DNA from: Gammaproteobacteria bacterium
Lineage (GTDB): Bacteria; Pseudomonadota; Gammaproteobacteria; Eutrophobiales; Eutrophobiaceae
DNA length: 64,000 nt
NCBI GenBank assembly: GCA_016193395.1
Contig: JACPSH010000004.1
Location: forward strand, 6,549-70,548
Direction of reading: 5' to 3'
Every line of letters starts with the position of its first letter. Position 1 is the first letter of the stretch. The notes beneath the pieces are model-generated. The model was given only the letters and a program-made list of their open reading frames with translations. It ran no database searches and had not been told where the DNA came from. This document shows positions 1 through 64,000 of the stretch, piece after piece. The translations under genes were made by a program, and so were the position numbers.

Positions 1-803
1 CGCAACTGCTTGCCGGCGGCACCGATCTCATCGTCAAGATGCGCGTACGCCACGCGCGGCCGGACCTGGTGCTGGACGCCAAGCACATCCCGGAACTCAA
101 CGTCCTCAAGCTCGACGGCACCGGGCTGACTATCGGCGCGGCCGTGAGCTGCCGGAGCATTTACCTAGATGAGCGCATCGCCGCGCGCTATCCGGCGCTG
201 GTCGACTGCACCGCGCTCATCGGCGGCATCCAGATCCAGGGACGCGCGACGGTCGGCGGCAATCTCTGCAACGCCGCCCCGAGCGCGGATACCATCCCGG
301 CGCTGATCGCGCTTGGCGCCATGGCGCACCTGCGCGGACCCAAAGGCAAGCGGCAGCTTCCCGTCGAGAAGTTCTGTCTCGGCCCCGGCAAGACCGCCTT
401 AAGGAAAGGAGAAATGCTGATCCATGTGCGCATCCCGAAGCCCGCGAAAAATTCCGGGGCATTTTTCCTGCGCTTCATCCCGCGCAACGAGATGGATATT
501 GCGGTCGTGAACGCCGCCGCCGCGGTGGTGCTGGATGCCAGAAAGACAAAATTCATCTCGGCGCGGATCGCCATCGGCGCCGCGGCGCCCACTCCTTTAT
601 ATGTAGAAGACGCCGGCGCCGTGCTGGCGGACGAGCCGGTGTCGGAGAACATGATCGCGGAGGCGGCGCGGATCGCATCAGACGCGGTGCGTCCGATCAC
701 GGACATGCGCGGCACTATCGAACAACGCCGCGATCTCGCCGCCGTGCTGACGGCCCGCGCGCTCAGAGGCGCAATCGATAGGGCAAAGAGAGGGAATAGA
801 TGA
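1..803 (+). CDS. Molybdenum hydroxylase (xanthine dehydrogenase / CO dehydrogenase family) FAD-binding medium subunit, 5' end outside window
   Basis: The frame is open from base 3 (QLLAGGTDLIVKM...), so the ATG at 39 is internal. It has a GGNLCNAAPSAD motif and a CoxM/XdhB-like C-terminus. Its stop overlaps the next start (ATGA at 800-803). Confidence 0.85.
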   Translation, partial: QLLAGGTDLIVKMRVRHARPDLVLDAKHIPELNVLKLDGTGLTIGAAVSCRSIYLDERIAARYPALVDCTALIGGIQIQGRATVGGNLCNAAPSADTIPALIALGAMAHLRGPKGKRQLPVEKFCLGPGKTALRKGEMLIHVRIPKPAKNSGAFFLRFIPRNEMDIAVVNAAAAVVLDARKTKFISARIAIGAAAPTPLYVEDAGAVLADEPVSENMIAEAARIASDAVRPITDMRGTIEQRRDLAAVLTARALRGAIDRAKRGNR

Positions 804-1282
804 GCACGAAGAAACGGGTGGCCGCGACGGTGAACGGCGATGCGGCGGAGTTTCTCTGCGAGCCGCGGCAGAGCCTGCTCGAAGTGCTGCGCGAAGTGTT
901 GTCGCTCACCGGCACCAAGGAAGGCTGCAATGACGGCAATTGCGGCGCCTGCTCCGTGATCGTGGACGGGACGCTGGTGAATTCCTGTTGCATGCTCGGC
1001 GTCGAGATCGACGGCTGCGAAGTCGAGACCGTGGAAGGGCTCGCCCGCAACGGCAAGCTGCACCCCCTGCAGAAAACCTACCTGGAAGAGACCGGCATGC
1101 AATGCGGTTTCTGCACGCCCGGCTTCCTGATGTCGTCCAAGGCCCTGCTGGACGCGCACCCGGATCCAAGCGAGCGGCAGATCCGCCACTGGCTGTCGGG
1201 CAACCTGTGCCGCTGCACCGGTTACGACAAGATCGTGCGCGCGGTGCAAAAGGCGGCGCGCATGCTGGAGGCCGAGCGATGA
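800..1282 (+). CDS. Molybdenum hydroxylase (2Fe-2S)-binding small subunit
   Basis: 160-aa ORF with two Cys clusters, [11 protein letters not shown] and CGFCTPGF...CRCTGY, typical of CoxS/XdhC-type small subunits. It is translationally coupled on both sides. Confidence 0.9.
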
Positions 1283-3558
1283 ACAAGCCCGAAAAGCTCC
1301 CCCATTTCCGTGTCGTGGGCACCAACCCGATCCGTCCCGACGGACTGGACAAGGTCACGGGCCGCGCCGTCTACGGCGACGACTTCAAGATCGCGGGCAT
1401 GTTGCACGGCAAGGTGTTGCGCAGTCCGCACGCGCATGCGCGCATCAAGTCCATCGACACCCGGCGCGCCGCGAAGCTGCCGGGCGTGCGCGCGATCATC
1501 ACCGGGGCGGATTTCCCGAAGCCCTCCGTGGCGATGGTGCCGATGGGTGAAGGCGGCTACGTCGACATGAACGACACGGCCGACAACGTAATTGCGAAGG
1601 GCAAGGCGTTCTACGACGGCCACGTCATCGCCGCGGTCGCGGCGGACAACCCGCACATCGCGGAAGAGGCCGTGGCGCTCATCGACGTGAAATACGAAGT
1701 GCTGCCGCCGGTGATGGACGTGCGCAGCGCCATGGCGCCCGGCGCCGCGGTTTTGCACGAGACCTTCAATCCCGGCGCGTTTTTCATGAAGACGCACAAG
1801 GTGCTGCCGAACGCCAGCCGGCTTGAACTCGGCGCCGGCGATGTCGCGCGCGGCTTCAAGGAGGCGGACGTCATCGTCGAACGCGAGTTCACCACCGAGA
1901 CCGTGCACCAGGGCTACATCGAGTCGCACATCTGCACGGCGCAGTGGGACGAGCGCGGCCAGGTGACGATCTGGACCACGACGCAGGGCGCGTTCGCGAT
2001 CCGCGACCAGGTCGCGATCGTCTGCGCCGTGCCCATGAGCCACGTCCGCGTCGTGCCGCTCGAGATCGGCGGCGGATTCGGCGGAAAAGACACGGCCTAC
2101 ATCGAGCCGCTGGCCGCCATGCTGGCGAAGAAGGCCGACCGGCCGGTGAAGGTCGTCATGAGCCGCGCCGAATCGCTGCGCGCGACGGGCCCGAGCTCCG
2201 GCACCTTCATCAGGGCGAAGATGGGCGCGAAGAAGGACGGCACGCTGGTCGCGGCCGATCTGTCCTTCGCCTACGAGGCCGGCGGGTTTCCGGGTGGTCC
2301 GATCGCCGCCGGCGTGCTCACTTCGATCACGCGCTACAACATCCCGAATGTCCGCCTCGAAGGTTTCGACGTGCTGGTGAACAAGCCAAAGGTCAAACCC
2401 TACCGCGCGCCCGGGGCGACGCAATCCAACTTCGCGGTGGAACAGGTCATGAACCAGCTCGCGGAGAAGCTCGGCATGGACCCGGTGGAATTCAGGATCA
2501 GGAACGCGATGAAAACCGGCGACCGGCTGATCCTGGGATTCCCGTGCCCCCCGGTCGGCGGAGTCGAAATGCTCGAAGCCGTGAAGAAGCACCCGCACTA
2601 CAAGGCGCCGCTCGGAAAAAACCAGGGACGTGGCGTGGCCTTCAGCTTCTGGTTCGGCGCGGGGCTCACCTCCAGCGCGGAACTCAGCGTGAACAGCGAC
2701 GGCACCGTGCAGATGTGCACGGGGAGCTGCGATCTGAGCGGCACGCGGCTCACGCTGGCGATGCAGGCGGCCGAGGCGCTGGGGATCGACGTCGAGGACG
2801 TTTCACCGACTATCGGCGACACGCACTCGGTCGGCTATACACTCCAGTCGGTCGGGAGCCGCACGACTTTTGCGACCGGCATCGCCGTGTACGAGGCCGC
2901 GCAGAAAGTTTTGAAGGAGATGGCGGGGCGCGCCGCGCTGCTTTGGGAGACCGATCCCGCAAACGTGGCGGTGGATCGGGGTGACTTCACGGACATGAAC
3001 AATCCCGCACACCGGTTCACGTTCAGGGAATTGGCGGACAAGCTCGAACACAGCGGCGGGCCGGTGAGCGCGCAGTCCACGGTCACCCCCGAGCGCGTCG
3101 GATTCCAGCTGGCCGCGCACCTGGTCGACATCGAAGTGGATACCGAGACCGGCAAGGTGGACATCCTCCGTTACACGGCGTTCCAGGACGCCGGCAAGGC
3201 CGTGCACCCGGACTTCGTCGCCGGCCAGATCCAAGGCGGCGTCGTGCAGGGGCTGGGCTGGGCGCTCAACGAGGAATTCTGGTACGACGCGAAGGGGCGC
3301 CTGTGCAACGCGAGCCTGCTGGATTACCGCATGCCGATCGCGCTCGATGTGCCGATGATCGATGTGGTCATCCTGGAGACGCCGAACCCGGGCCACCCGT
3401 TCGGCGTGCGCGGCGTGGGCGAAGTGCCCATCGTGCCGCCAGCCGCGGCGGTGGCGAACGCGATTTACGACGCCATCGGCGTGCGCATGGATGCGTTGCC
3501 CATGAAGCCGGGACGCGTGCTGCAGAAAATAAAGGAACAGAAGAGCGCCGCTGCGTAG
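1279..3558 (+). CDS. Molybdenum hydroxylase molybdopterin-binding large subunit (aldehyde oxidase/xanthine dehydrogenase family)
   Basis: The start [22 protein letters not shown] at ATG 1279 overlaps the small-subunit stop (ATGA). The upstream part of the 940..3558 ORF is Arg-rich out-of-context sequence. Family-typical segments are present (GGGFGGK, GVGEVPIVP). Confidence 0.9.
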   Translation: MNKPEKLPHFRVVGTNPIRPDGLDKVTGRAVYGDDFKIAGMLHGKVLRSPHAHARIKSIDTRRAAKLPGVRAIITGADFPKPSVAMVPMGEGGYVDMNDTADNVIAKGKAFYDGHVIAAVAADNPHIAEEAVALIDVKYEVLPPVMDVRSAMAPGAAVLHETFNPGAFFMKTHKVLPNASRLELGAGDVARGFKEADVIVEREFTTETVHQGYIESHICTAQWDERGQVTIWTTTQGAFAIRDQVAIVCAVPMSHVRVVPLEIGGGFGGKDTAYIEPLAAMLAKKADRPVKVVMSRAESLRATGPSSGTFIRAKMGAKKDGTLVAADLSFAYEAGGFPGGPIAAGVLTSITRYNIPNVRLEGFDVLVNKPKVKPYRAPGATQSNFAVEQVMNQLAEKLGMDPVEFRIRNAMKTGDRLILGFPCPPVGGVEMLEAVKKHPHYKAPLGKNQGRGVAFSFWFGAGLTSSAELSVNSDGTVQMCTGSCDLSGTRLTLAMQAAEALGIDVEDVSPTIGDTHSVGYTLQSVGSRTTFATGIAVYEAAQKVLKEMAGRAALLWETDPANVAVDRGDFTDMNNPAHRFTFRELADKLEHSGGPVSAQSTVTPERVGFQLAAHLVDIEVDTETGKVDILRYTAFQDAGKAVHPDFVAGQIQGGVVQGLGWALNEEFWYDAKGRLCNASLLDYRMPIALDVPMIDVVILETPNPGHPFGVRGVGEVPIVPPAAAVANAIYDAIGVRMDALPMKPGRVLQKIKEQKSAAA

Positions 3559-3578
3559 GGATCTTCCCTCTCCTTTTG

Positions 3579-3845
3579 ATGGCCACCGTCTGGATCCCGA
3601 CTCCGCTGCAAGCGCTCACCGGCGGTGAGGCCACCGTCCGCGCCACCGGCGGCACCGTCAAGGAACTCGTCGAAGACCTGGACCGCAGCTATCCGGGATT
3701 CAAGGAGGCGATAGTCGGGGAAGGCGTGCTCGTGCGCCCCGGCATCAGTGTCGTCGTGGACGGCAGCGTCGTGAAAAAGGGGCTGCTGCATCCGGTCGGG
3801 GCGGAAAGCGAAGTCTTCTTCATCCCCGCCATCGGCGGCGGCTGA
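3579..3845 (+). CDS. MoaD/ThiS-family ubiquitin-like small protein (C-terminal Gly-Gly)
   Basis: 88 aa from ATG 3579 (MATVWIPTPLQALTGG...). The sequence ends ...FFIPAIGGG, the beta-grasp sulfur-carrier signature. It lies 20 nt after the large subunit. Confidence 0.7.
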   Translation: MATVWIPTPLQALTGGEATVRATGGTVKELVEDLDRSYPGFKEAIVGEGVLVRPGISVVVDGSVVKKGLLHPVGAESEVFFIPAIGGG

Positions 3846-3880
3846 GGCGATCTCCTCAGGCGTAGCGACGGCGCCGCCTC

Positions 3881-5365
3881 ATGTCGAATACCTTTCCCGA
3901 AACACCGACCTACACCGGCTTCAATGCGCCGCGGCGCATCGAAGGCGAGGTCTTCGATCTCGAAGTCGACGGTGAACTGCCTGCTCGACTGAACGGGTCC
4001 TTCTATCGCTGCGGGCCCGATCCGCGCTTCGCGCCACGGCTCGGCGACGATATCAACATCAACGGCGACGGCATGGTCACGCTGTTCCGCATCAAAGACG
4101 GCCACGTGGACTTCCGCAGCCGCTACGTGCGCACCGAGAAATTCAGGCTGGAAACCATGGCGCGCAAGTCCCTGTTCGGCGCCTATCGCAATCCGTACAC
4201 GGACGATCCGGGCGTCGCCGGCCGCGATCGCACCACCGCGAACACGAACGCCGTATTCCACGCCGGCCGGTTGTTCGCACTCAAGGAAGACGGTCTGCCG
4301 CACGAGCTCGACCCGGACACGCTGGAGACCCGGGGGCGCCACGACTACGCGGGCAAGATGAAAAGCGAGACCGCCACCGCGCATCCCAAGTTCGACCCGC
4401 AGTCCGGCGAGATGCTCTCGCACGGCTACGAGGCGCGAGGACTCGCCTCCCGCGACGTGGCGCTCCAGGTCATAGCGCGCGATGGGAAACTGGTGCGGGA
4501 GGATTTCTTCATCGCGCCCTATTGCAGCATGATGCACGACTGGGCCGTCAGTGCGGGTCATTTCATTTTCCCGCTCTGGTCGACGACGGCGGACGAGGCG
4601 CGCATGCGCCAGGGCGGCCCGCACTGGGTGTTCGAGGCGGATCGTGATCTTGCGATCGGAATCATGCGCCGCGACGCAGACGTAAAGGACATCCGCTGGT
4701 ACCGCCTGCCGCCGGGCGGCGTCGGCCATATCCTCAATGCCTTTGACGACGGCGACAGGGTCTGCGTCGACCTGTTCATCAGCGCGCGCAACCAGTTCCC
4801 GTTCATCCAGAATTCCGACGGTGCGCCGTTCGACCGCGAGCGGGCCACGCCGCGGCTCACGCGCTGGACCTTCGACCTGTCGAAAAAGAACGATCGATTC
4901 GAAGCGAGGACCTGTTTCAGCGACTTCATGGAAATGCCGGCAACCGACCCGCGCTACCAGTTGCACGCGTACCGGCACGGATTCACGGCGATCGTCGATC
5001 CGTCGCGGCCGTTGAACGCGGCCGGCACTATCGGCGTCGGCTGGAACACGATCGCGCACGTGGATCTTTCGACGGGCCGGCTGGAGCGCTATTACGCCGG
5101 CGAAAAAACCACCTGCGGCGAGCCCTGCTTCATCCCGCGTTCGCCCTTCGCCCCGGAGGGGGACGGCTACCTCCTTTCCGTGCTCATCCGCGGCGATGTC
5201 GATTCGCACTCCGAGCTGATCGTGCTGGATGCGCAGCACATCGCCGACGGCCCGATGGCGACCGTGCGGCTGCCGTTCCGCATCCGCGCCGCGGTGCATG
5301 GGAGCTGGGTGCCGGCGGCTCAACCGCATCCGTCATTCCGGACCGAACCCGGCGCAGCCGGATGA
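3881..5365 (+). CDS. Carotenoid oxygenase family dioxygenase (lignostilbene dioxygenase / isoeugenol monooxygenase-like)
   Basis: 494-aa ORF. The N-terminus NAPRRIEGEVFDLEVDGELPARLNGSFYRCGPDP and the four His-containing blades are typical of the RPE65/CCD family. The last ~11 codons lie inside a REP-like unit. Confidence 0.85.
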   Translation: MSNTFPETPTYTGFNAPRRIEGEVFDLEVDGELPARLNGSFYRCGPDPRFAPRLGDDININGDGMVTLFRIKDGHVDFRSRYVRTEKFRLETMARKSLFGAYRNPYTDDPGVAGRDRTTANTNAVFHAGRLFALKEDGLPHELDPDTLETRGRHDYAGKMKSETATAHPKFDPQSGEMLSHGYEARGLASRDVALQVIARDGKLVREDFFIAPYCSMMHDWAVSAGHFIFPLWSTTADEARMRQGGPHWVFEADRDLAIGIMRRDADVKDIRWYRLPPGGVGHILNAFDDGDRVCVDLFISARNQFPFIQNSDGAPFDRERATPRLTRWTFDLSKKNDRFEARTCFSDFMEMPATDPRYQLHAYRHGFTAIVDPSRPLNAAGTIGVGWNTIAHVDLSTGRLERYYAGEKTTCGEPCFIPRSPFAPEGDGYLLSVLIRGDVDSHSELIVLDAQHIADGPMATVRLPFRIRAAVHGSWVPAAQPHPSFRTEPGAAG

Positions 5366-5380
5366 GCGTCCGGAATCCAG
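5332..5380. repeat. REP-like palindromic unit (GTCATTCCGG...CCGGAATCCAG family)
   Basis: GTCATTCCGGAC...GTCCGGAATCCAG with inverted ATTCCGGAC/GTCCGGAAT termini. Related copies occur at 8 other sites in the window. Confidence 0.8.
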
Positions 5381-5472
5381 AAAATAGTCGGAACACCTCC
5401 GGAACACTGTGATGCGGTCCTCCAAAGTCGGCGAACAAAGCCTCCGTGATCGTGCAGAATGGCTCACAGGGG

Positions 5473-5512
5473 CTGGATTCCGGATGCGGCCTGCGGCCGA
5501 TCCGGAATGACG
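5473..5512. repeat. REP-like palindromic unit, opposite orientation
   Basis: CTGGATTCCGGATGCGGCCTGCGGCCGATCCGGAATGAC. Confidence 0.8.
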
Positions 5513-5526
5513 GAAGGATCCGCGCG

Positions 5527-5619
5527 ATGGAAACGACCGCACCCCTCTTCCACGCCGACCACGTCGGCAGCCTGCTGCGGCCGCCAGAACTGCTGGCCGC
5601 GCGCGAGGTGTGGGGCTGA
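5527..5619 (+). pseudogene. Fragment: N-terminal ~30 codons of a cobalamin-independent methionine synthase (MetE C-terminal domain)-like protein
   Basis: METTAPLFHADHVGSLLRPPELLAAREVWG then stop. The ADHVGSLLRP..L..AR motif is the usual N-terminus of a ~370-aa family. The fragment sits between two REP-like units. Confidence 0.4.
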
Positions 5620-5638
5620 TGTCGCGACAAAGTCATTC

Positions 5639-5703
5639 GTCATTCCGGACAACCCCCCGGCCTGCACCGGGGCTAAAGGCTCACTCGCGGTTTCCGGAAT
5701 GAC
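5639..5703. repeat. REP-like palindromic unit (long spacer variant)
   Basis: GTCATTCCGGA...TCCGGAATGAC, with 11-bp perfect inverted termini around a 43-bp spacer. Confidence 0.75.
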
Positions 5704-5718
5704 GGATTCCCGGTATAT

Positions 5719-6120
5719 GTGGCAAAACAAGCCAAGAAGCACACGACGACAAAAAGGCCATTAAAGCTGAGCCTGTCCATTGCCGTCGGCGATTACGACC
5801 GCACGCGCCCGCTCGTAGACGGCAGCGTCCGCATCGACGGCGTCGATCCGAATTTCATGCTCCTGTCGCCGGAAGAAATGTTCTTCCGTGCCTTCCGGCA
5901 TGCCGATTTCGACGTCGCCGAGCTTTCGCTCAGCAGCTTCACACTGCGCGCGGCGCGGCGACTTCTCGGACAGGATTTCTGGTCTTACGGGCTCAATGAT
6001 TCGAACCGAAAGACGCTCGATACGTTCCTCCGCCACCACCACGCCCAGGGTCTCTCGCCGCGGCGCGTCGCGGTGGAGGAACTGTTCCACCCGGCAGCGT
6101 TTGAAATTTATAAAATCTGA
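5719..6120 (+). pseudogene. Internally deleted remnant of a 4,5-dihydroxyphthalate-decarboxylase-like (periplasmic-binding-fold) gene
   Basis: The 133-aa ORF joins a family-typical N-terminus (LSLSIAVGDYDRTRPLVDGSVRIDGVDPNFMLLSPEEMFFRAFRHADFDVAELSLSS) directly to the family C-terminus (DFWSYG...FLRHHHAQGLS...EELF). Full-length members are roughly 330 aa. Confidence 0.55.
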
Positions 6121-6135
6121 TCGGCCGCGGCATTC

Positions 6136-6993
6136 CTAATTCGCTGCCGGACGCGCGCTTATTGCCTGACGGAACTCGCGCAGCTTGTTCTTGATGATGG
6201 CGGCGTTATCCGGACCGATGCGGATCAGTGTCTTCTGGCCCGCTGACTTCGATTCCAGCGCGGCGTCCGCGAACTTGTAGTAGACGGCGGGCTGCACGAG
6301 CTTGATCGTGCCCTTCACCTCCGGCGTCGCGAGCAGGTGGTCGATGACTTCCAGCAGGCGCTGGTTGAACTGCTTTTGCGGGTAGCCGAGATCGGCGTAG
6401 GCCTGCTGGAACAGCGGATAAAAGCGGAAATAGGTCCCCGCGAGCTTTGCCGTGTCCACCGCGCCGACCAGCCGTATCAGCGGCGCATAGCGCCTGGCAT
6501 TCTCCGGGTTCAGGGTCACGTTACCCTCCTGGCCCGAGGTCATGAACTTCCCGGCGCTGGGCATGATCGGCCAGAGGCGCAGCGCGAGCTTGTCGCGCGG
6601 CAGGTTGTCCACTGTGGCGACGATGCGGCGGATGATCTCGGGCGGCTGGAGGATCTGCGTGGCCGTTTCCCTGCCGACCAGTCCCGCCAGCGCGTCGCTA
6701 ACGGCCGCGTCGCTTTCATTCAATGCCGGCAGTGGCGCGGTCTGGGCCGGGACGGGGACTGGCGCCACCTCTTCCACGGGCTGCGGTTCCGGCGCGGGCG
6801 CCGCAGGTTGCGGTTCGATCTGCGGGGTCGGCGGCGCAGGCTCGACTTCCGCCGGTTCCTGACGTGTGTAGACATAGGCGCCGCCGGCAACCGCGAGCAC
6901 GGCAGCGATTGCCCATAGAACGCCGAACCTCGGCCTCTGTTCGCTCCGCGGGCGGCGATCCGGGTCGGGCGAGATGTGCATCGGTTCCTGCAT
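6136..6993 (-). CDS. DUF3014 family membrane-anchored protein
   Basis: Start MQEPMHISPD (alternative ATG at 6981). It has one TM segment, a Pro-rich linker, then conserved DNLPRD...RYAPLIRLV...FYPLFQQAYADLGYP. The rest of the 396-aa ORF upstream overlaps the divergent SDR gene. Confidence 0.75.
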   Translation of the reverse strand: MQEPMHISPDPDRRPRSEQRPRFGVLWAIAAVLAVAGGAYVYTRQEPAEVEPAPPTPQIEPQPAAPAPEPQPVEEVAPVPVPAQTAPLPALNESDAAVSDALAGLVGRETATQILQPPEIIRRIVATVDNLPRDKLALRLWPIMPSAGKFMTSGQEGNVTLNPENARRYAPLIRLVGAVDTAKLAGTYFRFYPLFQQAYADLGYPQKQFNQRLLEVIDHLLATPEVKGTIKLVQPAVYYKFADAALESKSAGQKTLIRIGPDNAAIIKNKLREFRQAISARPAAN

Positions 6994-7065
6994 CCGCCGT
7001 ATTATGCCGGGAAACCGGAACGCCTGACTATCGAAAGGGCCGTAAAAATCAAGAGGGGGAATTCC

Positions 7066-7953
7066 ATGCAAGAGGTAAAGGGAAAGGTCGCATTCATCAC
7101 TGGCGGGGCGAGCGGCATTGGGCTCGGCATCGCGAAGGCCTGCGTGAACGCTGGCATGAAAGTGGTGATGGCCGACATCCGCCAGGATCACCTGGACGAG
7201 GCGCTCAAGTTCTTCAAGGACAAGGGCCAGGGCGGCCATGTCCACGGCATCAAGCTCGATGTGACGGACCGCGCGGCTTTCGAACGCGCCGCGGACGAGA
7301 CGGAACGCGTATTCGGCAAGGTCCACCTGCTGGTCAACAATGCCGGCGTCGGCGTCATCGGGCCGATCAGGCAGACCAAATACGCCGACTGGGACTGGGG
7401 GCTGGAAGTCCTGATCGGCGGCGTAGTCAACGGCATCCAGACCTTCCTGCCGCGCCTACTCAAGCACGGCGAAGGCGGTCACATCTGCAGCACCTCGTCC
7501 ATGACCGGTCTGCTCCCCATCGGACGCTCCGCCATCTACTCGCTGGCGAAAGCCGGGCTGGTCGGCATGTCGGAAGCGATGCGTGAAGAACTCCGGGAGG
7601 ACAACATCGGCGTGTCCGCGTTCTGCCCGGGCCCGGTGCAGACCAACATCCGCGAAACCGGCAAGCTGCGCCCCGAAAAATACAAGGACAGCGGTTACAT
7701 CGACGCCGAGAAGCAATTGCAGCAGCGCCCCAATTCCAGCAACTGGATGAGCCACGAGGAATGCGGCGAGCGCGTGCTCGCCGGGATCCGCCGCAACGAC
7801 CTGTACATTTTCACGCACCGCGAATTCAAGGAAGGCCTCGCGCGCAAGTGCGAGCTGATGCTGGATTCGTTTCCGGACGAGCCGATCGACACGGTGCGCG
7901 CCAACGAGATCGGTTTCCTGCTGTGGCCACCGGTATTTGCGAAAAGGAAATGA
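7066..7953 (+). CDS. Short-chain dehydrogenase/reductase (SDR)
   Basis: ATG 7066 is preceded by AAGAGGGGGA. It has the TGGASGIG dinucleotide motif, NNAG, and the YSLAK catalytic Tyr-x3-Lys. Confidence 0.85.
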   Translation: MQEVKGKVAFITGGASGIGLGIAKACVNAGMKVVMADIRQDHLDEALKFFKDKGQGGHVHGIKLDVTDRAAFERAADETERVFGKVHLLVNNAGVGVIGPIRQTKYADWDWGLEVLIGGVVNGIQTFLPRLLKHGEGGHICSTSSMTGLLPIGRSAIYSLAKAGLVGMSEAMREELREDNIGVSAFCPGPVQTNIRETGKLRPEKYKDSGYIDAEKQLQQRPNSSNWMSHEECGERVLAGIRRNDLYIFTHREFKEGLARKCELMLDSFPDEPIDTVRANEIGFLLWPPVFAKRK

Positions 7954-8042
7954 CGGCCGATTCAAAGAGAATGATTCGAAGGCAGACGGGGGCGGATTGG
8001 AGTCCGTCCCCGGAACACGCCCGGTAACAAGGGGGATCGGAC

Positions 8043-9569
8043 ATGGCTGGAGCAGCGCCCGCCGGCGGCAAGCCCGAAACCAGGCTCGAACGGTCGAAGG
8101 AAGACGTCGACCGCGAATTCAGGATGCTCATCGACGGCGAGTGGACGGCGGCGCGCGGTGGCCGGACATTCTCGTGCGTCGATCCATTCCTGGAGGAAAG
8201 CTGGGGGCGCGTGCCGCGCGCGGACGCGGACGACGTCGATCGGGCCGTGCGTGCCGCGCGCCGCGCCTTCGATGACGATGGCTGGCCGAAAACGCCGCCG
8301 GCCTGCCGCGCCGCGCTGCTGCGCAAGCTCGGCCAGTTGATCGAAGAGAATCTGGACGCGCTGGTGCTGCAGCAGATCCGCGAGAACGGCCGGCTCGTCT
8401 CCGAGATGCGGCCCGGCACCGGCGCGGTCGCCACGGCGTGCTATTACTACGCGGGACTGGCGGAGACCTTCCACGGCGTCTCGTTGCCGGTCAGCGTCCC
8501 GAACATCACGAGCTACACGCTGCGCGAACCGATCGGCGTAGTCGCCGCCATCACGCCCTGGAACGCACCGCTGGTGCTGCTCGGTTGGAAACTGCTGCCG
8601 GCACTTGCGGCCGGCAACACGCTGGTCATCAAACCCTCCGAGGTGACGCCGACTTCCACCCTTCTGCTCGCGGAACTGGTGACCCGGGCCGGCTTCCCGA
8701 AAGGCGTGGTGAATGTCGTCACCGGGTACGGCGATCCGACAGGCATGGCGCTGGTGAACCATCCCGGCGTGGACAAGATCGCCTTCACCGGCTCGACCGT
8801 GACCGGCAGGAAGATCGCCCATGCCGCCGCCGAGCGCAACGCGCGCACCTCGCTCGAGCTGGGCGGCAAGTCGCCGAACATCATTTTCGCTGACGCCGAT
8901 CTCGACAACGCGGTCAACGGCGCCATGGCGGGGAGCTTCTCCGCAACGGGTCAGGCCTGCATGGCCGGATCGCGCGTGCTCATCGAGGGCAAGGTGTACG
9001 ACGAGGTGGCCGCGCGCATCGCCGGGCAGGCGAAGAAGATGATCCCCGGCGATCCGCTCGATCCGAAGACGCAGCTCGGACCGCTCGCCTCGAAGATGCA
9101 GCTCGACAAGGTGCTGGGGTATTTCGAGATCGCGAAGCGCGACAGGATTGAAATCCTCACCGGCGGGAAGCGACTCGAGCGCAAGGGATTCTTCGTCGAG
9201 CCCACCGTGTTCGGCAGGGTCGACAACGCCTGCCCGGTGGCGCGCGAGGAGATCTTCGGACCGGTCGTCTCGCTGCTGCCCTTCAACGGCGAGGACCAGG
9301 CGATCGCCATTGCCAATGACACGAGCTACGGGCTCGCCGCCGGCGTGTGGACCGAAAACGTCCGGCGTGCCCACCGCATGGTGCAGCGGCTGCGCGCGGG
9401 CACGGTGTGGGTGAACAACTACCGGCTCGTGTCCCACGCCGTCCCGTTCGGCGGCTACAAGCAGAGCGGCGTCGGGCGCGAGATGGGGCCGGAGGCGCTG
9501 AACGAATTCACCGAAGTGAAGAGCGTCTGGATCGACACCGGCAACAAGGTCAATTTCCCGGCCGGGTAA
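8043..9569 (+). CDS. NAD(P)-dependent aldehyde dehydrogenase (paralog 1)
   Basis: 508 aa with ALDH signatures FTGST, ELGGKSPNIIF and catalytic Cys context GQACMAGSR. Confidence 0.9.
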   Translation: MAGAAPAGGKPETRLERSKEDVDREFRMLIDGEWTAARGGRTFSCVDPFLEESWGRVPRADADDVDRAVRAARRAFDDDGWPKTPPACRAALLRKLGQLIEENLDALVLQQIRENGRLVSEMRPGTGAVATACYYYAGLAETFHGVSLPVSVPNITSYTLREPIGVVAAITPWNAPLVLLGWKLLPALAAGNTLVIKPSEVTPTSTLLLAELVTRAGFPKGVVNVVTGYGDPTGMALVNHPGVDKIAFTGSTVTGRKIAHAAAERNARTSLELGGKSPNIIFADADLDNAVNGAMAGSFSATGQACMAGSRVLIEGKVYDEVAARIAGQAKKMIPGDPLDPKTQLGPLASKMQLDKVLGYFEIAKRDRIEILTGGKRLERKGFFVEPTVFGRVDNACPVAREEIFGPVVSLLPFNGEDQAIAIANDTSYGLAAGVWTENVRRAHRMVQRLRAGTVWVNNYRLVSHAVPFGGYKQSGVGREMGPEALNEFTEVKSVWIDTGNKVNFPAG

Positions 9570-9631
9570 TACCATGCGAATAGGGGACGGATTTAAAATC
9601 TTCCCCCTTACATTTATAAAGGAGACTGCAG

Positions 9632-10003
9632 ATGATTGGTTACGTCACTCTCGGAACGAACGACATCGCCCGTGCGGCGAAATTCTACGATGCGCTGCTG
9701 GGCGAGATGGGCGCCAAACGATTTATGGAATCGGAACGCTTTATTGCCTGGGCCGCCAGTCCGGACGCGCCGGCGCTCGCCGTGATCAAGCCCTTCGACG
9801 GAAAGGCGGGCACGGTCGGCAACGGCGTCATGGTGGCCCTGGCCGCCGACAGTCGGGAGAAGGTCAATGCGCTGTACTCAAAGGCAATTGCGCTTGGCGC
9901 AAAAGACGAGGGCAAACCCGGGCCGCGCGGCGAAGGAGGTTTCTACGCCGGCTACTTCCGCGACCTCGACGGCAACAAGCTGAACTTCTTCCATATGGGA
10001 TAG
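9632..10003 (+). CDS. VOC (glyoxalase/bleomycin-resistance/dioxygenase) family protein
   Basis: 123 aa, MIGYVTLGTNDIARAAKFYDALL...GYFRDLDGNKLNFF, the typical single-domain VOC fold pattern. RBS AAGGAGA lies upstream. Confidence 0.8.
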   Translation: MIGYVTLGTNDIARAAKFYDALLGEMGAKRFMESERFIAWAASPDAPALAVIKPFDGKAGTVGNGVMVALAADSREKVNALYSKAIALGAKDEGKPGPRGEGGFYAGYFRDLDGNKLNFFHMG

Positions 10004-10004
10004 C

Positions 10005-11429
10005 TTGGACTCCAACTACGACCTCGTGGTGATCGGCTGCGGCGCGGCGGGACTTGCCGCCGCGGTCAGCTACGCGGAGGCCGCCGCGACTCAAGAACAC
10101 CGGGCGCGCATCGCTGTGCTTGAACGTGCCACCAAGGAAAACCGGGGCGGGGCCACGCGCTGGACGAGCTCCTGGTTCCGCATCACCGAAGATCGCAGGC
10201 TGGATCCGAATTTCATCGGACAGATGGAGGCCGTCTCGGGCGGGCGCGCCGATCTCGACTATTGCAGGACGCTCGAACGCGAGGTGCCCGGCACGCTCGA
10301 CTTTCTCGAACGGCACGGCGTAGCACTCATTTATTTCAAGCAGCCGTTCCCGAACCGCAACACAGGCGGCGGACTCGGCATGCCGGCACGTGGCGGCTTG
10401 GGGATCGTCGATGGGTTGGCCGCGGCCGTCGATGGCGTGAATGGCGCCGAAATCCAGTACGAAACTGAAGCGGTGCGGCTCAGCCTCTCGGCTGACGGCG
10501 GCGTCGACGGCGTGGTCGTGCGCGGGCGGAACGGCATGCCGCGCACGCTGAATTCGGCCGCGGTCGTGATTGCCGCGGGCGGATTCGAGGGCAGTCCTGA
10601 AATGCTGGCCCGGCACCTCGGGTCACGCGGCCGCGATCTGCCTCTGGTCGCGCCGACGCTCGAGAACAACCGCGGCGACGGGATCCGCATGGCTATCGAG
10701 GCCGGCGCCGGCACCGCCGGCCAGTTCGACATGTTCCACGGCGAACCGGCCGATCCGCGATCGCGGAAGCCCGACGCAGTGGTCTATGCCTTTCCCTACG
10801 GCATCGTCGTCAACCGCCATGCGCGGCGTTTCTACGACGAGGGCAAGGACAGTTTCGATGCCACCTTCGAGGAATTCGCATTCGAGATCTGGTGCAACCA
10901 GGAGCAGAAGGCGTTTCTCATCGGCGATCAGACGACGCTCGCGATCGAACACGTCGACAAGATCATCTTGACCGACCAGCCGCCCCTGGCCGCGGCCACG
11001 ATCGGGGAGCTGGCCCCATTGCTCGGAGTCGACCCCACTGCACTGGAGCGCACCGTCGCGGAATACAACGCCGCTGTCGGACCCGGCCGGTTCGACGCCC
11101 ATTCCCGCGACGGCAAATGCACGCGCGGCATCGATCCTCCGAAGTCCAACTGGGCATTTCCGCTGAACTCGCCGCCCTTCATTGCCTGGCCGCTGACCTG
11201 CGCGATCACGTTCACCTTCGGCGGCATCCGCACGGACGACTCGGCGCGCGTTGTCACGCCCGCGGGCCAAACCATTCCGGGACTGTATGCCGCGGGGGAA
11301 GTCACGGGTCTCTACTACCGCCGTTATCCGGCGGGGACCTCCGTGCTCAGGGCCGCCACTTTCGGCCGCATCGCCGGCGCACATGCCGCCTCGGCGAAAG
11401 CAGGCGCGCGGCGAGCCGCGAGGCGATAA
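10005..11429 (+). CDS. FAD-dependent oxidoreductase, tricarballylate dehydrogenase (TcuA)/fumarate-reductase-flavoprotein-like
   Basis: TTG start, DLVVIGCGAAGLAAA dinucleotide fold, and a C-terminal GLYAAGEVTG motif. Confidence 0.8.
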   Translation: MDSNYDLVVIGCGAAGLAAAVSYAEAAATQEHRARIAVLERATKENRGGATRWTSSWFRITEDRRLDPNFIGQMEAVSGGRADLDYCRTLEREVPGTLDFLERHGVALIYFKQPFPNRNTGGGLGMPARGGLGIVDGLAAAVDGVNGAEIQYETEAVRLSLSADGGVDGVVVRGRNGMPRTLNSAAVVIAAGGFEGSPEMLARHLGSRGRDLPLVAPTLENNRGDGIRMAIEAGAGTAGQFDMFHGEPADPRSRKPDAVVYAFPYGIVVNRHARRFYDEGKDSFDATFEEFAFEIWCNQEQKAFLIGDQTTLAIEHVDKIILTDQPPLAAATIGELAPLLGVDPTALERTVAEYNAAVGPGRFDAHSRDGKCTRGIDPPKSNWAFPLNSPPFIAWPLTCAITFTFGGIRTDDSARVVTPAGQTIPGLYAAGEVTGLYYRRYPAGTSVLRAATFGRIAGAHAASAKAGARRAARR

Positions 11430-11432
11430 ACC

Positions 11433-12260
11433 GTGCGCGTCATCCCGCTCGAATCCGTCCCGCTGGAAGAGCGGGCGCATGTCCGCGAGGGCGCATTCCG
11501 ATCGCGGCGGCTGCTTACCGGCGAAGCCGGCACGCCCGGAAACTTTTCGCTGCAACTTGTGACGACGCCGCAAGGCTACCAATCGCCGCGGCACCGCCAC
11601 AATTTCGACCAGGTGCGCTGCCAGATCGAGGGCGATTTCGATTTCGGCCCGGACGGCGAAATGCACCCCGGCAGCATCGCCTATTTCCCCGAAGCCACGC
11701 ATTACGGACCGCAATCCAGCACGGGCAGCAGCACGACGCTCGTGCTGCAATTCGGCGGCGCCAGCGGCAGCGGATATATCTCCGCCGCGCAGTACGCACG
11801 TGCCGCCGCCGAGCTGGGGAAACGCGGGACGTTTGCGAAGGGCGTCTACACGCGCATCAAGACGGACGACGGCAAAATCAACCAGGATGCCTATGAAGCC
11901 GTGTGGGAACAGGTCAACGGCCGTCCGCTCGTATACCCGAAGCCGCGTTACGCGCGGCCGGCGTTCATGGAGCCGGATCATTTCCACTGGGTGCCGCTCC
12001 CGGATCGGCCGGGCGCGTCCTGCAAACTGCTCGGCGTGTTTTCGGAGGCCCGGACGAAACTGGCGCTCTATCGCATCGCGGCGGGCGGCGTCCTGCCGCT
12101 CGAGGACCACTCCATCTATTTTGTCCGTTCCGGCACGGGCGCCACGGATGGCGGCGATTACGCCGCACAGACGACAATCCATCTGGCGCCGGGGGAGGCT
12201 GTCTCCGCCCGGGCACGGACTGATACGGAGTTGCTTCAAATCGGCCTGCCGCAACTCTAG
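11433..12260 (+). CDS. Cupin-domain protein (two-cupin architecture), function unknown
   Basis: 275-aa ORF starting 4 nt after the flavoprotein gene. It has a His-rich cupin motif, SPRHRHNFDQV...GSIAYFPEATHYG. Confidence 0.5.
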   Translation: MRVIPLESVPLEERAHVREGAFRSRRLLTGEAGTPGNFSLQLVTTPQGYQSPRHRHNFDQVRCQIEGDFDFGPDGEMHPGSIAYFPEATHYGPQSSTGSSTTLVLQFGGASGSGYISAAQYARAAAELGKRGTFAKGVYTRIKTDDGKINQDAYEAVWEQVNGRPLVYPKPRYARPAFMEPDHFHWVPLPDRPGASCKLLGVFSEARTKLALYRIAAGGVLPLEDHSIYFVRSGTGATDGGDYAAQTTIHLAPGEAVSARARTDTELLQIGLPQL

Positions 12261-12318
12261 CCCGGAACGGCTGCGAACTGCCTGTTGCCAGTCGGGCTGT
12301 TCAGAGGCGACACGGTCT

Positions 12319-12461
12319 GGCCGGATTCATCCGCAGGTACTGAACGGCCGGGTGGCATCGGGCACACCTGGACCGCGCGCAGCGCAGGGGACCGAGCGAG
12401 CACGGACGGGTGTGCCCGAGGACAGGACCCGGCCGCCGACCGAGCTTGGATGAATCCGGCC
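12319..12461. repeat. 143-bp nested inverted repeat (MITE-like or structured element)
   Basis: The outer 14-bp perfect inverted repeat is GGCCGGATTCATCC (12319-12332) / GGATGAATCCGGCC (12448-12461). The inner 9-bp inverted repeat is GGGCACACC (12360-12368) / GGTGTGCCC (12409-12417). Confidence 0.5.
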
Positions 12462-12502
12462 GGATCGGCGACGGCTTGACTTCCCCGCCTGGCGTTACCA
12501 TA

Positions 12503-12522
12503 ATTTCTGTAATTACAGAAAT
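12503..12522. promoter_or_regulatory. 20-bp perfect palindrome, candidate operator of the GbsR-type regulator
   Basis: ATTTCTGTAATTACAGAAAT ends 12 nt upstream of the GTG start at 12534, in an AT-rich patch of an otherwise GC-rich spacer. Confidence 0.5.
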
Positions 12523-12533
12523 AAACGTACGTC

Positions 12534-13061
12534 GTGAAACTCTCCCCCGTCGTCAGCAAATACATCGTCCACTGGGGCGAAATGGGATCGCGCTGGGGCG
12601 TGAACCGCACCGTGGCGCAGATCCACGCCCTGCTCTACCTGTCGCCGGAACCGCTCACGGCGGATGAAATCGCCACCGCGCTCGCCGTGGCGCGATCCAA
12701 CGTCAGCACCAGCCTGCGCGAGCTGATGAATTTCCGGCTCGTCAAGATCGCGCACAAGATCGGCGACCGCCGCGACTACTTCGAGTCGGTGCAGGACATC
12801 TGGGAGCTGTTTTTCATCATCGTCGAGGAACGCAAGCGCCGCGAGCTCGATCCGATCATGGCCGTTCTCGAAACCTGCGCGGCGGAGGCTGACGCGGACC
12901 GGAATCTCAACGAAGTCACCCGGGGACGCATTCGCACCATGCACGAGTTCCTGCAATCGACCATGCAGTGGTACTCGGAGGTCCGCGAGATCCCCATCCC
13001 CCTCTTGAAGAAGCTGGTGAAGATGGGATCGAAGGTGGCGAAGTACGCAGGCAAGTGGTGA
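12534..13061 (+). CDS. GbsR/MarR-family winged-helix transcriptional regulator
   Basis: 175 aa. HWGEMGSRWGVNRTVAQIHALLYLSPEPLTADEIATALAVARSNVSTSLRELMNFRLV matches the GbsR/OpcR-type N-terminal wHTH. Confidence 0.8.
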   Translation: MKLSPVVSKYIVHWGEMGSRWGVNRTVAQIHALLYLSPEPLTADEIATALAVARSNVSTSLRELMNFRLVKIAHKIGDRRDYFESVQDIWELFFIIVEERKRRELDPIMAVLETCAAEADADRNLNEVTRGRIRTMHEFLQSTMQWYSEVREIPIPLLKKLVKMGSKVAKYAGKW

Positions 13062-13157
13062 TCGCGCCCGGTACGCCCGCAGGATGCCAATCCCGGCGCA
13101 AGCCGGTATGATCCCCAGCCGCGCGATGTCCACGTTTCCCCGGCTAAAAAAACTGAC

Positions 13158-14309
13158 ATGACCATGATGCTTTCCTCGTTCGCCGGCCAGCCGACGCGGC
13201 CGACGATTCCGGGACCGTTCCTTCGGGCGCTGTTCGGCATTTTCCTGCTGATTGCCGGCGCATCCGCGCAGGCCGTCGACTGGTTGAAACCGTTCAAGAT
13301 CTTCGGCAGCGAAGAGGAGCTCGTTCTCTGGCAAGGACCCGGTCAATACCTCAAGCTCGTCGAGCAAGACCGGTTCAAGAAATACCAGCGTGCGCCGGGC
13401 GGCGATCATCCGGCGAATATCAGCGCGAAGGACTTCGCCGCCGTCCTCGCGTCGTTGTCGGTCGGCAAGGAAGGCGGATCGACGAAGGGCGGCGCGCCTC
13501 TCTTCACGCCGGCGGAGATCGCGTTGATTGCGCCCAAAGTCGCCGATGCGTTAAGCAAGGCGCAGGCAAGACAGGATGTGATCTTCGCCGTGACCGACGC
13601 GCACGGAAAATCCGAACGGATGACGACGGCGGCGCGCGTCTTCGTCGACCAAGGCCAGCTCAATATCATCCTCGGCGACACGATGCAGTCGGGAGGAGGC
13701 GGCGCGGATCAGGCCATCAACCACCATCTCGCGCCCTATCGTCCGGGCCGGCGCCGCGAATCGTTGGACACCGCACAGGAGATGGGCGGTGGACCGGGGA
13801 TTTCCTTCCGCCCCGGCCTGCGCTCGCCACGCTACGACTGGGCAATCGTCGACGTACAGACCGCGGTCGCGGCCTACCGCGGTCCGCAGATCCCGCTTGT
13901 CACGGCGCCGGAGGCCGCCCCCGCAGGCGTGCCGGACGAGACGGCCAGACTCATGCAGGAGCGCCAGCAGATGCGCGAGGAAATGGCGCGCATGCGCAAG
14001 CAGCTCGAAGACCAGCCGGCCGCAGGTATCGCGCCCGCGACGTCGTCGGTTCCACAGGGGGACGGCAGACCCACCGCGCCCGCCGGCGCCATCCCGGAAG
14101 GAACCCGCAGCGCCGCGCCTTCGCCCGCACCGGCGGAAACGCGAGCCGCCGCCGCTGCACCACCACCTGCCGCAACCGCAGCCAAGCCGGCAACCGGCAC
14201 CGAATCGGTCGAACAGCGGCTGAGCGTATTGCAGTCGCTGCACTCCAAGAAGCTCATCACGGACGAAGAGTACGCCGCGAAGCGCAAGAAGATACTGGAA
14301 GAACTCTGA
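13158..14309 (+). CDS. Secreted/membrane-anchored protein with C-terminal SHOCT domain
   Basis: It has an N-terminal hydrophobic signal/anchor (FLLIAGASAQA), a Pro/Ala-rich linker, and a C-terminal LHSKKLITDEEYAAKRKKILEEL (SHOCT-like motif). Confidence 0.6.
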   Translation: MTMMLSSFAGQPTRPTIPGPFLRALFGIFLLIAGASAQAVDWLKPFKIFGSEEELVLWQGPGQYLKLVEQDRFKKYQRAPGGDHPANISAKDFAAVLASLSVGKEGGSTKGGAPLFTPAEIALIAPKVADALSKAQARQDVIFAVTDAHGKSERMTTAARVFVDQGQLNIILGDTMQSGGGGADQAINHHLAPYRPGRRRESLDTAQEMGGGPGISFRPGLRSPRYDWAIVDVQTAVAAYRGPQIPLVTAPEAAPAGVPDETARLMQERQQMREEMARMRKQLEDQPAAGIAPATSSVPQGDGRPTAPAGAIPEGTRSAAPSPAPAETRAAAAAPPPAATAAKPATGTESVEQRLSVLQSLHSKKLITDEEYAAKRKKILEEL

Positions 14310-14345
14310 TTCCGGCCGGGGCGGTGCACTCGTCACCCGAGTCCC

Positions 14346-14681
14346 TTATTTCGCCAAATACTCCGCCAGCGCTTCCAGCTCCGCGTCACTGATCTCGGTC
14401 TTGCGGAAAAAGGGCATGATGGAAACGCCCTTGCGGACGAATTCCTTCGTAATCTCCGCCGTGAGGTCAGTGCGTTCCTTTAGTGTGCCGGGCTTCTTCC
14501 CGCCGTACTTCGCTTCGAGCGCCTGCGTGCCCGGATGATCGGGGCCGGGCGCGTGACACGGCGCGCACCATTTCTGATATACCGCCTGTCCGCGCGAATG
14601 GCCGGCGCCTTCGGCGGCCCAATCCACGGGCGCGAAGACCAGCATGAGGACCGCCGGCAGAATCACCCGCGCCGCGGTCAC
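14346..14681 (-). CDS. Cytochrome c subunit of a p-cresol methylhydroxylase / eugenol hydroxylase-type flavocytochrome
   Basis: The GTG start overlaps the flavoprotein stop (GTGA at 14678-14681). It has a signal peptide and a single CAPCH heme motif, about 110 aa like PchC/EhyA. The remainder of the 315-aa track ORF is a frame artefact. Confidence 0.8.
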   Translation of the reverse strand: MTAARVILPAVLMLVFAPVDWAAEGAGHSRGQAVYQKWCAPCHAPGPDHPGTQALEAKYGGKKPGTLKERTDLTAEITKEFVRKGVSIMPFFRKTEISDAELEALAEYLAK

Positions 14682-16321
14682 GTCCTCTTCCCCTTGCGAT
14701 CTCGCAGGTGCTTCGGCCAGATCCCGTAGCGGCCAGGCGAGAGAATGCCGTTGGGATCGATTGCGTCTTTCACCGTTTCGTGGAAACGAAGCAGCGCGTG
14801 GTTGTTGAAGGAGTACGTCGCCATGACCTCGTCCTGGTAGGCCGGCGCCGTCCGATATTCGCCCCAGCCATGCTCCGCGGCGATCCGGACCAGTTTGCGG
14901 AATGCCTCGCGGTTCCTGCGGTTGGTCTCGACGTCCTTTGTGATCGGGAAGCCGAAGATAAAGATGAACGCGCGCTGCCAGTAGGTCGTCGCCACCGCCA
15001 GCGGACTGATCGGCAGACCGAGTTCCTGCGCCGCGGCGGTAAACACCCGCTGCGCCTCGAACACGGCCTCGCCGGTGCGCGGGATGATGGGCGAGAACCA
15101 GACGTGGCCTTCTCCGGGCGTCGGGTTGATCGTGGAACGCGCGCCGATGAAGAACATCGACAGGTTCGGGATCCCGAACGCGACCTTGTGCACTTTCTCC
15201 TTCTGCTCCGCGGTCAGCGGCAGCTTGTAGAACGCCGTGTCTTCGAACCGGGCGCCGGAGATGGCGGAGAAACGCTCCTTCGAATACTCCCACTGCGCCC
15301 GGATCACCTTTTCCGGGCCGTAGAACTGCAGCTGGGCGGCCCAGAAACCGACGCTGTTCGTCTTGCAGTAGCGTTCCAGGTCCGCCAAGTTCGGCCCACC
15401 GGGTGTCGCCATCTTCGCCCGCACCTCGGGCGGCGGGACATAGCGAAGCTGTTCGCCGGGGTTCAACGGGCCGAGTAGAGGGCTGCCGATAAACGGCATG
15501 CCGGTATAGATGCCGTTGTTCTCGAGGTGGTTGACGATGTCGACCAGCGGGATCAGGTCACCACGGTTGAACACCGACACCGTGCCGGACAGGTAGGCCT
15601 CCGGTTCGGGCATCAGCCAGAATCCCATCTTCGTGACGATGCCGAAGTTCGACTGGGAGAACATGCCGTCGATCCAGGGGCCGAAACCGACCTTGTACTG
15701 TTGCCAGGTCTGCGCGCCGGGCAGCGCGCCCATCCCGGTGCGCATCACTTCGCCGTTGGCGAGCACGACTTCCAAGCCGCAGTGCGCGTCGAAATGGTTT
15801 CGGTACATGGCGGCCGTGTAGCCGCCGCCGCGGTCCAGCGCGTTGCCGATCAGGCTGCCCCAGCCGGGATCCGGCGTGTCGATCCAGAGCTTGTGGCCGT
15901 TCTCCTGAAGTTGCCGGTACAGGTCGAAATAACTGACACCGGGCTCGACCAGGCAGGAGGCATTGCCTTCGTTCACTTCCAGCACGCGGTTCATGCGCTT
16001 CAGATCGAGCACGACGCATCCCGACAGCGTCGGCGCCGAGCCGCCGTAGCCGAGGTTCTTCCCGGTGGAGACGGGATAAAGCGGGACACGGTAGCGGTTG
16101 GCGATACGGACGATCTGCTGCACCTGTTCGACGCCGTCGGGCGCGACCGCGGCGGACGCGACCAGTTCTTCCTCTTCGCCCCAATACGGTGAGTAGGCGT
16201 CGCGGTAGAGCGCGACGTCCTCGTCGCTGCTGAACACCCATTGCCTACCGACAACCGATTCGAACTGTGAGAGGGCCGCGGCGAAATCCGTACTGCTTAT
16301 ACCCGGAGGCAGCTTCATCAC
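14678..16321 (-). CDS. VAO/PCMH-family FAD flavoprotein subunit (p-cresol methylhydroxylase / 4-alkylphenol or eugenol hydroxylase-like)
   Basis: 547 aa with an FAD-binding PCMH-type domain (VAPDGVEQVQQIVRIANRYRVPLYPVSTGKNLGYGG) and a VAO-type cap domain. No N-terminal signal peptide is visible. Confidence 0.85.
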   Translation of the reverse strand: MMKLPPGISSTDFAAALSQFESVVGRQWVFSSDEDVALYRDAYSPYWGEEEELVASAAVAPDGVEQVQQIVRIANRYRVPLYPVSTGKNLGYGGSAPTLSGCVVLDLKRMNRVLEVNEGNASCLVEPGVSYFDLYRQLQENGHKLWIDTPDPGWGSLIGNALDRGGGYTAAMYRNHFDAHCGLEVVLANGEVMRTGMGALPGAQTWQQYKVGFGPWIDGMFSQSNFGIVTKMGFWLMPEPEAYLSGTVSVFNRGDLIPLVDIVNHLENNGIYTGMPFIGSPLLGPLNPGEQLRYVPPPEVRAKMATPGGPNLADLERYCKTNSVGFWAAQLQFYGPEKVIRAQWEYSKERFSAISGARFEDTAFYKLPLTAEQKEKVHKVAFGIPNLSMFFIGARSTINPTPGEGHVWFSPIIPRTGEAVFEAQRVFTAAAQELGLPISPLAVATTYWQRAFIFIFGFPITKDVETNRRNREAFRKLVRIAAEHGWGEYRTAPAYQDEVMATYSFNNHALLRFHETVKDAIDPNGILSPGRYGIWPKHLRDRKGKRT

Positions 16322-16920
16322 GCGATCACCCAGGACACCAGCGGCACCCGATCCGCGGCGGCGTGCGCACGAGCGGTGACGACCGTCGCCTCCGCGGTGC
16401 GCGACCGGGATTCAGGAAAGCGCGTGAACCAATGCGCGATCTGTCCGGGCCAGTTCGCGCCCGCCTCGGCCAGATCCCCGACGCGATGCAGCAGATTCTC
16501 CGGCCCGCGAATGGCATGCTCGATATGTCCGGCCGGCGGGCAGCGGCGTTCCGCGCGGAACACGGCGCGCATCCCCCGATCCCACGCGAGGCGCTCCAGG
16601 CAGAACAACGAATCTCCGGTCGTCATGCCGGCGATCGCCGCCGGACCCTCCCCCCAGCGCGGGTCCAAATCGTTGTACCAGACATCGGTGACATCGCCAC
16701 GAATGGCGCGCGTCAGGACGCGCAGCCGTTCCGCCTGTGCGGCGAAGGCGAGGCTGTGCCCGAAGCGCTCATCGAAGATCACCCTGAACAGACGGATGGA
16801 CGCGGGGGGATCGGCCACGGCCGCGCTCTGCAACAGCGTGGTTGCCGCAAAAGGGAGACTTGAGACTGCCGCGCCGATTTGCAGGAACCGCCTGCGGTCC
16901 AACCTCGTCCGATGCGCCAT
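16318..16920 (-). CDS. Tat-signal protein of unknown function, translationally coupled to the flavoprotein gene
   Basis: ATG 16920 is preceded by GGAGG. MAHRTRLDRRRFLQIGAAVSS carries a twin-arginine motif (RRRFLQ). Its stop overlaps the flavoprotein start (ATGA). The upstream part of the 331-aa ORF is rejected. Confidence 0.6.
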   Translation of the reverse strand: MAHRTRLDRRRFLQIGAAVSSLPFAATTLLQSAAVADPPASIRLFRVIFDERFGHSLAFAAQAERLRVLTRAIRGDVTDVWYNDLDPRWGEGPAAIAGMTTGDSLFCLERLAWDRGMRAVFRAERRCPPAGHIEHAIRGPENLLHRVGDLAEAGANWPGQIAHWFTRFPESRSRTAEATVVTARAHAAADRVPLVSWVIA

Positions 16921-17182
16921 CGATCCTCCGATTCGTCTACCTGATTTTGCCTGACGGCTGCGCCGCAGCCGTCGCTGACGGGAGGGCCATCCTCGGTTTC
17001 CCGCAGTCTGATCGAGGACCACCCGCCGGTCAAATCGCGCCGCGATGTTTGCATCATGGCGACGGGCAGTGTGCTGGCAAACAAGCGGCGAAATTCGTAT
17101 CCTGACGGCGTCGCAGGCCGCCGCTGACGGCATATTGGCTGTCCCGAAACGATCCGACAACGATAACCCAAGGAGACTCGCC

Positions 17183-17582
17183 ATGAGGGTTTGTCTATTC
17201 GCCGTGTCAACGGTTTTCCTTCCCGCACCAATGGCGTTCGCCGCCGGTGACTTTGACGGTTCGCGGCCGCTGGTTTGCCATCCACTCGAAATCAACGATT
17301 GCCTGCCGGGCACCGACCTGCAAACACGAGATGCCGAGCGAGGCGACTTTCTCTAACGATATGAGCATCGACTTCCTGAAGAAGGAGGCGAGCGGGCGCT
17401 ATCGCAAGACCCCATTGCCCATCGCCAACATGCAGATCACGGAATCGCAACTCATCCTGCCGGGCACCGACCTGCAATTTGCCTGGTCGGCGGTGATCTT
17501 CCAGAAGGATGACGGCATGACGACCACCATCGCGGACCGCCAGGGCGCCTACGTCCTGTTCGGCGGGTGCGAGCCCAAATAG
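17183..17582 (+). pseudogene. Small secreted protein split by a +1 frame change (or two adjacent small ORFs 17183-17356 and 17361-17582)
   Basis: RBS AAGGAGA plus signal peptide MRVCLFAVSTVFLPAPMAFA. The reading frame switches at the TTT run near 17347. Both halves contain LPGTDLQ. Confidence 0.4.
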
Positions 17583-17620
17583 CGGCGAAAATTTGATGCC
17601 GGATTGAACCGGGAAGCGCA

Positions 17621-19150
17621 ATGAGCCGGCCCACTCTAGCTGCCCGCGGCACCAGTCCTGGCGCGGCCGGGCGGTACGGGGACAATGCCGATCGCGACTT
17701 CCGCATGCTGATTGGCGGCGACTGGGTCGCATCGCAGTCAGGGGGGACATTCCCGTGCGTCGACCCGTTCACGGAAGAAAGTTGGGGACGCATCCCGCTC
17801 GCCGATGCGGTGGATGCCGATCGCGCCGTCCACGCGGCGCGGCGCGCCTTTGATTCCGGCGGCTGGCCGCAGACGGCGCCCGCCCGCCGCGCTGCCCTGT
17901 TGCGCAAACTCGCGCAGCTCATGGAGCAGAACGCCGACGAGCTGGCGCGAAGGCAGATCCTCGAAAATGGCAAGCTGATCAGCGAAATGCGGCTTGGCGT
18001 GGACGTGCTTGTTTCTTCCTGCCACTTCTTTGCCGGTCTCGCGGAGACACTAAGCGGCATGACGCTGCCGGTCAGCATCCCCAATGTCTTCAGTTACACG
18101 GTGCGCGAACCGATCGGAGTCGTGGCCGCAATCACGCCTTGGAACTCGCCATTGTTGCTGCTGGCCTGGAAGCTGTTCCCGGCGCTCGCCGCGGGGAACA
18201 CGGTGGTGATCAAACCTTCGGAGGTCACGCCGACTTCAACCCTGCTGCTCGGCGAACTGATCGTAAAGGCGGGATTCCCGGCAGGCGTGGTCAACATCGT
18301 CACCGGCTTCGGAATCCCCACCGGCGCGGCCCTCGCGAGCCACCCGGGCGTAGACAAGATCGCGTTCACCGGCTCGACGGCGACCGGCCGCGCGATCGCG
18401 CATGCCGCGGCGGAACGCAATGCGCGCTTCACGCTCGAACTCGGCGGCAAATCGCCAAACATCATCTTCGCGGACGCGGACATCGGCAACGCCGTGAACG
18501 GCGTCATGGCCGGCATCTTCGCCGCCACCGGCCAGACCTGCATGGCCGGCTCGCGCGTGCTCGTGGAGAGCCGCGTCTACCAGCAAACCGCGGAGCTGCT
18601 GGTTGATCGAGGACGCAGGATTCGCGCCGGCGATCCGCTGGATCCCGCCACGCAACTTGGCCCGCTGGCCTCCCGCGCCCAACTCGACAAGGTGCTCGGC
18701 TATTTCGACATTGCGCGCAATGAAGGGCTGGAATTGCTGAGCGGGGGCAGGCGCATTGATTGCAAGGGATTCTTCGTCGAGCCCACGATTTATGGCAACG
18801 TGGACAACCATTGCCGCCTCGCGCGCGAGGAGATCTTCGGCCCGGTGGCGGCATTGATCCGATTCGAAGACGAGGAGCAGGCCGTGGCGCTCGCCAACGA
18901 TACGCCGTACGGCCTGGCCGCCGGCGTCTGGACAGAGAATGCGCAGCGCGCGCAGCGCATGGTGCAGCGCCTGCGCGCCGGCACGGTGTGGGTTAACAAC
19001 TACCGGCTGGTGTCCTATGCAATGCCATTCGGCGGCTTCAAGCAGAGCGGTCTCGGACGCGAGATCGGGCCCGACGCGCTGCACGAATACACCGAGGTGA
19101 AGAGCATCTGGATCGACACCGGCAATCCCGTGCGATTCCCGGCCGGCTGA
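17621..19150 (+). CDS. NAD(P)-dependent aldehyde dehydrogenase (paralog 2)
   Basis: 509 aa. Long identical runs are shared with the 8043-9569 product (IGVVAAITPWN, VIKPSEVTPTSTLLL, ELGGKSPNIIFADAD, RLRAGTVWVNNYRLVS). Confidence 0.9.
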   Translation: MSRPTLAARGTSPGAAGRYGDNADRDFRMLIGGDWVASQSGGTFPCVDPFTEESWGRIPLADAVDADRAVHAARRAFDSGGWPQTAPARRAALLRKLAQLMEQNADELARRQILENGKLISEMRLGVDVLVSSCHFFAGLAETLSGMTLPVSIPNVFSYTVREPIGVVAAITPWNSPLLLLAWKLFPALAAGNTVVIKPSEVTPTSTLLLGELIVKAGFPAGVVNIVTGFGIPTGAALASHPGVDKIAFTGSTATGRAIAHAAAERNARFTLELGGKSPNIIFADADIGNAVNGVMAGIFAATGQTCMAGSRVLVESRVYQQTAELLVDRGRRIRAGDPLDPATQLGPLASRAQLDKVLGYFDIARNEGLELLSGGRRIDCKGFFVEPTIYGNVDNHCRLAREEIFGPVAALIRFEDEEQAVALANDTPYGLAAGVWTENAQRAQRMVQRLRAGTVWVNNYRLVSYAMPFGGFKQSGLGREIGPDALHEYTEVKSIWIDTGNPVRFPAG

Positions 19151-19623
19151 TGAGCGATGCGACCATGACGATCCGCTTCCTGATTTGCCTGGTCATCACC
19201 CTGGCGGGCGCGGCGTGCGCGACCTCGACCCAGGAAGCCGAAGCACCATCATCGGAAGCGCAGACGGCTTCGGACCCGCCGGCCGCAGAGCCCTGCGAGG
19301 AACAGGCGGTCATGCCTGAGACGCAGGCTGAGGAATCGGAAATGCCGGCCGCGGCGAATCCATGGGCCGAGCCCGCGCGGGAGGTGCTCCTGCCGCACTG
19401 CGGTAAGTGCCACAACGGCACTCTCCCGACCAGCCTGCCGGGCGCGCGGGCGGTTTATGATTTGAGCGAGGCCATCTGGTACGCGCGCATCGCCCCACAG
19501 CAGTACGACGGGATGCTGCAGCGGGTGCGCAGCCACAGCGCAATTCCCGAAGACGACAAGTCCGCGATCGAAAACTTCGTCCGTTGCGCCCGCGACAACG
19601 ATTGCGCCGGTTCCCCGAATTAA
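19150..19623 (+). CDS. Putative lipoprotein with a single CXXCH heme-binding motif
   Basis: The start overlaps the ALDH stop by 1 nt. It has a lipobox-like LAGAAC and a CGKCH motif. No family was recognised. Confidence 0.5.
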   Translation: MSDATMTIRFLICLVITLAGAACATSTQEAEAPSSEAQTASDPPAAEPCEEQAVMPETQAEESEMPAAANPWAEPAREVLLPHCGKCHNGTLPTSLPGARAVYDLSEAIWYARIAPQQYDGMLQRVRSHSAIPEDDKSAIENFVRCARDNDCAGSPN

Positions 19624-19647
19624 TCGCAAACATCCAGAGGAGATGAC

Positions 19648-20556
19648 ATGCCCCTGCACCCGCAAGCGAAGGAGCTGGTCGAGCAGATCGCCGCGCAGCC
19701 CCCGCTCGAGACCCTGACGATTCCGCAGGCACGGACGCGCGCCATGGAAATCGCGATACGCTTCGGCCCCGGCGAGCCGGTCGCGAACGTGGATGATCGC
19801 ACGGTCCCGGGGCCGGGCGGCGAGATCCCGGTCCGCTTCTACACGCCGGAAGGCAAGGGGCCGTTGCCGGCGCTGGTGTTCTTCCACGGCGGCGGCTGGG
19901 TGGTGGGTAATCTCGAAACATCAGACTTCTACTGCCGCGCGGTGGCGAATGCCGCGCGCTGCATCGTCGCCTCGGTGAATTACCGCCATGCCCCCGAGCA
20001 CAAGTTTCCCGCGGCGGTGGAGGACGCTTACGCCGCGACTGCCTGGATCGCGGCGAACGCGCGGCGGTTCAACGGCGATCCGGCGCGCGTGGCCGTGGGC
20101 GGATCAAGCGCCGGTTCCAACCTCGCTGCGGTGGTGGCCATAATGGCGCGCGACAGGGGTGCGCCGCGGATCGCATTCCAGGTGCTGTCCGTACCCGTGG
20201 TGGATTATGACTTCGACTCGCGCTCCTACCGGGAGAATGCCGATGGCTACGGCCTGACCCGCAAGGCCATGCAGTGGTTCTGGGGACATTACCTGAAATC
20301 CGAAGCGGACGGGGCGCATCCGCATGCCTCACCGCTGCGCGCCAAGGATTTCCGCAATCTTCCTCCGGCGTTTGTCACGACCGCGGAATTCGACCCGCTG
20401 CGCGATGAAGGCGAGGCTTACGCCGGGAAGCTGATTGCGGCCAGCGTGAAAGTGAATTACAAATGCTACGAGGGGATGGTGCACATGTTCCTCGGGCCGG
20501 ATTCAATCGCGGACCTCGCGACGCAATTGCGGGCGGCCTTCGCGCACGCGGCGTGA
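19648..20556 (+). CDS. Alpha/beta hydrolase, hormone-sensitive-lipase-type esterase
   Basis: It has the HGGGW oxyanion motif (FFHGGGWVVG) and a GSSAG nucleophile elbow; 302 aa. Confidence 0.85.
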   Translation: MPLHPQAKELVEQIAAQPPLETLTIPQARTRAMEIAIRFGPGEPVANVDDRTVPGPGGEIPVRFYTPEGKGPLPALVFFHGGGWVVGNLETSDFYCRAVANAARCIVASVNYRHAPEHKFPAAVEDAYAATAWIAANARRFNGDPARVAVGGSSAGSNLAAVVAIMARDRGAPRIAFQVLSVPVVDYDFDSRSYRENADGYGLTRKAMQWFWGHYLKSEADGAHPHASPLRAKDFRNLPPAFVTTAEFDPLRDEGEAYAGKLIAASVKVNYKCYEGMVHMFLGPDSIADLATQLRAAFAHAA

Positions 20557-20564
20557 GAAAAAAC

Positions 20565-21020
20565 ATGGCCGAACAGAAACGCCGCGTCGTTCCCCCCGTA
20601 TACCTGTTGCTGACCGTCCTCGCGATGGGCGCGATGCACCACTGGCTGCCGCTCTACCAGTGGACTTCCCGTCCCTGGTCGTGGGCCGGACTGCTGCCGG
20701 TTTTACTGGGACTGGGCGTGACCGTGACGGCCGCGCTTTCATTCATGCGCGCCGGGACGCCCATCGTGCCGTTCGAGAAATCGACCGCGCTGGTCACCAG
20801 CGGCCTGTTCCGCTTTACGCGCAACCCGATGTACCTCGGGATGGTGCTGCTGCTCGGCGGATCGGCGATCCTGTTCGGCAGCGTCGGCGCGTTACTGCCG
20901 ATCCCGCTGTTCGTGTGGGTCATCGTCAGCGACTTCATACACTGCGAGGAGCGGTTCATGGAGGAGCTGTTCGGCGCGGAATACCTCGCCTACAAGCAGA
21001 AGGTCCGGCGCTGGTTGTGA
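20565..21020 (+). CDS. Isoprenylcysteine carboxyl methyltransferase (ICMT)/phospholipid methyltransferase family membrane protein
   Basis: Start ATG 20565 (MAEQKRRV). It has four hydrophobic segments and the motifs RFTRNPMYLG and EERFMEELFG. Confidence 0.75.
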   Translation: MAEQKRRVVPPVYLLLTVLAMGAMHHWLPLYQWTSRPWSWAGLLPVLLGLGVTVTAALSFMRAGTPIVPFEKSTALVTSGLFRFTRNPMYLGMVLLLGGSAILFGSVGALLPIPLFVWVIVSDFIHCEERFMEELFGAEYLAYKQKVRRWL

Positions 21021-21038
21021 TCAGGCAATCAGGAACCC

Positions 21039-21076
21039 GTCATTCCGGGCGGCCTTCTGGCCGGCCCGGAATCCAG
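21039..21076. repeat. REP-like palindromic unit
   Basis: GTCATTCCGGGCGGCCTTCTGGCCGGCCCGGAATCCAG. Confidence 0.8.
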
Positions 21077-21123
21077 CCTCGATGCGGCTTCAAGCGCGAC
21101 GGCGACGGCTTTGCGCGTTGCGC

Positions 21124-21162
21124 CTGGATTCCGGACGTTTGCTGCGCAAAGTCCGGAATGAC
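21124..21162. repeat. REP-like palindromic unit, inverted relative to 21039-21076 (BIME-like pair)
   Basis: CTGGATTCCGGACGTTTGCTGCGCAAAGTCCGGAATGAC. Confidence 0.8.
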
Positions 21163-21169
21163 AGTTGAA

Positions 21170-22435
21170 TCAGAGCTTGAACGTCGTCTTCAGCTTCTTC
21201 TTCACCGCGACGTTCTTCAGCGTGACGTACTTCGGCATGCCGTCCTCGTAGGGCGGATAGGCCTCGCCGCGGATCAGCGGCGCGAGGTAGCGCCGCGCCT
21301 CCGCTGTGATCCCGAAGCCGTCGGCGGCGATGAAATCGCGCGGCATCGTCTTCTCGCGGTTGGCCACGTCGGTCAGCTTCGCCACGCCGATCGTCCAGCG
21401 ATAGGGGCGGTTCGACTTGCGCACGATGGTCGGCATGACCGCGTTGTGGCCCTTGAGCGCGAGTTCGACGGCGGCCTTACCGACGGCGCAGGCCTGGTCG
21501 AGATCGGTCTTCGAGGCGATGTGCCGGGCTGAACGCTGCAGGTAATCCGCGACCGCGTAGTGGTATTTGTAGCCGAGCTTCGACTTCACCAGGTTTGCGA
21601 TCACGGGCGCGACCCCGCCGAGCTGCGCGTGGCCGAAGGCATCGCGCGTGCCGGCCTCCGCCAGGAATTTCCCCTCCGCGTTGCGCACACCCTCGGACAC
21701 GACAATCACGCAGTAGTCGTATTTCTCGGTGCAGGCCTTCACGCGCGCCAAGAACTTCTCCTCGTTAAAAGTGATTTCCGGGAACAGGATGATATGCGGG
21801 GGATCCCCGAGCCTGGAGCCGGCCAGGCCCCCGGCCGCGGCGATCCAGCCCGCATGCCGGCCCATGACTTCGAGCACGAAGACCTTGGTCGACGTGCGCG
21901 ACATGGACAGCACGTCGAGCGCCGCTTCCTTGACGGACACGGCCACGTACTTGGCCACCGAGCCGAATCCCGGGCAGCAATCGGTCGCCGGCAAATCGTT
22001 GTCCACGGTCTTCGGGACATGGATGGCACGAATCGGGAAATTCATGGTCTCAGAGAGTTGCGCGACCTTGAGGCAGGTATCGGCCGAGTCGCCGCCGCCG
22101 TTATAGAAGAAATAACCGATATGGTGGGCACGGAAGACTTCCATCAACCGCTCGTACTGGGCCCGGCTCTGTTCGAGGCCCTCGAGCTTGTACCGGCACG
22201 AGCCGAACGCCCCGCCCGGGGTGTGCTGGAGCGCCTTGATCGCGGCGGCGGACTCGCGGCCGGTGTCGATCAGGTCCTCGGTCAGCGCGCCGATGATGCC
22301 ATTGCGTCCGGCGTAGACCTTTGCGATCCGGTTGCGGTGGCGGCGGGCGGCCTGGATCACGCCGGAGGCGGTGGCGTTGATGACGGCCGTCACCCCGCCG
22401 GACTGGGCATAGAACGCATTCATGGGCCTGGCCAT
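21170..22435 (-). CDS. pfk: 6-phosphofructokinase, ~420-aa type (ATP- or PPi-dependent; not distinguishable by eye)
   Basis: Start MARPMNAFYAQSGGVTAVINA (alternative ATG at 22423). It has GGGDS and PKTVDNDL motifs. Confidence 0.85.
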   Translation of the reverse strand: MARPMNAFYAQSGGVTAVINATASGVIQAARRHRNRIAKVYAGRNGIIGALTEDLIDTGRESAAAIKALQHTPGGAFGSCRYKLEGLEQSRAQYERLMEVFRAHHIGYFFYNGGGDSADTCLKVAQLSETMNFPIRAIHVPKTVDNDLPATDCCPGFGSVAKYVAVSVKEAALDVLSMSRTSTKVFVLEVMGRHAGWIAAAGGLAGSRLGDPPHIILFPEITFNEEKFLARVKACTEKYDYCVIVVSEGVRNAEGKFLAEAGTRDAFGHAQLGGVAPVIANLVKSKLGYKYHYAVADYLQRSARHIASKTDLDQACAVGKAAVELALKGHNAVMPTIVRKSNRPYRWTIGVAKLTDVANREKTMPRDFIAADGFGITAEARRYLAPLIRGEAYPPYEDGMPKYVTLKNVAVKKKLKTTFKL

Positions 22436-22624
22436 AATCTGTTGCTCCCTGGGAAGACGGTGTTTGCCGCCCCGGCGCTGGCGCGGGATTTCATACATTA
22501 TTGTTGTGCTAGACTGCGAATCAAGCTCCCGGGCGGGAATGGCCCGATGAACCGTGCCCCATGCGCGGCGGCAAACGGCGTTGCGCGGGATTCACGCCAC
22601 CGCGCCTGCTACGAAACGTCTGCA

Positions 22625-24088
22625 ATGCGACTTCTCCGATCCCTGTCTTTCTGTCTGTTTGGATTCTGCGCCGGGGCGGGCGCGGAAACGACCACGCTGG
22701 ACCTGCCGGATATCGGCGACTCCACCGGCTCGATCCTGTCCCCGGAGTTCGAGCGGCGTCTCGGCCAGGCATTCCTGAACCACGTGCGCCAGCAGGCGGA
22801 CATCACCAGCGATCCGGAAGTGGAGTCCTACGTCCAGTCCCTGGGCTACCGCCTCGTCTCGCACAGTGACAACAATACCCAGTTGTTCACCTTTTTCGTG
22901 ATCGACGACCCGCTGATCAACGCCTTCGCCGCCCCCGGCGGCATCGTCGGCATCAACAGCGGCACGATCATCAACAGCGATACGGAGAGCGAGTTGGCCG
23001 GCGTCGTGGCGCACGAAGTGTCGCACGTCACCCAGAAGCACATGGCCCGCTCGGCGGAGATGAGCTCGAAGCTGTCCCTGCCGATGATGGCGGCGATGCT
23101 CGGCGCGATCCTGGTCGCCACCCAGAACCCGGAGGCCGGGCAGGCCGCGATCATCGCCATACAGGGAGGCATGGTGCAGGCGCAGATCAACTTCACGCGG
23201 CACAACGAGGAAGAGGCGGACCGGGTCGGCATCCAACTCCTGGAGCGCTCCGGGTTCGACCCGCTGGGGATGCCGGGCTTCTTCGAGAAGCTGCACCGGA
23301 ATTCGCGCTACTTCGCGCAGGCCCCTGAATTCCTGCGCTCGCACCCGCTGACGAAGAACCGCATCGCCGAGTCCCAGGCGCGCGCAGAAGCGTATCCGCG
23401 CAAGGAGCACTACGACGAAAGTCGGAGCTTCTACTTCATCCGCGCGAAGCTGATGGTGAAGTCCTACAGGAACCCGCAGGAAGCGATCGGGTATTTCCGC
23501 AACGAGCTTGAGCGCAACGAGGGCATCGACCCGACAGGCGTGCTGAATTACGGGCTGGCACTGGCGCAGGCGGAAGCCGGCGACTACGGCGCGGCGCGTG
23601 GGCTGCTTGAGAACCTGCTGGCGCGCGATCCCGAGAACCCCGCCCTGTTGCTGGCCTCGGCGGACGTCGCCGCGCGCCAGGGCCAATTTGACGATGCCTT
23701 CCGGTATTACGAGCGCACAGAGCACCTCTACCCGGATTACCGGCCGCTGGTTCTCAATTACAGCGAGGCGCTGCTTCAGCATGGCCAGCCGCAGAAGGCG
23801 CGCGACCTGCTGAAACAGTACGGCAAAAACAACGACCCCGACCTCACCTACTACGACTTCCTGACGCGCGCCGAGGCGGAGTCGGGCAACAACGTGGAGT
23901 CCGGGATCGCCAATGCCGAGTACTACTACCTGTCGGGCGAAACGCGCGTGGCGATCGAACGGCTGAAATACGTCATGCAGCAGAAGAATCCGCCGCCGGA
24001 CTACTACCAGCAGGAGCGGATCATGGCGCGCCTCGCCTTCCTCGAACAGGAGCTTCAGATCGAAAAGGATCTGAAGCTCACCAAGTAA
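22625..24088 (+). CDS. bepA: Beta-barrel assembly-enhancing protease BepA (M48 peptidase with TPR domain)
   Basis: ATG 22625 with a signal peptide, the HEVSH zinc motif (VVAHEVSHVTQKH), and C-terminal TPR repeats. The 842-aa track ORF is a frame run-on upstream. Confidence 0.85.
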   Translation: MRLLRSLSFCLFGFCAGAGAETTTLDLPDIGDSTGSILSPEFERRLGQAFLNHVRQQADITSDPEVESYVQSLGYRLVSHSDNNTQLFTFFVIDDPLINAFAAPGGIVGINSGTIINSDTESELAGVVAHEVSHVTQKHMARSAEMSSKLSLPMMAAMLGAILVATQNPEAGQAAIIAIQGGMVQAQINFTRHNEEEADRVGIQLLERSGFDPLGMPGFFEKLHRNSRYFAQAPEFLRSHPLTKNRIAESQARAEAYPRKEHYDESRSFYFIRAKLMVKSYRNPQEAIGYFRNELERNEGIDPTGVLNYGLALAQAEAGDYGAARGLLENLLARDPENPALLLASADVAARQGQFDDAFRYYERTEHLYPDYRPLVLNYSEALLQHGQPQKARDLLKQYGKNNDPDLTYYDFLTRAEAESGNNVESGIANAEYYYLSGETRVAIERLKYVMQQKNPPPDYYQQERIMARLAFLEQELQIEKDLKLTK

Positions 24089-24101
24089 CGCCCCGCGAAC
24101 C

Positions 24102-24548
24102 ATGCGCCGCAGAGGTTTCCTGCATGCCCAGTCCGCGTTCCTGGGCTTCGCCCTGTTCGGGAAGGCGCTGCGCGCGCTTGCGGAATGGAACGCGAAGGCG
24201 TTCGACGCCACGACCGAAGCCGAGGCCTTGGCCAAGTTTTTCGGCGGCCGCCCCATCGAACCGTCGGCGGAAATCAATGTGGACGTGCTTGACCTGGTCG
24301 AGGACGGCGCCTTCGTCCCGGTGCAGGTGACGACCACGTTGCCGCGGCCACGATCGATCACCCTGCTGGCCGCGAAGAATCCCCACCCGCTGATTGCACA
24401 TTTCGAGCTCGGTTCGCGCTGTGGCGCGGCGATCGCCACACGCATCAAGGTCGCGGAGCCGGCGGACATCATCGGCGTCGTCGAGTCCGGGGACAGGCTC
24501 TACAGCGCGCGCCGGTTCGTGAAGGTCATCGCGGGCGGGTGCGGCTGA
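24102..24548 (+). CDS. soxY: Thiosulfate/sulfur oxidation carrier protein SoxY
   Basis: Tat-type signal MRRRGFL, an Ig-like body, and a C-terminal carrier arm ending ...VIAGGCG. Confidence 0.85.
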   Translation: MRRRGFLHAQSAFLGFALFGKALRALAEWNAKAFDATTEAEALAKFFGGRPIEPSAEINVDVLDLVEDGAFVPVQVTTTLPRPRSITLLAAKNPHPLIAHFELGSRCGAAIATRIKVAEPADIIGVVESGDRLYSARRFVKVIAGGCG

Positions 24549-24549
24549 C

Positions 24550-24879
24550 GTGACGGACAGCATCCGCATCCGCGCCAGCCTGGAGAACGGCGTCACCCGC
24601 GTGCAGGCGATCATCCGGCACCCGATGGAGGCCGGTTACGGCATCGAGGAGGGGACCGGCGGACGCAGACCGCAGCATTTCATCCGGGAATTGATCTGCC
24701 GTCATGGGGAGGATGTCGTATTGCGCTGCGACTGGAGCCGCGCGGTCTCGAAAAATCCCTATCTGTCCTTCTCGTTTACCGGAGCAAACGCGGGGGAGAG
24801 CTTCAGCATTTCCTGGAAGGACAATCAGGAAAAGTCCGACGCCGCCACCGTGGTCATCGAAGGGCCGGCCGGGTCCTGA
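24550..24879 (+). CDS. soxZ: Sulfur oxidation protein SoxZ
   Basis: The GTG start lies 2 nt after soxY. 109 aa, IRIRA...VTRVQAIIRHPMEAG...FIRELICRHGEDVVL, the typical SoxZ pattern. Confidence 0.85.
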   Translation: MTDSIRIRASLENGVTRVQAIIRHPMEAGYGIEEGTGGRRPQHFIRELICRHGEDVVLRCDWSRAVSKNPYLSFSFTGANAGESFSISWKDNQEKSDAATVVIEGPAGS

Positions 24880-24894
24880 AGACCGGCTCCCGGC

Positions 24895-25785
24895 TTGCGC
24901 GCGCTGATCCTCTTCGTGACCGTGATTGCGGGCGCGGTCCTCGCCGGGGCGATGCTTGCCTACCCTTCCTGGCTGGCTGCTTCGATCTTCACCGAGGCGC
25001 GCTTTGAAAAAGTCATCACCCGGAGCAGTGCGATTTCTGCGCTGATCGCCAGCCTGATCTACCTGCGCGCAACCGGCGGCTGGAGCCTGGACGGCATCGG
25101 CCTGGCCACAAGATCGCGCGCCTGGCGCGGGCCGCTGCTGACGGGCATGGCCACGGGCGCCACGCTGATCTTCGGCATGGAAGTCCTGCTGCTGTCGCTC
25201 GGCGTGCATGAACCCGAGGCGGGGAGCGATTTCGGCTTCGCCGCGCTGGCCGCGCAGGCGGGCCTGGCGTTGATGGCCGGAATCCTGATCGGTTTCATCG
25301 AGGAGATCCTGTTCCGCGGCGCGCTGTACGGCGCGGCGGAACGTGCGATGGGCGCCACCGCGGCGACCTTGCTCACCAGCGCCGTCTATGCCGCCGCGCA
25401 TTACCTCAAGTACCCGGCGCCTCCGCCTGGCGAGGCGATCGGCTGGCTCACCTGGATCAAGCTGTACCCGACCGCGTTGAACTGGTTTTACTACCGCTCG
25501 GTGTACGACGCCATGGCCGCGCTGTTCCTGCTCGGTGTCCTGCTGTGCGTGCTGCGCCGGCACTTCGGCCACATCTACACAGGCATGGGCCTGCACGCCG
25601 GCATCGCGACCGCGCTGCTCATGGTGAAGTACGCAACGGATCATGTCCGCGGCGCCCCATGGAGTTTTCTGGTCAGCCGGTATGACAACTACCAGGGGTG
25701 GCTGGCAGCCGCCGTGCTCCTGACCGCGATCGTCGCCCTGACGGTAATCGATCGCCACAGGGGCGCCGCCACGACACAGTCCTGA
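24895..25785 (+). CDS. CPBP-family intramembrane glutamic endopeptidase (CAAX protease-like)
   Basis: Multi-TM protein with the EEILFRG motif plus downstream conserved His residues. Confidence 0.75.
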   Translation: MRALILFVTVIAGAVLAGAMLAYPSWLAASIFTEARFEKVITRSSAISALIASLIYLRATGGWSLDGIGLATRSRAWRGPLLTGMATGATLIFGMEVLLLSLGVHEPEAGSDFGFAALAAQAGLALMAGILIGFIEEILFRGALYGAAERAMGATAATLLTSAVYAAAHYLKYPAPPPGEAIGWLTWIKLYPTALNWFYYRSVYDAMAALFLLGVLLCVLRRHFGHIYTGMGLHAGIATALLMVKYATDHVRGAPWSFLVSRYDNYQGWLAAAVLLTAIVALTVIDRHRGAATTQS

Positions 25786-26483
25786 TGCCTTCACGCCGTT
25801 TTCCTGGGCGACTCCTGCTCGCTCCCGCGATCACCGCGCTCCTTACCGTTAAAGGTTGCGCGCCGCAGTCCACGGATTACTTCCCGCTGGGCACGGAGCA
25901 AACCTGGCAATACCGGATCACGCGCACGATCAAAGGCGAAACGCATTACCAGAAACTGATTGTCGCCAACCTGCCGGCCCTTACCGGGAATGACGGCGCC
26001 GTGTATTTCCCGCGCCGGCGGCTCGACGGACGCGCTGAATGGTACCAGCGGGATCAAAAAGGATTATTCCGCGTCGATCCCGCGACCAATGAACGCAGCC
26101 AGATCCTCCCCGCCGGATTGAAGGCCGGCATACGCTGGCAGGAGCCGGCGCGGATCCGTTTCCTGGAAATGGGCGGGACGTTCTCGGCCACGTTCACGGA
26201 ACGCGTCCAGAATTCGATCACGCTGGACTATGTCATCGAGGATATGGACGCGACGGTGGAAATGGCGGCAGGAACCTTCAAACACTGCATGCGCATCAGG
26301 GGCTCGGGGTCCATGTTCGCCGGCAGCCTGCTGGAATCCTTCCTCAGGATCCGCTTCATCAAGATCGAGCAGACCGACTGGTATGCGCCCGGCGTCGGGC
26401 TCGTCAAGCGCGTGCGAAACGAGTACACCACGCCGGCGGAATTCAGCAACGAGTACATCGAGGAACTGGAGACGGTGCGCTGA
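25785..26483 (+). CDS. Lipoprotein of unknown function
   Basis: The ATG overlaps the CPBP stop. It has a signal peptide with lipobox LTVKGC. No family was recognised. Confidence 0.5.
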   Translation: MPSRRFPGRLLLAPAITALLTVKGCAPQSTDYFPLGTEQTWQYRITRTIKGETHYQKLIVANLPALTGNDGAVYFPRRRLDGRAEWYQRDQKGLFRVDPATNERSQILPAGLKAGIRWQEPARIRFLEMGGTFSATFTERVQNSITLDYVIEDMDATVEMAAGTFKHCMRIRGSGSMFAGSLLESFLRIRFIKIEQTDWYAPGVGLVKRVRNEYTTPAEFSNEYIEELETVR

Positions 26484-26625
26484 CGCGGTTGTCATGCCGC
26501 CGGCCCGGGCCAATTCCCTGCGGGTCTGCGTGCATTTTGCTACTCGGAACCGGAAGTGGAGCGCTAAACTACACGCTCAGGGAGAAGCAATCGGCGCACG
26601 GGGGGAGTGCGCGGATCGCGACGAC

Positions 26626-29600
26626 ATGAACCAATCCGCTGCCGTCAAGAAACCGATTCGTATCCTGTTGGTCGAGGACGAAGAGGCCGATTTTGCCCTC
26701 CTGAAATACTACCTGGAACAGGCGGATGCCGCCGGTTACGTGGTGGCCTGGGCGAAGGACCTCGAACAGGCTGCGAGGAAATTCGAGAAGGAAGAGTTCG
26801 CGGTTTGCCTGGTCGATTATGGCCCTGGCCCGCGCGATGGCCTGGAATTCCTGAAGCGCTTCGCGAACATCCAGCAGGCGCCGCCGATGATCCTCATCAC
26901 CGGTTCGACGAGCAAAGAGATCCACCGCAAGGCTCGCGGGTATGGCGCCGCGGACTGCCTCATCAAGCACGACCTGTCGCCGCAATTGCTGTCGCGCGTC
27001 ATCAACCACGTGGTTACCCAGCAGGATTACTACCGCAAACTGTGGCTCAGCCGCGAGCACTACCGGAAGATCTTCGACAGCGCGCTGAATGCCATTACGG
27101 TGATCGACCAGGGCGGCACGGTGATCGGCTGGAATCCCCAGGCGGAACGCCTGTTCGGCTGGCGCCGCGAGGAGGTGATCGGCAGGAACCTGGAAGAAAC
27201 CATCGTTCTCGAGCGCCGCATACCGTTCTTCCGCGCATGGCTCGCGGATGCCGCGCAAACCGTCCAGCCCGAAGGAACGACCATTGCCGTGGAACGCACC
27301 CTGCGCCACAAGGATGGCCACGAGATCCCGGTGCTCGGCAATATCACGCGCATGACCGACGGCGGCCGCATGGCCTTCGTCGCGTTTTACCAGGACCTCA
27401 CCGTTGCGAAGCTGGAAACCGAGAAGGCACGGCGATACGAAGCCATTGTCCAGTCCACCGTTGATGTCATGGCGCTGCTCGATCGCCATTACGCCTATGT
27501 TGCAGCGAATGACGCCCATGGCAGGATCTGGGGCAAAAAACCCGCCGATTTGATCGGCCACCACGTGAAGGAGGTCCTGGGTGACGAAGTGTTCGAGCAG
27601 CGCCGCCCGATTTACGATCGCGTGCTCGCCGGGGAATCCCTGACCGACAATACCTGGGTGAATGTGCCCAAGCTTGGTCAACGTTACTGGAGCGTCCACT
27701 ACGACCCGTACCGGGACGGTGACGGGAACGTCATCGGCATCGTCGTCGATGCCCGCGACATCACCGAACAGAAGCGCGCGGAGGAAGCGCTGACAAAGAG
27801 CAACGAACTCATCAACGCGGTCATGCACTTGCAGGCGCAGTACATCATGGATATCGCGCCGATCACGTTGTTCCAGGAGCTATTGGACCAGATCATCACG
27901 CTCACGCAGAGCGAATTTGGATTCATCGGCGAGATATTCATGGACGAAAAAGGCGCTCCCCTTCTCAAAACCTACGCGCTGACCGATATTTCCTGGAACG
28001 AGAAGACCCGCGCCTTCTACAACAGGATGAAGAATGAGAACATGGAATTTCACGACCTGAAGACGCTGTTCGGCGCGGTCATCACCAGCCACGAGCCTGT
28101 CATCAGCAACGACCCGGGGAACGACCCGCGCGCGGGAGGGCCGCTGCCGGGACATCCGCCGCTGAAGAGTTTTCTCGGGCTGCCGTTTAATCATGGCAGC
28201 GAGATCCTCGGCATGGTCGGAATCGCCAACCGTCCCGGCGGCTATGACGAGGCGATCATCCGGCAACTGGAGGCCATCACGAGCGCAAGCGCCGGGATCA
28301 TCAGCCACTGGCGGTCGGAACGACGGCTGGCCAGCGCCGAACAGCGATTCCAGCACCTCTACGACGAAAACCCGGCGATGTTCTTTTCGCTCGACCCGGA
28401 CGGCATCATCGTGTCCACGAACCGCTATGCCGCGGATCAGCTTGGATACGACCTGGCGGACCTGATCGGCCATCCCGTTGACCGCATCCTGCACCCGGAT
28501 GACGTCGAGATCGCGCGCAATGCGCTGCGCGAAGTCTTCGCAAGCCCCGACTCCGTGCGGTCATGGGAACTGCGGAAAATCGGGAAGAGCGGCGAGTCCT
28601 TCTGGGTGCGCGAGACCGCGCGCATCACCACCGCGCCCGGCGGCGGCCGCACCGCGTTGATCGTGTGCGAGGACATCTCGGGCGCCAAGGCGCTTTCCGA
28701 GCAGCTTTCATACCAGGCGACGCACGACGCGCTGACCGATCTGATCAACCGCCGCGAATTCGAGCGGCGGCTGGGCGAGGCCATCAACAGCGCCCGATTC
28801 CACGGCGCGGAACACGCCATGTGCTTCATTGACCTGGACCAGTTCAAGGTGATCAACGACACCTGCGGCCACATGGCCGGTGACGCGCTGCTGCGCGACC
28901 TCGCCGGCATCATCGGCCGCAAGATCCGGCGCAGGGACACCCTGGCGCGGCTCGGCGGCGACGAATTCGCGCTGTTGATGGAACACTGCTCCCTGGCCCA
29001 GGCGCGTCAGATCGCCGCCAACCTTCACAACGTCATCAGCGATTACCAGTTCAACTGGCAGGATCGCCGCTACCGGCTCGGCTCCAGCATGGGCGTCGTT
29101 CCCGTCAGCGCCATCTCGGGGGACGTGCACGAAGTGCTGAGGCTCGCGGATGCCGCCTGCTACGCGGCCAAGGACGCGGGCCGCGACACGATCCACGTCT
29201 ATGACGTGGGGGATGAGCTGCTCGAGCGCCGGCACGGCGAGATGCTGTGGGTGGAGCGCATCAACCGATCGCTCGAACAGGGATTGTTCCGCCTCGCTCA
29301 CCAGCCGATCATCCGGACGCGCGGTCCGAAGAGAGGTCAGCATTATGAAATCCTGACGCGCCTGCTCGGGGACGATGGGGTACTCATCCTGCCCGGCGCG
29401 TTCCTGCCCGCGGCGGAACGTTACGGCGTGATCGGCCGGATCGACCGCTGGGTCGTCGCAACCTGGTTCAATTGGTTGCGCGAACACCCGCCGGTTCTAC
29501 AGCGCCTGACCCTGTCCAGCATCAACCTGTCCGCCCACTCGATCGGGGACAAGGCCATGCTGGATTTCATCCAGGCCGAGGCGGGGGCTCACGCAATCCC

Positions 29601-29991
29601 GCCCGAGAAGATCTGCTTCGAACTGACCGAAACCGCCGCCATCGCCAACCTGTCCGGCGCAGTCGAATTCATGAACGCGCTAAGCGAAAAGGGATTCAGA
29701 TTCGCGCTCGACGACTTCGGCAGCGGCCTCTCCTCCTTCGCCTACCTGCGCTCGCTGCCGGTTAACTACGTCAAGATCGACGGCGTGTTCGTAAGGGAAA
29801 TCGCGGACAACCGCATCGACCGCGCCATGGTGCAATCCATCAACGACGTCACCCACACCATGGGCAAGATGACCATCGCAGAATTCGTCGAAGACGAGTC
29901 GATCCTGGCGGTGCTGGGCGAGATCGGCGTGGACTATGCGCAGGGCTACGGGATCGGCCGGCCGGAATCCATCGATACGCTGCTCGGTTGA
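26626..29991 (+). CDS. Response-regulator receiver - PAS - PAS - GAF - PAS - GGDEF - EAL signalling protein
   Basis: Start MNQSAAVKKPIRILLVEDEE. The receiver Asp lies in CLVDY. It has an intact GGDEF with an upstream RxxD (RRRDTLARLGGDEF), and EAL-domain motifs EILTR, DDFGSG, KIDG and QGYGIGRP. Confidence 0.85.
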   Translation: MNQSAAVKKPIRILLVEDEEADFALLKYYLEQADAAGYVVAWAKDLEQAARKFEKEEFAVCLVDYGPGPRDGLEFLKRFANIQQAPPMILITGSTSKEIHRKARGYGAADCLIKHDLSPQLLSRVINHVVTQQDYYRKLWLSREHYRKIFDSALNAITVIDQGGTVIGWNPQAERLFGWRREEVIGRNLEETIVLERRIPFFRAWLADAAQTVQPEGTTIAVERTLRHKDGHEIPVLGNITRMTDGGRMAFVAFYQDLTVAKLETEKARRYEAIVQSTVDVMALLDRHYAYVAANDAHGRIWGKKPADLIGHHVKEVLGDEVFEQRRPIYDRVLAGESLTDNTWVNVPKLGQRYWSVHYDPYRDGDGNVIGIVVDARDITEQKRAEEALTKSNELINAVMHLQAQYIMDIAPITLFQELLDQIITLTQSEFGFIGEIFMDEKGAPLLKTYALTDISWNEKTRAFYNRMKNENMEFHDLKTLFGAVITSHEPVISNDPGNDPRAGGPLPGHPPLKSFLGLPFNHGSEILGMVGIANRPGGYDEAIIRQLEAITSASAGIISHWRSERRLASAEQRFQHLYDENPAMFFSLDPDGIIVSTNRYAADQLGYDLADLIGHPVDRILHPDDVEIARNALREVFASPDSVRSWELRKIGKSGESFWVRETARITTAPGGGRTALIVCEDISGAKALSEQLSYQATHDALTDLINRREFERRLGEAINSARFHGAEHAMCFIDLDQFKVINDTCGHMAGDALLRDLAGIIGRKIRRRDTLARLGGDEFALLMEHCSLAQARQIAANLHNVISDYQFNWQDRRYRLGSSMGVVPVSAISGDVHEVLRLADAACYAAKDAGRDTIHVYDVGDELLERRHGEMLWVERINRSLEQGLFRLAHQPIIRTRGPKRGQHYEILTRLLGDDGVLILPGAFLPAAERYGVIGRIDRWVVATWFNWLREHPPVLQRLTLSSINLSAHSIGDKAMLDFIQAEAGAHAIPPEKICFELTETAAIANLSGAVEFMNALSEKGFRFALDDFGSGLSSFAYLRSLPVNYVKIDGVFVREIADNRIDRAMVQSINDVTHTMGKMTIAEFVEDESILAVLGEIGVDYAQGYGIGRPESIDTLLG

Positions 29992-30021
29992 ACACCCGCC
30001 CAGCGGGCTGGACAGCGCCGT

Positions 30022-31653
30022 TCAAACCGCGGCGCGCAGCACGACCGTGTAGAGCATGCGCCTGGGCAGCCTGGCGCGCGAGATGCACGCTTCGATGGGG
30101 AACTCCTCGCCGTCCGCGCGCAGCCCGTATATCTTCCGGTTCGGGCCCATGCGCCCGGCGGTGGGGCGCTCGGCAAACGCCTTCATGTGCTGCCTGTGGA
30201 TCTCGCGGAAACGCTCCGGTATCAGCTCGTGCACATCGCGCCCCGCCATTTTCTGCCGCGTCGTGCCGAATAGTTTTTCGGCGGCGGAATTGAACACGAC
30301 GACCCGGAATTGATCGTCAACGACAATAATGGCGTCCGTTATCGTGTCGACGATGTAGCCGAGCATGGCTTCGCTGGACTTGACCATCTCGTCCTGCGCC
30401 ACGTCTTCGGAAATGTCCGTCCACGCCCCAACCACCTCCACCGGCTTCCCTCCCCGGTCACGGACGACGTGGAACCGATCCTCGATCCAGAAGTAGTAGC
30501 CGGCGGCGTGCCGGAAACGGTATCGAAAGACGCCCTCCCCGTTCCGGATCGCGGTGTCCACTTCTGTACGCATCCGCTGCCTGTCGTCCGGATGCAGGGA
30601 GTCGAACCAGAACTTCGAGCTGCCGATCATGAGCGCCGGATCGTGGCCGGTCATCTGGCGGAAATTTTCCGTGATAAAGACACAGCGGAAGCCGTCGATT
30701 TCCGTGGCGTAGATCACGGAGGGGCTGGATTCGAGCAGATGCCGGTACCGCTCGCGGGCTTGTTGCAGGGTCTGGACGGCGCGGTGGCGTTCGACGGCTT
30801 CGGCGATGAGATTCGTGGCATTGACGAGAAAGGCGATCTGATCGTCGCGAAACGTCCGCGGAGTCCGGCTGTGCACGGCGAGGATGCCGTAAGGCGCCTG
30901 TACGCCGCCGATGCGCACGGAGACGCCGCAGGCGACATCGTGGTCCTTCAACAGATCGGGTTTGTGGAAGCGATTTTCCCGGCTCCAGTCGAGCTGCACC
31001 ACCGGTCGATCGGTCATCATGGTGTAGCCCGCCTGGGACCGGTCTCTGCCCGGCACCGTGGCCTTGCCGACCAGCCCCTCCTTCCACCCCACTCCCGCGA
31101 CGAGCAGCAGAGAGTCCGTGTCGTGCTGCATTTCCAGGACCTTTACAAGTTCAATATCGAGTTCCTGGGCAATCCTTTCCGTCAGACGCTGAAGGTATTC
31201 GTGGAAGTCCGGTAATTCGAGGGCCATCTTCCCGAGTTCGGCGAGCGCCTGTTCCTCCGCGGCCCGCAATGCGAGCTGATCCTCGTGCAGCTTCAGATCG
31301 GTGATATCGCGCGCGAAGGCCAGGATCTGGACGACCTTGCCTTTCTCGTCGAACGCGGGCACGGCCGACTGCAGCATGAAGCGCCGGCCGGCGACGGGAT
31401 ACTCGACCCACCCCTGGGCAAACGCGCTCTCGCCCTGGAGGCACCGGCCGAGCGGGCCTTCCAGGAGCCCACGCAGCCGCTCCTCGCCGACCTGATCACG
31501 GGCATGGCGGCCGATCACCTCTCCGGCCGTGCCGCTGTAGTACTCGAGATATTTCTTGTTGACCCAGGTATAGCGCAAATCGGTCGACAGCCAGATCACC
31601 AGATCCGGAAGATCGTCGAGGGCCTGACTGGCAAAGCGTTCAAATATCTCCAT
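30022..31653 (-). CDS. PAS - GAF - PAS - PAS sensor protein without recognisable output domain
   Basis: 543-aa ORF. It has repeated PAS-like blocks and a central GAF-like block, with no kinase, GGDEF, EAL, HD-GYP or HTH motif seen. Confidence 0.7.
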   Translation of the reverse strand: MEIFERFASQALDDLPDLVIWLSTDLRYTWVNKKYLEYYSGTAGEVIGRHARDQVGEERLRGLLEGPLGRCLQGESAFAQGWVEYPVAGRRFMLQSAVPAFDEKGKVVQILAFARDITDLKLHEDQLALRAAEEQALAELGKMALELPDFHEYLQRLTERIAQELDIELVKVLEMQHDTDSLLLVAGVGWKEGLVGKATVPGRDRSQAGYTMMTDRPVVQLDWSRENRFHKPDLLKDHDVACGVSVRIGGVQAPYGILAVHSRTPRTFRDDQIAFLVNATNLIAEAVERHRAVQTLQQARERYRHLLESSPSVIYATEIDGFRCVFITENFRQMTGHDPALMIGSSKFWFDSLHPDDRQRMRTEVDTAIRNGEGVFRYRFRHAAGYYFWIEDRFHVVRDRGGKPVEVVGAWTDISEDVAQDEMVKSSEAMLGYIVDTITDAIIVVDDQFRVVVFNSAAEKLFGTTRQKMAGRDVHELIPERFREIHRQHMKAFAERPTAGRMGPNRKIYGLRADGEEFPIEACISRARLPRRMLYTVVLRAAV

Positions 31654-31843
31654 TGCGGGTCATGCCTGTTAGTTAATGCGTGGACCGACTCGGGAGGCGC
31701 GTGCGCATCGCTTCGCGCCTCGTCCTTCCCCAAGTATAGTTCTCGGCGGCAACGTCGAAGATTCGGGAACCGTTCCAAATCGGCTAAACTGCCCGTCGTC
31801 TCTTGGAAGTATGTCGGCAAACAAGCGTGGGAGAACGAGCCCG

Positions 31844-33601
<1,758 letters not shown>

Positions 33602-33605
33602 CACC

Positions 33606-33644
33606 GTCATCCCGGAAATGCCGAAGGCGTTATCCGGGATCCAC
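33606..33644. repeat. REP-like palindromic unit (variant GTCATCCCGG...CCGGGATCCAC)
   Basis: GTCATCCCGGAAATGCCGAAGGCGTTATCCGGGATCCAC. Confidence 0.7.
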
Positions 33645-33677
33645 GGTGTGCCAAGAGCGGGTGATTCTCGCCTTGTC

Positions 33678-33716
33678 GTCATTCCGGACTTCGCGAAGCG
33701 AACGTTCGGAATCCAC
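33678..33716. repeat. REP-like palindromic unit
   Basis: GTCATTCCGGACTTCGCGAAGCGAACGTTCGGAATCCAC. Confidence 0.75.
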
Positions 33717-33743
33717 TTTCCCAAGCGATTACTATCAGCAGGA

Positions 33744-33819
33744 TGGTGGGCCGTGCAGGAATCGAACCTGCGACCAACTGGTTAAAAGCCAGCTGCTCTA
33801 CCGACTGAGCTAACGGCCC
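33744..33819 (-). tRNA. tRNA-Lys (anticodon UUU)
   Basis: The reverse complement reads GGGCCGTTAGCTCAGTCGGTAGAGCAGCTGGCTTTTAACCAGTTGGTCGCAGGTTCGATTCCTGCACGGCCCACCA. It has a 7-bp acceptor stem, anticodon loop CUUUUAA, T-loop GGTTCGATTCC and an encoded CCA. Confidence 0.92.
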
Positions 33820-33820
33820 G

Positions 33821-33855
33821 GGGGAAGTGAAAAGTATAAAGTGAAAAGTGGAAAG
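33821..33855. repeat. Tandem 7-nt array (TGAAAAG family), unpaired half-element next to tRNA-Lys
   Basis: GGGGAAG TGAAAAG TATAAAG TGAAAAG TGGAAAG, the same unit as the hairpin arms at 40645-40760 and 41426-41511. Confidence 0.8.
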
Positions 33856-34011
33856 AAACCGCCCTCGACCGGCCGGGTGCCCGCGGCCCGGGAGGGGCGC
33901 GATAATACCGGACGCGCCCCGCGGGCGAAAGCGCGGGACGCGGCCGCCACTTGAAAATCGCTGGCGCTGTCCCTATTTTCTCCACGTCCAAAATTTCGTG
34001 AGACGCGACCC

Positions 34012-34353
34012 GTGCCGATCTACGAGTACCAATGCGATGCCTGCGGCAGGCGCCTGGAAATCACCCAGCGCCTCACCGAGAAACCGCTCAAGGAATGCCC
34101 GCATTGCAGGAAGAAGAAACTGCGCAAGCTGATCTCGGCTCCGTCGTTCCAGCTCAAGGGTACCGGGTGGTATGTGACGGATTTCAGGGACAAAAAACGC
34201 GGAAAGAAGCACAAGGAGAAGGCCGAGACGGAGAAGCCGGCGGAGACCACGGCCGAAACCGGGAGCGCCGGGAAGGAGACGGCGAAGAGCACGGAGACGA
34301 AGGGGAGGAAGCCGGCGGAGAAGGCGTCGAAAAAGGCGGCGGGCGAAGATTGA
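34012..34353 (+). CDS. FmdB-family zinc-ribbon putative regulatory protein
   Basis: GTG start, MPIYEYQCDACG...CPHCRKKKLRKLISAPSFQLKGTGWY (CxxC...CxxC zinc-ribbon signature), and a Lys/Glu-rich tail. Confidence 0.8.
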   Translation: MPIYEYQCDACGRRLEITQRLTEKPLKECPHCRKKKLRKLISAPSFQLKGTGWYVTDFRDKKRGKKHKEKAETEKPAETTAETGSAGKETAKSTETKGRKPAEKASKKAAGED

Positions 34354-34382
34354 ACGTGCGCCTGCGGCGCACATGAACTTGA

Positions 34383-34409
34383 CTGGATTCCGGCATTCGC
34401 CGGAATGAC
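34383..34409. repeat. REP-like palindromic unit, minimal form
   Basis: CTGGATTCCGG-cattcg-CCGGAATGAC, between convergent genes. Confidence 0.8.
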
Positions 34410-34414
34410 GACCC

Positions 34415-36349
34415 TTACAAGTCCTCGCCGACGTCCGCTCTCTGCCAGCGACGCCAGGCGAGGAAGCCGGCCGCGAGGATGACAATCAGCACTTGAAGAC
34501 CGGCGCTCTCGGCCGTCGGATAGATCCCGAGCACATCGATCGTCGGGATGGCGATGGTGCTGATGTCCAGCTTACCCGCCTCCTGCAAAGCCGCCACGCC
34601 CTTGCCGGCGAAGATCACCGCGAGCACAAACAGGATCACCGTGTTCGCGGTGAAGAACAGCCGCAGCGGCAGCCGGTTTCCGGCGCGCAGTATCGCCCAA
34701 CCCAGCCCGACGAGCGCAATGGCGGCCACCAGCATGCCCGCCGCGATTGCGCTGTGCGCCGCCTCGGTGCCGGCCTGAAGCCAGAGCGCCTCGTAGAACA
34801 GGATCGTCTCCACGATTTCCCGGTACACCGCGATGAAGGAGATGATCGCGAGCGTCCAGAGCGTGCCGCGCGTGAGACTGGCCTGCACGTGCCGGCTGAT
34901 GTACTGCCGCCACTGCTCGGAGTGCGCATAATCGTGCAGCCAACAGCCCACCCAGAGCAGCATCGCGGTGGCAAACAACGCGGTGATCCCTTCGGTCAGT
35001 TCGCGCCCGGCGCCGCTGACCTGGATGAGAAACTTCGCCGCGATCCAGGTCAATGCCCCCAGCGCGAGCGCGCCGATCCAGCCCGAATGCAGATAGCGAA
35101 GGGCATCGCGCCGGCCGATCTTGATCAGGAACGCGGCCACCGCGGCGAGCACGAGGATCGCTTCCAGACCTTCGCGAACCAGAATGACGAAGGAACTGAC
35201 GAAGCCCATCCCGGGCGAGAGCATCCCGGCGCCGAGACGCTCCTGCGCCTGCGCCAGCAATGTCTGGAGGTGATCGTAGCCGCCTTCGATCGCCGTGACG
35301 GGGTCGCCGCGTTTAATGGTCGCGCGGTAATCGAGCATGGCGCGCTCGATTTTCGTGACCAGCTCCGGCGCGGTCGGCCGCAGCGCGGGTTCGACCAGCT
35401 CGAATCCCTCGAGATACCCGGCAACCGCCAGATTGTAGGCGCGTCCGGCATCGCCGGCGCGATAGGCCTCCAGTCCTGCCGCGAGATATTCGCGGGCGAT
35501 CTGGATCGGATCGACTTCCATGGCGGCGACTGCCTCCGGATGACTGCGCAACCAGGCGAGCCATGCCAGTCCGTCACTGCCGTGCGTCGTCCGAATCTGT
35601 TCCGGTGTGACCTGCGTCAGTTGCGCGAGATCCACAACCGGCGCTTTGGCCGTATCGTCCGCGGCGAGCGACGCACCGCGTTCGCGCTCTGCTTCGGTTG
35701 CGAACCAACTGGAGATGTAAAACGACAGCGCCCAGCGGTCCGCGTCCGGGAGGCGCCCATAGCCGGCCATTCCGGTCCCATCGACGCCGAGCGTGATGGT
35801 GCTGAACAGGCCGTACACGCTGCGTTGCTTCTGCCGTTCCCGATCGTGGAAGTCGATCGGTTTCGGATTAAACTGCGCCCCCAGCGGACCGTCGCCGTGT
35901 CCCTGGGCCCCGTGGCAGCCCGCGCATTGCTCTTTGTATAGGGTTTCGCCCCGCCGCGACGAAGGCGGCCGCGTGGGCGCCACGTTCACCGCGTAGGCAG
36001 AAATGAGCGCTGCCGTGATCCGCCGGCAGCGTTCCTGTATGTCTTCCGCGGGAGCCAGCGAGGCAATTACTTTTCGGAGTTCCGCGGCCTCGGCCACCAG
36101 CGTTTCCTTGTCCGGGGTGGCGGGCAATTGCTGGATGAGGATGACGAGCTGAGCGGCAAACTCCACCTGCTCACCGAACTCCGCCTGATCCACCACGCGA
36201 CCTTCTGTGACCGCCGCCGGATAGTCGACCCCTACGTAATCGAGGATGTGGAGGGCCGATTGGGTCATGCGAGCCGGATCGGGATCGGCGGCCCCTAGCC
36301 CCGTGGACAAGAAAAGGGAGATCAATAAAAACAAAGGGTTGCGGAACAT
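34415..36349 (-). CDS. Cytochrome c domain fused to FTR1/EfeU-family iron permease
   Basis: ATG 36349 (MFRNPLFLLISLF signal; the track start at 36364 is TTG). It has a CAGCH heme motif in the periplasmic N-terminal half, followed by a multi-TM region with the REGLEAILV (REXLE) motif. Confidence 0.8.
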   Translation of the reverse strand: MFRNPLFLLISLFLSTGLGAADPDPARMTQSALHILDYVGVDYPAAVTEGRVVDQAEFGEQVEFAAQLVILIQQLPATPDKETLVAEAAELRKVIASLAPAEDIQERCRRITAALISAYAVNVAPTRPPSSRRGETLYKEQCAGCHGAQGHGDGPLGAQFNPKPIDFHDRERQKQRSVYGLFSTITLGVDGTGMAGYGRLPDADRWALSFYISSWFATEAERERGASLAADDTAKAPVVDLAQLTQVTPEQIRTTHGSDGLAWLAWLRSHPEAVAAMEVDPIQIAREYLAAGLEAYRAGDAGRAYNLAVAGYLEGFELVEPALRPTAPELVTKIERAMLDYRATIKRGDPVTAIEGGYDHLQTLLAQAQERLGAGMLSPGMGFVSSFVILVREGLEAILVLAAVAAFLIKIGRRDALRYLHSGWIGALALGALTWIAAKFLIQVSGAGRELTEGITALFATAMLLWVGCWLHDYAHSEQWRQYISRHVQASLTRGTLWTLAIISFIAVYREIVETILFYEALWLQAGTEAAHSAIAAGMLVAAIALVGLGWAILRAGNRLPLRLFFTANTVILFVLAVIFAGKGVAALQEAGKLDISTIAIPTIDVLGIYPTAESAGLQVLIVILAAGFLAWRRWQRADVGEDL

Positions 36350-36363
36350 GGGAATGGCTATCA

Positions 36364-36382
36364 AATGAAAATATTTCTCATT
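36364..36382. promoter_or_regulatory. Candidate Fur box upstream of the FTR1-family permease gene
   Basis: AATGAAAATATTTCTCATT is an AT-rich near-palindrome. Extended by 3 nt (36361-36379) it matches 12 of 19 positions of the GATAATGATAATCATTATC consensus by my hand alignment. Confidence 0.35.
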
Positions 36383-36550
36383 TGTATAGTACGGCCTACG
36401 GCCGGCATGCGCAAGCCATCCGGCCTGCTTCGGCTGTCGAGTCTCTCACCGCAAACTCCGGCAGAGGTGCGCCGGCCAGTCCACAGCGTGCCGGGCCCTG
36501 CCTCGAATTCGAGGACTTCGTTGCAGGTCAAGCTGCGCGATCGCCTGCGC

Positions 36551-36703
36551 ATGCGGGTGATCGCCGGAACATTCGTACCGGTGAGCGGCGCGATCTATTT
36601 CGCGTTCTGCGTGCGCCGCGTGATCGGCGTGGAGAATCCCGGCACGGCAATGATCGGCGTAATCATGGTGGCCATCCTGGTGGATTTTCTGGAGCTGCTG
36701 TGA
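36551..36703 (+). CDS. Possible 50-aa two-helix small membrane protein (speculative)
   Basis: MRVIAGTFVPVSGAIYFAFCVRRVIGVENPGTAMIGVIMVAILVDFLELL has two hydrophobic stretches. No RBS or family was recognised. Confidence 0.2.
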   Translation: MRVIAGTFVPVSGAIYFAFCVRRVIGVENPGTAMIGVIMVAILVDFLELL

Positions 36704-36849
36704 ATGCGCGGCGCGGCGCGCGATCTAGGCAGGGCCGGGGAATTGCGTCATCCTGTGCCGATGGGGGCCGCGCACATCAATCTTCCGTTGCCTGCGTCTG
36801 TTCCGGCCCTTAACATGCCCGCCTTTTGCGGGATCTACTGAAGCCTCCC

Positions 36850-38628
36850 ATGCGCAGCCATTACTGCGGACAACTGTCCGCCGCACTGATCGATCGGGAA
36901 GTCGAACTGTGCGGCTGGGTGCACCGCCGCCGCGACCACGGCGGGGTGATCTTCATCGATCTGCGCGACCGCGAGGGCATCGCCCAGGTGGTGTTCAATC
37001 CCGAGCACCCGGTGCCGTTCGAGGCCGCCAATGCGCTGCGCAACGAGTTCGTGGTGCGGGTCAGGGGGCGCGTACGCCACCGGCCCGAAGGTACTGTCAA
37101 TCCAGACCTGCCGACCGGAGAAGTCGAGGTAGTAGGCGCTCACATCGAGGTATTGAACCCGGCCAGAACCCCGCCCTTCCAGCTCGACGACGAGAACCTG
37201 AACGACGACCTGCGGCTGCGTTACCGCTACGTCGATCTGCGCCGGCCGGTGATGCAGGAGAACCTGCGGCTGCGCAGCCGGATCACGCGCATCCTGCGCG
37301 AATTCATGGACCGGCACGGATTTCTCGAGATTGAAACCCCGATCCTCACCAAGGCGACGCCCGAAGGCGCGCGCGACTATCTGGTGCCGAGCCGCACGCA
37401 TCCGGGCCATTTCTTCGCCCTGCCGCAGTCGCCGCAATTGTTCAAGCAGTTGCTGATGATGTCCGGTATGGATCGCTACTACCAGATCGCGCGCTGTTTC
37501 CGCGACGAGGATCTGCGCGCCGACCGCCAGCCGGAATTCACGCAGCTCGACATCGAGGTGTCGTTCATGGACGAGGCGGCGATCACCGATCTGATGGAAG
37601 ATATGATCCGGCACCTGTTCCGCGAGGCGATCGGCGTCGAGTTGCCGGCGCGCTTCCCGCGCATCACGCACGAAGAGGCGGTGCGGCGTTTCGGCACCGA
37701 CCGGCCGGACCTGCGCAACCCGCTCGAGTTCGTCGAGATCGCCGATCTGGTGCGCGAGGTGAATTTCAAAGTATTTGCCAGACCCGCCAGCATGGCGAAC
37801 GGCCGCGTCGCCGCCATGCGCCTGCCGGGCGGCGGCGAACTGCCGCGCTCCGTGGTCGATAGCTACGAGGAATTCGTGAAGCAGCACGGCGCGAAGGGTC
37901 TCGCCTATATCAAAGTGAACGAGATCCGGGATGGGCGCGACGGCCTGCAGTCGCCGATCCTCAAGTTCCTGCCTGATGACGTGATCCAGGCGGTACTCAA
38001 GCGCGTTGGCGCGCAGACCGGCGACCTCGTCTTCTTCGGCGCTGACAAGCGCAAGGTGGTGAACGATTCGCTGGGCGCGCTGCGCAACAAGATCGCTCAC
38101 GATCTGAACCTGCTCCGCGGCGAATGGGAACTCCTGTGGGTGGAGGATTTCCCGATGTTCGAATACAACGAAGAGGAAAAGCGCTGGGACCCGATGCACC
38201 ACCCGTTCACCGCGCCGCGCGTCGCGATGCCCGCGCAACTGACCGCGGATCCCGGCGGCTGCCTGTCACGCGCCTACGACCTGGTGCTGAACGGCATCGA
38301 GTTGGGCGGCGGGTCCGTGCGCATTCATCGCCCGGAAATGCAGAAGGCGGTGTTCCAGTTGCTCGGCATTTCCGAACAGGACGCGGAGGAGAAGTTCGGC
38401 TTTCTCATCAGCGCGCTGGACTTCGGCTGCCCGCCGCACGGCGGCATTGCCTTCGGCCTCGATCGGCTGGTGATGCTGATGGCGGGCATGCATTCGATCC
38501 GCGACGTGATCGCCTTCCCCAAGACCCAGACCGCAAGCTGCCTGCTGACCTCGGCGCCGTCCCCCGCCAGCGCGACGCAGTTGAAGGAACTGGGGATCCG
38601 CGTGGCAACCCCCGCCAAACCGAAATAA
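36850..38628 (+). CDS. aspS: Aspartate--tRNA ligase
   Basis: [43 protein letters not shown], plus class II motifs ([26 protein letters not shown], and a GLDR-type motif). Confidence 0.95.
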
Positions 38629-38639
38629 TTCCTGGCGGG

Positions 38640-38766
38640 ATGGCCGCTCCCGGCCCTCCCTGGCCTCCGCGGCACCTGTACTTCCATGTGCAATGGCCGC
38701 TCCCGGCCCTCCCTGGCCTCCGCGGCACCTGTACTTCCATGTGCAATGGCCGCTCCCGGCCATCCC
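38640..38766. repeat. Tandem repeat, 53-bp unit x ~2.3
   Basis: ATGGCCGCTCCCGGCCCTCCCTGGCCTCCGCGGCACCTGTACTTCCATGTGCA occurs at 38640-38692 and identically at 38693-38745. A partial third copy follows. Confidence 0.9.
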
Positions 38767-38850
38767 GCCCCGCATCGTCGTTCAGTGGAGCCGGATTTAT
38801 ACGGCCGGATAGCCTGTTCCAGCCAGTTATGCGGGGCTTGCGCCCGGATG

Positions 38851-38888
38851 GTGTACCAAGTACACTGAGCTTATTGTATTACGTACAC
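38851..38888. promoter_or_regulatory. Two TGTA-N5-TACA palindromes, candidate NrtR operators
   Basis: GTGTACCAAGTACAC (38851-38865) and TTGTATTACGTACAC (38874-38888), with centres 23 bp apart. They end 9 nt before the nrtR start codon. Confidence 0.5.
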
Positions 38889-38896
38889 TAAGCAAC

Positions 38897-39559
38897 ATGT
38901 ACAACTACATTTACCCCCATCCCGCGGTGTCGACGGACATCGTCCTCTTCACCATCGAGGAGGAAAAACTGAAGGTCCTGCTGATCCAGCGCGCGGCCGA
39001 TCCGTTCCGCGATCACTGGGCGCTGCCTGGCGGTTTCGTCGAAATCGATGAAGACCTGGAGGCCGGCGCGCTGCGCGAGCTGGGGGAGGAAACCGGCGTG
39101 ACCGGTGTCTGGCTCGAACAGTTGTACACCTTCGGCCGGCCGGATCGCGATCCGCGCGAGCGCGTCATCACCATCGCCTACTATGCGCTCGTGCCCATCG
39201 ATCGGCTGCACGTCCGTGCCGCCTCCGATGCGCGCGACGCCCGCTGGTTCGAGTGGAAGAACCTGCCGCCGCTCGCCTTCGATCACCGCGAGATCATCGA
39301 CCGCGCGCACCGGCGCCTCGCGGCGAAGCTGGATTACTCCAACATCGCGCTGCAATTCATGCCGAGCCGTTTCACGCTCGGTGAACTGCAGAAGGTCTAC
39401 GAGATCATCCGCGGCGAGGCGCTCGACAAACGCAACTTCCGCAAGCGCGTACGCTCCTGGGGCAGCATCGAGTCCACCGGCGAGCGACGCAACGGCAAAC
39501 ATCGCCCGGCCCGCCTGTTCACGGCCAGGGAACCCGGGCGCGTGGAGTTCGTGAAATGA
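38897..39559 (+). CDS. nrtR: NrtR-family Nudix-related transcriptional regulator of NAD metabolism
   Basis: 220 aa. It has an intact Nudix box ([24 protein letters not shown]) and a C-terminal wHTH block ([27 protein letters not shown]...HRPARLF). It overlaps the nadA start (ATGA). Confidence 0.8.
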
Positions 39560-40638
39560 CTGTTCTGAACAACACGGTCGAGTTGCCTGACCGCCGTATT
39601 CCTCCGGAACTCGTGCCGGAGACGATCGTGGAAACACTCGAACCCGCCGAGCGAGATGAGCTGCGCGCGCGCATCAAGCGCCTCTTGAAGGAACAGGACG
39701 CGGTGCTGGTCGCGCATTACTACACCGATCCCGATCTGCAGTCCCTTGCGGACGAGACCGGCGGCACCGTATCGGATTCGCTGGACATGGCGCGCTTTGG
39801 ACACGAATCGAAGGCGCGCACGCTGGTCGTGTCCGGCGTGCGCTTCATGGGCGAGACCGCCAAGATCCTCAACCCCGAAAAGCGCGTGCTGATGCCCGAT
39901 CTGGCGGCCGAGTGCTCCCTCGATCTCGGCTGCCCGGCGGATGAATTCAGCCGCTTCTGCGACCAGCGCCCGGATCGCACCGTGGTCGTTTATGCCAACA
40001 CCAGCGCCGCGGTCAAGGCGCGCGCCGACTGGATGGTCACTTCCAGCAGTGCGGTGGAAGTGATCACTTACCTCATGCAGAAGGGCGAGAAATTCACCTG
40101 GGCGCCCGACAAATACCTCGGTCAGTACATCCAGGAACAGACCGGGGCCGACATGCTCATCTGGCAGGGCGCCTGTGTCGTGCACGAGGAGTTCAAGGGG
40201 ATTGAGCTCGCGGATCTGAAGCGCCAGCACCCCGAGGCAAGAGTCCTTGTGCACCCGGAATCGCCGGCGTCCGTCATCGAGCAGGCGGATGCCATCGCCT
40301 CCACCACCGGCATCATCCGCGCGGCGCAGGAAATGCGGGCGAAGGAATATATCGTCGCGACCGACAAGGGCATCTTCCACAAGCTCAAGGAAGCGGTGCC
40401 CGGCGCCGTATTCATCGAGGCCCCGACCGCGGGCCGGAGCGCCACGTGCAAAAGCTGCGCGCACTGTCCGTGGATGGCGATGAACACGCTCCGCAAACTC
40501 GCGCGCACGCTGGAGACCCGTGGAAATGAAATCCACGTCGACCCGAGGATCCTCGATCGCGCGCGCGTGCCCATCAAAAGGTTGCTGGACTTCGCAGAGA
40601 GCCGGCGCAAGACGATCTACGGCGCCAATGACGCCTGA
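39556..40638 (+). CDS. nadA: Quinolinate synthase NadA
   Basis: 360 aa, [10 protein letters not shown]...[13 protein letters not shown]...C..H (three-Cys Fe-S ligand pattern) and a typical length. Confidence 0.93.
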
Positions 40639-40643
40639 ACAAA

Positions 40644-40760
40644 GTGGAAAGTGAAAAGTACAAAGTGTAAAGGAGGAACTGCCGCGCACCTCCATTCATG
40701 GCCCTACGCTGTTTCCGTCTCTTTGCTTTTCACTTTCAACTTTTGACTTTTGACTTTTCA
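40644..40760. repeat. Hairpin whose arms are tandem 7-nt units (TGAAAAG family), locus A
   Basis: The left arm is TGGAAAG TGAAAAG TACAAAG TGTAAAG. The right arm is CTTTTCA CTTTCAA CTTTTGA CTTTTGA CTTTTCA. Positions 40645-40665 pair with 40721-40739. Confidence 0.85.
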
Positions 40761-40785
40761 CTCTGGCCCTGGCCCGAAACTGCAG

Positions 40786-41448
40786 ATGCACAAGGAAAGC
40801 GTCGTGCTGGTGCACGGCCTGTGGTTCAACGGCCTCGACATGTCCCTGTTACGCCTGCGGCTCAACCGCGCCGGATACAATGCGCGCCAGTTTTCCTATC
40901 CAAGCGTGCGCTCCTCCCCGCTCATGAATGCCATGGCGCTGAATGCCTTCATGCGCCGTTTGAACTCGGACACGGTGCACCTGGTCGGCCACAGCCTCGG
41001 CGGCATCATCATCCGCCACCTGCTGCAGGAATATCCGGATCAGCGGCCGGGACGCGTTGTCACGCTGGGCACGCCGCACCATTCCAGCAGCGCCGCACGC
41101 ACGCTTTCGCACTGGCTGCCCGGCCGCATCGTGCTGGGCAAAAGCGTCCACGACGGTCTGCTCGGCGGCGCGCCGCGCTGGCCGGCGCAGCGCGAACTGG
41201 GCTGCATAGCCGGAACCCTGCGCCTCGGCATGGGGACGATCGTGCCGGGGATCCCGAGGCCCAGCGACGGAACTGTCGCCGTAGAGGAAACGCAACTGTC
41301 GGAGATGCGCGATCACATCGCGCTTCCGGTCTCGCACTTCGGCATGCTGCTCTCGTCCCGGGTCGCGAAGGAAGTCGTGCATTTCCTCCGGCACGGCCGC
41401 TTCAGCGACCACGCTGCGCGTGAGTTCAAAGCGAAAAGTGGAAAGTGA
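40786..41448 (+). CDS. Alpha/beta hydrolase (lipase/PGAP1-like fold)
   Basis: ATG 40786 (MHKESVVLVHGLWFNG), as the earlier track start lies inside the repeat array. It has a GHSLGG nucleophile elbow. The last codons (KAKSGK) are encoded by the next repeat. Confidence 0.75.
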   Translation: MHKESVVLVHGLWFNGLDMSLLRLRLNRAGYNARQFSYPSVRSSPLMNAMALNAFMRRLNSDTVHLVGHSLGGIIIRHLLQEYPDQRPGRVVTLGTPHHSSSAARTLSHWLPGRIVLGKSVHDGLLGGAPRWPAQRELGCIAGTLRLGMGTIVPGIPRPSDGTVAVEETQLSEMRDHIALPVSHFGMLLSSRVAKEVVHFLRHGRFSDHAAREFKAKSGK

Positions 41449-41511
41449 AGAGCAGGAAACGCCCGCCGTTGAAGTCTGCCGCGCTTTGCACTTTTCACTT
41501 TTGACTTTCCA
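41426..41511. repeat. Hairpin with 7-nt-unit arms (TGAAAAG family), locus B
   Basis: The left arm is TCAAAG CGAAAAG TGGAAAG TGAAGAG. The right arm is CTTTGCA CTTTTCA CTTTTGA CTTTCCA. Confidence 0.85.
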
Positions 41512-41585
41512 CTGCCTTTACGCCTCACCGGCACCGGGTGTTAAGATTCGCCGAATACCACCACCCGTATCCATTCCGGTATCCC

Positions 41586-42338
41586 ATGGCAGGCCACAGC
41601 AAATGGGCCAATATCCAGCACCGCAAGGGCCGCCAGGACTCCCGGCGCGGAAAGCTTTTCTCCAAGCTCATTCGCGAGATCACGGTCGCCGCGCGCAGCG
41701 GCGGCGGGCCCGATCCGGCCTCCAACCCGCGCCTGCGGGCGGCGATCGACGCCGCGGCGACCGCCAACATGTCGAAGGACACTATCGAGCGCGCCATCAA
41801 GCGCGCGGCGGGTCCCGGCGAGGGCGCGAATCTCGAGGAAATCCGCTACGAGGGATACGGCCCGGGCGGCGTCGCGGTGATGGTCGACTGCATGTCCGAT
41901 AACCGCAACCGCACCGTGGCGGAGTTACGCCATGCCTTCAGCAAGTGCGGCGGCAATCTCGGCACGGGCGGATCCGTCGCCTATTTGTTCACGAAGGCCG
42001 GCAGCCTCTCCTTCCCCGCCGGCACCGACGAAGACCGTCTGCTGGAACTCGCGCTGGATGCCGGCGCCGAGGACGTCGTGAGCAGCGAGGACGGCTCCTT
42101 CGAAGTCGTCACCGCGCCGGACGCGCTGGTCGAAATCAAGGAACGCCTGATCGGCTCCGGCCTGAGCCCGGAAAGCACCGAGGTGACCATGCGCGCCTCG
42201 ACCAACCAGAAGCTCGGCAGGGATCACGCCGAGAGCATGGTGCGGCTGCTGGAGATGCTGGAAGAACTGGATGACGTGCAGAAGGTGTACTCGAACGCGG
42301 ACATACCGAATGAGATTCTGGAGCAAATCGCGGGTTAA
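41586..42338 (+). CDS. yebC: YebC/PmpR family DNA-binding transcriptional regulator
   Basis: The MAGHSKWANIQHRKG start is diagnostic; 250 aa. Confidence 0.92.
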   Translation: MAGHSKWANIQHRKGRQDSRRGKLFSKLIREITVAARSGGGPDPASNPRLRAAIDAAATANMSKDTIERAIKRAAGPGEGANLEEIRYEGYGPGGVAVMVDCMSDNRNRTVAELRHAFSKCGGNLGTGGSVAYLFTKAGSLSFPAGTDEDRLLELALDAGAEDVVSSEDGSFEVVTAPDALVEIKERLIGSGLSPESTEVTMRASTNQKLGRDHAESMVRLLEMLEELDDVQKVYSNADIPNEILEQIAG

Positions 42339-42340
42339 AC

Positions 42341-42410
42341 CGTATCTTGTATCTTGTTTCTCGTATCGCGCAGGATCCATGTTGCGAGATGCGAGATACG
42401 AAAGACGAGC
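42341..42410. repeat. Hairpin with 7-nt-unit arms (CGTATCT family), locus C
   Basis: The left arm is CGTATCT TGTATCT TGTTTCT CGTATCG. The right arm is TGCGAG ATGCGAG ATACGAA AGACGAG. Positions 42341-42357 pair with 42384-42400. Confidence 0.8.
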
Positions 42411-42452
42411 AGCCCGCCAACCCAGGCGGCTGCGCGTCCCACAGGCGTCGTA

Positions 42453-42977
42453 GTGTCTACCATCCGCATCCTCGGCATCGATCCAGGCTTCCAGGCCACC
42501 GGATTCGGGATCGCGGACACCGACGGTTACCGCGCGCGGCACGTCTGCCACGGCGTCATCCGCGTGGACGGCGAAAACCTCGGAGAGAGACTGCGGTGCA
42601 TCTTCAGGGGCATCGGCGCCGTCCTCGCCGAGCATGGACCGGCGGAGGTCGCGGTGGAACGGGTGTTCATGCACCGCAACGCCGATTCCGCGCTGAAGCT
42701 CGGCCAGGCACGCGGCGCGGCGATCACCGCTTGCGCGGAGCGCGGCCTGCCCGTGCACGAATACACGCCGAACCAGATCAAGCAGGCGATCGTCGGTCGC
42801 GGCCATGCCGCCAAGCAGCAGGTGCAGCACATGATCCGGATCCTGCTCAACCTCGAGGAATTGCCCCAGGCGGACGCCGCGGACGCGCTGGCGATCGCGA
42901 TCTGCCACGGCCATTTCCGCGAGGGACTGAAGCGCATGCCCGGCGTGACCGGAATGACGCGGGGGCGGCTGCGGTGA
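42453..42977 (+). CDS. ruvC: Crossover junction endodeoxyribonuclease RuvC
   Basis: The GTG start gives STIRILGIDPGFQATGFG; 174 aa, a typical RuvC length. The upstream part of the track ORF lies in the repeat. Confidence 0.9.
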   Translation: MSTIRILGIDPGFQATGFGIADTDGYRARHVCHGVIRVDGENLGERLRCIFRGIGAVLAEHGPAEVAVERVFMHRNADSALKLGQARGAAITACAERGLPVHEYTPNQIKQAIVGRGHAAKQQVQHMIRILLNLEELPQADAADALAIAICHGHFREGLKRMPGVTGMTRGRLR

Positions 42978-43567
42978 TCGGCCGACTGCGCGGACGCCTG
43001 CTGCTGAAACGGCCGCCGGATCTTCTCGTTGACGTCCAGGGCGTCGGCTATGAACTGCAAGCGCCCATGACCACGTTTTACCGGCTGCCCGAGATCGGCG
43101 TCGAGATACATCTATATACGCATTTCGTGGTGCGCGAGGACGCGCAACTGCTGTTCGGCTTCGCGAGCGAGCAGGAAAGGCGCCTGTTCCGCACCCTGCT
43201 CAAGGTCAGCGGCGTCGGCGCCAAGACGGCGCTGACCATCCTTTCCGGAATGGAGGCCGATTCGCTGGCGCGGTGCATACGGGCGGGCGATGCCGAACGC
43301 CTGGTCAAGCTGCCCGGGATCGGCAGGAAGACCGCCGATCGGCTGATTGTGGAGATGCGCGACCGGCTCAAGGGCTGGGAAACCGTTGACGGTGCCGCAA
43401 CCTCGGGGCCGACGGAAACGCCCGGCGCCATGGAAGAAGCCGTCAGCGCGCTGATCGCGCTCGGCTACCGGCCGCAGGAGGCGAGCCGGTTCGTGCAGGG
43501 CGTGGCGAAAGAAGGCATGAAAAGCGAGGACATCATCCGCGAGGCGCTGAAGGCCTCGATCCGGTGA
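42974..43567 (+). CDS. ruvA: Holliday junction branch migration complex subunit RuvA
   Basis: The GTG overlaps the ruvC stop (GTGA). It reads IGRLRGRLLLKRPPDLLVDVQGVGYEL, with HhH motifs (LLKVSGVGAKTAL, LPGIGRKTA). Confidence 0.92.
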   Translation: MIGRLRGRLLLKRPPDLLVDVQGVGYELQAPMTTFYRLPEIGVEIHLYTHFVVREDAQLLFGFASEQERRLFRTLLKVSGVGAKTALTILSGMEADSLARCIRAGDAERLVKLPGIGRKTADRLIVEMRDRLKGWETVDGAATSGPTETPGAMEEAVSALIALGYRPQEASRFVQGVAKEGMKSEDIIREALKASIR

Positions 43568-43613
43568 GTGATCAGGAGGCGGGATTTGTTGGCCGGTGTA
43601 GGGCCGGATTCAA

Positions 43614-43666
43614 TGCACATGGAAGTGCAGGTGCCGCGGAGGCCAGGGACGGCCGGGAGCGGCCAT
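43614..43666. repeat. Inverted single copy of the 53-bp unit seen at 38640-38766
   Basis: TGCACATGGAAGTGCAGGTGCCGCGGAGGCCAGGGACGGCCGGGAGCGGCCAT is the reverse complement of the aspS-downstream unit, matching 51 of 53 positions. Confidence 0.9.
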
Positions 43667-43727
43667 CCGGCCGTCATCCGATTGCGGATGGCAAAGCCGG
43701 GCGTTAAACGGGAAAATAGGCTCGACG

Positions 43728-44783
43728 ATGACCGATCCCAACCCAGTGGTCTCCCCCGTCGGTTCGGCGGAGGACCTGTCCACGGAATCGACCCTGCGGC
43801 CGCGCGTGCTGTCCGATTTCCAGGGGCAGCCGGCGGTGCGCGAACAGATGGAGATTTTCATCGGTGCGGCGCGCAAGCGCGGGGATTCCCTCGACCACGT
43901 GCTGATTTTCGGCCCGCCCGGGCTCGGCAAGACCACGCTCGCCCACATCATCGCCAACGAACTGCGCGTGAACCTGCGCCAGACCGCCGGCCCGGTGCTG
44001 GAGCGGCCGGGCGACATCGCCGCGCTGCTCACCAATCTCGAACCGCGCGATGTACTGTTCATCGACGAAATTCACCGCCTGAGCCCGGTGGTGGAGGAAA
44101 TACTCTATCCGGCGATGGAGGATTTCCAGATCGACATCATGATCGGAGAGGGACCGGCGGCGCGCGCCATCAAGCTCGACATCCCGCCGTTCACGCTGGT
44201 CGGCGCCACGACCCGCGCCGGCCTGCTGACCTCGCCCCTGCGCGACCGTTTTGGCATCGTGCAGCGGCTCGAGTTCTACAACATCCAGGACCTCGCCCGC
44301 ATCGTAACGCGCTCCGCCACGATCCTGGAGGTCCCCATCGACGGCGCCGGCGCGGGAGAGATCGCCTCCCGCTCACGGGGCACGCCGCGCATCGCCAACC
44401 GGCTGCTGAGGCGCGTGCGCGATTTCGCCGAAATGCGGGCCGACGGCAGCGTCTCCGAGGGCGTCGCGCGCAAGGCGCTGGACCTGCTCAATGTGGACGG
44501 TCACGGCTTCGACGTCATGGACCGCAAGCTGCTGCTGGCGATCATCCAGAAGTTCGAGGGCGGGCCGGTCGGCATCGACAGCCTGGCCGCCGCCATCGGC
44601 GAAGAACGCGATACCATAGAGGACGTGATCGAGCCCTTCCTGATCCAGCAGGGCTTCATGATGCGCACGGCGCGCGGCCGCATGGTCACGCGCTCGGCCT
44701 GGCTGCATTTCGGCCTGGACATCCCGAAATCCGTTGCCCTGGACTCGGACCTGTTTGAAAACGGCGGCCGGAACGCATCCTGA
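43728..44783 (+). CDS. ruvB: Holliday junction branch migration DNA helicase RuvB
   Basis: Walker [10 protein letters not shown], a conserved FIDEIHRL block, and a typical 351-aa length. Confidence 0.95.
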
Positions 44784-45207
44784 GCCCCGGTCCGGGGAGG
44801 CGAAGGAATTCAACTGGCCGGTGCGTGTCTACTACGAGGACACGGACTCCGGCGGCGTCGTCTATCACAGCAACTACCTAAAATACATGGAGCGAGCGCG
44901 GACGGAATGGCTGCGCGCCCTGGGCTATTCCCAGAACCAACTGCAATCGAAGGAGGGCGTGGTCTTCGCGGTCACTCGCATGAACATCCAGTTTTTCAAG
45001 CCCGCTCGCATCGACGACCTGCTGGAGGTGCGCACGCGCATCATCCGCAGCGGCGGCGCGAGCCTGACGTTCGATCAATCGATCTTCGCCGCAACCGGCG
45101 AACTGATCTGCCGCGCGGATGTGGAGGTCGCCTGCCTCGACGCGCGCACGTTCAGGCCCGCGCGTCTGCCGGCGGCCCTGCGATTGGAGACGAACGATGT
45201 CGACTGA
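44752..45207 (+). CDS. ybgC: Tol-Pal-associated acyl-CoA thioesterase YbgC
   Basis: The [29 protein letters not shown] hotdog-fold signature is present. The start is uncertain (TTG at 44752 or 44734), with no in-frame ATG before the conserved core. Confidence 0.75.
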
Positions 45208-45871
45208 TCTTTCCTACCTGCACCTGATCCTCAACGCCAGCATCGTCGTCCAGTTCGTCATGCTCATGCTGCTGCTTGTGTCAATCGTTTCGTGGGCCAT
45301 GATCCTGAGCAAACGCGTGGCGCTCGGCAACGCGCGCCGCGCCGCCGACCGGTTCGAGGAGCAGTTCTGGTCCGTGGAAGACCTCAGCCCGCTCTACAAC
45401 CGCGTAACCAGCAAGCGCACTGCGGCCTTCGGCATGGAGCGCATTTTTGAATCCGGCTTCAAGGAATTCGCGCGCCTGCGCAAGCAGGAGGGGATCAGCT
45501 CCGAGGCGGTGATGGAAGGCGCGCAACGCGCCATGCGCGTCGCGCTGAACCGCGAGATCGAGACGCTCGAGATCAACCTCTCGTTCCTCGCGACGGTGGG
45601 ATCGACCAGTCCTTACGTCGGATTGTTCGGCACGGTCTGGGGCATCATGAACAGCTTCCGCGCGCTCGGCAACGTGCAGCAGGCAACCATCTCCCTGGTC
45701 GCGCCGGGGATCGCGGAGGCGCTAATCGCCACCGCGATGGGCCTGTTCGCCGCCATCCCGGCCGTGATTGCCTACAACCGCTACTCGAACGACGTGGAGC
45801 GGCTGATCAACCGCTACGATACATTCATGGAGGAGTTCTCAGCCATCCTCCACCGCCACGCACATGCATAA
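45197..45871 (+). CDS. tolQ: Tol-Pal system protein TolQ
   Basis: Start ATG 45197 ([22 protein letters not shown]). It has MotA/TolQ/ExbB motifs, including VGLFGTVWGIM. Confidence 0.9.
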   Translation: MSTDLSYLHLILNASIVVQFVMLMLLLVSIVSWAMILSKRVALGNARRAADRFEEQFWSVEDLSPLYNRVTSKRTAAFGMERIFESGFKEFARLRKQEGISSEAVMEGAQRAMRVALNREIETLEINLSFLATVGSTSPYVGLFGTVWGIMNSFRALGNVQQATISLVAPGIAEALIATAMGLFAAIPAVIAYNRYSNDVERLINRYDTFMEEFSAILHRHAHA

Positions 45872-45873
45872 AG

Positions 45874-45965
45874 CAGCTACCGGCTACCAGCTACCAGCGA
45901 CAAGGGAAGGCCTTGTTGCAAGACCCGAGTCCCGAACCCCGAGTCCCGAACCCCGAGTCCCGAAC
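45874..45965. repeat. Two different 7-nt-unit arrays around a short hairpin (locus D)
   Basis: The first array is AGCTACC GGCTACC AGCTACC AGCGACA. The core hairpin is CAAGG-gaagg-CCTTG. The second array is (CCCGAGT CCCGAAC) x3, ending 2 nt before the tolR ATG. Confidence 0.85.
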
Positions 45966-45967
45966 TG

Positions 45968-46390
45968 ATGCGCCCACGCAGCCGCCGCAAAGTCATGTCC
46001 GAGATCAACGTCGTCCCCTACATCGATGTGATGCTGGTACTGCTGGTCATCTTCATGATCACGGCGCCGCTCTTGAGCCAGGGCGTGGCGGTCGAACTGC
46101 CACAGGTGCCATCCCAACCCATGCCGCCCACCAACAACGAGCCGGTAATCATCAGCGTGGACAATCATGGCAATTTCTTCATCAACTACGGCGAGGCGCA
46201 GGACAAGCCGATCAACCCGGGAACACTGGCCAGCCGCGTCGCCGCCCTGCGCAAGTACAAACCGACAATCCCGGTGTTCGTGAAGGGCGACAAGGACGTG
46301 AATTACGGCCGCGTGGTGGAACTGATGGCCGTGCTCCAAGCCTCCGGCGTGGAGGGCGTGGGGCTGGTGACGGAGCCCCTGGAACGCTGA
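45968..46390 (+). CDS. tolR: Tol-Pal system protein TolR (ExbD/TolR family)
   Basis: 140 aa, EINVVPYIDVMLVLLVIFMITAP (alternative ATG at 45995). Confidence 0.9.
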   Translation: MRPRSRRKVMSEINVVPYIDVMLVLLVIFMITAPLLSQGVAVELPQVPSQPMPPTNNEPVIISVDNHGNFFINYGEAQDKPINPGTLASRVAALRKYKPTIPVFVKGDKDVNYGRVVELMAVLQASGVEGVGLVTEPLER

Positions 46391-46393
46391 GGA

Positions 46394-46422
46394 GGGACTC
46401 GGGGTTCGGGACTCGGGACTCG
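46394..46422. repeat. 7-nt-unit array (locus E), reverse complement of the array upstream of tolR
   Basis: GGGACTC GGGGTTC GGGACTC GGGACTC G. Its first 22 nt (46394-46415) are the perfect reverse complement of 45926-45947 and 45940-45961. Confidence 0.9.
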
Positions 46423-46448
46423 TGTTTCATAACATTTAAACCTCCTGC

Positions 46449-47270
46449 GTGCTCACTTCCGGCATCCGGCTTCCTTCGCTCGTCGTGTCCATCCTGCTGC
46501 ACGCCGTGCTGGCGCTGCTGCTGGTTCTGAACATCGAGCTCCTGCCGCACAAGCCCGTACCTCCCGTGGCAAACGTGAACATCGTCAGGACCGTCACCGT
46601 CGACAGCGCAAAGGTGGACGCGGAACTCGAACGGCTGCGCGACATCGAAAGAAAGAAAGAAAACGAACTGAAGCGCAGGGAGGAGGAACTCAAGTCGCGG
46701 ATCGAGGAGCTGCGGAGAAAGACGGCCGTTGCCGAAACAAAGCGCAAAGAGGAGGAAAAGCGCCTGGCCGAAATCGAGAAGAAGAAGGACGAAGAACAGA
46801 AGCTGCGCGAGGCGGAAGAGATGAAGGCCGCCGTACTGAAGAAAAAGCAGGAGGAAGAGACCCAGAAGAAGGCCGAGGAGGAACGGAAACAGAAGGAGGA
46901 GCAGAAGCGCAGGGAGAACGAGGAACAGCTCAAGAATCAGATGGAAGTAGAACAGCGCGAACAGGACGCGGAGCGCCTGCGCCGGGAACAGGGCGAGCTC
47001 GACCGTTACAAGGCGCGCATCAAAGACGCCATCCGCCGCGAGTTCAACACATCCGGACTGCCGCCCGGGCTGTCGTGCATCCTGCAGATACGGATGATCC
47101 CGGGAGGCGAGGTTGTGGCGGTTCGCGTGTCGAAGCCGAGCGGCAATCCGGTGTTCGACCGGCGCGCCGAGGTTGCGGTGAGCAAGGCCGCGCCGCTGCC
47201 AGTCCCGGAGAATGTCGAGTTATTTGAAAAGATGCGTGAAATTAATTTAACGTTTGCACCCGAACCCTGA
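46449..47270 (+). CDS. tolA: Tol-Pal system protein TolA
   Basis: GTG start, an N-terminal TM anchor, a long Lys/Glu/Arg-rich helical domain, and a C-terminal TolA/TonB-like domain. Confidence 0.8.
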   Translation: MLTSGIRLPSLVVSILLHAVLALLLVLNIELLPHKPVPPVANVNIVRTVTVDSAKVDAELERLRDIERKKENELKRREEELKSRIEELRRKTAVAETKRKEEEKRLAEIEKKKDEEQKLREAEEMKAAVLKKKQEEETQKKAEEERKQKEEQKRRENEEQLKNQMEVEQREQDAERLRREQGELDRYKARIKDAIRREFNTSGLPPGLSCILQIRMIPGGEVVAVRVSKPSGNPVFDRRAEVAVSKAAPLPVPENVELFEKMREINLTFAPEP

Positions 47271-47275
47271 ACGGA

Positions 47276-48589
47276 ATGATTGAGATGCCAGAACCGCGCA
47301 AGATCATCGCCCTGCTCGTATTCCTGTTGCTCCCCGGAGCGGCCCGGCCGGCGCTTGACATCCGCATCACCGAGGGCATGGAACAGGCGCTGCCCATCGC
47401 CGTCGTGCCGTTCGGCTGGGATGGAGAGGCGGACGTCCTGCCGCTCGACATGCACGTGACCATCGCCAACGACCTCGCGCGGAGCGGCCATTTTGCGCCC
47501 ATGGATGACCAGGACATGCCGCAACGGCCGCGCGAGTTCTCACAGATCAACCTCGCGGACTGGCGCAAACTGGGCATGGAGAGCCTTGTCATCGGCAACA
47601 TCCGCGCGACGGGCGAAGGCAATTTCGAGGTGGAGTTCCGTCTGGTCGACACCTACCGGGGGACGCAGCTCGCCGGCTTCAAGATCCCGGCCCCCTACAA
47701 GCAAATGCGGCGCACCGCGCACCGCATCAGCGACATCATCTTCGAGAAGCTCACCGGCGTGCGTGGCGCGTTCGACACGCGCATCGCCTACATCACCGTG
47801 AAGAAAACCCCGAAGGGCAAGCGTTACTCATTGCAAATCGCGGACGCGGACGGCTTCAACGCGCAGGTCCTGCTCGATTCGGGCGAACCCCTCATGTCGC
47901 CGGCCTGGTCGCCGGATGGCAGACAGCTCGCCTACGTCTCGTTCGAAGCCAAGAACTCCGCCGTCTGGATCCAGGACGTGCTGACCGGCAAACGCGAGAA
48001 GATCGCCGCAAACCCCGGGATCAACAGCGCGCCGGCGTGGTCGCCGGACGGGACGAAGCTGGCGTTGACCCTCTCCAAGGAAGGCGATCCGGAGATCTTC
48101 GTGCTGCACCTCTCGGGCCGATCGCTGCAGCGGATAACCAACGACCGCAGTATCGACACCGAGCCGGTGTGGTCGCCGGACGGCTCGCGACTGGCCTTTA
48201 CTTCGGACCGCGGCGGCGGGCCACAGATCTACGAGGTCGGCGCGCAGGGCGGGTCGCCACGGCGCCTGACGTTCGATGGCCCCTACAACGCCCGGCCGCG
48301 CTTCTCGCCGGACGGCGCCTCGCTCGCGCTGGTTCACGGCGCCGAGCGCCAGTACCGCATCGGCCTGCTGAGCGTGAAACAGGGATATCTCGAACTCCTC
48401 AGCAAGTCGCGCCTGGATGAGTCGCCGAGTTTCGCGCCGAACGGCAGCATGATCCTGTACACGACGACCACGTCCATGGGCACGGAGCTTGCCGCCGTAT
48501 CGGTGGACGGCCGCGTGCACCAGCGTCTCGCCATGCAGGATGGCGAGGTGCGCGAGCCCGCATGGGGACCGTTCCTGTCCTCTCCGTGA
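47276..48589 (+). CDS. tolB: Tol-Pal system beta-propeller protein TolB
   Basis: It has a signal peptide and repeated SPAWSPDG/EPVWSPDG/RPRFSPDG propeller motifs. Confidence 0.95.
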   Translation: MIEMPEPRKIIALLVFLLLPGAARPALDIRITEGMEQALPIAVVPFGWDGEADVLPLDMHVTIANDLARSGHFAPMDDQDMPQRPREFSQINLADWRKLGMESLVIGNIRATGEGNFEVEFRLVDTYRGTQLAGFKIPAPYKQMRRTAHRISDIIFEKLTGVRGAFDTRIAYITVKKTPKGKRYSLQIADADGFNAQVLLDSGEPLMSPAWSPDGRQLAYVSFEAKNSAVWIQDVLTGKREKIAANPGINSAPAWSPDGTKLALTLSKEGDPEIFVLHLSGRSLQRITNDRSIDTEPVWSPDGSRLAFTSDRGGGPQIYEVGAQGGSPRRLTFDGPYNARPRFSPDGASLALVHGAERQYRIGLLSVKQGYLELLSKSRLDESPSFAPNGSMILYTTTTSMGTELAAVSVDGRVHQRLAMQDGEVREPAWGPFLSSP

Positions 48590-48649
48590 CCGGCTGACGC
48601 GCGGTCATTCCCGTCGCGCATTGATGATATCCTGTGGCCCCAACAGGTT

Positions 48650-48805
48650 GATGCAAAAGTCCATCCGTGGCCTTTTGCATCGCGCTTCGGCCAAAGCAGG
48701 GCTTCGGCCTCGCTCCATTTATCAAGCACTGGCGTGCTTGATAAATGATGCGTCCCGTCCCTGGGGCGCACAGGCTGATGCAAAACCGGGTATTGCATCA
48801 GCCTG
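48650..48805 (+). repeat. 156-nt multi-hairpin module (copy 1), tolB-pal spacer
   Basis: Stems lie at 48650-48681, 48689-48707, 48716-48747 and 48771-48805, colinear with 63466-63621. Confidence 0.85.
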
Positions 48806-48834
48806 CCAACCGTTTGCCTGAAGGAGGTTTTGCG

Positions 48835-49356
48835 ATGATCAGAATTCTGCTGTTGTGCCTGGCGCTCGGCGCCACGCTGTCCGCCTGCAGTTCCAAGTCG
48901 GCCAAGGACCAGGGCGCGGCCGTGGAGGACAAATCCGGCGGCGGCGCCGGGAAAGAAGGCGCCCAGACTTACGGTGCCGGCGAGGAGAAGGCCGGCGGTC
49001 TCGCCGCGCTCAACGACCCGGACAGCCCGCTGTCGGTGCGCACGGTCTACTTCGACTACGACAGCAGCGACATCCTGCCCGAGTATCGCGGAACGGTGGA
49101 GGCGCATGCCGCATTCCTCGCTGCGAACCCGACCGTGAACATGTCGCTCGAAGGCCACGCCGACGAGCGTGGATCGCGCGAATACAACCTCGCCCTGGGC
49201 GAGCGGCGCGCGCAGTCCGTGAAGCGCCAGATGGTGCTGCTTGGCGCCTCCGCGCAGCAGATCAGCATTACCAGTTACGGCGAAGAGCGGCCCGCAGTCG
49301 AAGGCCATGATGAATCGGCCTGGAGCCAGAACCGCCGCGTCGAATTCCTCTATTGA
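48835..49356 (+). CDS. pal: Peptidoglycan-associated lipoprotein Pal
   Basis: RBS AAGGAGG at 48821-48827, lipobox LSAC, and an OmpA-like C-terminal domain (TVYFDYDSSDI...ERGSREYNLALGERRA). Confidence 0.95.
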   Translation: MIRILLLCLALGATLSACSSKSAKDQGAAVEDKSGGGAGKEGAQTYGAGEEKAGGLAALNDPDSPLSVRTVYFDYDSSDILPEYRGTVEAHAAFLAANPTVNMSLEGHADERGSREYNLALGERRAQSVKRQMVLLGASAQQISITSYGEERPAVEGHDESAWSQNRRVEFLY

Positions 49357-49369
49357 CGACGGCAGCAAC

Positions 49370-50341
49370 ATGCATACCTTTCGCGGCCTCGCGACCGTCC
49401 TCGTTCTTCTCTGCATGGCATCGGGCCCGGCGCGCGCGGCGGCGCCGGTAACGGACGCCGGCTCCGGCGATTTGGCCGCGCGACTGGCGAAGCTCGAGCG
49501 GCTTCTCGAGAACCGCGGACTGGTGGACATGCTGGCCCAGATCGAGGCGCTGCAGCAGGAAGTCGCGAGACTTCGCGGCGAGATCGAGGTGCAGAACCAT
49601 GCGCTCGGCCAGTTGCGCGAAGGGCAGAAGGGCCAGTACGCGGACCTGGATGAGCGTCTGCGACGGCTCGAGACCGGTCTCGGATCCGCCCCAATTGAAC
49701 CGAATGCCCCTGCCGGCGCGCCGGTCGATGCCAACCCCCCTCTGGAAACGCTCACCCCGGCCGTACCGGGCAGCGAGGCTGCGGCGGACGGTTCTGGCGA
49801 ATCGTCCTTGACGATCGAACTGGTTGAAAAACAGCCGGCCGCCGCTCCTGCAACGGCCCCGGCCGAACCGGTGGCCACCGTGGCTGTGGCGGCGCCGCCG
49901 AGCCCGACGCCGACCGCAACGCCCGCCAAGCCGGACCCGGTGCGGGAGCGCGACGATTACCAGCAGGCCTTCAAGCTCCTCAAGCAGGCGCTCTATGAAC
50001 AGGCAATCAAGGCGTTCCGCGAATTTCTCGCCGCCTACCCCTCGGGCGAGTACGCGGACAATGCCCAGTACTGGCTCGGCGAGGCCTACTACGTGACCCG
50101 GCAGTACGAGAACGCGCTGGCCGAATACCAGGCGCTCGCGGGCAGATATCCGAACAGCTCAAAACTTCCAGACGCGCTCCTCAAGATTGGCTACAGCCAC
50201 GAGGAATTGGGCCAGGAGGATGATGCGCGCCGCGAGTTCGCGGATTTGCGCCAGCGTTTTCCCGGGACCACGGCCGCGCGACTCGCGGACGATCGCCTGA
50301 AGGCGCTGGGTGCCGCGCACCCGGCACCGACCGCGAATTGA
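49370..50341 (+). CDS. cpoB: Cell division coordinator CpoB (YbgF), Tol-Pal associated
   Basis: It has a signal peptide, a coiled-coil N-domain, a Pro/Ala linker, and a C-terminal TPR block (YPSGEYADNAQYWLGEAYY...YPNSSKLPDALLKIG). Confidence 0.85.
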   Translation: MHTFRGLATVLVLLCMASGPARAAAPVTDAGSGDLAARLAKLERLLENRGLVDMLAQIEALQQEVARLRGEIEVQNHALGQLREGQKGQYADLDERLRRLETGLGSAPIEPNAPAGAPVDANPPLETLTPAVPGSEAAADGSGESSLTIELVEKQPAAAPATAPAEPVATVAVAAPPSPTPTATPAKPDPVRERDDYQQAFKLLKQALYEQAIKAFREFLAAYPSGEYADNAQYWLGEAYYVTRQYENALAEYQALAGRYPNSSKLPDALLKIGYSHEELGQEDDARREFADLRQRFPGTTAARLADDRLKALGAAHPAPTAN

Positions 50342-50351
50342 GGCCATCGCG

Positions 50352-51038
50352 ATGCCGGCCGTGCTCCTGCGGGAACGGCAACGGGCGCAGGCCCTTTCCG
50401 CCACGTTGCGCGTCAACGAAATCTTCTTTTCCATACAGGGCGAAACGTCCAAGGTCGGACTGCCGACGGTATTCATACGGTTGACCGGCTGCCCGCTGCG
50501 CTGCCATTACTGCGACACGACCTATGCCTTCCACGAAGGCGAGCACATGTCGCTTGCGGACATATTCGGCAAGGTCCGCGGCTGGCAGGCAGGTCACGTG
50601 ACGGTTACCGGCGGCGAGCCGCTGGCGCAAAAGGACTGTCTCGTCCTGCTGACGCTGCTTTGCAACGAGGGCTATCAGGTATCGCTCGAAACCAGCGGCG
50701 CCGTTGACGTGGCGCCGGTCGACGCGCGCGTCGTGAAGATACTGGACATCAAGACGCCGGGCTCCGGCGAAGCAGCGAAGAATCGTTGGGAGAATCTGGA
50801 GCACCTGAGCGCGCTCGATCAGATCAAGTTTGTCATCCGCGATCGCGCCGATTACGAATGGGCCACCCATTTGCTGCGGTCGCGGCGCCTGAACGAAACC
50901 TGCGAGGTGCTTTATTCGCCGAGCCACGGCGAGCTTCCAGCCGCGTCGCTCGCCGACTGGATACTAGCGGACGCACTGCCGGTGCGGCTCCAGATCCAGT
51001 TGCACAAGTATCTGTGGGGCGATGTCCGCGGAAAATGA
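50352..51038 (+). CDS. queE: 7-carboxy-7-deazaguanine synthase QueE (radical SAM)
   Basis: [35 protein letters not shown] contains the CxxxCxxC cluster. The start is uncertain (ATG 50352 or a later TTG). Confidence 0.85.
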
Positions 51039-51708
51039 CCCAGTCGCGGCGCTAGTGCTCCTGTCCGGCGGACTGGACTCCGCCGTCACGCTGGCGGTGG
51101 CCCGCTCCCGGAACTTCCACTGCCATGCCCTTAGTTTCGATTACGGGCAGCGTCACCGCGCGGAGCTTGAGGCGGCGCGGCGCGTCGCCTCCGCGCTCGG
51201 GGCCGCGAGCCACAAATTCATCTCTATCGACCTCACGCAGATTGGCGGCTCGGCGTTGACCGATCTGCGGATCCCTGTTCCGAACCAGCCTGCCGACGGC
51301 ATTCCGGTCACCTACGTACCCGCGCGCAATACGATCTTTCTGGCATTCGCCCTGGGCTACGCCGAGATCATGGACGTCCACAACATCTTCATCGGCGTGA
51401 ACGCTATCGATTATTCCGGCTATCCGGATTGCCGTCCCGAATATATCGCCGCGTTCGAGCGGCTGGCGCGACTAGCGACGAAGGCCGGAGTCGAAGGCGG
51501 TGAACTGCACGTGCAAACGCCGCTGATTTCCCTCAGCAAGGCCGGAATCGTGCGCGTGGGCGCGGACCTTGGCGTCGACTTTTCATTGACGGTTTCGTGC
51601 TACCAGGCGGATCTCGAGGGACGGGCGTGCGGCCGCTGTGAGGCATGCCGCCTGCGGCGCGAAGGATTCCAGACTGCCGGGATCGCGGATCCCACCCGTT
51701 ACGCCTGA
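51022..51708 (+). CDS. queC: 7-cyano-7-deazaguanine synthase QueC
   Basis: [10 protein letters not shown]-loop and a C-terminal zinc Cys cluster (CYQ...CGRCEAC). Confidence 0.9.
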
Positions 51709-51736
51709 TGCGCAGGCGGCCTGGTGAAAAGCGCGT

Positions 51737-53878
51737 TCAGATATCGATGGCGGGAAGCGGCTCCGCGGCGGCGGTTTCGACGGCGCGGGTGAAGCGCACG
51801 TAGCTGTTGTAGCGCGTGCGGATGTCGCGCACGTAGACCACGGTCTGGCCGCAGTGGCAATCCTGAACCAGGTCCCCGTCCTTCTGATAAGGCCGGGCCA
51901 ATCTGAGCATCGCCAGTTCCACGTTGTCGAACCAGCGATCCTTGTCCAGCTTCATCTTCTCGGCCAGCCGCCGCGCGCGCTGCACGCGATTATATCCGCC
52001 ATTGTAGGCGGCGAGCGTGAACCATGTGCGATCCTCCAGCAGCAGGTCGGGCTCGAACTGCCCGCGCAGGTAATCCAGGTAGCGCACGCCCGCAGCGATG
52101 CTCTCCACCGGGTCGTGCAGGTCGGTGACGCCCACCTGTTCCCCGGTCTGCGGCAGCACCTGCATGAGTCCCCGGGCGCCCGCCTCTGACAGGGCGTCCG
52201 GCTGGAAGCGGCTTTCCTGGAACATCTGCGCCACGATCAGCCGCCAGTCGAAACTGTAATCATCGGCATACTTGCGCACGATCTCGTCGTACGGAGAGAG
52301 CGGCTGCGGCTGCGCCAGCAGCCCCGGGTTGCCGCCGATCGGATTGGGGCGATCCAGGTAGCGGGCATACATCGCGTTGTAGAAGCCCTTGCGGAATTCG
52401 GCGTCGATGAAATCGTTCAGTGCGGAGAGCAGCTTGTGGCCTGAGCGGCGCACGACCCAGCTCAATGGCTCGGGCTCGGTCAGCGCGAACTGCGCGTGCA
52501 GGTTGACCTGGCGGCTGAACTCGGCGCGCACCTGATGACTTCCGATCACGGTCAGATCATCGAAGCCCTGTGCGACGCGGAACAACGCGGTTTCGGTATC
52601 GACTCCGGATCCCGCTTCGAAGACCTGAACACGCAGGCCCCGACGCTCGAGTTGCCGCAATGTTTCGAGATATGGGCTCTCCGACGGGACCAGGATGCGT
52701 CGCCCATCCAGATCGCGCACGTCGATCATCGGGGTATCCTGCACGCGGCCGATGATGATCGGGGCGGCATGGTTGTAAGGGCGGGTGTAGGCCAGCCGGT
52801 TGTCTGCGCCATAAGCGCGCGCCGGCAGCGAAGCGGCGATCAGATCCCCCTTGCCCTCGAGCAGCAGTCGCAGCATGTCCTGGTGCGTGTCGGCGATGAC
52901 GACTTCGAGCCGCATCTGGTTGCGCTCCGCGAAGCGCCGTACGAGCTCATATTCGAATCCCCGGAATCGGCCGTGATCGAAATAGCAGTTCACCGGGCTG
53001 TGATAGGTGATCAGGCGCAGCATCCTGCGCTCTTGAAGCCCGGGGAAGTCATCGCGGTAGTTGCGTGAGGGCCCCAGCTCAAGATGGCTCTTGTTCAGAA
53101 ACTCGTTCAGCGAGACGAGCAAATCGGGCGCGCCGCCGCGCACCGCCCAGGTGCGCGCCGCCGCGCCTTCCAGTTCAAAGGCGACATGGAGGTTCAGGAA
53201 TCTCGGCAGCTCCGAATTGAGTGCCAGGCTCTCGCCAATCGCCAGGTCGTAACGCCCCGAAGCCACCCCGTCCAGAACGGTCCGGACCCCGGTCGCCTCG
53301 GGGATTTCGACGATCTGCATCGCCGCGTGCGAACGCGCCGCGCGCTGCAGGATTCCCCACGCCGGCGACGATGTCTTCACCGCGATCTGGCGCGTGTAAA
53401 GATCCTCCAGCGACCGGATCCGCCCGGTGTCGATACGCCCCACGACCTGTTCCCGGGATACGCCCCAGGGGAGGGTGTGCGTGACGCCCGGCCCAGCGGC
53501 AGCGCCGATCGCCAGATCCCCGAGTCCGTTGCGCAGGCCGGGTTCGAGATTGTCCGCCGGGGTCCCGCGCCAAAGGGTCTTCAAGCCCTGGCTGGCGGCG
53601 AACAGTTCCACCAGATGCCGTTCGAGCGGGGAAATCAGCAGCCCATTCGGGCCCTCGGCCCCGAGCACGCGCAGTTCGCCCGCGAGGCGCAACTCGGCCA
53701 GATCGGCGTATCGGGAGGGATGGACTGGAGGGCTTGGGGTAAGGGATTGTGGGAGGGGATTCGCCAATGTTTGCGGCCTTACGCCGATAGGCGTCGGCGC
53801 GCCCAGACACCAGGCGAACCCGGCCAGGATCGCCGGTAACAAGATGAAACTCCCCAAAGGCTGGAATGGGACGCGCAC
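51737..53878 (-). CDS. mltF: Membrane-bound lytic murein transglycosylase F-like (two solute-binding-like domains + SLT domain)
   Basis: 713 aa. The C-terminal SLT motifs are QESRFQPDALSEAGARGLMQV and AYNGG. The N-terminal part has a PBP type 2 fold pattern. Confidence 0.8.
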   Translation of the reverse strand: MRVPFQPLGSFILLPAILAGFAWCLGAPTPIGVRPQTLANPLPQSLTPSPPVHPSRYADLAELRLAGELRVLGAEGPNGLLISPLERHLVELFAASQGLKTLWRGTPADNLEPGLRNGLGDLAIGAAAGPGVTHTLPWGVSREQVVGRIDTGRIRSLEDLYTRQIAVKTSSPAWGILQRAARSHAAMQIVEIPEATGVRTVLDGVASGRYDLAIGESLALNSELPRFLNLHVAFELEGAAARTWAVRGGAPDLLVSLNEFLNKSHLELGPSRNYRDDFPGLQERRMLRLITYHSPVNCYFDHGRFRGFEYELVRRFAERNQMRLEVVIADTHQDMLRLLLEGKGDLIAASLPARAYGADNRLAYTRPYNHAAPIIIGRVQDTPMIDVRDLDGRRILVPSESPYLETLRQLERRGLRVQVFEAGSGVDTETALFRVAQGFDDLTVIGSHQVRAEFSRQVNLHAQFALTEPEPLSWVVRRSGHKLLSALNDFIDAEFRKGFYNAMYARYLDRPNPIGGNPGLLAQPQPLSPYDEIVRKYADDYSFDWRLIVAQMFQESRFQPDALSEAGARGLMQVLPQTGEQVGVTDLHDPVESIAAGVRYLDYLRGQFEPDLLLEDRTWFTLAAYNGGYNRVQRARRLAEKMKLDKDRWFDNVELAMLRLARPYQKDGDLVQDCHCGQTVVYVRDIRTRYNSYVRFTRAVETAAAEPLPAIDI

Positions 53879-54063
53879 GAATACCCCCTCTAAGCGGGCC
53901 GCTTCTACACCGGTCTTCGGTACTGGCGCGTCACTATACGAATTTTCCTTATTGGCTTCTAGATATTGGGCGATTTTTCTTACGCACTACTATATATGGT
54001 ATGTTGCGTTGCAGCATGGGCGATACTGTACCACCGCATTTGTCGCGGTGCAACAATTTTGCC

Positions 54064-54083
54064 TTCCGGCCAGAAAGCCGGAA
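54064..54083. repeat. REP-related short hairpin just 3' of murU
   Basis: TTCCGGC-cagaaa-GCCGGAA. Confidence 0.5.
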
Positions 54084-54089
54084 TGGGAA

Positions 54090-54761
54090 TCAGCTGTCGG
54101 CCTGGCGCAGGCTGAGATCCAGCTCGCGCAACCGCTCCAGGCTACCGACATCGATCCACCGGCCGGCAAAGCACTCGCCGGTGACTGCGTCGCGTTGCAT
54201 GGCCAAGCGCAGGACCGGCGCGAGGGGAAATGGGCCTTTCGGACAGTTTGCGAACAAATCCGGTCGGAAAACGCCTATTCCCGTGTAAGTAAGCAATTGC
54301 TCCCCCTTTTCGCGAACCTGCCGGCCCGACAGGGCAAAATCGCCGGCGCGATGATGCGGGGGGTTATCCACGAGAACGAGGTGGGCCAGGCCAACGGGGT
54401 TCGAGGGCAGGGTCGCGAAATCGAAGTCTGTCCAGATGTCGCCATTGGCAACGATAAAGGGTTCGGGTCCGAGAAGCGGCAACGCGCGGCTGATCCCCCC
54501 GCCCGTTTCAAGCGGCGTCGGACCTTCCGCGGAATACAGGATCTCGACACCGAACCCGGACCCGTCGCCGATTGCCGTCTCGATCCTCTCGCCCCGCGGT
54601 CCGTGGTTGATCACGATCCGCCCGATGCCGGCGCGCGCCAGCGCCTCGATGAGATATTGGATCAGCGGCTTGCCGCCGACCGGCAACAGCGGCTTGGGCA
54701 ACTCCTCCGTGAGCGGCCGCATGCGCGTGCCCAGGCCCGCGGCCAGGATCATGGCGTGCAT
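54090..54761 (-). CDS. murU: N-acetylmuramate alpha-1-phosphate uridylyltransferase MurU-like nucleotidyltransferase
   Basis: MHAMILAAGLGTRMRPLTEELPKPLLPVGGKPLI (alternative ATG at 54752); about 223 aa. It is similar in pattern to the Pseudomonas MurU I recall. Confidence 0.75.
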   Translation of the reverse strand: MHAMILAAGLGTRMRPLTEELPKPLLPVGGKPLIQYLIEALARAGIGRIVINHGPRGERIETAIGDGSGFGVEILYSAEGPTPLETGGGISRALPLLGPEPFIVANGDIWTDFDFATLPSNPVGLAHLVLVDNPPHHRAGDFALSGRQVREKGEQLLTYTGIGVFRPDLFANCPKGPFPLAPVLRLAMQRDAVTGECFAGRWIDVGSLERLRELDLSLRQADS

Positions 54762-54877
54762 GGCAGAATGCCGGATGGCCTTGTCATTGCCATCCCCGGG
54801 GTTATTGGTTGAAATAGGATCAGCATGACCCATTCCATCGCTTCTTCAAGCGCCGCGCGGCGCCGGCCATTGTCCTG

Positions 54878-55885
54878 ATGGCCGTCCGTCCGCGCCAGCG
54901 GAACCGTCCCCATACCGCGGCCGAGCGGATGATCGCGCTGGGCCGGGCTGTCATTGAAATCGAAACCGAGGCTGTCCAGGCGCTCTCCGGGCGGATCGAC
55001 GACAATTTCGTGGCCGCTTGCCAGTGCATCCTCGACTGCCGCGGCCGCACGGTCGTGATTGGCATGGGCAAATCCGGGCATGTCGCGAGCAAAATTGCCG
55101 CCACGCTCGCCAGCACCGGCACCCCTGCGTTTTTCGTCCATCCCGGCGAGGCCAGCCACGGCGATCTCGGCATGATCACCGCCGACGACGTAATCATTGC
55201 ATTGTCGAACTCCGGAGAGACGGATGAAATCATCACCTTGTTGCCGGTCATCAAACGCATCGGCGTACGCCTGATTGCGCTGACCGGCAATCCGCGATCG
55301 GCGCTGGCGCGCGCGGCGACGGTGAACATCGATGTCAGTGTGCAGCGGGAGGCCTGCCCGCTTGGGCTGGCCCCGACCGCCAGCACTTCTGCCGCACTCG
55401 TCATGGGAGATGCCATCGCCATCGCACTGCTGGAGGCGCGCGGGTTCAGCGAGCGGGACTTCGCCCTGTCGCATCCCGGCGGCACGCTCGGCCGGCGGCT
55501 GCTGCTACGCGTGAGCGACATCATGCACACCGGGGAGACCATGCCGCGCGTGTCCGCGGAAACCCCGCTCCTGTCCGCGCTGCTGGTCATGACGCACAGG
55601 GGCCTCGGCGTGACCGCCATAGTTGACGTCGAGGATCGCGTCACCGGGATCTTCACCGACGGCGATCTACGGCGCACGCTGGATGCCGGAATTGACGTGC
55701 GCGCGACGACTGTCGGCCGCGTGATGACCCGCAAGCCCAGGACCATCGGCGCCGATGCCCTGGCTGCCGAAGCGCTGCGACTCATGGAAACACAGAAGAT
55801 CAACGCATTGCTGGTCGTCGATGAAGCCAGCCGGCTCATCGGCGTGCTCAACATGCACGATCTGCTCCGTGCCCGCGTCGTCTGA
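54878..55885 (+). CDS. kdsD: Arabinose-5-phosphate isomerase KdsD (SIS + tandem CBS)
   Basis: SIS motif VIGMGKSGHV, GTPAFFVHPGEASHGDLG, and C-terminal CBS pairs. Confidence 0.9.
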   Translation: MAVRPRQRNRPHTAAERMIALGRAVIEIETEAVQALSGRIDDNFVAACQCILDCRGRTVVIGMGKSGHVASKIAATLASTGTPAFFVHPGEASHGDLGMITADDVIIALSNSGETDEIITLLPVIKRIGVRLIALTGNPRSALARAATVNIDVSVQREACPLGLAPTASTSAALVMGDAIAIALLEARGFSERDFALSHPGGTLGRRLLLRVSDIMHTGETMPRVSAETPLLSALLVMTHRGLGVTAIVDVEDRVTGIFTDGDLRRTLDAGIDVRATTVGRVMTRKPRTIGADALAAEALRLMETQKINALLVVDEASRLIGVLNMHDLLRARVV

Positions 55886-56417
55886 ACCCGACGATGACCT
55901 GCTCGACCGCGCCGCAGGCATCCGCCTGGCGGCGTTCGACGTGGATGGTGTGCTCACGGACGGCGGTCTGATCCTGGGCGCGGACGGTTCGGAGCACAAG
56001 GTTTTTCACGTGCATGACGGGCTCGGCCTGGTCATGCTGCGCGAGTCCGGGATCCAGGTCGCAGTCATCTCCGCGCGTGAATCGCGGGCGGTCGAGGAGC
56101 GCATGGCCGCACTCGGCATCGCGCATCTCTGCCTGGGCCAATCTGACAAGGGCGCGGCCCTCGCGAAACTGATGCGGGACCTCGGTATGTCGCGCGCGCA
56201 GACTGCCTACATGGGCGATGATCTGGTCGACTTGCCGGCGTTGACGCTCGCGGGGCTTGGCATCGCGGTAGCGGACGCCCACCCGCTGGTGCGCGAACGG
56301 GCCGCCTGGGTCACGCAAAAACCCGGCGGACGCGGCGCGGTGCGGGAGGCCTGCGAGCTCATCCTGAAGGCGCAGGGCAAGCTCGAGTCCTGCTACCGCC
56401 GTTTCCTCGGGCCATGA
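55869..56417 (+). CDS. kdsC: 3-deoxy-D-manno-octulosonate 8-phosphate phosphatase KdsC
   Basis: The GTG start overlaps the kdsD end. HAD motifs are FDVDGVLTDG and YMGDDLVDLP. Confidence 0.85.
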   Translation: MPASSEPDDDLLDRAAGIRLAAFDVDGVLTDGGLILGADGSEHKVFHVHDGLGLVMLRESGIQVAVISARESRAVEERMAALGIAHLCLGQSDKGAALAKLMRDLGMSRAQTAYMGDDLVDLPALTLAGLGIAVADAHPLVRERAAWVTQKPGGRGAVREACELILKAQGKLESCYRRFLGP

Positions 56418-56487
56418 CGCGGAACCCGGCACGGAATCCGCATTCTAAAACGATGCAACGCCCCGATTCAGCGCCCGCCGCCGTCCA

Positions 56488-57075
56488 ATGAGTCAGCGCA
56501 GCTTGATGATCTCGGTCCTGTTTGTCGCCGCAGTCGCCAGCGTGTGGCTGCTCAGGCGGCTCTCGGAGGAGCAGACCGGCGTGGGTGAGCAGTTCTTCCA
56601 CGACCCGGATTACTACATGGAAGACTTTACGACGTTGAGCATGGACACGGACGGTACGCCGAAGAACCGGCTGTACGCCGTCTACATGGCGCATTACCCG
56701 GACGACGATACGACCGAACTTCTGCAACCGAAACTGGAAATCTACCGGATCGAACGGCCGCCGCTGTTCATTACCGCCGAAAAGGGCTGGGTCACGCGGA
56801 ACAACGACGTGATCCTGCTGCGGGGGAGCGTGCGCCTGTGGGAAGATGACGAGCTCGGGAAACGGACGCTGCAGGTGGATACCACCGACGTGCGCGTGCT
56901 GTTGAACGACGAATATGCGGAAACCGATCAGCCGGCCATCATCGTTTCGAAGCGCAGCACCATCCGGGGCGCAGGCATACGCGCCTGGATGAAGGAAAAC
57001 CGACTGGAAGTTCTCAGGCATGAGCGGACCACGATCGAACAGGCGCCCGGAGCGGCGATTGAAACAGCACGGTAA
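56488..57075 (+). CDS. lptC: LPS export system protein LptC
   Basis: It has an N-terminal TM anchor, a ~190-aa OstA-like fold pattern, and a conserved position between kdsC and lptA. Confidence 0.8.
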   Translation: MSQRSLMISVLFVAAVASVWLLRRLSEEQTGVGEQFFHDPDYYMEDFTTLSMDTDGTPKNRLYAVYMAHYPDDDTTELLQPKLEIYRIERPPLFITAEKGWVTRNNDVILLRGSVRLWEDDELGKRTLQVDTTDVRVLLNDEYAETDQPAIIVSKRSTIRGAGIRAWMKENRLEVLRHERTTIEQAPGAAIETAR

Positions 57076-57607
57076 AGCGATCCTATGCGCGGCGGCGGGA
57101 CTCATCTGGATGCTTTTCAGCCTCCCCGCGCTGGCGCTGTCCACCGACAGCGACCAGCCGATCGAGGTTGAGGCGGATTCCGCCGAACTCGACGACATCA
57201 AGAACGTCAGCATTTACCGGGGCAACGTCATCGTCGTCCAGGGCAGCATACGCATGACCGGGGAAATCATGACCGTCTACCACACGGAGTCCGACGAACT
57301 GCAGGACCTGATCCTGGAGGGCAGTCCGGCCACGTACCGGCAAATGCCGGACAAGGGCACGGTCTACGACACGGCCGAGGCCCTGCGCATGGAATACCAC
57401 GAGACGAAGAGCCTGGTCGTGTTGATCGACAAGGCCCTGGTGACGCAGGAGGGCCTGCGTTTCAGCGGCGATCGGATCGAATACGACACCGCGCTCAGTC
57501 AGGTGAAAGCGTGGAGCAAACCGCGCGCCGAGACCGAGCAGGAGGCGACGAACGGCGGCCGCGTCAAGATCATCATCAAGAAAAAGAAGGACACAACCGC
57601 CCCCTGA
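57059..57607 (+). CDS. lptA: LPS transport periplasmic protein LptA
   Basis: The TTG at 57059 gives the signal peptide MKQHGKAILCAAAGLIWMLFSLPALALS (the track ATG at 57020 is the alternative). It has the DQPIEVEADSAELDD OstA N-terminal motif. Confidence 0.85.
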   Translation: MKQHGKAILCAAAGLIWMLFSLPALALSTDSDQPIEVEADSAELDDIKNVSIYRGNVIVVQGSIRMTGEIMTVYHTESDELQDLILEGSPATYRQMPDKGTVYDTAEALRMEYHETKSLVVLIDKALVTQEGLRFSGDRIEYDTALSQVKAWSKPRAETEQEATNGGRVKIIIKKKKDTTAP

Positions 57608-57664
57608 GACCAGCGCGGCAACCTCCCGCCCGCGCCGGGCATCAAGGCCATACGACAGCGACCC

Positions 57665-58390
57665 ATGAGCCTTCTCACCGTTCGCCATATCTCCAAGAGT
57701 TTTCGCAAGCGGCAGGTTCTGCACGACGTCAGCCTGACGGTCAACAGCGGTGAGATCGTCGGACTGCTCGGCCCGAACGGCGCCGGAAAAACCACGAGTT
57801 TCCACATGATCGTGGGACTCATTCCGTGCGATGAGGGCAATATTCAGTTGAACGACCGGGAGATCAGCCAGCTGACCATGGACCGCCGTGCGCGGCTCGG
57901 GCTCGGCTATCTGCCGCAGGAGTCGTCGATCTTCCGCAAACTCACCGTGGAGGAGAATATCCTCGCGATCCTTGAGACGCGTCCCGGGCTGAGCGAAGAG
58001 GTGACACGGCAGCGCCTCGAGCGGCTGCTGGAAGAGTTTCACGTGGCGCACCTGCGCGACAACTTGGGTTTCAGCCTGTCAGGGGGTGAACGCCGGCGCG
58101 TGGAGATCGCCCGTGCCCTTGCCATGCAACCGCGCTTTCTTCTGCTCGACGAGCCCTTCGCGGGCATCGACCCGATCTCCATCACGGACATCCAGCGCAT
58201 GATGCGCTACCTCGCCGAGATGGGGCTGGGCGTCCTGGTGACCGATCACAACGTCCGGGAGATGCTCGGCACCTGCGACCGGGCCTACATCGTCAACGAC
58301 GGCATTATCATCGCCGAGGGGACCGCGGACCAGATACTCCATAACGCGCGCGTGCGCGAAGTCTACCTGGGCGAGCAGTTTCGGCTGTAA
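57665..58390 (+). CDS. lptB: LPS export ABC transporter ATP-binding protein LptB
   Basis: Walker [10 protein letters not shown], signature LSGGERRR and Walker B LLLDEP. Confidence 0.95.
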
Positions 58391-58449
58391 TCCACGCGGC
58401 ACCTGGGCCTGGCCCGGCAGCCCGTCTTTTTGCGTTAAAATCACACTTC

Positions 58450-59919
58450 ATGAAGCCCTCACTGCAACTCAGGCTCGGCCAGAGCCTGACCATGACGCCA
58501 CAGCTGCAGCAGGCCATCCGCCTGCTGCAGTTGTCCAGTACCGAGCTGCAGACCGAGATCCAGGACGCGCTTGAGTCGAACATGATGCTCGAGCTGGACG
58601 AGGACGAGGAGGACGAGGAGGCGCCGCCGGCACAGGCCGAAACCGCCGCCGAGGAGACCGTGGAGGCGGCAAACGTCGAAGAGGCCGCCGCGGAAGAGGG
58701 ACACGACGACATCCCCGAGGACCTGCCCGTGGACACGGTCTGGGACGACATCTATGACGGCGGACCGGCGATCGGGCGCGGCCCGGCGTCCGGCGTGGAC
58801 TCCCACGATTTCGAGGAGCGCGACGCGAAGGAGAGCAGCTTGCGCGAACACCTGCTCTGGCAATTGAACCTCACCTCGACCTCGGACGCCGACTGGACCA
58901 TCGCGGCCGCGATCATCGACGCGCTCGACGACGACGGTTACCTGAGTTGCAGCCTCGAGGATATCCGCGAGGTACTCGCCCGCGACATGCCGGTGGAGCT
59001 CCAGGAAATCGAAGCCGTGCTGCATCTCGTGCAGGCCATGGAACCGACCGGGGTGGGCGCCCGCGACCTGAGGGAGTGCCTGAGCCTGCAACTGGCGCAG
59101 TGGCCGCCGGAAACGCCATGGCGCGGGGAGGCGCTGCAACTGGTCGGACATCACCTGGACGTGCTGGCCGCGCATGACTTCGGCATGCTGATGCGGCGCA
59201 TGAAACTGAAGCGCGACGAATTGCAGAAGGTCGTCGCGCTGATCCAGTCCCTGAACCCGCGCCCCGGGGGACAGGTGCAGGACTACCACACGCAGTACAT
59301 CGTCCCGGACGTGTACGTGCGCAAGGACAAGGGCGTGTGGCGGGTCGAGCTCAACACGGATGTCGTCCCGCACCTGCGCATCAACTCGAATTACATGGGC
59401 ATGATCCGGCGCGCCGACAGCAGCGCGGACAATAGCTCGCTCAAGGCACACCTGCAGGAGGCGCGCTGGCTGATCAAGAGCCTGCAGAGCCGCAGCGAAA
59501 CGCTGCTGCGGGTGGCCACCTGCATCGTCGAACACCAGCGCGCGTTCCTCGAGCACGGCGACGAGGCTATGCGACCACTGGTGCTGCACGATGTCGCCGA
59601 GGCGCTGGGCATGCACGAATCCACCATCTCGAGGGTGACGACACGCAAGTACATGCACACGCCGCGCGGCATCTTCGAGCTCAAGTATTTCTTCTCCAGC
59701 CACGTCGGCACTGATGCGGGCGGGGCGTGTTCCTCCACGGCGATCCGCGCGCTGATCCGCAAACTGATCACGGCCGAGAAACCGGAAAAACCGCTAAGCG
59801 ACAGCAAGATCGCGACGCTGCTGTCGGGACAGGGGATCAACGTCGCGCGCCGGACCGTGGCCAAGTACCGCGAAGGCATGACGATCCCGCCCTCGAACGA
59901 GCGCAAGCGGCTGGTCTGA
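58450..59919 (+). CDS. rpoN: RNA polymerase sigma-54 factor
   Basis: N-terminal [29 protein letters not shown], an acidic region II, and a C-terminal RpoN box ARRTVAKYR. Confidence 0.95.
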
Positions 59920-59983
59920 AACCCGTCCCGCGCGGTCACGGCATGCGACGCGCAATCCGATTACCTGACACGGGGAGAATACG

Positions 59984-60292
59984 ATGCAGATAAACGTTAC
60001 GGGGCACCACGTCGATCTGACGCCGGCGCTGCGCACCTATGTCGAAGGCAAATTCGGGCGGCTCGAACGCCACTCCGACAGCCTCATCAGCGTGCACGTG
60101 ATCCTCAGCGTTGAGAAGGAACGGCACAGGGCCGAGGCGACCATACAGGTGACGCGCGGAAACCTGTTCGCAGACGCGGAGCACGATGACATGTATGCCG
60201 CCATCGACGGCCTGATCGACAAGCTCGATCGCCAGATCAAGAAGCACAAGGAGAAACTCACGGAACACCACCGCGAGGAGTCGGGGCGCTGA
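59984..60292 (+). CDS. hpf: Ribosome hibernation promoting factor (short HPF / sigma-54 modulation protein)
   Basis: MQINVTGHHVDLTPALRTYVEGKFGRLERH; 102 aa. Confidence 0.9.
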   Translation: MQINVTGHHVDLTPALRTYVEGKFGRLERHSDSLISVHVILSVEKERHRAEATIQVTRGNLFADAEHDDMYAAIDGLIDKLDRQIKKHKEKLTEHHREESGR

Positions 60293-60356
60293 CGACAGGC
60301 CTCAAGGCTGTCGCCGAACGGCGCGCCCCGGCCCCAAGCCCGGCTTCACTTCGAGC

Positions 60357-61235
60357 ATGAGCAGCAACATGCCTTTGCAACGCAGGTTCGTGGTCGTCAG
60401 CGGTTTGTCCGGCGCCGGCAAGTCCGTGGTCCTGAACACGCTGGAGGACTTGGGGTTCTACTGCATCGACAACCTGCCGGTCAGCCTGCTCGATGCGCTC
60501 ATCGGCCAACTCCGCGATCGTGACGGCGGACTGCCGCCGCAGATCGGTGTAGGCATCGACGCGCGCAACCCCCAGCCCGTGCTGCGCCGGCTTCCGGAAA
60601 CACTGGACAAGATCCGGCGCGAGGGGACGCTGCTGGAGGTCGTGTTCCTGGAGGCCAACGCGGACGTCCTGACCAAGCGCTTCAGCGAGACGCGGCGGCG
60701 CCATCCACTGTCGTCCGACGTCGTGGCGCTCACCGACGCCATCGACCAGGAGCGGACGCTGCTCGGTCCGCTGTGCGAAATGGCGGACCTGCGCATCGAC
60801 ACGAGTCAGACCGCCCTGCACGAGCTGCGCGACCTCGTCCGCGAGCGGATCGCCCGGCGACCGGCAACGGCCCTGTCGATGCAGTTTGTGTCCTTCGGAT
60901 ACAAACACGGCACGCCCCGCGATTCGGATTTCGTGTTCGACGTGCGGTGCCTGCCGAACCCGCACTGGGAGAAGGAGCTGCGCAACCTGTCCGGCCTGGA
61001 GAAACCGGTGATCGAGTTTCTGATGGCGGCGCCGGACGTGATGCGCATGATCGACGACATCCGCGTTTTCCTGGAGACCTGGATCCCGCGCTTCGAGGCG
61101 GATAACCGCAGCTATCTGTGCGTGGCCATCGGCTGCACCGGTGGCCATCACCGTTCCGTGTTCATGGTGGAGCAGCTCGCGCGGCACTTCCGCGCGGCGG
61201 GCAAGCCTATCCTGGTGAAGCACCGGGACCTTTAA
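60357..61235 (+). CDS. rapZ: RNase adapter protein RapZ (YhbJ)
   Basis: Walker A GLSGAGKS, a DVRCLPNPHW block, and GCTGGHHRSV. Confidence 0.9.
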   Translation: MSSNMPLQRRFVVVSGLSGAGKSVVLNTLEDLGFYCIDNLPVSLLDALIGQLRDRDGGLPPQIGVGIDARNPQPVLRRLPETLDKIRREGTLLEVVFLEANADVLTKRFSETRRRHPLSSDVVALTDAIDQERTLLGPLCEMADLRIDTSQTALHELRDLVRERIARRPATALSMQFVSFGYKHGTPRDSDFVFDVRCLPNPHWEKELRNLSGLEKPVIEFLMAAPDVMRMIDDIRVFLETWIPRFEADNRSYLCVAIGCTGGHHRSVFMVEQLARHFRAAGKPILVKHRDL

Positions 61236-61236
61236 C

Positions 61237-61506
61237 ATGCTGCGCAAGACCCTCACGCTCATCAACAAGCTCGGCCTGCATGCGCGCGCCGCGGCGAACT
61301 TCGTCAAGCTCGCGTCCGGCTACGACTGCGAGATCTCCGTGTCGCACAACGCCAAGAAGGTGAACGGGAAGAGCATCATGGGCATGATGATGCTGGCCGC
61401 CGCCCAGGGGAGCGACATCGAGATTACCACCTCCGGGCGCGATGAAACGCGCGCGATGGAGGAGCTCGGAGACCTGATCCAGAACCGCTTTGGGGAAGGC
61501 GAATGA
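61237..61506 (+). CDS. ptsO: HPr-family phosphocarrier protein (NPr-like)
   Basis: 89 aa, with the active-site His context NKLGLHARAAA. Confidence 0.85.
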   Translation: MLRKTLTLINKLGLHARAAANFVKLASGYDCEISVSHNAKKVNGKSIMGMMMLAAAQGSDIEITTSGRDETRAMEELGDLIQNRFGEGE

Positions 61507-63248
61507 CCATTGCCCTGCACGGCCTCGGCGTGTCGCGCGGCATCGCCATCGGTAAGGTCCATATCATCGAACGGGGTCAACTCGACATCCCCGAATACGA
61601 AATTGAGGCGGCGCAGGTGAACGCCGAGATCGCGCGCCTCGAGCAGGCAGTGGCGGCTGCCAAGCATCAGTTGCGAGCGATCCGCGAGCATATCCCGGCC
61701 GCCACGGCCGCCGAGATTACCGCCTTCATCGATACGCATCTGCTCATGCTGGACGACACCGCGCTGATCCACGAACCGTTCCGTCTCATCCGCGAGCGCC
61801 GGTACAACGCGGAGCATGCCCTGCAGGTGCAGCGCGACACGCTGGTCGGCATCTTCGAGGAAATGGATGACGCCTACCTGCGCACGCGCCGTGATGACGT
61901 GGTGCATGTCGTGAGCCGCATCCAGCGCATCTTGTTGAAGCATACGCCGCTGAAGCATGAGGAACTGGATAGCCGCCTGGGCGGCTACGTGGTGCTGGCG
62001 GACGACCTGACGCCGGCCGACACGGTGCTGATGCAGCACCTCGGCATCGCCGCGTTCGCCACCGAGTACGGCGGGCCGACCTCGCACACCGCGATCCTGG
62101 CGCGCAGCCTGGGCATCCCGTCCATCGTCGGCCTGCACCAGGCGCGCCGCTACGTGCGCGAGGACGACCAGGTCATCGTCGACGGCGTCCGCGGCATCAT
62201 GCTGGTCGCACCGGACGAGTCAAGCCTCACCTACTACCGCGCGCGACGCGAGGAAGACCAGCGCTACCAGTCGGAACTCATCCATCTCAAGGGCGTACCG
62301 GCGCGCACGCGCGACGGGGTCGACATCGAGCTGCAGGCGAACATCGAGCTGCCGCGGGACTTCGAGACGGTGCTGCAGGTGGGCGCCGCCGGCGTCGGCC
62401 TGTACCGCACCGAATTCCTGTACATGAACCGCGAAACCGCGCCGGAGGAGGAAGAGCATTTCCAGACCTACGTGCAGGTCATCAAGATCCTGAGCGGCCT
62501 GCCGCTGACCATCCGCACCTTTGACCTCGGCGCGGACAAACAGGTCGATGGCGGCCGGCGGGCGGGGCCGGTCCAGTCCAACCCCGCCCTGGGACTGCGC
62601 GCCATCCGGCTGTGCCTGAAGGAACCCGCGCTGTTTCGTCCTCAGCTGCGCGCGATCTTCCGCGCCTCGGCGCTTGGCCCGGTCCGCCTGCTGATCCCGA
62701 TGCTGTCCAATACGCTGGAGATGGAGCAGGTGCTGGGGATCATCGACGAGATCCGGCGCGATCTCGATGCGGCCGGGGTGAAATACGATCCCAAGCTGCC
62801 GGTCGGCGCCATGATCGAAGTGCCCGCCGCGGCGGTCTGCGCCGACATTTTCGCCCGGCGCCTGGATTTCCTTTCCATCGGCACCAACGACCTCATCCAG
62901 TACACCATCGCCATCGACCGCGTGAACGACGAGGTCAATTACCTGTATGACCCGCTGCACCCCGCCGTGCTGCGCCTTATACACAACACGCTCGAGGCTG
63001 GGCGCGCGGCGAACAAACCGGTGGCGATGTGCGGGGAAATGGCGGGCGACAAACGCCATGCGCGCCTGCTGCTCGGGCTGGGATTGCGCAGCTTCAGCGT
63101 GCACCCGGCCAATCTGCTGGAGGTGAAGAAGACGATCATGGACAGCGATCTTGCGTCGCTGACGCAGCTTGCGGCGCGCGCCCTGAAGGCGAACAGCGGC
63201 GCGGAGGTCGCGGCCATGCTGGAAGCAGAAACCGGGGTAGATAGTTGA
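61503..63248 (+). CDS. ptsP: Phosphoenolpyruvate-protein phosphotransferase (Enzyme I; no N-terminal GAF domain)
   Basis: 581 aa, with the phospho-His motif GGPTSHTAILARSLGIP and a PEP-utilising C-terminal TIM barrel (SIGTNDLIQY, CGEMAG). Confidence 0.9.
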   Translation: MTIALHGLGVSRGIAIGKVHIIERGQLDIPEYEIEAAQVNAEIARLEQAVAAAKHQLRAIREHIPAATAAEITAFIDTHLLMLDDTALIHEPFRLIRERRYNAEHALQVQRDTLVGIFEEMDDAYLRTRRDDVVHVVSRIQRILLKHTPLKHEELDSRLGGYVVLADDLTPADTVLMQHLGIAAFATEYGGPTSHTAILARSLGIPSIVGLHQARRYVREDDQVIVDGVRGIMLVAPDESSLTYYRARREEDQRYQSELIHLKGVPARTRDGVDIELQANIELPRDFETVLQVGAAGVGLYRTEFLYMNRETAPEEEEHFQTYVQVIKILSGLPLTIRTFDLGADKQVDGGRRAGPVQSNPALGLRAIRLCLKEPALFRPQLRAIFRASALGPVRLLIPMLSNTLEMEQVLGIIDEIRRDLDAAGVKYDPKLPVGAMIEVPAAAVCADIFARRLDFLSIGTNDLIQYTIAIDRVNDEVNYLYDPLHPAVLRLIHNTLEAGRAANKPVAMCGEMAGDKRHARLLLGLGLRSFSVHPANLLEVKKTIMDSDLASLTQLAARALKANSGAEVAAMLEAETGVDS

Positions 63249-63260
63249 CTAAAGCGAGGT

Positions 63261-63626
63261 GCGGTACAGGGATGTACTGCCATTTTCAGTGGCTGCAAGC
63301 CACTGAAAATGAAGGTAAGCGAAAATCACACTTTTCGTGCTGACCGCCACGGATGGCGGGAATGCAGAAATGGCAGGAGCACATTTCTGCCGTGCTCTGA
63401 CAGGTCCAGAGCCTGTCCCCGCGCAGGCGGGGAATGGACTTGTCAGAGCGAGAACCTAACAGGATGTTGAAAAACGATTTCCATATCGTTTTTCAACACG
63501 CAAAGCGAAAATGCGATTTCCGCTTTGCTTCATTTTCCAAGCACTTACAGTGCTTGGAAAATGCCAGTGCATCCCTGCACCGGGCACAGGCTGTCGAAAA
63601 ACAAGGTTTTTCAACAGCCTGCTAAC
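63261..63626 (+). repeat. Run of ~12 consecutive distinct stem-loops, including copy 2 of the 156-nt module (63466-63621)
   Basis: Perfect stems of 13-15 bp lie at 63281-63311, 63466-63497 and 63531-63563. A compound hairpin lies at 63394-63449. No credible ORF is present, and the stretch is visibly lower in GC than its flanks. Confidence 0.85.
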
Positions 63627-63628
63627 GA

Positions 63629-63970
63629 CTACCAGCTCAGGATCACCCATTGCGGAACGACGAAATCGTCGTAGATCTCGCTCATCCTTGACTCCATCCG
63701 GCCGTCGCCGTCCCGGTCGATAAGGTAATAGGGTGGACCGAACTTCGGCGTGATTTTGACCATGTACATGCGGCCGTTGATGCGGTACTCCTCGATCAGC
63801 TGCTCTTCGCGCCGGATGATGGTTACCTCCGGCTCGATGGGCTGGCCGTCCTGGAGCCGCTGCGGCAGTTCCGGCGGTTCGGGAACCTCCTCGAACTTCT
63901 CCTCTTCGGCGGCGTACGCGAACGGCGACGCCAAGAGCAAGATCAGCGCCAGCAGGCTGTTGTTGTTCAT
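63629..63970 (-). CDS. DUF2782 family secreted protein
   Basis: It has a signal peptide and then IIRREEQLIEEYRINGRMYMVKITPKFGPPYYLIDRDGDG, the family signature as I recall it. Confidence 0.8.
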   Translation of the reverse strand: MNNNSLLALILLLASPFAYAAEEEKFEEVPEPPELPQRLQDGQPIEPEVTIIRREEQLIEEYRINGRMYMVKITPKFGPPYYLIDRDGDGRMESRMSEIYDDFVVPQWVILSW

Positions 63971-64000
63971 CTTTGCGCTCCCGTGAAAATCCGTCGGTGG

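Follow-up and report, generated by a model that had tools for sequence, protein, structure and literature searches.

Tandem heptanucleotide hairpins in the operon spacers of an uncultured proteobacterium, and the association of such hairpins with a four-helix-bundle protein family

We analysed a 64-kb stretch of DNA (the window) from an uncultured proteobacterium of 64% G+C. Its gene string nadA-hydrolase-yebC-ruvC...tolQRA hosts, in the intercistronic spacers, arrays of tandem 7-nt units laid out as three compact hairpins (A, B and C), one inverted pair around tolR and two solo arrays (Table 1). Arms consist of about 4–6 tandem heptanucleotides, loops measure 8–55 nt, and the 5' arm usually starts 2–4 nt past the upstream stop codon. 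Within the 64 kb of genome examined every array is intergenic, together occupying six spacers that span 33.8–46.4 kb, and at least five unrelated heptad units are packed into 13 kb. No rRNA gene is present in the window, and the elements separate protein-coding genes instead of interrupting 23S rRNA.

Table 1. Heptad arrays and hairpin arms in the window, with the period-7 arrays called by Tandem Repeats Finder (TRF).
Feature	Position	Strand	Unit or sequence	TRF array
Solo heptad array	33821..33855	.	GAAGTGA AAAGTAT AAAGTGA AAAGTGG AAAG	33825-33855
Hairpin A 5' arm	40641..40672	+	4.6 units AAAGTGA/TGAAAAG	40641-40672
Hairpin A inner stem GGAGG/CCTCC	40672..40693	+	40672-40676 with 40689-40693	
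Hairpin A 3' arm	40722..40762	+	6 units CTTTTCA/CTTTTGA	40722-40762
Hairpin B 5' arm	41426..41452	+	TGAAAAG unit, as in hairpin A	
Hairpin B 3' arm	41484..41513	+	CTTTTCA, 4.3 units	41484-41513
Hairpin C 5' arm	42341..42368	+	CGTATCT TGTATCT TGTTTCT CGTATCG	42342-42367
Hairpin C 3' arm	42383..42410	+	GCGAGAT GCGAGAT ACGAAAG ACGAG	42383-42401
Solo CAGCTAC array	45874..45898	+	3.6 units, directly past tolQ stop codon	45874-45898
CCCGAGT/CCCGAAC array	45921..45965	+	14-nt super-unit, 3 copies	45931-45965
GGGACTC/GGGGTTC array	46394..46422	+	inverted partner of 45921-45965	46394-46422

The 5' arm of hairpin A begins 2 nt beyond the nadA stop codon (40636-40638). The left arm reads TGGAAAG TGAAAAG TACAAAG TGTAAAG (40645-40672) and the right arm, upstream of the hydrolase ATG at 40786, CTTTTCA CTTTCAA CTTTTGA CTTTTGA CTTTTCA (40726-40760); the inner GGAGG/CCTCC stem forms the top of the hairpin within a loop of ~50 nt, for which RNAfold also gives alternative pairings. 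The TGAAAAG-type unit recurs at 33.8, 40.7 and 41.4 kb: the solo array at 33821-33855, immediately adjacent to the tRNA-Lys 5' end (33744-33819, minus strand), can be aligned to the left arm of both hairpin A and hairpin B and has the unit and a 14-nt super-period in common with them, while the loops resemble each other only loosely. The 5' arm of hairpin B encloses the hydrolase stop codon (41446-41448), and the arms on either side of the hydrolase gene are mutually complementary too (the 3' arm of hairpin A with 41423-41454). A recent insertion of this gene together with both hairpins was rejected because it is syntenic in many relatives; exact-protein look-ups with the hydrolase and NadA returned no match, and among the matches listed for YebC in a genome-collection scan the best was 70% identical, in a Methylococcaceae MAG. 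Hairpin C begins 2 nt beyond the yebC stop codon, and its arms pair via G.U wobbles, which only the sense strand allows. An initial annotation of this DNA, whose sequences and coordinates for hairpin A and the other loci all proved correct on re-reading, had ascribed the same architecture to 45874-45965 together with 46394-46422. This holds for the CCCGAGT/CCCGAAC array, which pairs across tolR, but not for the GCTACC (CAGCTAC) array at 45874-45898, which has no inverted partner and is followed by a 9-bp hairpin (45897-45905 with 45911-45919). The tolR pair brackets the entire gene, from 2 nt ahead of its ATG (45968) to 3 nt past its stop codon, with arms of 27–29 nt that are 93–96% complementary and a predicted duplex energy of -67 kcal/mol.

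Our own scan found nine period-7 arrays in the window, against a mean of 0.53 and a maximum of 3 in dinucleotide shuffles, which amounts to a 17-fold enrichment (the total was counted as 9–10), while periods of 4, 5, 8, 10 and 11 gave 0–1 arrays each in the same scan. Tandem Repeats Finder likewise reports arrays at nine places, with 2.7–6.0 copies each. The initial annotation had named a lack of excess over shuffled controls as grounds for abandoning the observation; within the window the excess held, and the arrays are real, non-random and intergenic. Its further remarks, that neither coding nor helical phasing explains a 7-nt period and that the sites are spacers of conserved housekeeping operons, are also supported, the latter by a gene order common to relatives.

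The predicted folds reach -38.5 kcal/mol for hairpin A (40636-40770; z = -3.0), -32.8 kcal/mol for hairpin B (41420-41520; z = -2.2) and -30.3 kcal/mol for the plus strand of hairpin C (42336-42415; z = -4.9), the minus strand of the latter folding more weakly (-20.4 kcal/mol, z = -1.5). Ungapped pairing of the arms recurs every 7 nt at 79–96% complementarity, which bears out the suggestion that the stems can slip in 7-nt registers. A change of unit number between strains, envisaged as a sign of slippage, was not seen: five metagenomic (Logan) contigs from the same population are 99.9–100% identical to the window over the hairpins, without copy-number change among them. One divergent allele carries a different unit in the same spacer.

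In all three compact hairpins of the window the sense fold beats the antisense fold by 4–8 kcal/mol. However, the 45 hairpins that enclose a four-helix-bundle gene (see below) show no sense/antisense difference in duplex energy (23 vs 20, p = 0.71), and therefore the RNA-selection signal of the window cannot be generalised. RNA-level selection read from G.U asymmetry was rejected on this basis, and the energy symmetry of the larger set fits a symmetry at the DNA level.

The order aspS-nrtR-nadA-hydrolase-yebC-ruvCAB-ybgC-tolQRAB is common to relatives, whose hairpins occupy the same spacers as those of the window, but with species-specific units. Hairpins built from other units lie in the nadA|hydrolase (relative L019), tolQ|tolR (L025), hydrolase|yebC (L052) and yebC|ruvC (L070) spacers, and in L019 an array of a different unit also adjoins a 5' fragment of tRNA-Lys. 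In phage-like contigs almost every spacer has a heptad hairpin of its own, and viral hairpins comprise 33 units among 47. One phage-like contig (L203), with a hairpin in nearly all spacers, holds two copies of a ~97-nt hairpin, 8 kb apart and 93% identical including the loop. Elsewhere, the polarity of the hairpins places the G-rich arm at the 5' end, a rule that hairpin C and the tolR pair break.

Such arrays are closely associated with genes of the PF05635 (S23p/Avd-like) family, which encode a four-helix-bundle protein; the family is homologous to the Avd accessory protein of diversity-generating retroelements. We collected 80 metagenomic loci of this gene, which collapse to 17 genomic contexts, and heptad arrays are present in 15 of the latter. 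Counted over the 80 loci, an array lies upstream in 52, downstream in 63 and on both sides in 40. Up to 200 nt from the gene, arrays number 2.5 per kb, as against 0.31 per kb elsewhere, and the arms co-vary, matching at 6.24 of 7 positions in true pairs vs 5.2 in permuted ones. Different paralogues sit in arrays of different units. In relative L070 the gene occupies the ruvA|ruvB interval, with four copies each of GGATTGA and TCAATCC at its flanks; on plasmids of Nostoc, Anabaena and Calothrix it is located inside heptad arrays; and in Xanthomonas it lies between accB and accC with the published GGGAATC family on both sides. In the literature we found no paper stating that four-helix-bundle genes sit inside heptad hairpins.

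Neither tblastn nor the family HMM gave a PF05635 match anywhere in the 64 kb of the window, and no such gene is present in hairpin-rich viral contigs totalling 1.04 Mb; viral relatives amount to three distant Avd-like matches. A requirement for the gene in cis is thereby rejected, and the protein may be merely a passenger of the hairpins. The loops of gene-less hairpins hold no recognisable remnant of the gene, and their origin as deletion remnants of gene-bearing elements was rejected, as loop-to-element alignments scored below shuffled controls.

So what maintains these hairpins in operon spacers? The explanation we tentatively favour, at a little under an even chance, is that they are dispersed elements generated by 7-nt slippage and fold-back copying, transcribed with the operon, and probably sites of double-stranded RNA processing or stability. 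Arrays would lengthen by 7-nt slippage, and the complementarity of the arms would be maintained at the DNA level through fold-back (template-switch) copying. Whole hairpins, as seen in the phage-like contig with two copies, would be copied into other spacers of the same genome, and copies would persist only where they miss coding sequence. Transcribed within the operon mRNA, a hairpin is predicted to fold into an imperfect, register-slipping duplex of 20–30 bp. Since RNase III cuts such duplexes, the hairpins are most likely intercistronic processing or stability sites, a putative role with its nearest parallels in the intergenic RNase III sites of phage T7 and the REP hairpins of E. coli operons. 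Transcription, folding and cleavage in this organism are all steps that we infer from the DNA sequence. The four-helix-bundle protein, going by its association in other genomes, would be the foremost candidate for a partner acting in trans. The 7-nt length of the unit is itself left unaccounted for by slippage and fold-back copying.

A broader proposal is that heptad hairpins and the PF05635 genes they enclose form one unrecognised genetic system, in which the protein binds, generates or mobilises the arrays and gene-less hairpins are satellites. We regard this as doubtful, though with a real chance of being right. The relation of satellite to gene would resemble that of REPINs to RAYT; RAYT is however a Y1 transposase, whereas the four-helix-bundle protein is Avd-like and without known catalytic activity.

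Somewhat less probable, in our view, is that every heptad is the site for one subunit of a multimeric protein, binding DNA or RNA, that regulates the neighbouring gene's translation or transcription, the hairpin being secondary. Multimeric binders typically have tandem periodic motifs as their sites, a heptamer-binding protein has been proposed earlier (bioRxiv 10.1101/2022.06.06.494920; PMC4679880), and right arms often adjoin the next start codon. The pentameric four-helix-bundle protein, a cold-shock protein and S1 are candidate binders, the first of these being encoded inside such arrays by paralogues that differ in unit. However, the number of units, at least five per 13 kb in the window and 33 among 47 viral hairpins, would call for many specificities, and the window lacks a four-helix-bundle gene. 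Furthermore, the commonest heptad copy number is 4 (median 4.3–4.4) where a pentamer predicts 5, so that one heptad per pentamer subunit was rejected.

We give little credence to non-autonomous mobile elements of REPIN or MITE type, with a transposase encoded elsewhere in the genome. While the 93% identical copies within one contig, loop included, and units that are common within a genome yet differ between species at orthologous spacers would suit such elements, and Xanthomonas resembles REPIN-RAYT in having a single-copy gene flanked by a genome-dispersed repeat (PMC4692102), inspection by eye shows no target-site duplication flanking the hairpins in the copies examined, and no transposase adjoins any hairpin. 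Moreover, the diversity of units in one contig is far above that of REPIN or MITE families. Equally hard to credit are functionless by-products of a polymerase bias to 7-nt slips, tolerated in spacers. The heptamer excess of many bacteria has been ascribed to polymerase slippage (PMC4692102), the unit changes from locus to locus, and the larger hairpin set lacks sense/antisense asymmetry. Neutral slippage nevertheless leaves unexplained the matching inverted array 8–55 nt away, the co-variation of the arms, the same unit at distant spacers, the strict placement of the G-rich arm on the 5' side, and the tight tie to one protein family. Finally, stable stem-loops directly past stop codons might suggest intrinsic terminators or attenuators, but these are highly improbable and were rejected, given that no U-tract follows any stem, that a terminator scan comes out at chance (14 regional sites vs 9.6 +/- 3.2 in shuffles) without a plus-strand site that matches a whole array hairpin (the sole plus-strand array sites, at 46398-46421, fold within the tolR|tolA array and not between paired arms), that the sites are internal to conserved co-directional operons, tolQRA for example, and that no Rfam family matched them, tRNA-Lys being the only match of the Rfam 15 covariance models in the window.

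Apart from the mechanism, the window provides a clear example of heptad hairpins beyond the usual taxa, with several units in one gene string. Across Betaproteobacteria, Xanthomonas, cyanobacteria and the Coxiella rRNA intervening sequence, genes of the PF05635 family nearly always reside within such hairpins, and this association connects three literatures, those on STRRs, on Xanthomonas heptamers and on rRNA intervening sequences. It makes the four-helix-bundle protein a specific candidate, open to test, for the partner that heptanucleotide repeats have lacked. Were hairpins and genes indeed one system, this would jointly explain STRRs, the bacterial heptamer excess and protein-coding rRNA intervening sequences, and in this protein the heptanucleotide repeats of bacteria would have the partner long sought for them.

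Bacterial heptanucleotide repeats have been known since 1990 and are over-represented in many genomes. The STRR repeats of cyanobacteria were reportedly described by Mazel and colleagues in that year, and to our knowledge no mechanism or function has been established for bacterial heptanucleotide repeats. The elements of the window belong to this known class of intergenic repeats, alongside STRR, Xanthomonas GGGAATC and the Coxiella stem; they are real, but a hairpin architecture of 7-nt repeats is not new. The initial annotation did not recognise a described repeat family here; that the family is undescribed does not hold, heptanucleotide arrays having been published for cyanobacteria, Geobacter and Beggiatoaceae, and inverted pairs for Xanthomonas. 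STRRs likewise form several intergenic tandem heptamer families per genome, but they are mainly direct arrays, in heterocystous cyanobacteria, whereas in the window inverted pairing is the rule.

Two further systems compare in position or fold. REP and REPIN sequences are short palindromic elements dispersed in operon spacers, and REP hairpins can protect or process mRNA, but unlike those of the window their arms are not tandem repeats. The RNase III sites of phage T7 are imperfect 20–30-bp stems in intercistronic spacers of long polycistronic transcripts, and the hairpins in nearly all spacers of the phage-like contig L203 recall them; the T7 sites are not tandem repeats either, and cleavage is proven for T7 while it is predicted for the window.

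Geobacter metallireducens has intergenic tandem heptanucleotide elements (PMC2700814), and Beggiatoaceae have intergenic TAACTGA direct repeats (MacGregor 2015, PMC4679880). These mostly intergenic arrays comprise 2–6 heptamers, four or five being typical, and often end just ahead of a start codon without a Shine-Dalgarno sequence. Almost all are direct repeats of one unit that dominates the genome, with only one inverted case in Beggiatoa.

The intervening sequence in the 23S rRNA of Coxiella burnetii is excised by RNase III (Warrier et al. 2016, PMC4990558). Its stem of ~28 bp carries GACAGAT two to three times on the 5' side, in strain-variable copy number, and the enzyme makes its 5' cut where the first of these heptamers begins (PMC4990558). 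The window hairpins likewise have a stem of this order, built from terminal inverted repeats with tandem heptamers. However, the Coxiella element, located in helix 45 of 23S rRNA, has an S23p (PF05635) gene within it, while the window hairpins lie in mRNA spacers and have gene-less loops of 8–55 nt; RNase III cleavage is reported for the former and would by analogy apply to the latter.

In Xanthomonas, inverted heptamer pairs able to form stem-loops number ~70–75 per genome, and their positions are kept between species while length and sequence vary (PMC4692102). The GGGAATC repeats (Rehm et al. 2015) are mostly transcribed; the same publication mentions three heptanucleotides of Calothrix PCC7601 and is silent on the arrays flanking the Xcc0516-type four-helix-bundle gene (PMC4692102). 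As in Xanthomonas, the window has intergenic tandem 7-nt units, mostly with a nearby inverted partner that completes a stem-loop. The two differ in the unit. In Xanthomonas a single G-rich unit able to fold into a G-quadruplex dominates, and subfamilies of this kind are published for Nostoc as well, whereas the window has at least five units, of which TGAAAAG, CGTATCT and CAGCTAC are without G-tracts and GGGACTC/GGGGTTC is the only G-rich one, the main unit being the A/T-rich TGAAAAG.

Arrays of tandem 7-nt units (heptads), many of them in inverted pairs, which the initial annotation had described at 40644-40760 and at several other loci, were borne out on re-reading the window sequence. A lag-7 scan gave 9 arrays against a mean of 0.53 and a maximum of 3 in thirty dinucleotide-preserving shuffles, and periods 4, 5, 8, 10 and 11 yielded 0-1 arrays each in the same type of scan. 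Every array lies in a spacer, and all are restricted to a 13-kb stretch (33.8-46.4 kb) of this window of ~64% G+C, around which the gene order is DUF885 protein, tRNA-Lys (minus strand), aspS, NrtR-like regulator, nadA, alpha/beta hydrolase, yebC, ruvC, ruvA, ruvB, ybgC, tolQ, tolR, tolA, tolB. Within this stretch 6 of ~10 spacers bear arrays, compared with 0/12 gaps of at least 100 nt elsewhere in the window (Fisher's exact p ~0.003, calculated by hand). Typically the 5' array begins 2-4 nt beyond the upstream stop codon (nadA, yebC, tolQ, tolR); unlike these, the hydrolase stop codon lies within an array. The left arm of hairpin B encodes the last hydrolase codons and the stop (...KAKSGK*, 41426-41448), so that the C-terminus of this protein has been reshaped by the array. 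Recent insertion of the hydrolase gene between hairpins A and B was rejected, as the gene order is common to many gammaproteobacterial MAGs.

Heptad hairpins and associated features of the window, with predicted folding energies
Feature	Position	Plus-strand fold	Minus-strand fold
Hairpin A, left arm (four heptads)	40645-40672		
Hairpin A, inner stem GGAGG/CCTCC	40672-40676 + 40689-40693		
Hairpin A, right arm (five heptads)	40726-40760		
Hairpin A (nadA/hydrolase spacer), folded stretch	40636-40770	-38.5 kcal/mol (z = -3.0)	-36.9 kcal/mol (z = -1.1)
Alpha/beta hydrolase gene, between nadA and yebC	40786-41448		
Hairpin B (hydrolase/yebC), folded stretch	41420-41520	-32.8 kcal/mol (z = -2.2)	-30.9 kcal/mol (z = -2.0)
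Hairpin C (yebC/ruvC spacer), folded stretch	42336-42415	-30.3 kcal/mol (z = -4.9)	-20.4 kcal/mol (z = -1.5)
tolR pair (arrays bracketing tolR)	45921-45965 + 46394-46422		
Period-7 arrays, Tandem Repeats Finder	33825-55, 40641-72, 40722-62, 41484-513, 42342-67, 42383-401, 45874-98, 45931-65, 46394-422		

Repeats of other kinds occur in the same region. The aspS/nrtR spacer (38640-38766) holds 2.4 copies of a 53-bp unit at 98% identity, unrelated to the heptads and bracketed by a 22-nt inverted repeat (38634-38655 with 38748-38769), and GTACAC-containing palindromes (TGGTGTACCAAGTACACTG ... TACGTACACT, 38849-38895) directly upstream of the NUDIX/NrtR-like regulator gene may be its operator. The ruvA/ruvB spacer (43568-43727) is unusually long (~160 nt) and GC-rich, with a degenerate 10-nt repeat at 43641-43665.

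Partial pairing through G.U wobbles accounts for the far stronger plus-strand fold of hairpin C. The arrays of the tolR pair, CCCGAGT/CCCGAAC before the gene and GGGACTC/GGGGTTC after it, enclose the whole of tolR. Over 27-29 nt their complementarity is 93-96%, and the energy of the duplex is predicted at -67 kcal/mol. That the stems are able to slip by 7 nt, as had been proposed, agrees with registers 7 nt apart pairing at 79-96% complementarity; cross-pairing is also possible between the arms of hairpin A and those of hairpin B. Intrinsic terminators were rejected, since the stems are not followed by a U-tract and the scan was at chance (14 sites vs 9.6 +/- 3.2 in shuffles). An Rfam search of the window matched no family except tRNA.

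An excess of heptamer repeats in bacteria is known, but without explanation (PMC4692102). Rehm et al. reported that each Xanthomonas genome carries ~70-75 inverted GGGAATC pairs, most of them transcribed (PMC4692102), MacGregor described TAACTGA repeats upstream of start codons (PMC4679880), and Geobacter carries elements of four or five heptanucleotides (PMC2700814). The initial annotation had not recognised a described repeat family; heptamer repeats, including the inverted Xanthomonas pairs, were already published (PMC4692102), and the window hairpins are members of this known class. A Nostoc preprint infers a heptamer-binding protein that is not yet identified (bioRxiv 10.1101/2022.06.06.494920). 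That the arrays serve as periodic protein-binding sites, which such a protein might occupy, is one of the main rivals to our own reading, though we consider it unlikely.

The source organism is uncultured, and its best YebC match among the matches listed is at 70% (Methylococcaceae MAG, species representatives). Five Logan metagenome contigs whose YebC or TolR is identical match the window at 99.9-100% over hairpins B and C as well as the tolR pair, so the slippage between strains that the initial annotation had suggested looking for was not observed. Neutral slippage, another of the main rivals, is an improbable account of the arrays. One contig (L082, 1-220, Logan SRR12113428) matches the window exactly from 40974 on but has a divergent 5' half of the hydrolase gene, with AATCACC x4 upstream where the window has the CTTTTCA array; either the allele is recombinant or the contig is a chimera assembled with a co-occurring relative. 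More distant relatives carry other units in the same spacers: a TTCAAGG/CCTTGAA hairpin at nadA/hydrolase (L019, z = -3.4), a GTGAAAT/ATTTCAC hairpin at tolQ/tolR (L025, z = -4.1), CCCGTCT x7 plus CCCCAGT x4 at hydrolase/yebC (L052), and GGATTGA/TCAATCC at yebC/ruvC (L070, a betaproteobacterial MAG). The unit is therefore shared by several loci of a genome and different between genomes at orthologous positions. L019 also has an AAAGTTC/AAGGTTC array adjoining a tRNA-Lys 5' fragment; at 160-600 its intact tRNA-Lys is followed by four copies of this fragment (GAGCTAACGGCCC), one adjoining the heptad array, which look like serial integration scars.

The ruvA/ruvB spacer of L070, in contrast to that of the window, which is free of heptads and of this gene, carries a 125-codon gene between GGATTGA x4 and TCAATCC x4. 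Its product is a 23S_rRNA_IVP / TIGR02436 "four helix bundle protein" (PF05635, E = 6.5e-38), a distant relative of Avd from diversity-generating retroelements and homologous to Xcc0516, whose pentameric structure is solved (PDB 2GSC). For relatives at 53-82% identity, taken from 80 metagenomic loci, a period-7 array lies within 150 nt upstream of the gene at 52 loci, downstream at 63 and on both sides at 40. These loci represent 17 genomic contexts (43 thyA/folA, 16 ruvA/ruvB, 15 others), 15 of which have arrays, and the flanking units are diverse (AGGATTG, GGGGATT, GGGATTT, CAGGTGT, GGGGTCA, CAGTGGT). In the 290 kb of these loci we found 151 period-7 arrays, while periods 5, 8, 10 and 11 gave 0, 1, 8 and 0; up to 200 nt from the gene the density was 2.5 per kb, as against 0.31 per kb over the rest of these contigs. 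The two arms co-vary, with 6.24/7 positions matching in true pairs versus 5.2/7 in permuted ones (maximum 5.6/7 across 1000 permutations).

Named genomes bear this pattern out. On plasmids, tblastn places the gene mostly in Nostoc, Calothrix, Anabaena and Trichormus, the taxa with cyanobacterial heptanucleotide repeats (STRR). Its flanks are GTAGGGA x8 / TCCCTAC x5 in Nostoc edaphicum, GGGTGTA / TACACCC in Calothrix, AGTCAGG / CTGACTC in N. punctiforme, and ACAGGTG / TGTCACC in Anabaena sp. 90, where it sits between cas6 and cas4 (L170, from plasmid pANA02, 1486-1854, in a type I-D CRISPR-Cas operon). In Nostoc edaphicum such a gene lies between the two ribonucleotide reductase subunit genes, and a Gemmatirosa kalamazoonensis plasmid (L171, ~1400-1900) has one with period-8 arrays (CTCCTGCC-type) that are direct, not inverted. 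In Xanthomonas, accB and accC enclose the Xcc0516 orthologue, which is bordered by CGGGAAT-type and CCATTCC-type arrays of the published GGGAATC family, with further arrays and pairs without a gene nearby; Rehm et al. leave the gene unmentioned (PMC4692102). In the searchable literature we found no paper that states a general association of this protein family with heptamer repeats or STRR.

While the four-helix-bundle gene almost always lies within a heptad hairpin, most heptad hairpins are without the gene, and the window has no PF05635 gene. A sample of 120 viral-contig stretches with GGATTNN x4 (1.04 Mb), picked without reference to the gene, contained 453 period-7 arrays and 87 inverted pairs, most loops measuring 0-100 nt and single contigs having many different units; the HMM that finds 89 such genes in the positive set found none in this sample. 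Gene-less hairpins as remnants of a four-helix-bundle element were rejected, as their loops hold no recognisable gene traces. In L203, a phage-like IMG/VR contig that gave a match to major capsid protein E, nearly every intercistronic spacer of the structural gene module (1800-12920) has a different heptad hairpin, the right arm often directly before the next ATG. Two of its hairpins, 8 kb apart, are 93% identical copies, loop included; the module holds two pairs of related copies. REPIN-like elements moved by a transposase, which could also leave such copies, are a further main rival that we regard as improbable.

Arms peak at 4 copies (median 4.3-4.4), which makes stems of ~28-30 bp, comparable to the 28-bp Coxiella stem. 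Arm polarity is strict: the 5' arm is purine-rich in 46/46 gene-containing pairs, with G > C in 45/46, and among viral gene-less pairs (n=47) G > C holds in 40 and C > G in 2. This polarity is identical whichever DNA strand is read; in the window it holds for hairpins A and B but not for hairpin C or the tolR pair. Across 45 gene-containing pairs, duplex energy shows no difference between sense and antisense (p = 0.71), which points to upkeep of complementarity at the DNA level, such as fold-back template switching, and not to selection on one transcript.

Our overall reading, which we put forward tentatively, is that arrays would originate by 7-nt slippage, that fold-back copying may keep their two arms complementary, and that whole hairpins, as the copies in L203 suggest, could spread from spacer to spacer within one genome. 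On a presumed operon transcript the hairpins would fold into 20-30-bp duplexes, which may be cleaved or act as stability sites. The four-helix-bundle protein may play some part in heptad hairpins; it is this testable link to the protein family, drawn from comparison with other loci, that gives the window feature its interest. One precedent is the Coxiella 23S rRNA intervening sequence, which encodes an S23p protein, carries 2-3 GACAGAT heptamers (the number differing from strain to strain), and is excised by RNase III with the 5' cut at the start of the first heptamer (Warrier et al., PMC4990558). By analogy with this element, T7 intercistronic sites and REP hairpins, the hairpins are most likely RNase III-type processing or stability sites.

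Follow-up and report, generated by a model that had tools for sequence, protein, structure and literature searches.

The tolR gene of an uncultured high-GC gammaproteobacterium is bracketed by two arrays of 7-nt repeats that lie within 2–3 nt of its start and stop codons and are perfectly complementary to each other, and we conclude that this bracketing is probably a by-product of the rule by which ordinary heptamer microsatellites are placed in a high-GC lineage, a tolR-specific control device being unlikely. What is seen at tolR exemplifies a feature that is general in this genome, and the long-range RNA helix that they are predicted to form is best explained as a side effect and not as a conserved regulatory device.

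Two complementary heptamer arrays flank tolR

The arrays were found in a 64,000-nt stretch of DNA (hereafter the window), in the gene order yebC-ruvC-ruvA-ruvB-ybgC-tolQ-tolR-tolA-tolB-pal-cpoB, which is the canonical gammaproteobacterial cluster; tolQ, tolR and tolA were assigned by NCBIfam models (Table 1). The ATG at 45968 is the true tolR start, because four relatives keep the basic N-terminus MRxRxRRK and the second Met is replaced by Ile in one of them. The initial annotation had located the two arrays, their spacing of 2–3 nt to the tolR ATG and stop codon and 22 nt of perfect complementarity between them, and all of these proved exact. The 22-mer CGAGTCCCGAACCCCGAGTCCC is present twice upstream of the gene (45926–45947 and 45940–45961, forward strand) and once, reverse-complemented, downstream of it (46394–46415), as had been described; a search that allowed three mismatches found it nowhere else in the 64-kb window, and 100 dinucleotide shuffles gave no match. 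The complementarity between the arms is exact over 24 nt and amounts to 96% over 27 nt and 93% over 29 nt.

The upstream array (TRF period 14, 3.0 copies, 100% matches) carries its G-rich strand antisense to tolR and has its 3' limit 2 nt from the ATG, whereas the G-rich strand of the downstream array is the coding one and begins 3 nt past the stop codon. Both are built of the units GGGACTC and GGGGTTC, in which G1–3, T6 and C7 are invariant and position 4 is A or G. Beyond belonging to one family, the two arrays have in common an exact alternating 14-nt super-unit, which counts against the by-product reading, since it suggests that they arose from one source or were homogenised and are not the outcome of two fully independent slippage events. 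A second heptad array (array A) and a 9-bp hairpin had also been noted ahead of the main upstream array, and both are present, the final unit of array A forming the 5' arm of the hairpin (45897–45905), which pairs with a 3' arm at 45911–45919 through a stem that includes one G-U pair.

Inspection of the region 5' of tolR bore out the reported absence of a GGAG-like motif at the expected Shine-Dalgarno (SD) site; yet an SD is present at only 2 of the 10 starts checked in the window, so that a tolR start without one is not distinctive. Scans for promoters and terminators gave nothing that exceeded shuffles, the weak terminator-like matches inside the downstream array not being significant, and an Rfam search of the window returned tRNA and no other match.

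Short GC-rich repeats can be mis-assembled, and the bracket might on that account have arisen as an artefact of assembly or sequencing. In a Logan contig from a separate assembly (L001), however, the sequence is 100% identical over 721 nt that include both arrays, and we therefore regard the arrays as genuine; in addition, the arrays (29–42 nt) are shorter than reads, and relatives from other samples bear comparable arrays. An artefact thus has a vanishingly small probability.

Table 1. Coordinates of genes, heptamer arrays and hairpins in the window
Feature	Position	Strand	Evidence and remarks
tRNA-Lys(UUU)	33744-33819	-	Neighbour of the AAGTGAA-family array
Single AAGTGAA-family heptad array	33825..33855	+	TRF; directly upstream of tRNA-Lys(UUU)
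Inverted heptad pair, nadA-hydrolase spacer	40639..40768	+	Fold -41.7 kcal/mol, z -3.2
Inverted heptad pair, AAAGTGR family, hydrolase-yebC spacer	41433..41516	+	Array search and fold
Inverted heptad pair (GTATCTT... / ...GCGAGAT), yebC-ruvC spacer	42340..42410	+	Fold -31.6 kcal/mol, z -3.6
tolQ	45197..45871	+	NCBIfam TIGR02796 tolQ, E=1.8e-91; stop 45869-45871
Heptad array A, unit CTACCAG / AGCTACC, ~3.6 units	45874..45898	+	TRF; begins 2 nt past tolQ stop
9-bp hairpin, arms GCGACAAGG / CCTTGTTGC, loop GAAGG	45897..45919	+	In MFE and centroid local folds
G-rich heptamer SSR upstream of tolR, 6 units, (CCCGAGT CCCGAAC)x3 on mRNA strand	45924..45965	-	TRF
tolR (140 aa)	45968..46390	+	NCBIfam TIGR02801 tolR, E=2.6e-43; ATG 45968, stop 46388-46390
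G-rich heptamer SSR downstream of tolR, 4 units (GGGACTC, GGGGTTC, GGGACTC, GGGACTC, then G)	46394..46422	+	TRF
tolA (GTG start)	46449..47270	+	NCBIfam TIGR02794 tolA, E=1.4e-38

Heptamer arrays recur in the spacers of the window

Ten tandem arrays of period 7 were identified in the window, compared with 0.1 in shuffles and with none of period 5, 8, 10 or 11. All ten are intergenic and fall in 6 of the approximately 30 spacers of at least 40 nt, namely that upstream of tRNA-Lys and those of nadA-hydrolase, hydrolase-yebC, yebC-ruvC, tolQ-tolR and tolR-tolA. A check for other single cistrons bracketed by the same array pair had been suggested; within the 64-kb window there is no further array of the CCCGAGT family, and the tolR pair stands alone beside eight arrays of other heptad families.

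Three spacers other than those of tolR hold local inverted heptad pairs of the AAAGTGR/YCACTTT and GTATCTT/GCGAGAT families, which fold into long hairpins and begin 0–8 nt past the stop codon of the upstream gene. At the nadA-hydrolase spacer, (AAAGTGN)x5 (40639–40672) lies directly 3' of the nadA stop and (NCACTTT)x6 (40725–40768) stops 17 nt short of the hydrolase ATG, and the yebC-ruvC pair begins 3 nt past the yebC stop. The TGA stop codon of the hydrolase gene (41446–41448) is supplied by the heptad array of the hydrolase-yebC spacer.

The identity of MITEs, considered for the local inverted pairs, was dropped because the loops have no common sequence. A reading as integron attC-like sites was dropped because the GTTRRRY core and an integrase are both absent. 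The REP and BIME elements of enterobacteria are intercistronic stem-loops in operons that can alter the relative stability of mRNA segments; a palindromic consensus is conserved among REPs, which are associated with a RAYT transposase. By analogy, the local inverted pairs of the window look functionally comparable to these elements; in contrast to them, the heptads differ by spacer and by genome and have the 7-nt period in common without a consensus.

Array units turn over rapidly among relatives

Homologues of TolR were all found in uncultured Gammaproteobacteria, and a scan of genome contigs with TolR gave, among the matches listed, relatives of at most 61% identity (Thiodiazotropha, Sedimenticolaceae and others). 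Within the high-GC clade (64–67% GC), heptads occupy the same spacers with differing units. The closest relative (L002; TolR 90–92% identical) has neither the CCCGAGT nor the GGGACTC array and carries CCACCAG x2 in a tolQ-tolR spacer of 21 nt and GTATCTC x2 3' of tolR. The next (L003; TolR 79%) carries YYACAAG x4 and GATACGA x4 upstream of tolR and an ordinary hairpin, free of heptads, downstream of it, and L005 (TolR 78%) has GTGGAAA-type x5 upstream and a heptad-free 15-nt spacer downstream. Neither complementary arrays flanking tolR nor CCCGAGT or GGGACTC arrays occur in any of these three. The low-GC loci L086–L088 (45–49% GC; TolR 74–75%) are devoid of heptads and have spacers of 12–41 nt (tolQ-tolR) and 5–8 nt (tolR-tolA), and the spacers on either side of tolR in the window are wider than these compact ones of the more distant relatives. 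The functional reading of the bracket thus went unsupported, and by the refuting evidence that the initial annotation itself had named it is contradicted, the closest relative lacking both arrays and the two others bearing unrelated heptads upstream.

Array A is orthologous to CCACCAG x2 of L002 and to YYACAAG x4 of L003, and the units evolve in concert within each array; such concerted units in the array at the tolQ stop fit what slippage or homogenisation would yield. At the yebC-ruvC spacer, a different heptad inverted pair is present in each of the window, L003 and L005, that of L003 spanning the spacer from 1 nt past the stop codon up to a point 3 nt short of the ATG (−59 kcal/mol, z −9.9).

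These comparisons also bear on the suggestion of a role at the DNA level, in which tolR would be a cassette, recombination-bounded or invertible, that is delimited by the inverted arrays, in keeping with the 22–24 bp of perfect inverted identity that flank the gene. Identities of TolQ and TolR run in step across the relatives (92/90, 82/79, 83/78 and 78/74%) and GC3 is equal in every comparison, which argues against an exchange of tolR as a cassette. Inverted repeats would, moreover, invert tolR and not excise or exchange it, and inversion would break the operon; no recombinase or integrase gene is present in the tol-ruv neighbourhood (ruvABC-ybgC-tolQRAB-pal-cpoB), and no inverted-tolR variant was seen among the relatives. 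The idea of a recombination-bounded unit consequently found no support, and we consider it highly improbable.

Membership of the tolR arrays in a described class of G-rich heptamer repeats

Xanthomonas and Nostoc contain G-rich heptamer SSRs, with GGGAATC as the unit of the former and GGGGA(C/T)T as that of the latter (Rehm et al. 2015; PMC4692102). The 186 arrays reported in Xcc are approximately 90% intergenic and lie mostly between co-oriented ORFs, are most often four units long, the smallest number that can make a G4, and are arranged in inverted pairs in 70 cases; the G-rich strand is favoured just past the stop codon or, antisense, just before the start, array length and sequence vary among close relatives, and unit positions 1–4 and 6 are conserved (GGGANTN) (PMC4692102). 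The GGGRYTC arrays at tolR fit all testable points of this description and are a variant of the class. They consist of tandem 7-nt units with a G3 tract, a conserved T6 and C7 and canonical G4 motifs, and they occupy the spacers of the co-oriented tolQ-tolR-tolA genes; the downstream array, at the modal four units, is G-rich in sense past the stop codon, the upstream array is antisense before the start, and the heptads at the tolR spacers differ or vanish in L002, L003 and L005. The differences are in the unit (GGGACTC/GGGGTTC and not GGGAATC), in the host, an uncultured high-GC gammaproteobacterium, and in the arrangement of the partners, which are 432 nt apart around a whole gene and do not form a local hairpin; furthermore, the window holds AT-rich and mixed heptad families, which were left unanalysed in PMC4692102.

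More broadly, heptanucleotides are the commonest class of long SSRs in bacteria according to Mrazek et al. 2007, as related in PMC4679880 and PMC4692102, with polymerase slippage proposed as their source, and Xanthomonas contains many 7-bp VNTR loci with diverse units that are copy-variable among strains and used for MLVA (PMC8002079). The window agrees with both in its excess of period 7 in non-coding DNA, its many units and the changes of copy number and unit among close relatives, as slippage would produce, whereas these surveys, that of Mrazek et al. as far as it is related in the two papers, are silent on inverted pairing and gene bracketing.

Placement of the arrays in metagenomic contigs

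The pattern GGGRYTC x3 was found in at least 120 metagenomic stretches; among the matches listed, almost all lie on contigs of 60–73% GC, and the common units are GGGATTC, GGGACTC, GGGGTTC and GGGGCTC. Placement was counted for strict arrays on 80 metagenomic contigs (L090–L169) using a GC3-based ORF caller that had been validated on the window, in place of a relaxed array pattern and longest-ORF calls, which gave 62 apparent intragenic arrays. Placement after the stop codon and the four-unit mode were both reproduced on these contigs: the array started no more than 10 nt from a stop codon for 19 of 33 arrays that are G-rich on the coding strand and for 6 of 36 C-rich ones, and the modal length was four units (37/87). 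The bias before start codons was weaker, with 26 of 42 C-rich and 13 of 33 G-rich arrays within 50 nt of a start. Only 6 of the 42 C-rich arrays lay within 10 nt of a start; the start-side junction at tolR is unusually tight, which counts against the by-product reading. The preference for a period of 7 is again pronounced, with 216 such arrays in the 477 kb of L090–L169 compared with 5–8 each for periods 5, 8, 10 and 11; 51 of the 216 have no G-tract, and some of their units resemble the other families of the window.

No bracket of a single cistron as tight as that of tolR was found among the 80 contigs, which also weighs against a by-product, and we make no claim as to how common tight single-gene brackets are. 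Several candidates for such brackets were rejected: a reading frame of 483 aa runs through the arrays of L125, nusG is not all that the pair of L101 encloses, and in L158, L112 (at 2514) and L133 the left-hand arrays are chance matches.

The likeness between arrays was compared through the longest run that they have in common, whose median was 22.5 nt for neighbours in the same direction, 15.5 nt for bracket pairs, 15 nt for hairpin pairs and 12 nt between contigs (n = 6–9). Runs of at least 22 nt occurred in 5% of random pairs of arrays of the same family (small samples). Neighbouring arrays on one contig are therefore more alike than random ones of the same family, whatever their orientation, again in small samples, and this independence of orientation suggests that the 22–24-nt match at tolR reflects local unit usage or copying and not selection for pairing.

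A proposed origin of the bracket

We propose that the arrays would be created, and their copy number altered, by replication slippage in a 7-nt register, and that their units may be homogenised within an array and between neighbouring arrays by slippage or local copying. Arrays would last only where they are tolerated, that is, outside coding sequence. Their orientation is strongly biased such that the 5' end of the G-rich strand adjoins the nearest ORF, so that the mRNA would be G-rich right past stop codons and C-rich and unstructured right before start codons; this bias might reflect selection against G4 or stable structure at translation-initiation regions. The two arrays at tolR must then be reverse complements of each other because each obeys the placement rule on its side of one short gene.

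For tolR itself this origin would have little import, the bracket being most likely a by-product, and the repeat class is of more interest. Well outside Xanthomonas and Nostoc, heptamer microsatellites with a strict bias of strand and position at stops and starts are abundant among many bacteria of high GC content; their units turn over fast at orthologous spacers, while the 7-nt period and often the inverted-pair layout are kept. The tolR locus shows that such arrays can widen spacers that are normally tight, here those of an essential operon of the cell envelope, and can, as predicted by folding, incidentally create very stable long-range RNA pairings, and it therefore lends itself as a natural test of the effects of repeats on operon expression.

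A predicted long-range helix encloses tolR

The initial annotation had suggested that the two arms could close a loop containing tolR, and in silico folding agrees: the MFE and centroid folds of positions 45860–46460 (601 nt) both close a helix around the gene. The arm-arm duplex is predicted at −67.3 kcal/mol with a pair probability of 0.99, and keeping the downstream arm unpaired would cost 52 kcal/mol. Formed in vivo, the helix would make the initiation region of tolR inaccessible and would have a length sufficient for RNase III; such a duplex, if formed, must have an effect on the initiation of tolR or on processing of the mRNA, be it selected or not.

These predictions speak for an alternative in which a long-range helix in the tolQRA mRNA was selected around tolR and sets the level of TolR relative to TolQ and TolA, either by occluding an initiation region that has no SD or by giving rise to a site for processing. 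The position of the arms, 2–3 nt from the start and stop codons, and the greater width of both spacers than in the more distant relatives, where they are compact, are in keeping with it. The closest relative, however, has neither arm, and other members of the clade have non-complementary heptads or none; the placement rule of a generic repeat class yields the same geometry by itself, SD-less starts are common here, and the likeness of neighbouring arrays is independent of orientation. Translation coupled to transcription would also be expected to separate the arms for most of the life of the mRNA. With an arrangement that is not conserved, a generic repeat class and common SD-less starts, the proposed tuning of TolR stoichiometry against TolQ and TolA went unsupported, and we regard a selected helix as an unlikely explanation.

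Long-distance pairing of this type is known from the rrn operons, in which complementary flanks 5' and 3' of 16S and 23S rRNA pair to form RNase III stems, and these rRNA processing stems are conserved and co-vary. The tolR helix, if formed, would resemble them in enclosing a whole gene in its loop, but differs in that its arms are missing in the nearest relatives. An effect of the predicted helix on tolR expression that is specific to this lineage is accordingly given a low probability. Equally doubtful is its particular form in which a recently acquired array pair would have produced a GC-rich duplex of approximately 29 bp in the tolQRA transcript, acting as a processing stalk of the rRNA type or as a translational gate. 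Were this the case, cleavage by RNase III could excise tolR as a separate, nearly leaderless mRNA, or alternatively the duplex would shut tolR initiation on transcripts without active translation; TolR output would in that event be uncoupled from TolQ and TolA, through cistron-level regulation made de novo by a microsatellite.

The arrays as independent cis-elements

A further alternative leaves pairing aside and treats each array as a cis-element of its own, a G-quadruplex, an i-motif or a site for a repeat-binding protein, that acts on transcription, 3'-end stability or SD-less initiation. Both tolR arrays match the canonical G4 motif (G3N1–7 x4), that of the downstream array at 46394–46417 and that of the upstream array on the minus strand, and together they make up two of only four such motifs in the 64 kb. 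The preference for four units, the G4 minimum, and the strand and position bias near ORF ends, seen in Xanthomonas and in the metagenomic sample, are likewise consistent with this alternative, and G4 formation in vitro has been reported for oligonucleotides of the repeats from both Xanthomonas and Nostoc (PMC4692102). The same study, however, could not identify a regulatory role for G-rich heptamer SSRs (PMC4692102). The many co-occurring heptad families without a G-tract imply that G4 cannot explain all arrays, the turnover of units at orthologous spacers is a poor fit to a sequence-specific binding protein, and with the G4 model of ViennaRNA every fold was unchanged, a quadruplex not being favoured over hairpins here. 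We therefore hold a role of the arrays as independent elements to be unlikely, and favour the reading of the bracket as a by-product of array placement.

The proposal of a repeat-binding protein has a precedent in the TAACTGA heptamers of Beggiatoaceae, which lie a few nucleotides ahead of starts without an SD and for which a role in binding a protein was proposed (MacGregor 2015; PMC4679880). As in these and in the cyanobacterial STRR heptamers, the upstream tolR array adjoins an SD-less start and overlaps the place where a ribosome-binding site would be expected. The tolR unit differs from TAACTGA, whose arrays are not G-rich, and the TAACTGA arrays, known from cyanobacteria as well as Beggiatoaceae, are nearly always direct and in a single orientation, with one indirect repeat in 170 sets (PMC4679880). 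Outside the window, a TAACTGA-like family was seen at a single locus, that of a member of the Sedimenticolaceae (L038).

Turnover of array units at orthologous spacers

The heptad array adjoining the tolQ stop codon was orthologous in three genomes, those of the window and of the two high-GC relatives represented by contigs L002 and L003, and its units had changed in concert, reading CTACCAG (four copies) in the window, CCACCAG (two copies) in L002 and YYACAAG (four copies) in L003; the total length was 34 nt in both the window and L003. The array provides a small, clean illustration of a bacterial microsatellite undergoing concerted evolution. At the orthologous yebC/ruvC spacer, the window, L003 and L005 (a contig of a further relative) each had a pair of heptad arrays in inverted orientation, and the unit sequence differed among all three. 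In L003, the pair spans from 1 nt past the stop codon to 3 nt 5′ of the ruvC ATG, and its fold had a free energy of −59 kcal/mol (z=−9.9). The inverted-pair architecture of this spacer is conserved, whereas its sequence is not.

Coordinates of repeat features
Feature	Sequence	Position	Details
tolQ-stop array	window	45874-45908	
tolQ-stop array	L002	1303-1321	
tolQ-stop array	L003	5306-5337	
yebC/ruvC inverted pair	window	42340-42410	
yebC/ruvC inverted pair	L003	1630-1746	
yebC/ruvC inverted pair	L005	6525-6615	
tRNA-Lys(UUU) and adjoining heptad array	window	33744-33855	tRNA on minus strand
AAAGTGA-family array at hydrolase 3′ end	window	41433-41453	
53-nt tandem repeat	window	38640-38766	unit ATGGCCGCTCCCGGCCCTCCCTGGCCTCCGCGGCACCTGTACTTCCATGTGCA; 2.4 copies, 98% identity

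Arrays at gene boundaries

In the local fold of the tolR/tolA spacer (46389-46446), a GAGGAG segment located at the stop codon of tolR is base-paired to CUCCUG immediately 5′ of the tolA GTG, enclosing the G-rich array and bringing the tolR stop and tolA start codons together. This predicted structure is an alternative to the long-range helix between the arrays flanking tolR; its stability relative to shuffled sequences was not significant (z=−0.7).

Directly 5′ of tRNA-Lys(UUU) lies a (CACTTTT)-type array containing TATACT, a −10-like hexamer, and this array may overlap the promoter or leader of the tRNA. The TGA stop (41446-41448) of an alpha/beta-hydrolase ORF (40786-41448) is supplied by an AAAGTGA-family array, so that a change of copy number or unit would alter the protein C-terminus. 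The 53-nt repeat sits in a 268-nt spacer between a gene end at 38628 and the next gene start at 38897; a near-duplicate motif, 'GTACACTGAGC / GTACACTAAGC', follows it in the same spacer (38850-38893).

Heptamer arrays on other contigs

TAACTGA-type arrays (CTGATAA...), including an inverted pair, were detected in a Sedimenticolaceae MAG (L038, 7716-7757 and 14650-14745). This family was reported for Beggiatoaceae, Thiocystis, cyanobacteria and Bacteroidetes (MacGregor 2015, PMC4679880), and its presence in L038 suggests that it is more widespread in sulfur-oxidising Gammaproteobacteria. On the metagenomic contig L125, a 483-aa reading frame (445-1896, minus strand) runs unbroken through several GGGATTC-type arrays, which translate as SRIP/DSGIR-like repeats; either in-frame arrays are tolerated, three units equalling seven codons, or the gene is disrupted. 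The homologous contig L145 carries other units at the sites of these arrays.

Follow-up and report, generated by a model that had tools for sequence, protein, structure and literature searches.

We found that two hairpin-rich modules in the 64,000-nt stretch of DNA analysed here (hereafter the window), one between tolB and pal and the other downstream of a gene for an enzyme I family protein, are very probably copies of a non-coding mobile element, an IS5-type MITE. The kind of element is already known, and the family itself is apparently undescribed. Its identification as a MITE comes from a short non-coding length, terminal inverted repeats, a duplication of fixed size (4 bp), many dispersed copies and presence/absence at an orthologous site; ends typical of one clade and a 4-bp YTAR/CWAR duplication mark it as an IS5 derivative. 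An earlier note, made from the sequence alone, had read these modules as a structured RNA (or cruciform DNA) and not a decaying repeat, and had named MITE-type terminal repeats with target-site duplications as the finding that would speak against this. Both are present in the element and, together with an empty site and IS5-family ends, they speak against a structured RNA of the host that is dedicated to tol-pal.

Boundaries and insertion sites of the two copies

The two copies and a decayed third one lie in the following setting:

48589, plus strand, end of the tolB open reading frame (read in the sequence; TolB identity by NCBIfam)
48640-48643, plus strand, left target-site duplication CCAA of copy 1, identical to the CCAA at 48806-48809
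48644-48805, plus strand, copy 1 of the element, in the tolB-pal spacer, 162 nt, in the orientation of the operon
48644-48662, plus strand, 5' terminal inverted repeat of copy 1, CAGGTTGATGCAAAAGTCC, whose inner part is the 5' arm of hairpin 1
48806-48809, plus strand, right target-site duplication CCAA of copy 1
48823-48827, plus strand, GGAGG, ribosome-binding site of pal
48835, plus strand, pal start (read in the sequence; Pal identity by NCBIfam)
61503-63248, gene for an enzyme I family protein (581 aa, PTS_I_fam), called ptsP in the earlier note
63241-63368, minus strand, decayed third copy (covariance model R1, 45 bits, E about 1e-13)
63456-63459, plus strand, left target-site duplication CTAA of copy 2, identical to the CTAA at 63622-63625
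63460-63621, plus strand, copy 2 of the element, 162 nt, between convergent genes in the spacer that follows the enzyme I gene
63622-63625, plus strand, right target-site duplication CTAA of copy 2

On rereading, the sequence description and the stem coordinates of the earlier note were confirmed, and the paired substitutions that it listed are present. Its colinear twin downstream of ptsP was likewise recovered by alignment, copies 1 and 2 being colinear with a mean column identity of 78%. The 156-nt colinear span that it described stands, but not as the full extent of the module: the true unit is 162 nt, counted from CAGG, and both copies have CAGG at the start and CCTG at the end. The GC(C/T)AAC that it saw trailing each copy is also there and contains the second copy of the 4-bp flanking duplication (CCAA or CTAA). 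The G+C content is 56% in copy 1 and 44% in copy 2, with 64% for the window as a whole. The tolB stop is followed by 55 nt, copy 1 and then 29 nt up to the pal start, so arranged that the ribosome-binding site of pal is intact. Among the matches listed in the family search described below, the closest relative of copy 1 is L033:6303-6472. The third copy starts at the stop codon of the enzyme I gene and is without terminal-repeat cores; the inner part of its hairpin 1 and its hairpins 3 and 4 are recognisable, the core of hairpin 3 now reading CAGTGGC...GCCACTG.

The reverse complement of the 3' end of copy 1 (48787-48805) reads CAGGCTGATGCAATACCCG, and its terminal inverted repeats consist of CAGGTTGATGCAAAAG with the reverse complement of TTGCATCAGCCTG. 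Copy 2 is bounded by CAGGATGTTGAAAAAC ... GTTTTTCAACAGCCTG, the first pairing with the reverse complement of the second. The ends of the two window copies can be written as CAGGnTG(A/T)TG(C/A)AAAA(G/C) and its complement, and in all full-length members of the family the 5' end reads CAGGnTG(T/C/A)TG(A/C)AAAA(G/C), the 3' end being the reverse complement of this sequence.

In 35 of 50 anchored relatives, the 4-mers to the left and right of the element were identical, against 12.7 expected under independence, and none of 100000 permutations reached 35 matched flanks. The matched flanks include the non-palindromic pairs TTAG/TTAG, CTAA/CTAA and CTAT/CTAT, which indicates a direct duplication and not a part of the inverted repeat. 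A TA-only duplication of the IS630 type was rejected, since bases one and four of the 4-mer, too, are the same on the left and the right. It should be noted that the CCAA at the tolB-pal copy deviates from the YTAR consensus at the second base.

Related tol-pal loci provide the empty site. In locus L124, whose Pal is 86% identical, the tolB-pal spacer measures 78 nt and holds no element; when 48644-48809 is subtracted from the spacer of the window, 79 nt are left that are colinear with it. The element is also absent between tolB and pal in locus L125 (Pal 77% identical), and both loci carry a single TCAA at the homologous position. Since this site is empty in both, the tolB-pal copy is a recent, precise and lineage-specific insertion. 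Elsewhere in the same gene cluster of L125, downstream of cpoB/ybgF, a divergent copy (48 bits) was seen on the minus strand at L125:4493-4661. An empty site was also sought for copy 2 by way of the two proteins that flank it; this yielded nothing beyond a contig broken at the repeat.

The target sequence also accounts for where copies are found. In 52 anchored full-length copies, two from the window and 50 from loci L007-L123, we examined the reading frame that ends in the TAA or TAG of the duplicated 4-mer. This frame was open over 100 codons or more at 31 of 91 sides, whereas the two control frames gave 9 and 19. Where genomes are rich in G+C, an element with a YTAR target will often land on a gene's own stop codon, which explains why copies lie just downstream of genes. 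Tandem insertions were observed at L033:6290-6310 and L079:4140-4160, where the second element begins at the terminal CTAA of the first and the two elements share one target duplicate.

Relatives and IS5-type ends

A pattern made from the conserved core and scanned across one genome per species matched at least 120 stretches, and at least about 70 of the matches listed, from many gammaproteobacterial genomes, are clear relatives. The carriers include Arenicellales, Lysobacterales, Dyella, Rhodanobacter, Ectothiorhodospiraceae and Wenzhouxiangellaceae, and one MAG has at least 25 copies. The covariance model R1, built from 17 dereplicated members, recovered at least about 85 distinct copies in the fetched loci and, in the window, the two intact copies (132 bits and E 3.7e-43 for copy 1; 156 bits and E 3.1e-51 for copy 2) as well as the decayed third copy. 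A further covariance-model match at 43100-43247 (16.8 bits) was inspected and taken as generic hairpins.

Family members measure 141-169 nt between the duplications, well within the limit of about 300-500 bp for prokaryotic MITEs, and fall into length classes of 141, 152, 162 and 169 nt. These classes differ by non-multiples of three, and therefore no reading frame is conserved; open reading frames of 63-64 aa across copy 2 are absent from copy 1. All short-read contigs that encode the identical TolB, Pal and enzyme I are broken within these elements, as is usual for short-read assemblies at repeats.

The link to insertion sequences lies in the ends. A BLAST comparison of copy 2 with plasmids gave only matches of 20-35 nt, all to its 3' end, and three of these are the ends of other elements: the right end of an IS5-family element of Burkholderia ubonensis, the right end of a disrupted IS5-family element of the gammaproteobacterium Halioglobus pacificus, and a different MITE of 171 nt on Pseudomonas aeruginosa RW109 plasmid 1 (LT969519, L128:2846-3016). 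The latter has the same ends as the window copies (CAGGCCGTTGAAAAAC ... GTTTTTCAACAGCCTG) and the flanks CTAG/CTAA, but an unrelated interior, which indicates that ends of this IS5 clade occur on MITEs of several families. The Burkholderia transposase matches the NCBIfam model NF033581 (IS5 family) with 257 bits, for a cutoff of 140, and also Pfam DUF772 and DDE_Tnp_1.

Full-length elements with such ends were delimited on plasmids and in metagenomes. Those on the Mesorhizobium sp. AR07 plasmid NZ_CP080526 and the Paracoccus liaowanqingii plasmid NZ_CP040765 have CAGGTTGTTGAAAAAGGG...CTTCTTCAACAGCCTG and CAGGCCGCTGAAATAGTCG...CGACTATTTCAGCAGCCTG as their ends, respectively, each directly between two CTAG. 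With the transposase alignment as query, 80 metagenome loci were retrieved, and in 47 of them an element of 1.25-1.55 kb could be delimited, with ends CAGGCTG(T/C)TGAA(A/G)AAG and with CTAG (on both sides 28 times), CTAA, TTAG or CTAT as flanks. End variants among the full-length metagenome elements include CTGCAAAAC and GATGAAAAAC, with C or A at the variable positions; the positions that differ between copies 1 and 2 thus vary among autonomous elements too. IS5 is known to duplicate the 4-bp target C(A/T)A(G/A) (PMC11677980).

The element of the window resembles IS5_4-type elements (NCBIfam transpos_IS5_4, DUF772 and DDE_Tnp_1) in its inverted ends, CAGG(n)TG(T/C)TGAA(A/G)AAG in the latter, and its family shares with them the 4-bp duplication CTAG/CTAA/TTAG/CTAT. 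It differs from them in being 162 nt long, in having no transposase gene and in having each end doubled into a hairpin. Such a non-coding DNA of about 140-170 nt, carrying the terminal inverted repeats of an IS5-family clade, would presumably be moved in trans by a DDE transposase of that clade. The enzyme would recognise the 16-19-nt ends CAGGnTG(T/C/A)TG(A/C)AAAA(G/C). Its cleavage of a YTAR-like tetranucleotide, staggered by 4 nt, would then account for the 4-bp direct duplication on both sides.

When the MITE interior profile was compared with the 80 full-length elements, similarity extended only over the terminal ~25 nt. The MITE does not appear to be a simple internal-deletion derivative of the compared elements, all of which are distant members of the clade. 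Searching the 64-kb window and the MITE-bearing loci with the transposase by tblastn gave no match, and end motifs paired 0.4-4 kb apart in the MITE loci were only chance pairs or pairs formed by two MITEs.

Hairpins, pairing and the tolB-pal spacer

The hairpins of copy 1 are arranged as follows:

48650-48681, plus strand, hairpin 1, terminal-repeat core with an inverted inner copy, seen in sequence and fold
48682-48713, plus strand, hairpin 2, a variable module, seen in the fold
48716-48747, plus strand, hairpin 3, CATTTATCAAGCAC-tggc-GTGCTTGATAAATG, the most conserved core
48749-48770, plus strand, hairpin 4, with the loop GTCCCT, seen in the fold
48771-48805, plus strand, hairpin 5, internal left-end-like repeat paired with the 3' terminal inverted repeat

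As RNA, both copies have minimum-free-energy folds of five consecutive hairpins, with -89.7 kcal/mol (z -8.6) for copy 1 and -79.8 kcal/mol (z -10.9) for copy 2, and 0 of 200 shuffles equalled the fold of either copy. The sequence of hairpin 2 is wholly different between subfamilies, yet it is a palindrome in every one of them.

The earlier note had counted seven compensatory pairs between the two copies and had concluded that the fold, rather than the sequence, is under selection. The seven pairs are present, but they are not independent events. The end motif occurs four times per copy (GATGCAAAA in copy 1 and GTTGAAAAA in copy 2), stems 1 and 5 share its variant, and five of the seven pairs come down to three base differences: one at the inner end of stem 1 and two in the end motif, each of which appears in both terminal hairpins (1 and 5). 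Hairpins 1 and 5 each consist of the terminal-repeat core and an inverted copy of it, and copies 1 and 2 represent two subfamilies with different end variants. The four occurrences would have to change together, and it is because these transposase-site motifs change together that the differences between the copies look compensatory. Hairpins 2-4 are palindromic modules independent of each other, probably kept as dyad-symmetric DNA.

Conservation of pairing was also evaluated across the family, in an alignment (A3) of 17 dereplicated relatives with 41 pairs. In total, 95% of the stem cells are paired, compared with 81.6% in column shuffles and 35-41% when the partners are slid, and 22 of the 41 pairs have changes on both sides. 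Such changes affect 8 of 12 pairs in helix 1, 8 of 14 pairs in helix 2 (hairpin 3, 97.9% paired) and 5 of 6 pairs in helix 3 (hairpin 4). The dyad symmetry of the element, or its fold, is conserved beyond the sequence. Some G:U is found in 18 pairs and some A:C also in 18 pairs; without two inherited positions, the cell counts are 24 for G:U and 50 for A:C, and G:U is thus not favoured over A:C in the stems. Based on heuristic gene calls, copies in co-directional spacers lie in the same direction as the genes in 7 cases and in the opposite direction in 12, giving no orientation preference relative to genes in such spacers, and 15 copies are in convergent spacers versus 6 in divergent ones. Strand symmetry and the lack of orientation bias speak against an RNA function tied to one strand and favour a property of the element at the DNA level.

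These results bear directly on what the earlier note had proposed for copy 1, namely a host cis-regulatory structured RNA in the tolB-pal mRNA, exerting a processing or stability control that uncouples pal from tolB. Copy 1 does lie in the operon, in sense orientation and just upstream of the pal ribosome-binding site; it is very stably folded, covariation keeps its stems across the family, and variants are rarer in stems than in loops. However, the element is missing from the tolB-pal spacer of the closest relatives found, it recurs as a mobile repeat with terminal repeats and target duplications in unrelated contexts, it is found in both orientations relative to genes, its stems show no excess of G:U over A:C, and it matches no Rfam family. 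A host RNA is very unlikely and, as the origin of the element, largely refuted. Of the view that the fold is under selection, the conserved dyad symmetry stands and the host structured RNA dedicated to tol-pal falls; the cruciform DNA that the note gave as an alternative is closer to the evidence, the pairing signal being strand-symmetric.

In agreement with the absence of a match to Rfam, a scan of the whole window against Rfam 15 gave only a tRNA at the gathering threshold, and E-value scans of both copies gave only weak chance matches to microRNA and snoRNA models. The earlier note had recognised no named RNA family, and the comparison of the window and both copies with Rfam, which returned nothing relevant, bears this out. 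A PrrB/RsmZ match at 63401-63529 (19 bits, for a gathering score of 44) was treated as noise.

A signal of another kind comes from young copies. Within three young subfamilies of 15, 12 and 7 copies, aligned with MAFFT, variants are about three times rarer at paired than at unpaired sites, with 0.075 singletons per paired site versus 0.234 per unpaired site. This deficit hints at a constraint on the stems beyond what a plain MITE model explains; it may be caused by selection on source copies for mobility, by palindrome-templated repair or by hypermutable loops. Pointing in the direction of functional nucleic-acid folds, as opposed to passive cargo, are this threefold deficit, the TCCnTG motif common to the loops of hairpins 4 and 1, and the invariant CAAGCAC/GTGCTTG core. 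If the inner palindromes had such a role, which we consider quite unlikely, they could be single-stranded or cruciform DNA structures needed for mobilisation by an IS5-type transposase, or they could have been exapted, for example at tolB-pal, as modules for the processing or stability of RNA.

A MITE origin is compatible with a secondary effect on the host genes. The co-transcribed hairpins could change the relative expression of tolB and pal, either by being cleaved by RNase III or RNase E or by blocking 3' exonucleases. Precedents reviewed in PMC10969869, namely the cleavage by RNase III of transcripts that contain Correia elements and the RNase E-dependent change in mRNA decay caused by ERIC elements, speak for such an effect, as does the sense orientation of copy 1 in an operon spacer. 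Gene order suggests that the spacer is transcribed, in which case the mRNA would gain about 90 kcal/mol of extra structure. Promoter and terminator scans found no site inside copy 1 or copy 2, the single plus-strand terminator-like site of the scan lying in the decayed third copy; with no terminator predicted in copy 1, read-through into pal is plausible. On the other hand, gene order is the sole basis for the operon structure, relatives do without the element, and nothing sets the tolB-pal copy apart from neutral insertions elsewhere. A side effect of copy 1 on tolB and pal expression, whether through RNase cleavage or through protection from exonucleases, is therefore plausible in principle but in our view unlikely.

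Other repeat families and significance

REP elements neither share terminal inverted repeats with a DDE insertion sequence nor duplicate their target site, and they are linked to RAYT transposases. Like the family described here, REP/BIME and the BOX elements of pneumococcus are strings of palindromes that are extragenic and lie mostly downstream of genes. The modules could be pictured as a REP/BIME-like palindrome cluster whose spread depends on the action of a RAYT (IS200/IS605-like) transposase on hairpins in single-stranded form, and not on DDE cut-and-paste. They are indeed built of consecutive palindromes, occupy extragenic spacers near gene 3' ends (15 convergent against 6 divergent cases), and have a stem constraint that looks DNA-level and strand-symmetric. 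REP/BIME are nevertheless without the hallmarks of DDE-type transposition found here, that is, the terminal repeats shared with a DDE insertion sequence and the target-site duplication; the insertion is a precise unit of 162+4 nt, and no RAYT gene was seen in the window by ORF inspection and transposase tblastn. Identity with REP/BIME was rejected because of the terminal repeats and the 4-bp duplication, and spread by RAYT is extremely improbable.

Other parallels to the IS5-type MITE are Correia/NEMIS of Neisseria and ERIC/YPAL of enterobacteria, bacterial MITEs whose transcripts fold, which are also non-coding elements of 100-200 nt with terminal inverted repeats and target duplications, present in tens to hundreds of intergenic copies. 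They are often co-transcribed, and in some documented cases mRNA processing is altered (PMC10969869). Correia and ERIC have a TA duplication and form mainly one long end-to-end hairpin, whereas the present family has a 4-bp YTAR duplication and five separate local hairpins and shows no sequence similarity to them. Identity with Correia/ERIC was rejected on the basis of the 4-bp duplication and because neither Rfam nor the literature gave a match to the end sequences. Searches of the open-access literature by end sequences or by MITE/IS5/CTAG and Xanthomonadales keywords (ISfinder being outside the scope) found no description of the family.

Repeats of other types were observed in the window. 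Hairpins with arms made of tandem heptamer arrays (AAAGTGG AAAGTGA AAAGTAC ... facing CTTTTCA CTTTCAA CTTTTGA ...) occur at 40640-40762, 41426-41516 and 33822-33855; two are inverted array pairs about 0.8 kb apart, and a lone array adjoins the tRNA gene at 33747-33819. In the tol-pal operon itself, tolR (45968-46390) is flanked by inverted CCCGAGT/CCCGAAC heptamer arrays at 45924-45965 and 46394-46424, another repeat type that occupies the tolQ-tolR and tolR-tolA spacers. Three tandem 53-nt units at 38626-38784 have a 62-nt inverted copy (94% complementary) 4.9 kb downstream, at 43611-43672, and the two sites could delimit a further segment that is mobile or can invert. Two 38-nt arms in inverted orientation (GTCATTCCGGAC...GTCCGGAATGAC type, 89% complementary) are found at 21125-21162 and 33678-33715, 12.5 kb apart, one of them adjoining the tRNA gene.

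The reading as an IS5-type MITE has consequences beyond this locus. There is no conserved tol-pal riboregulator here, and a false lead is removed. 'Compensatory' stem changes produced by repeated transposase sites and dyad-symmetric DNA call for caution in covariation-based RNA discovery. The elements also explain breaks in short-read assemblies at such sites in these organisms. The MITE family delineated here, apparently undescribed so far, is widespread in uncultured Gammaproteobacteria and linked to a specific IS5 clade, and its YTAR/stop-codon preference places many of its copies in 3' untranslated regions and operon spacers.
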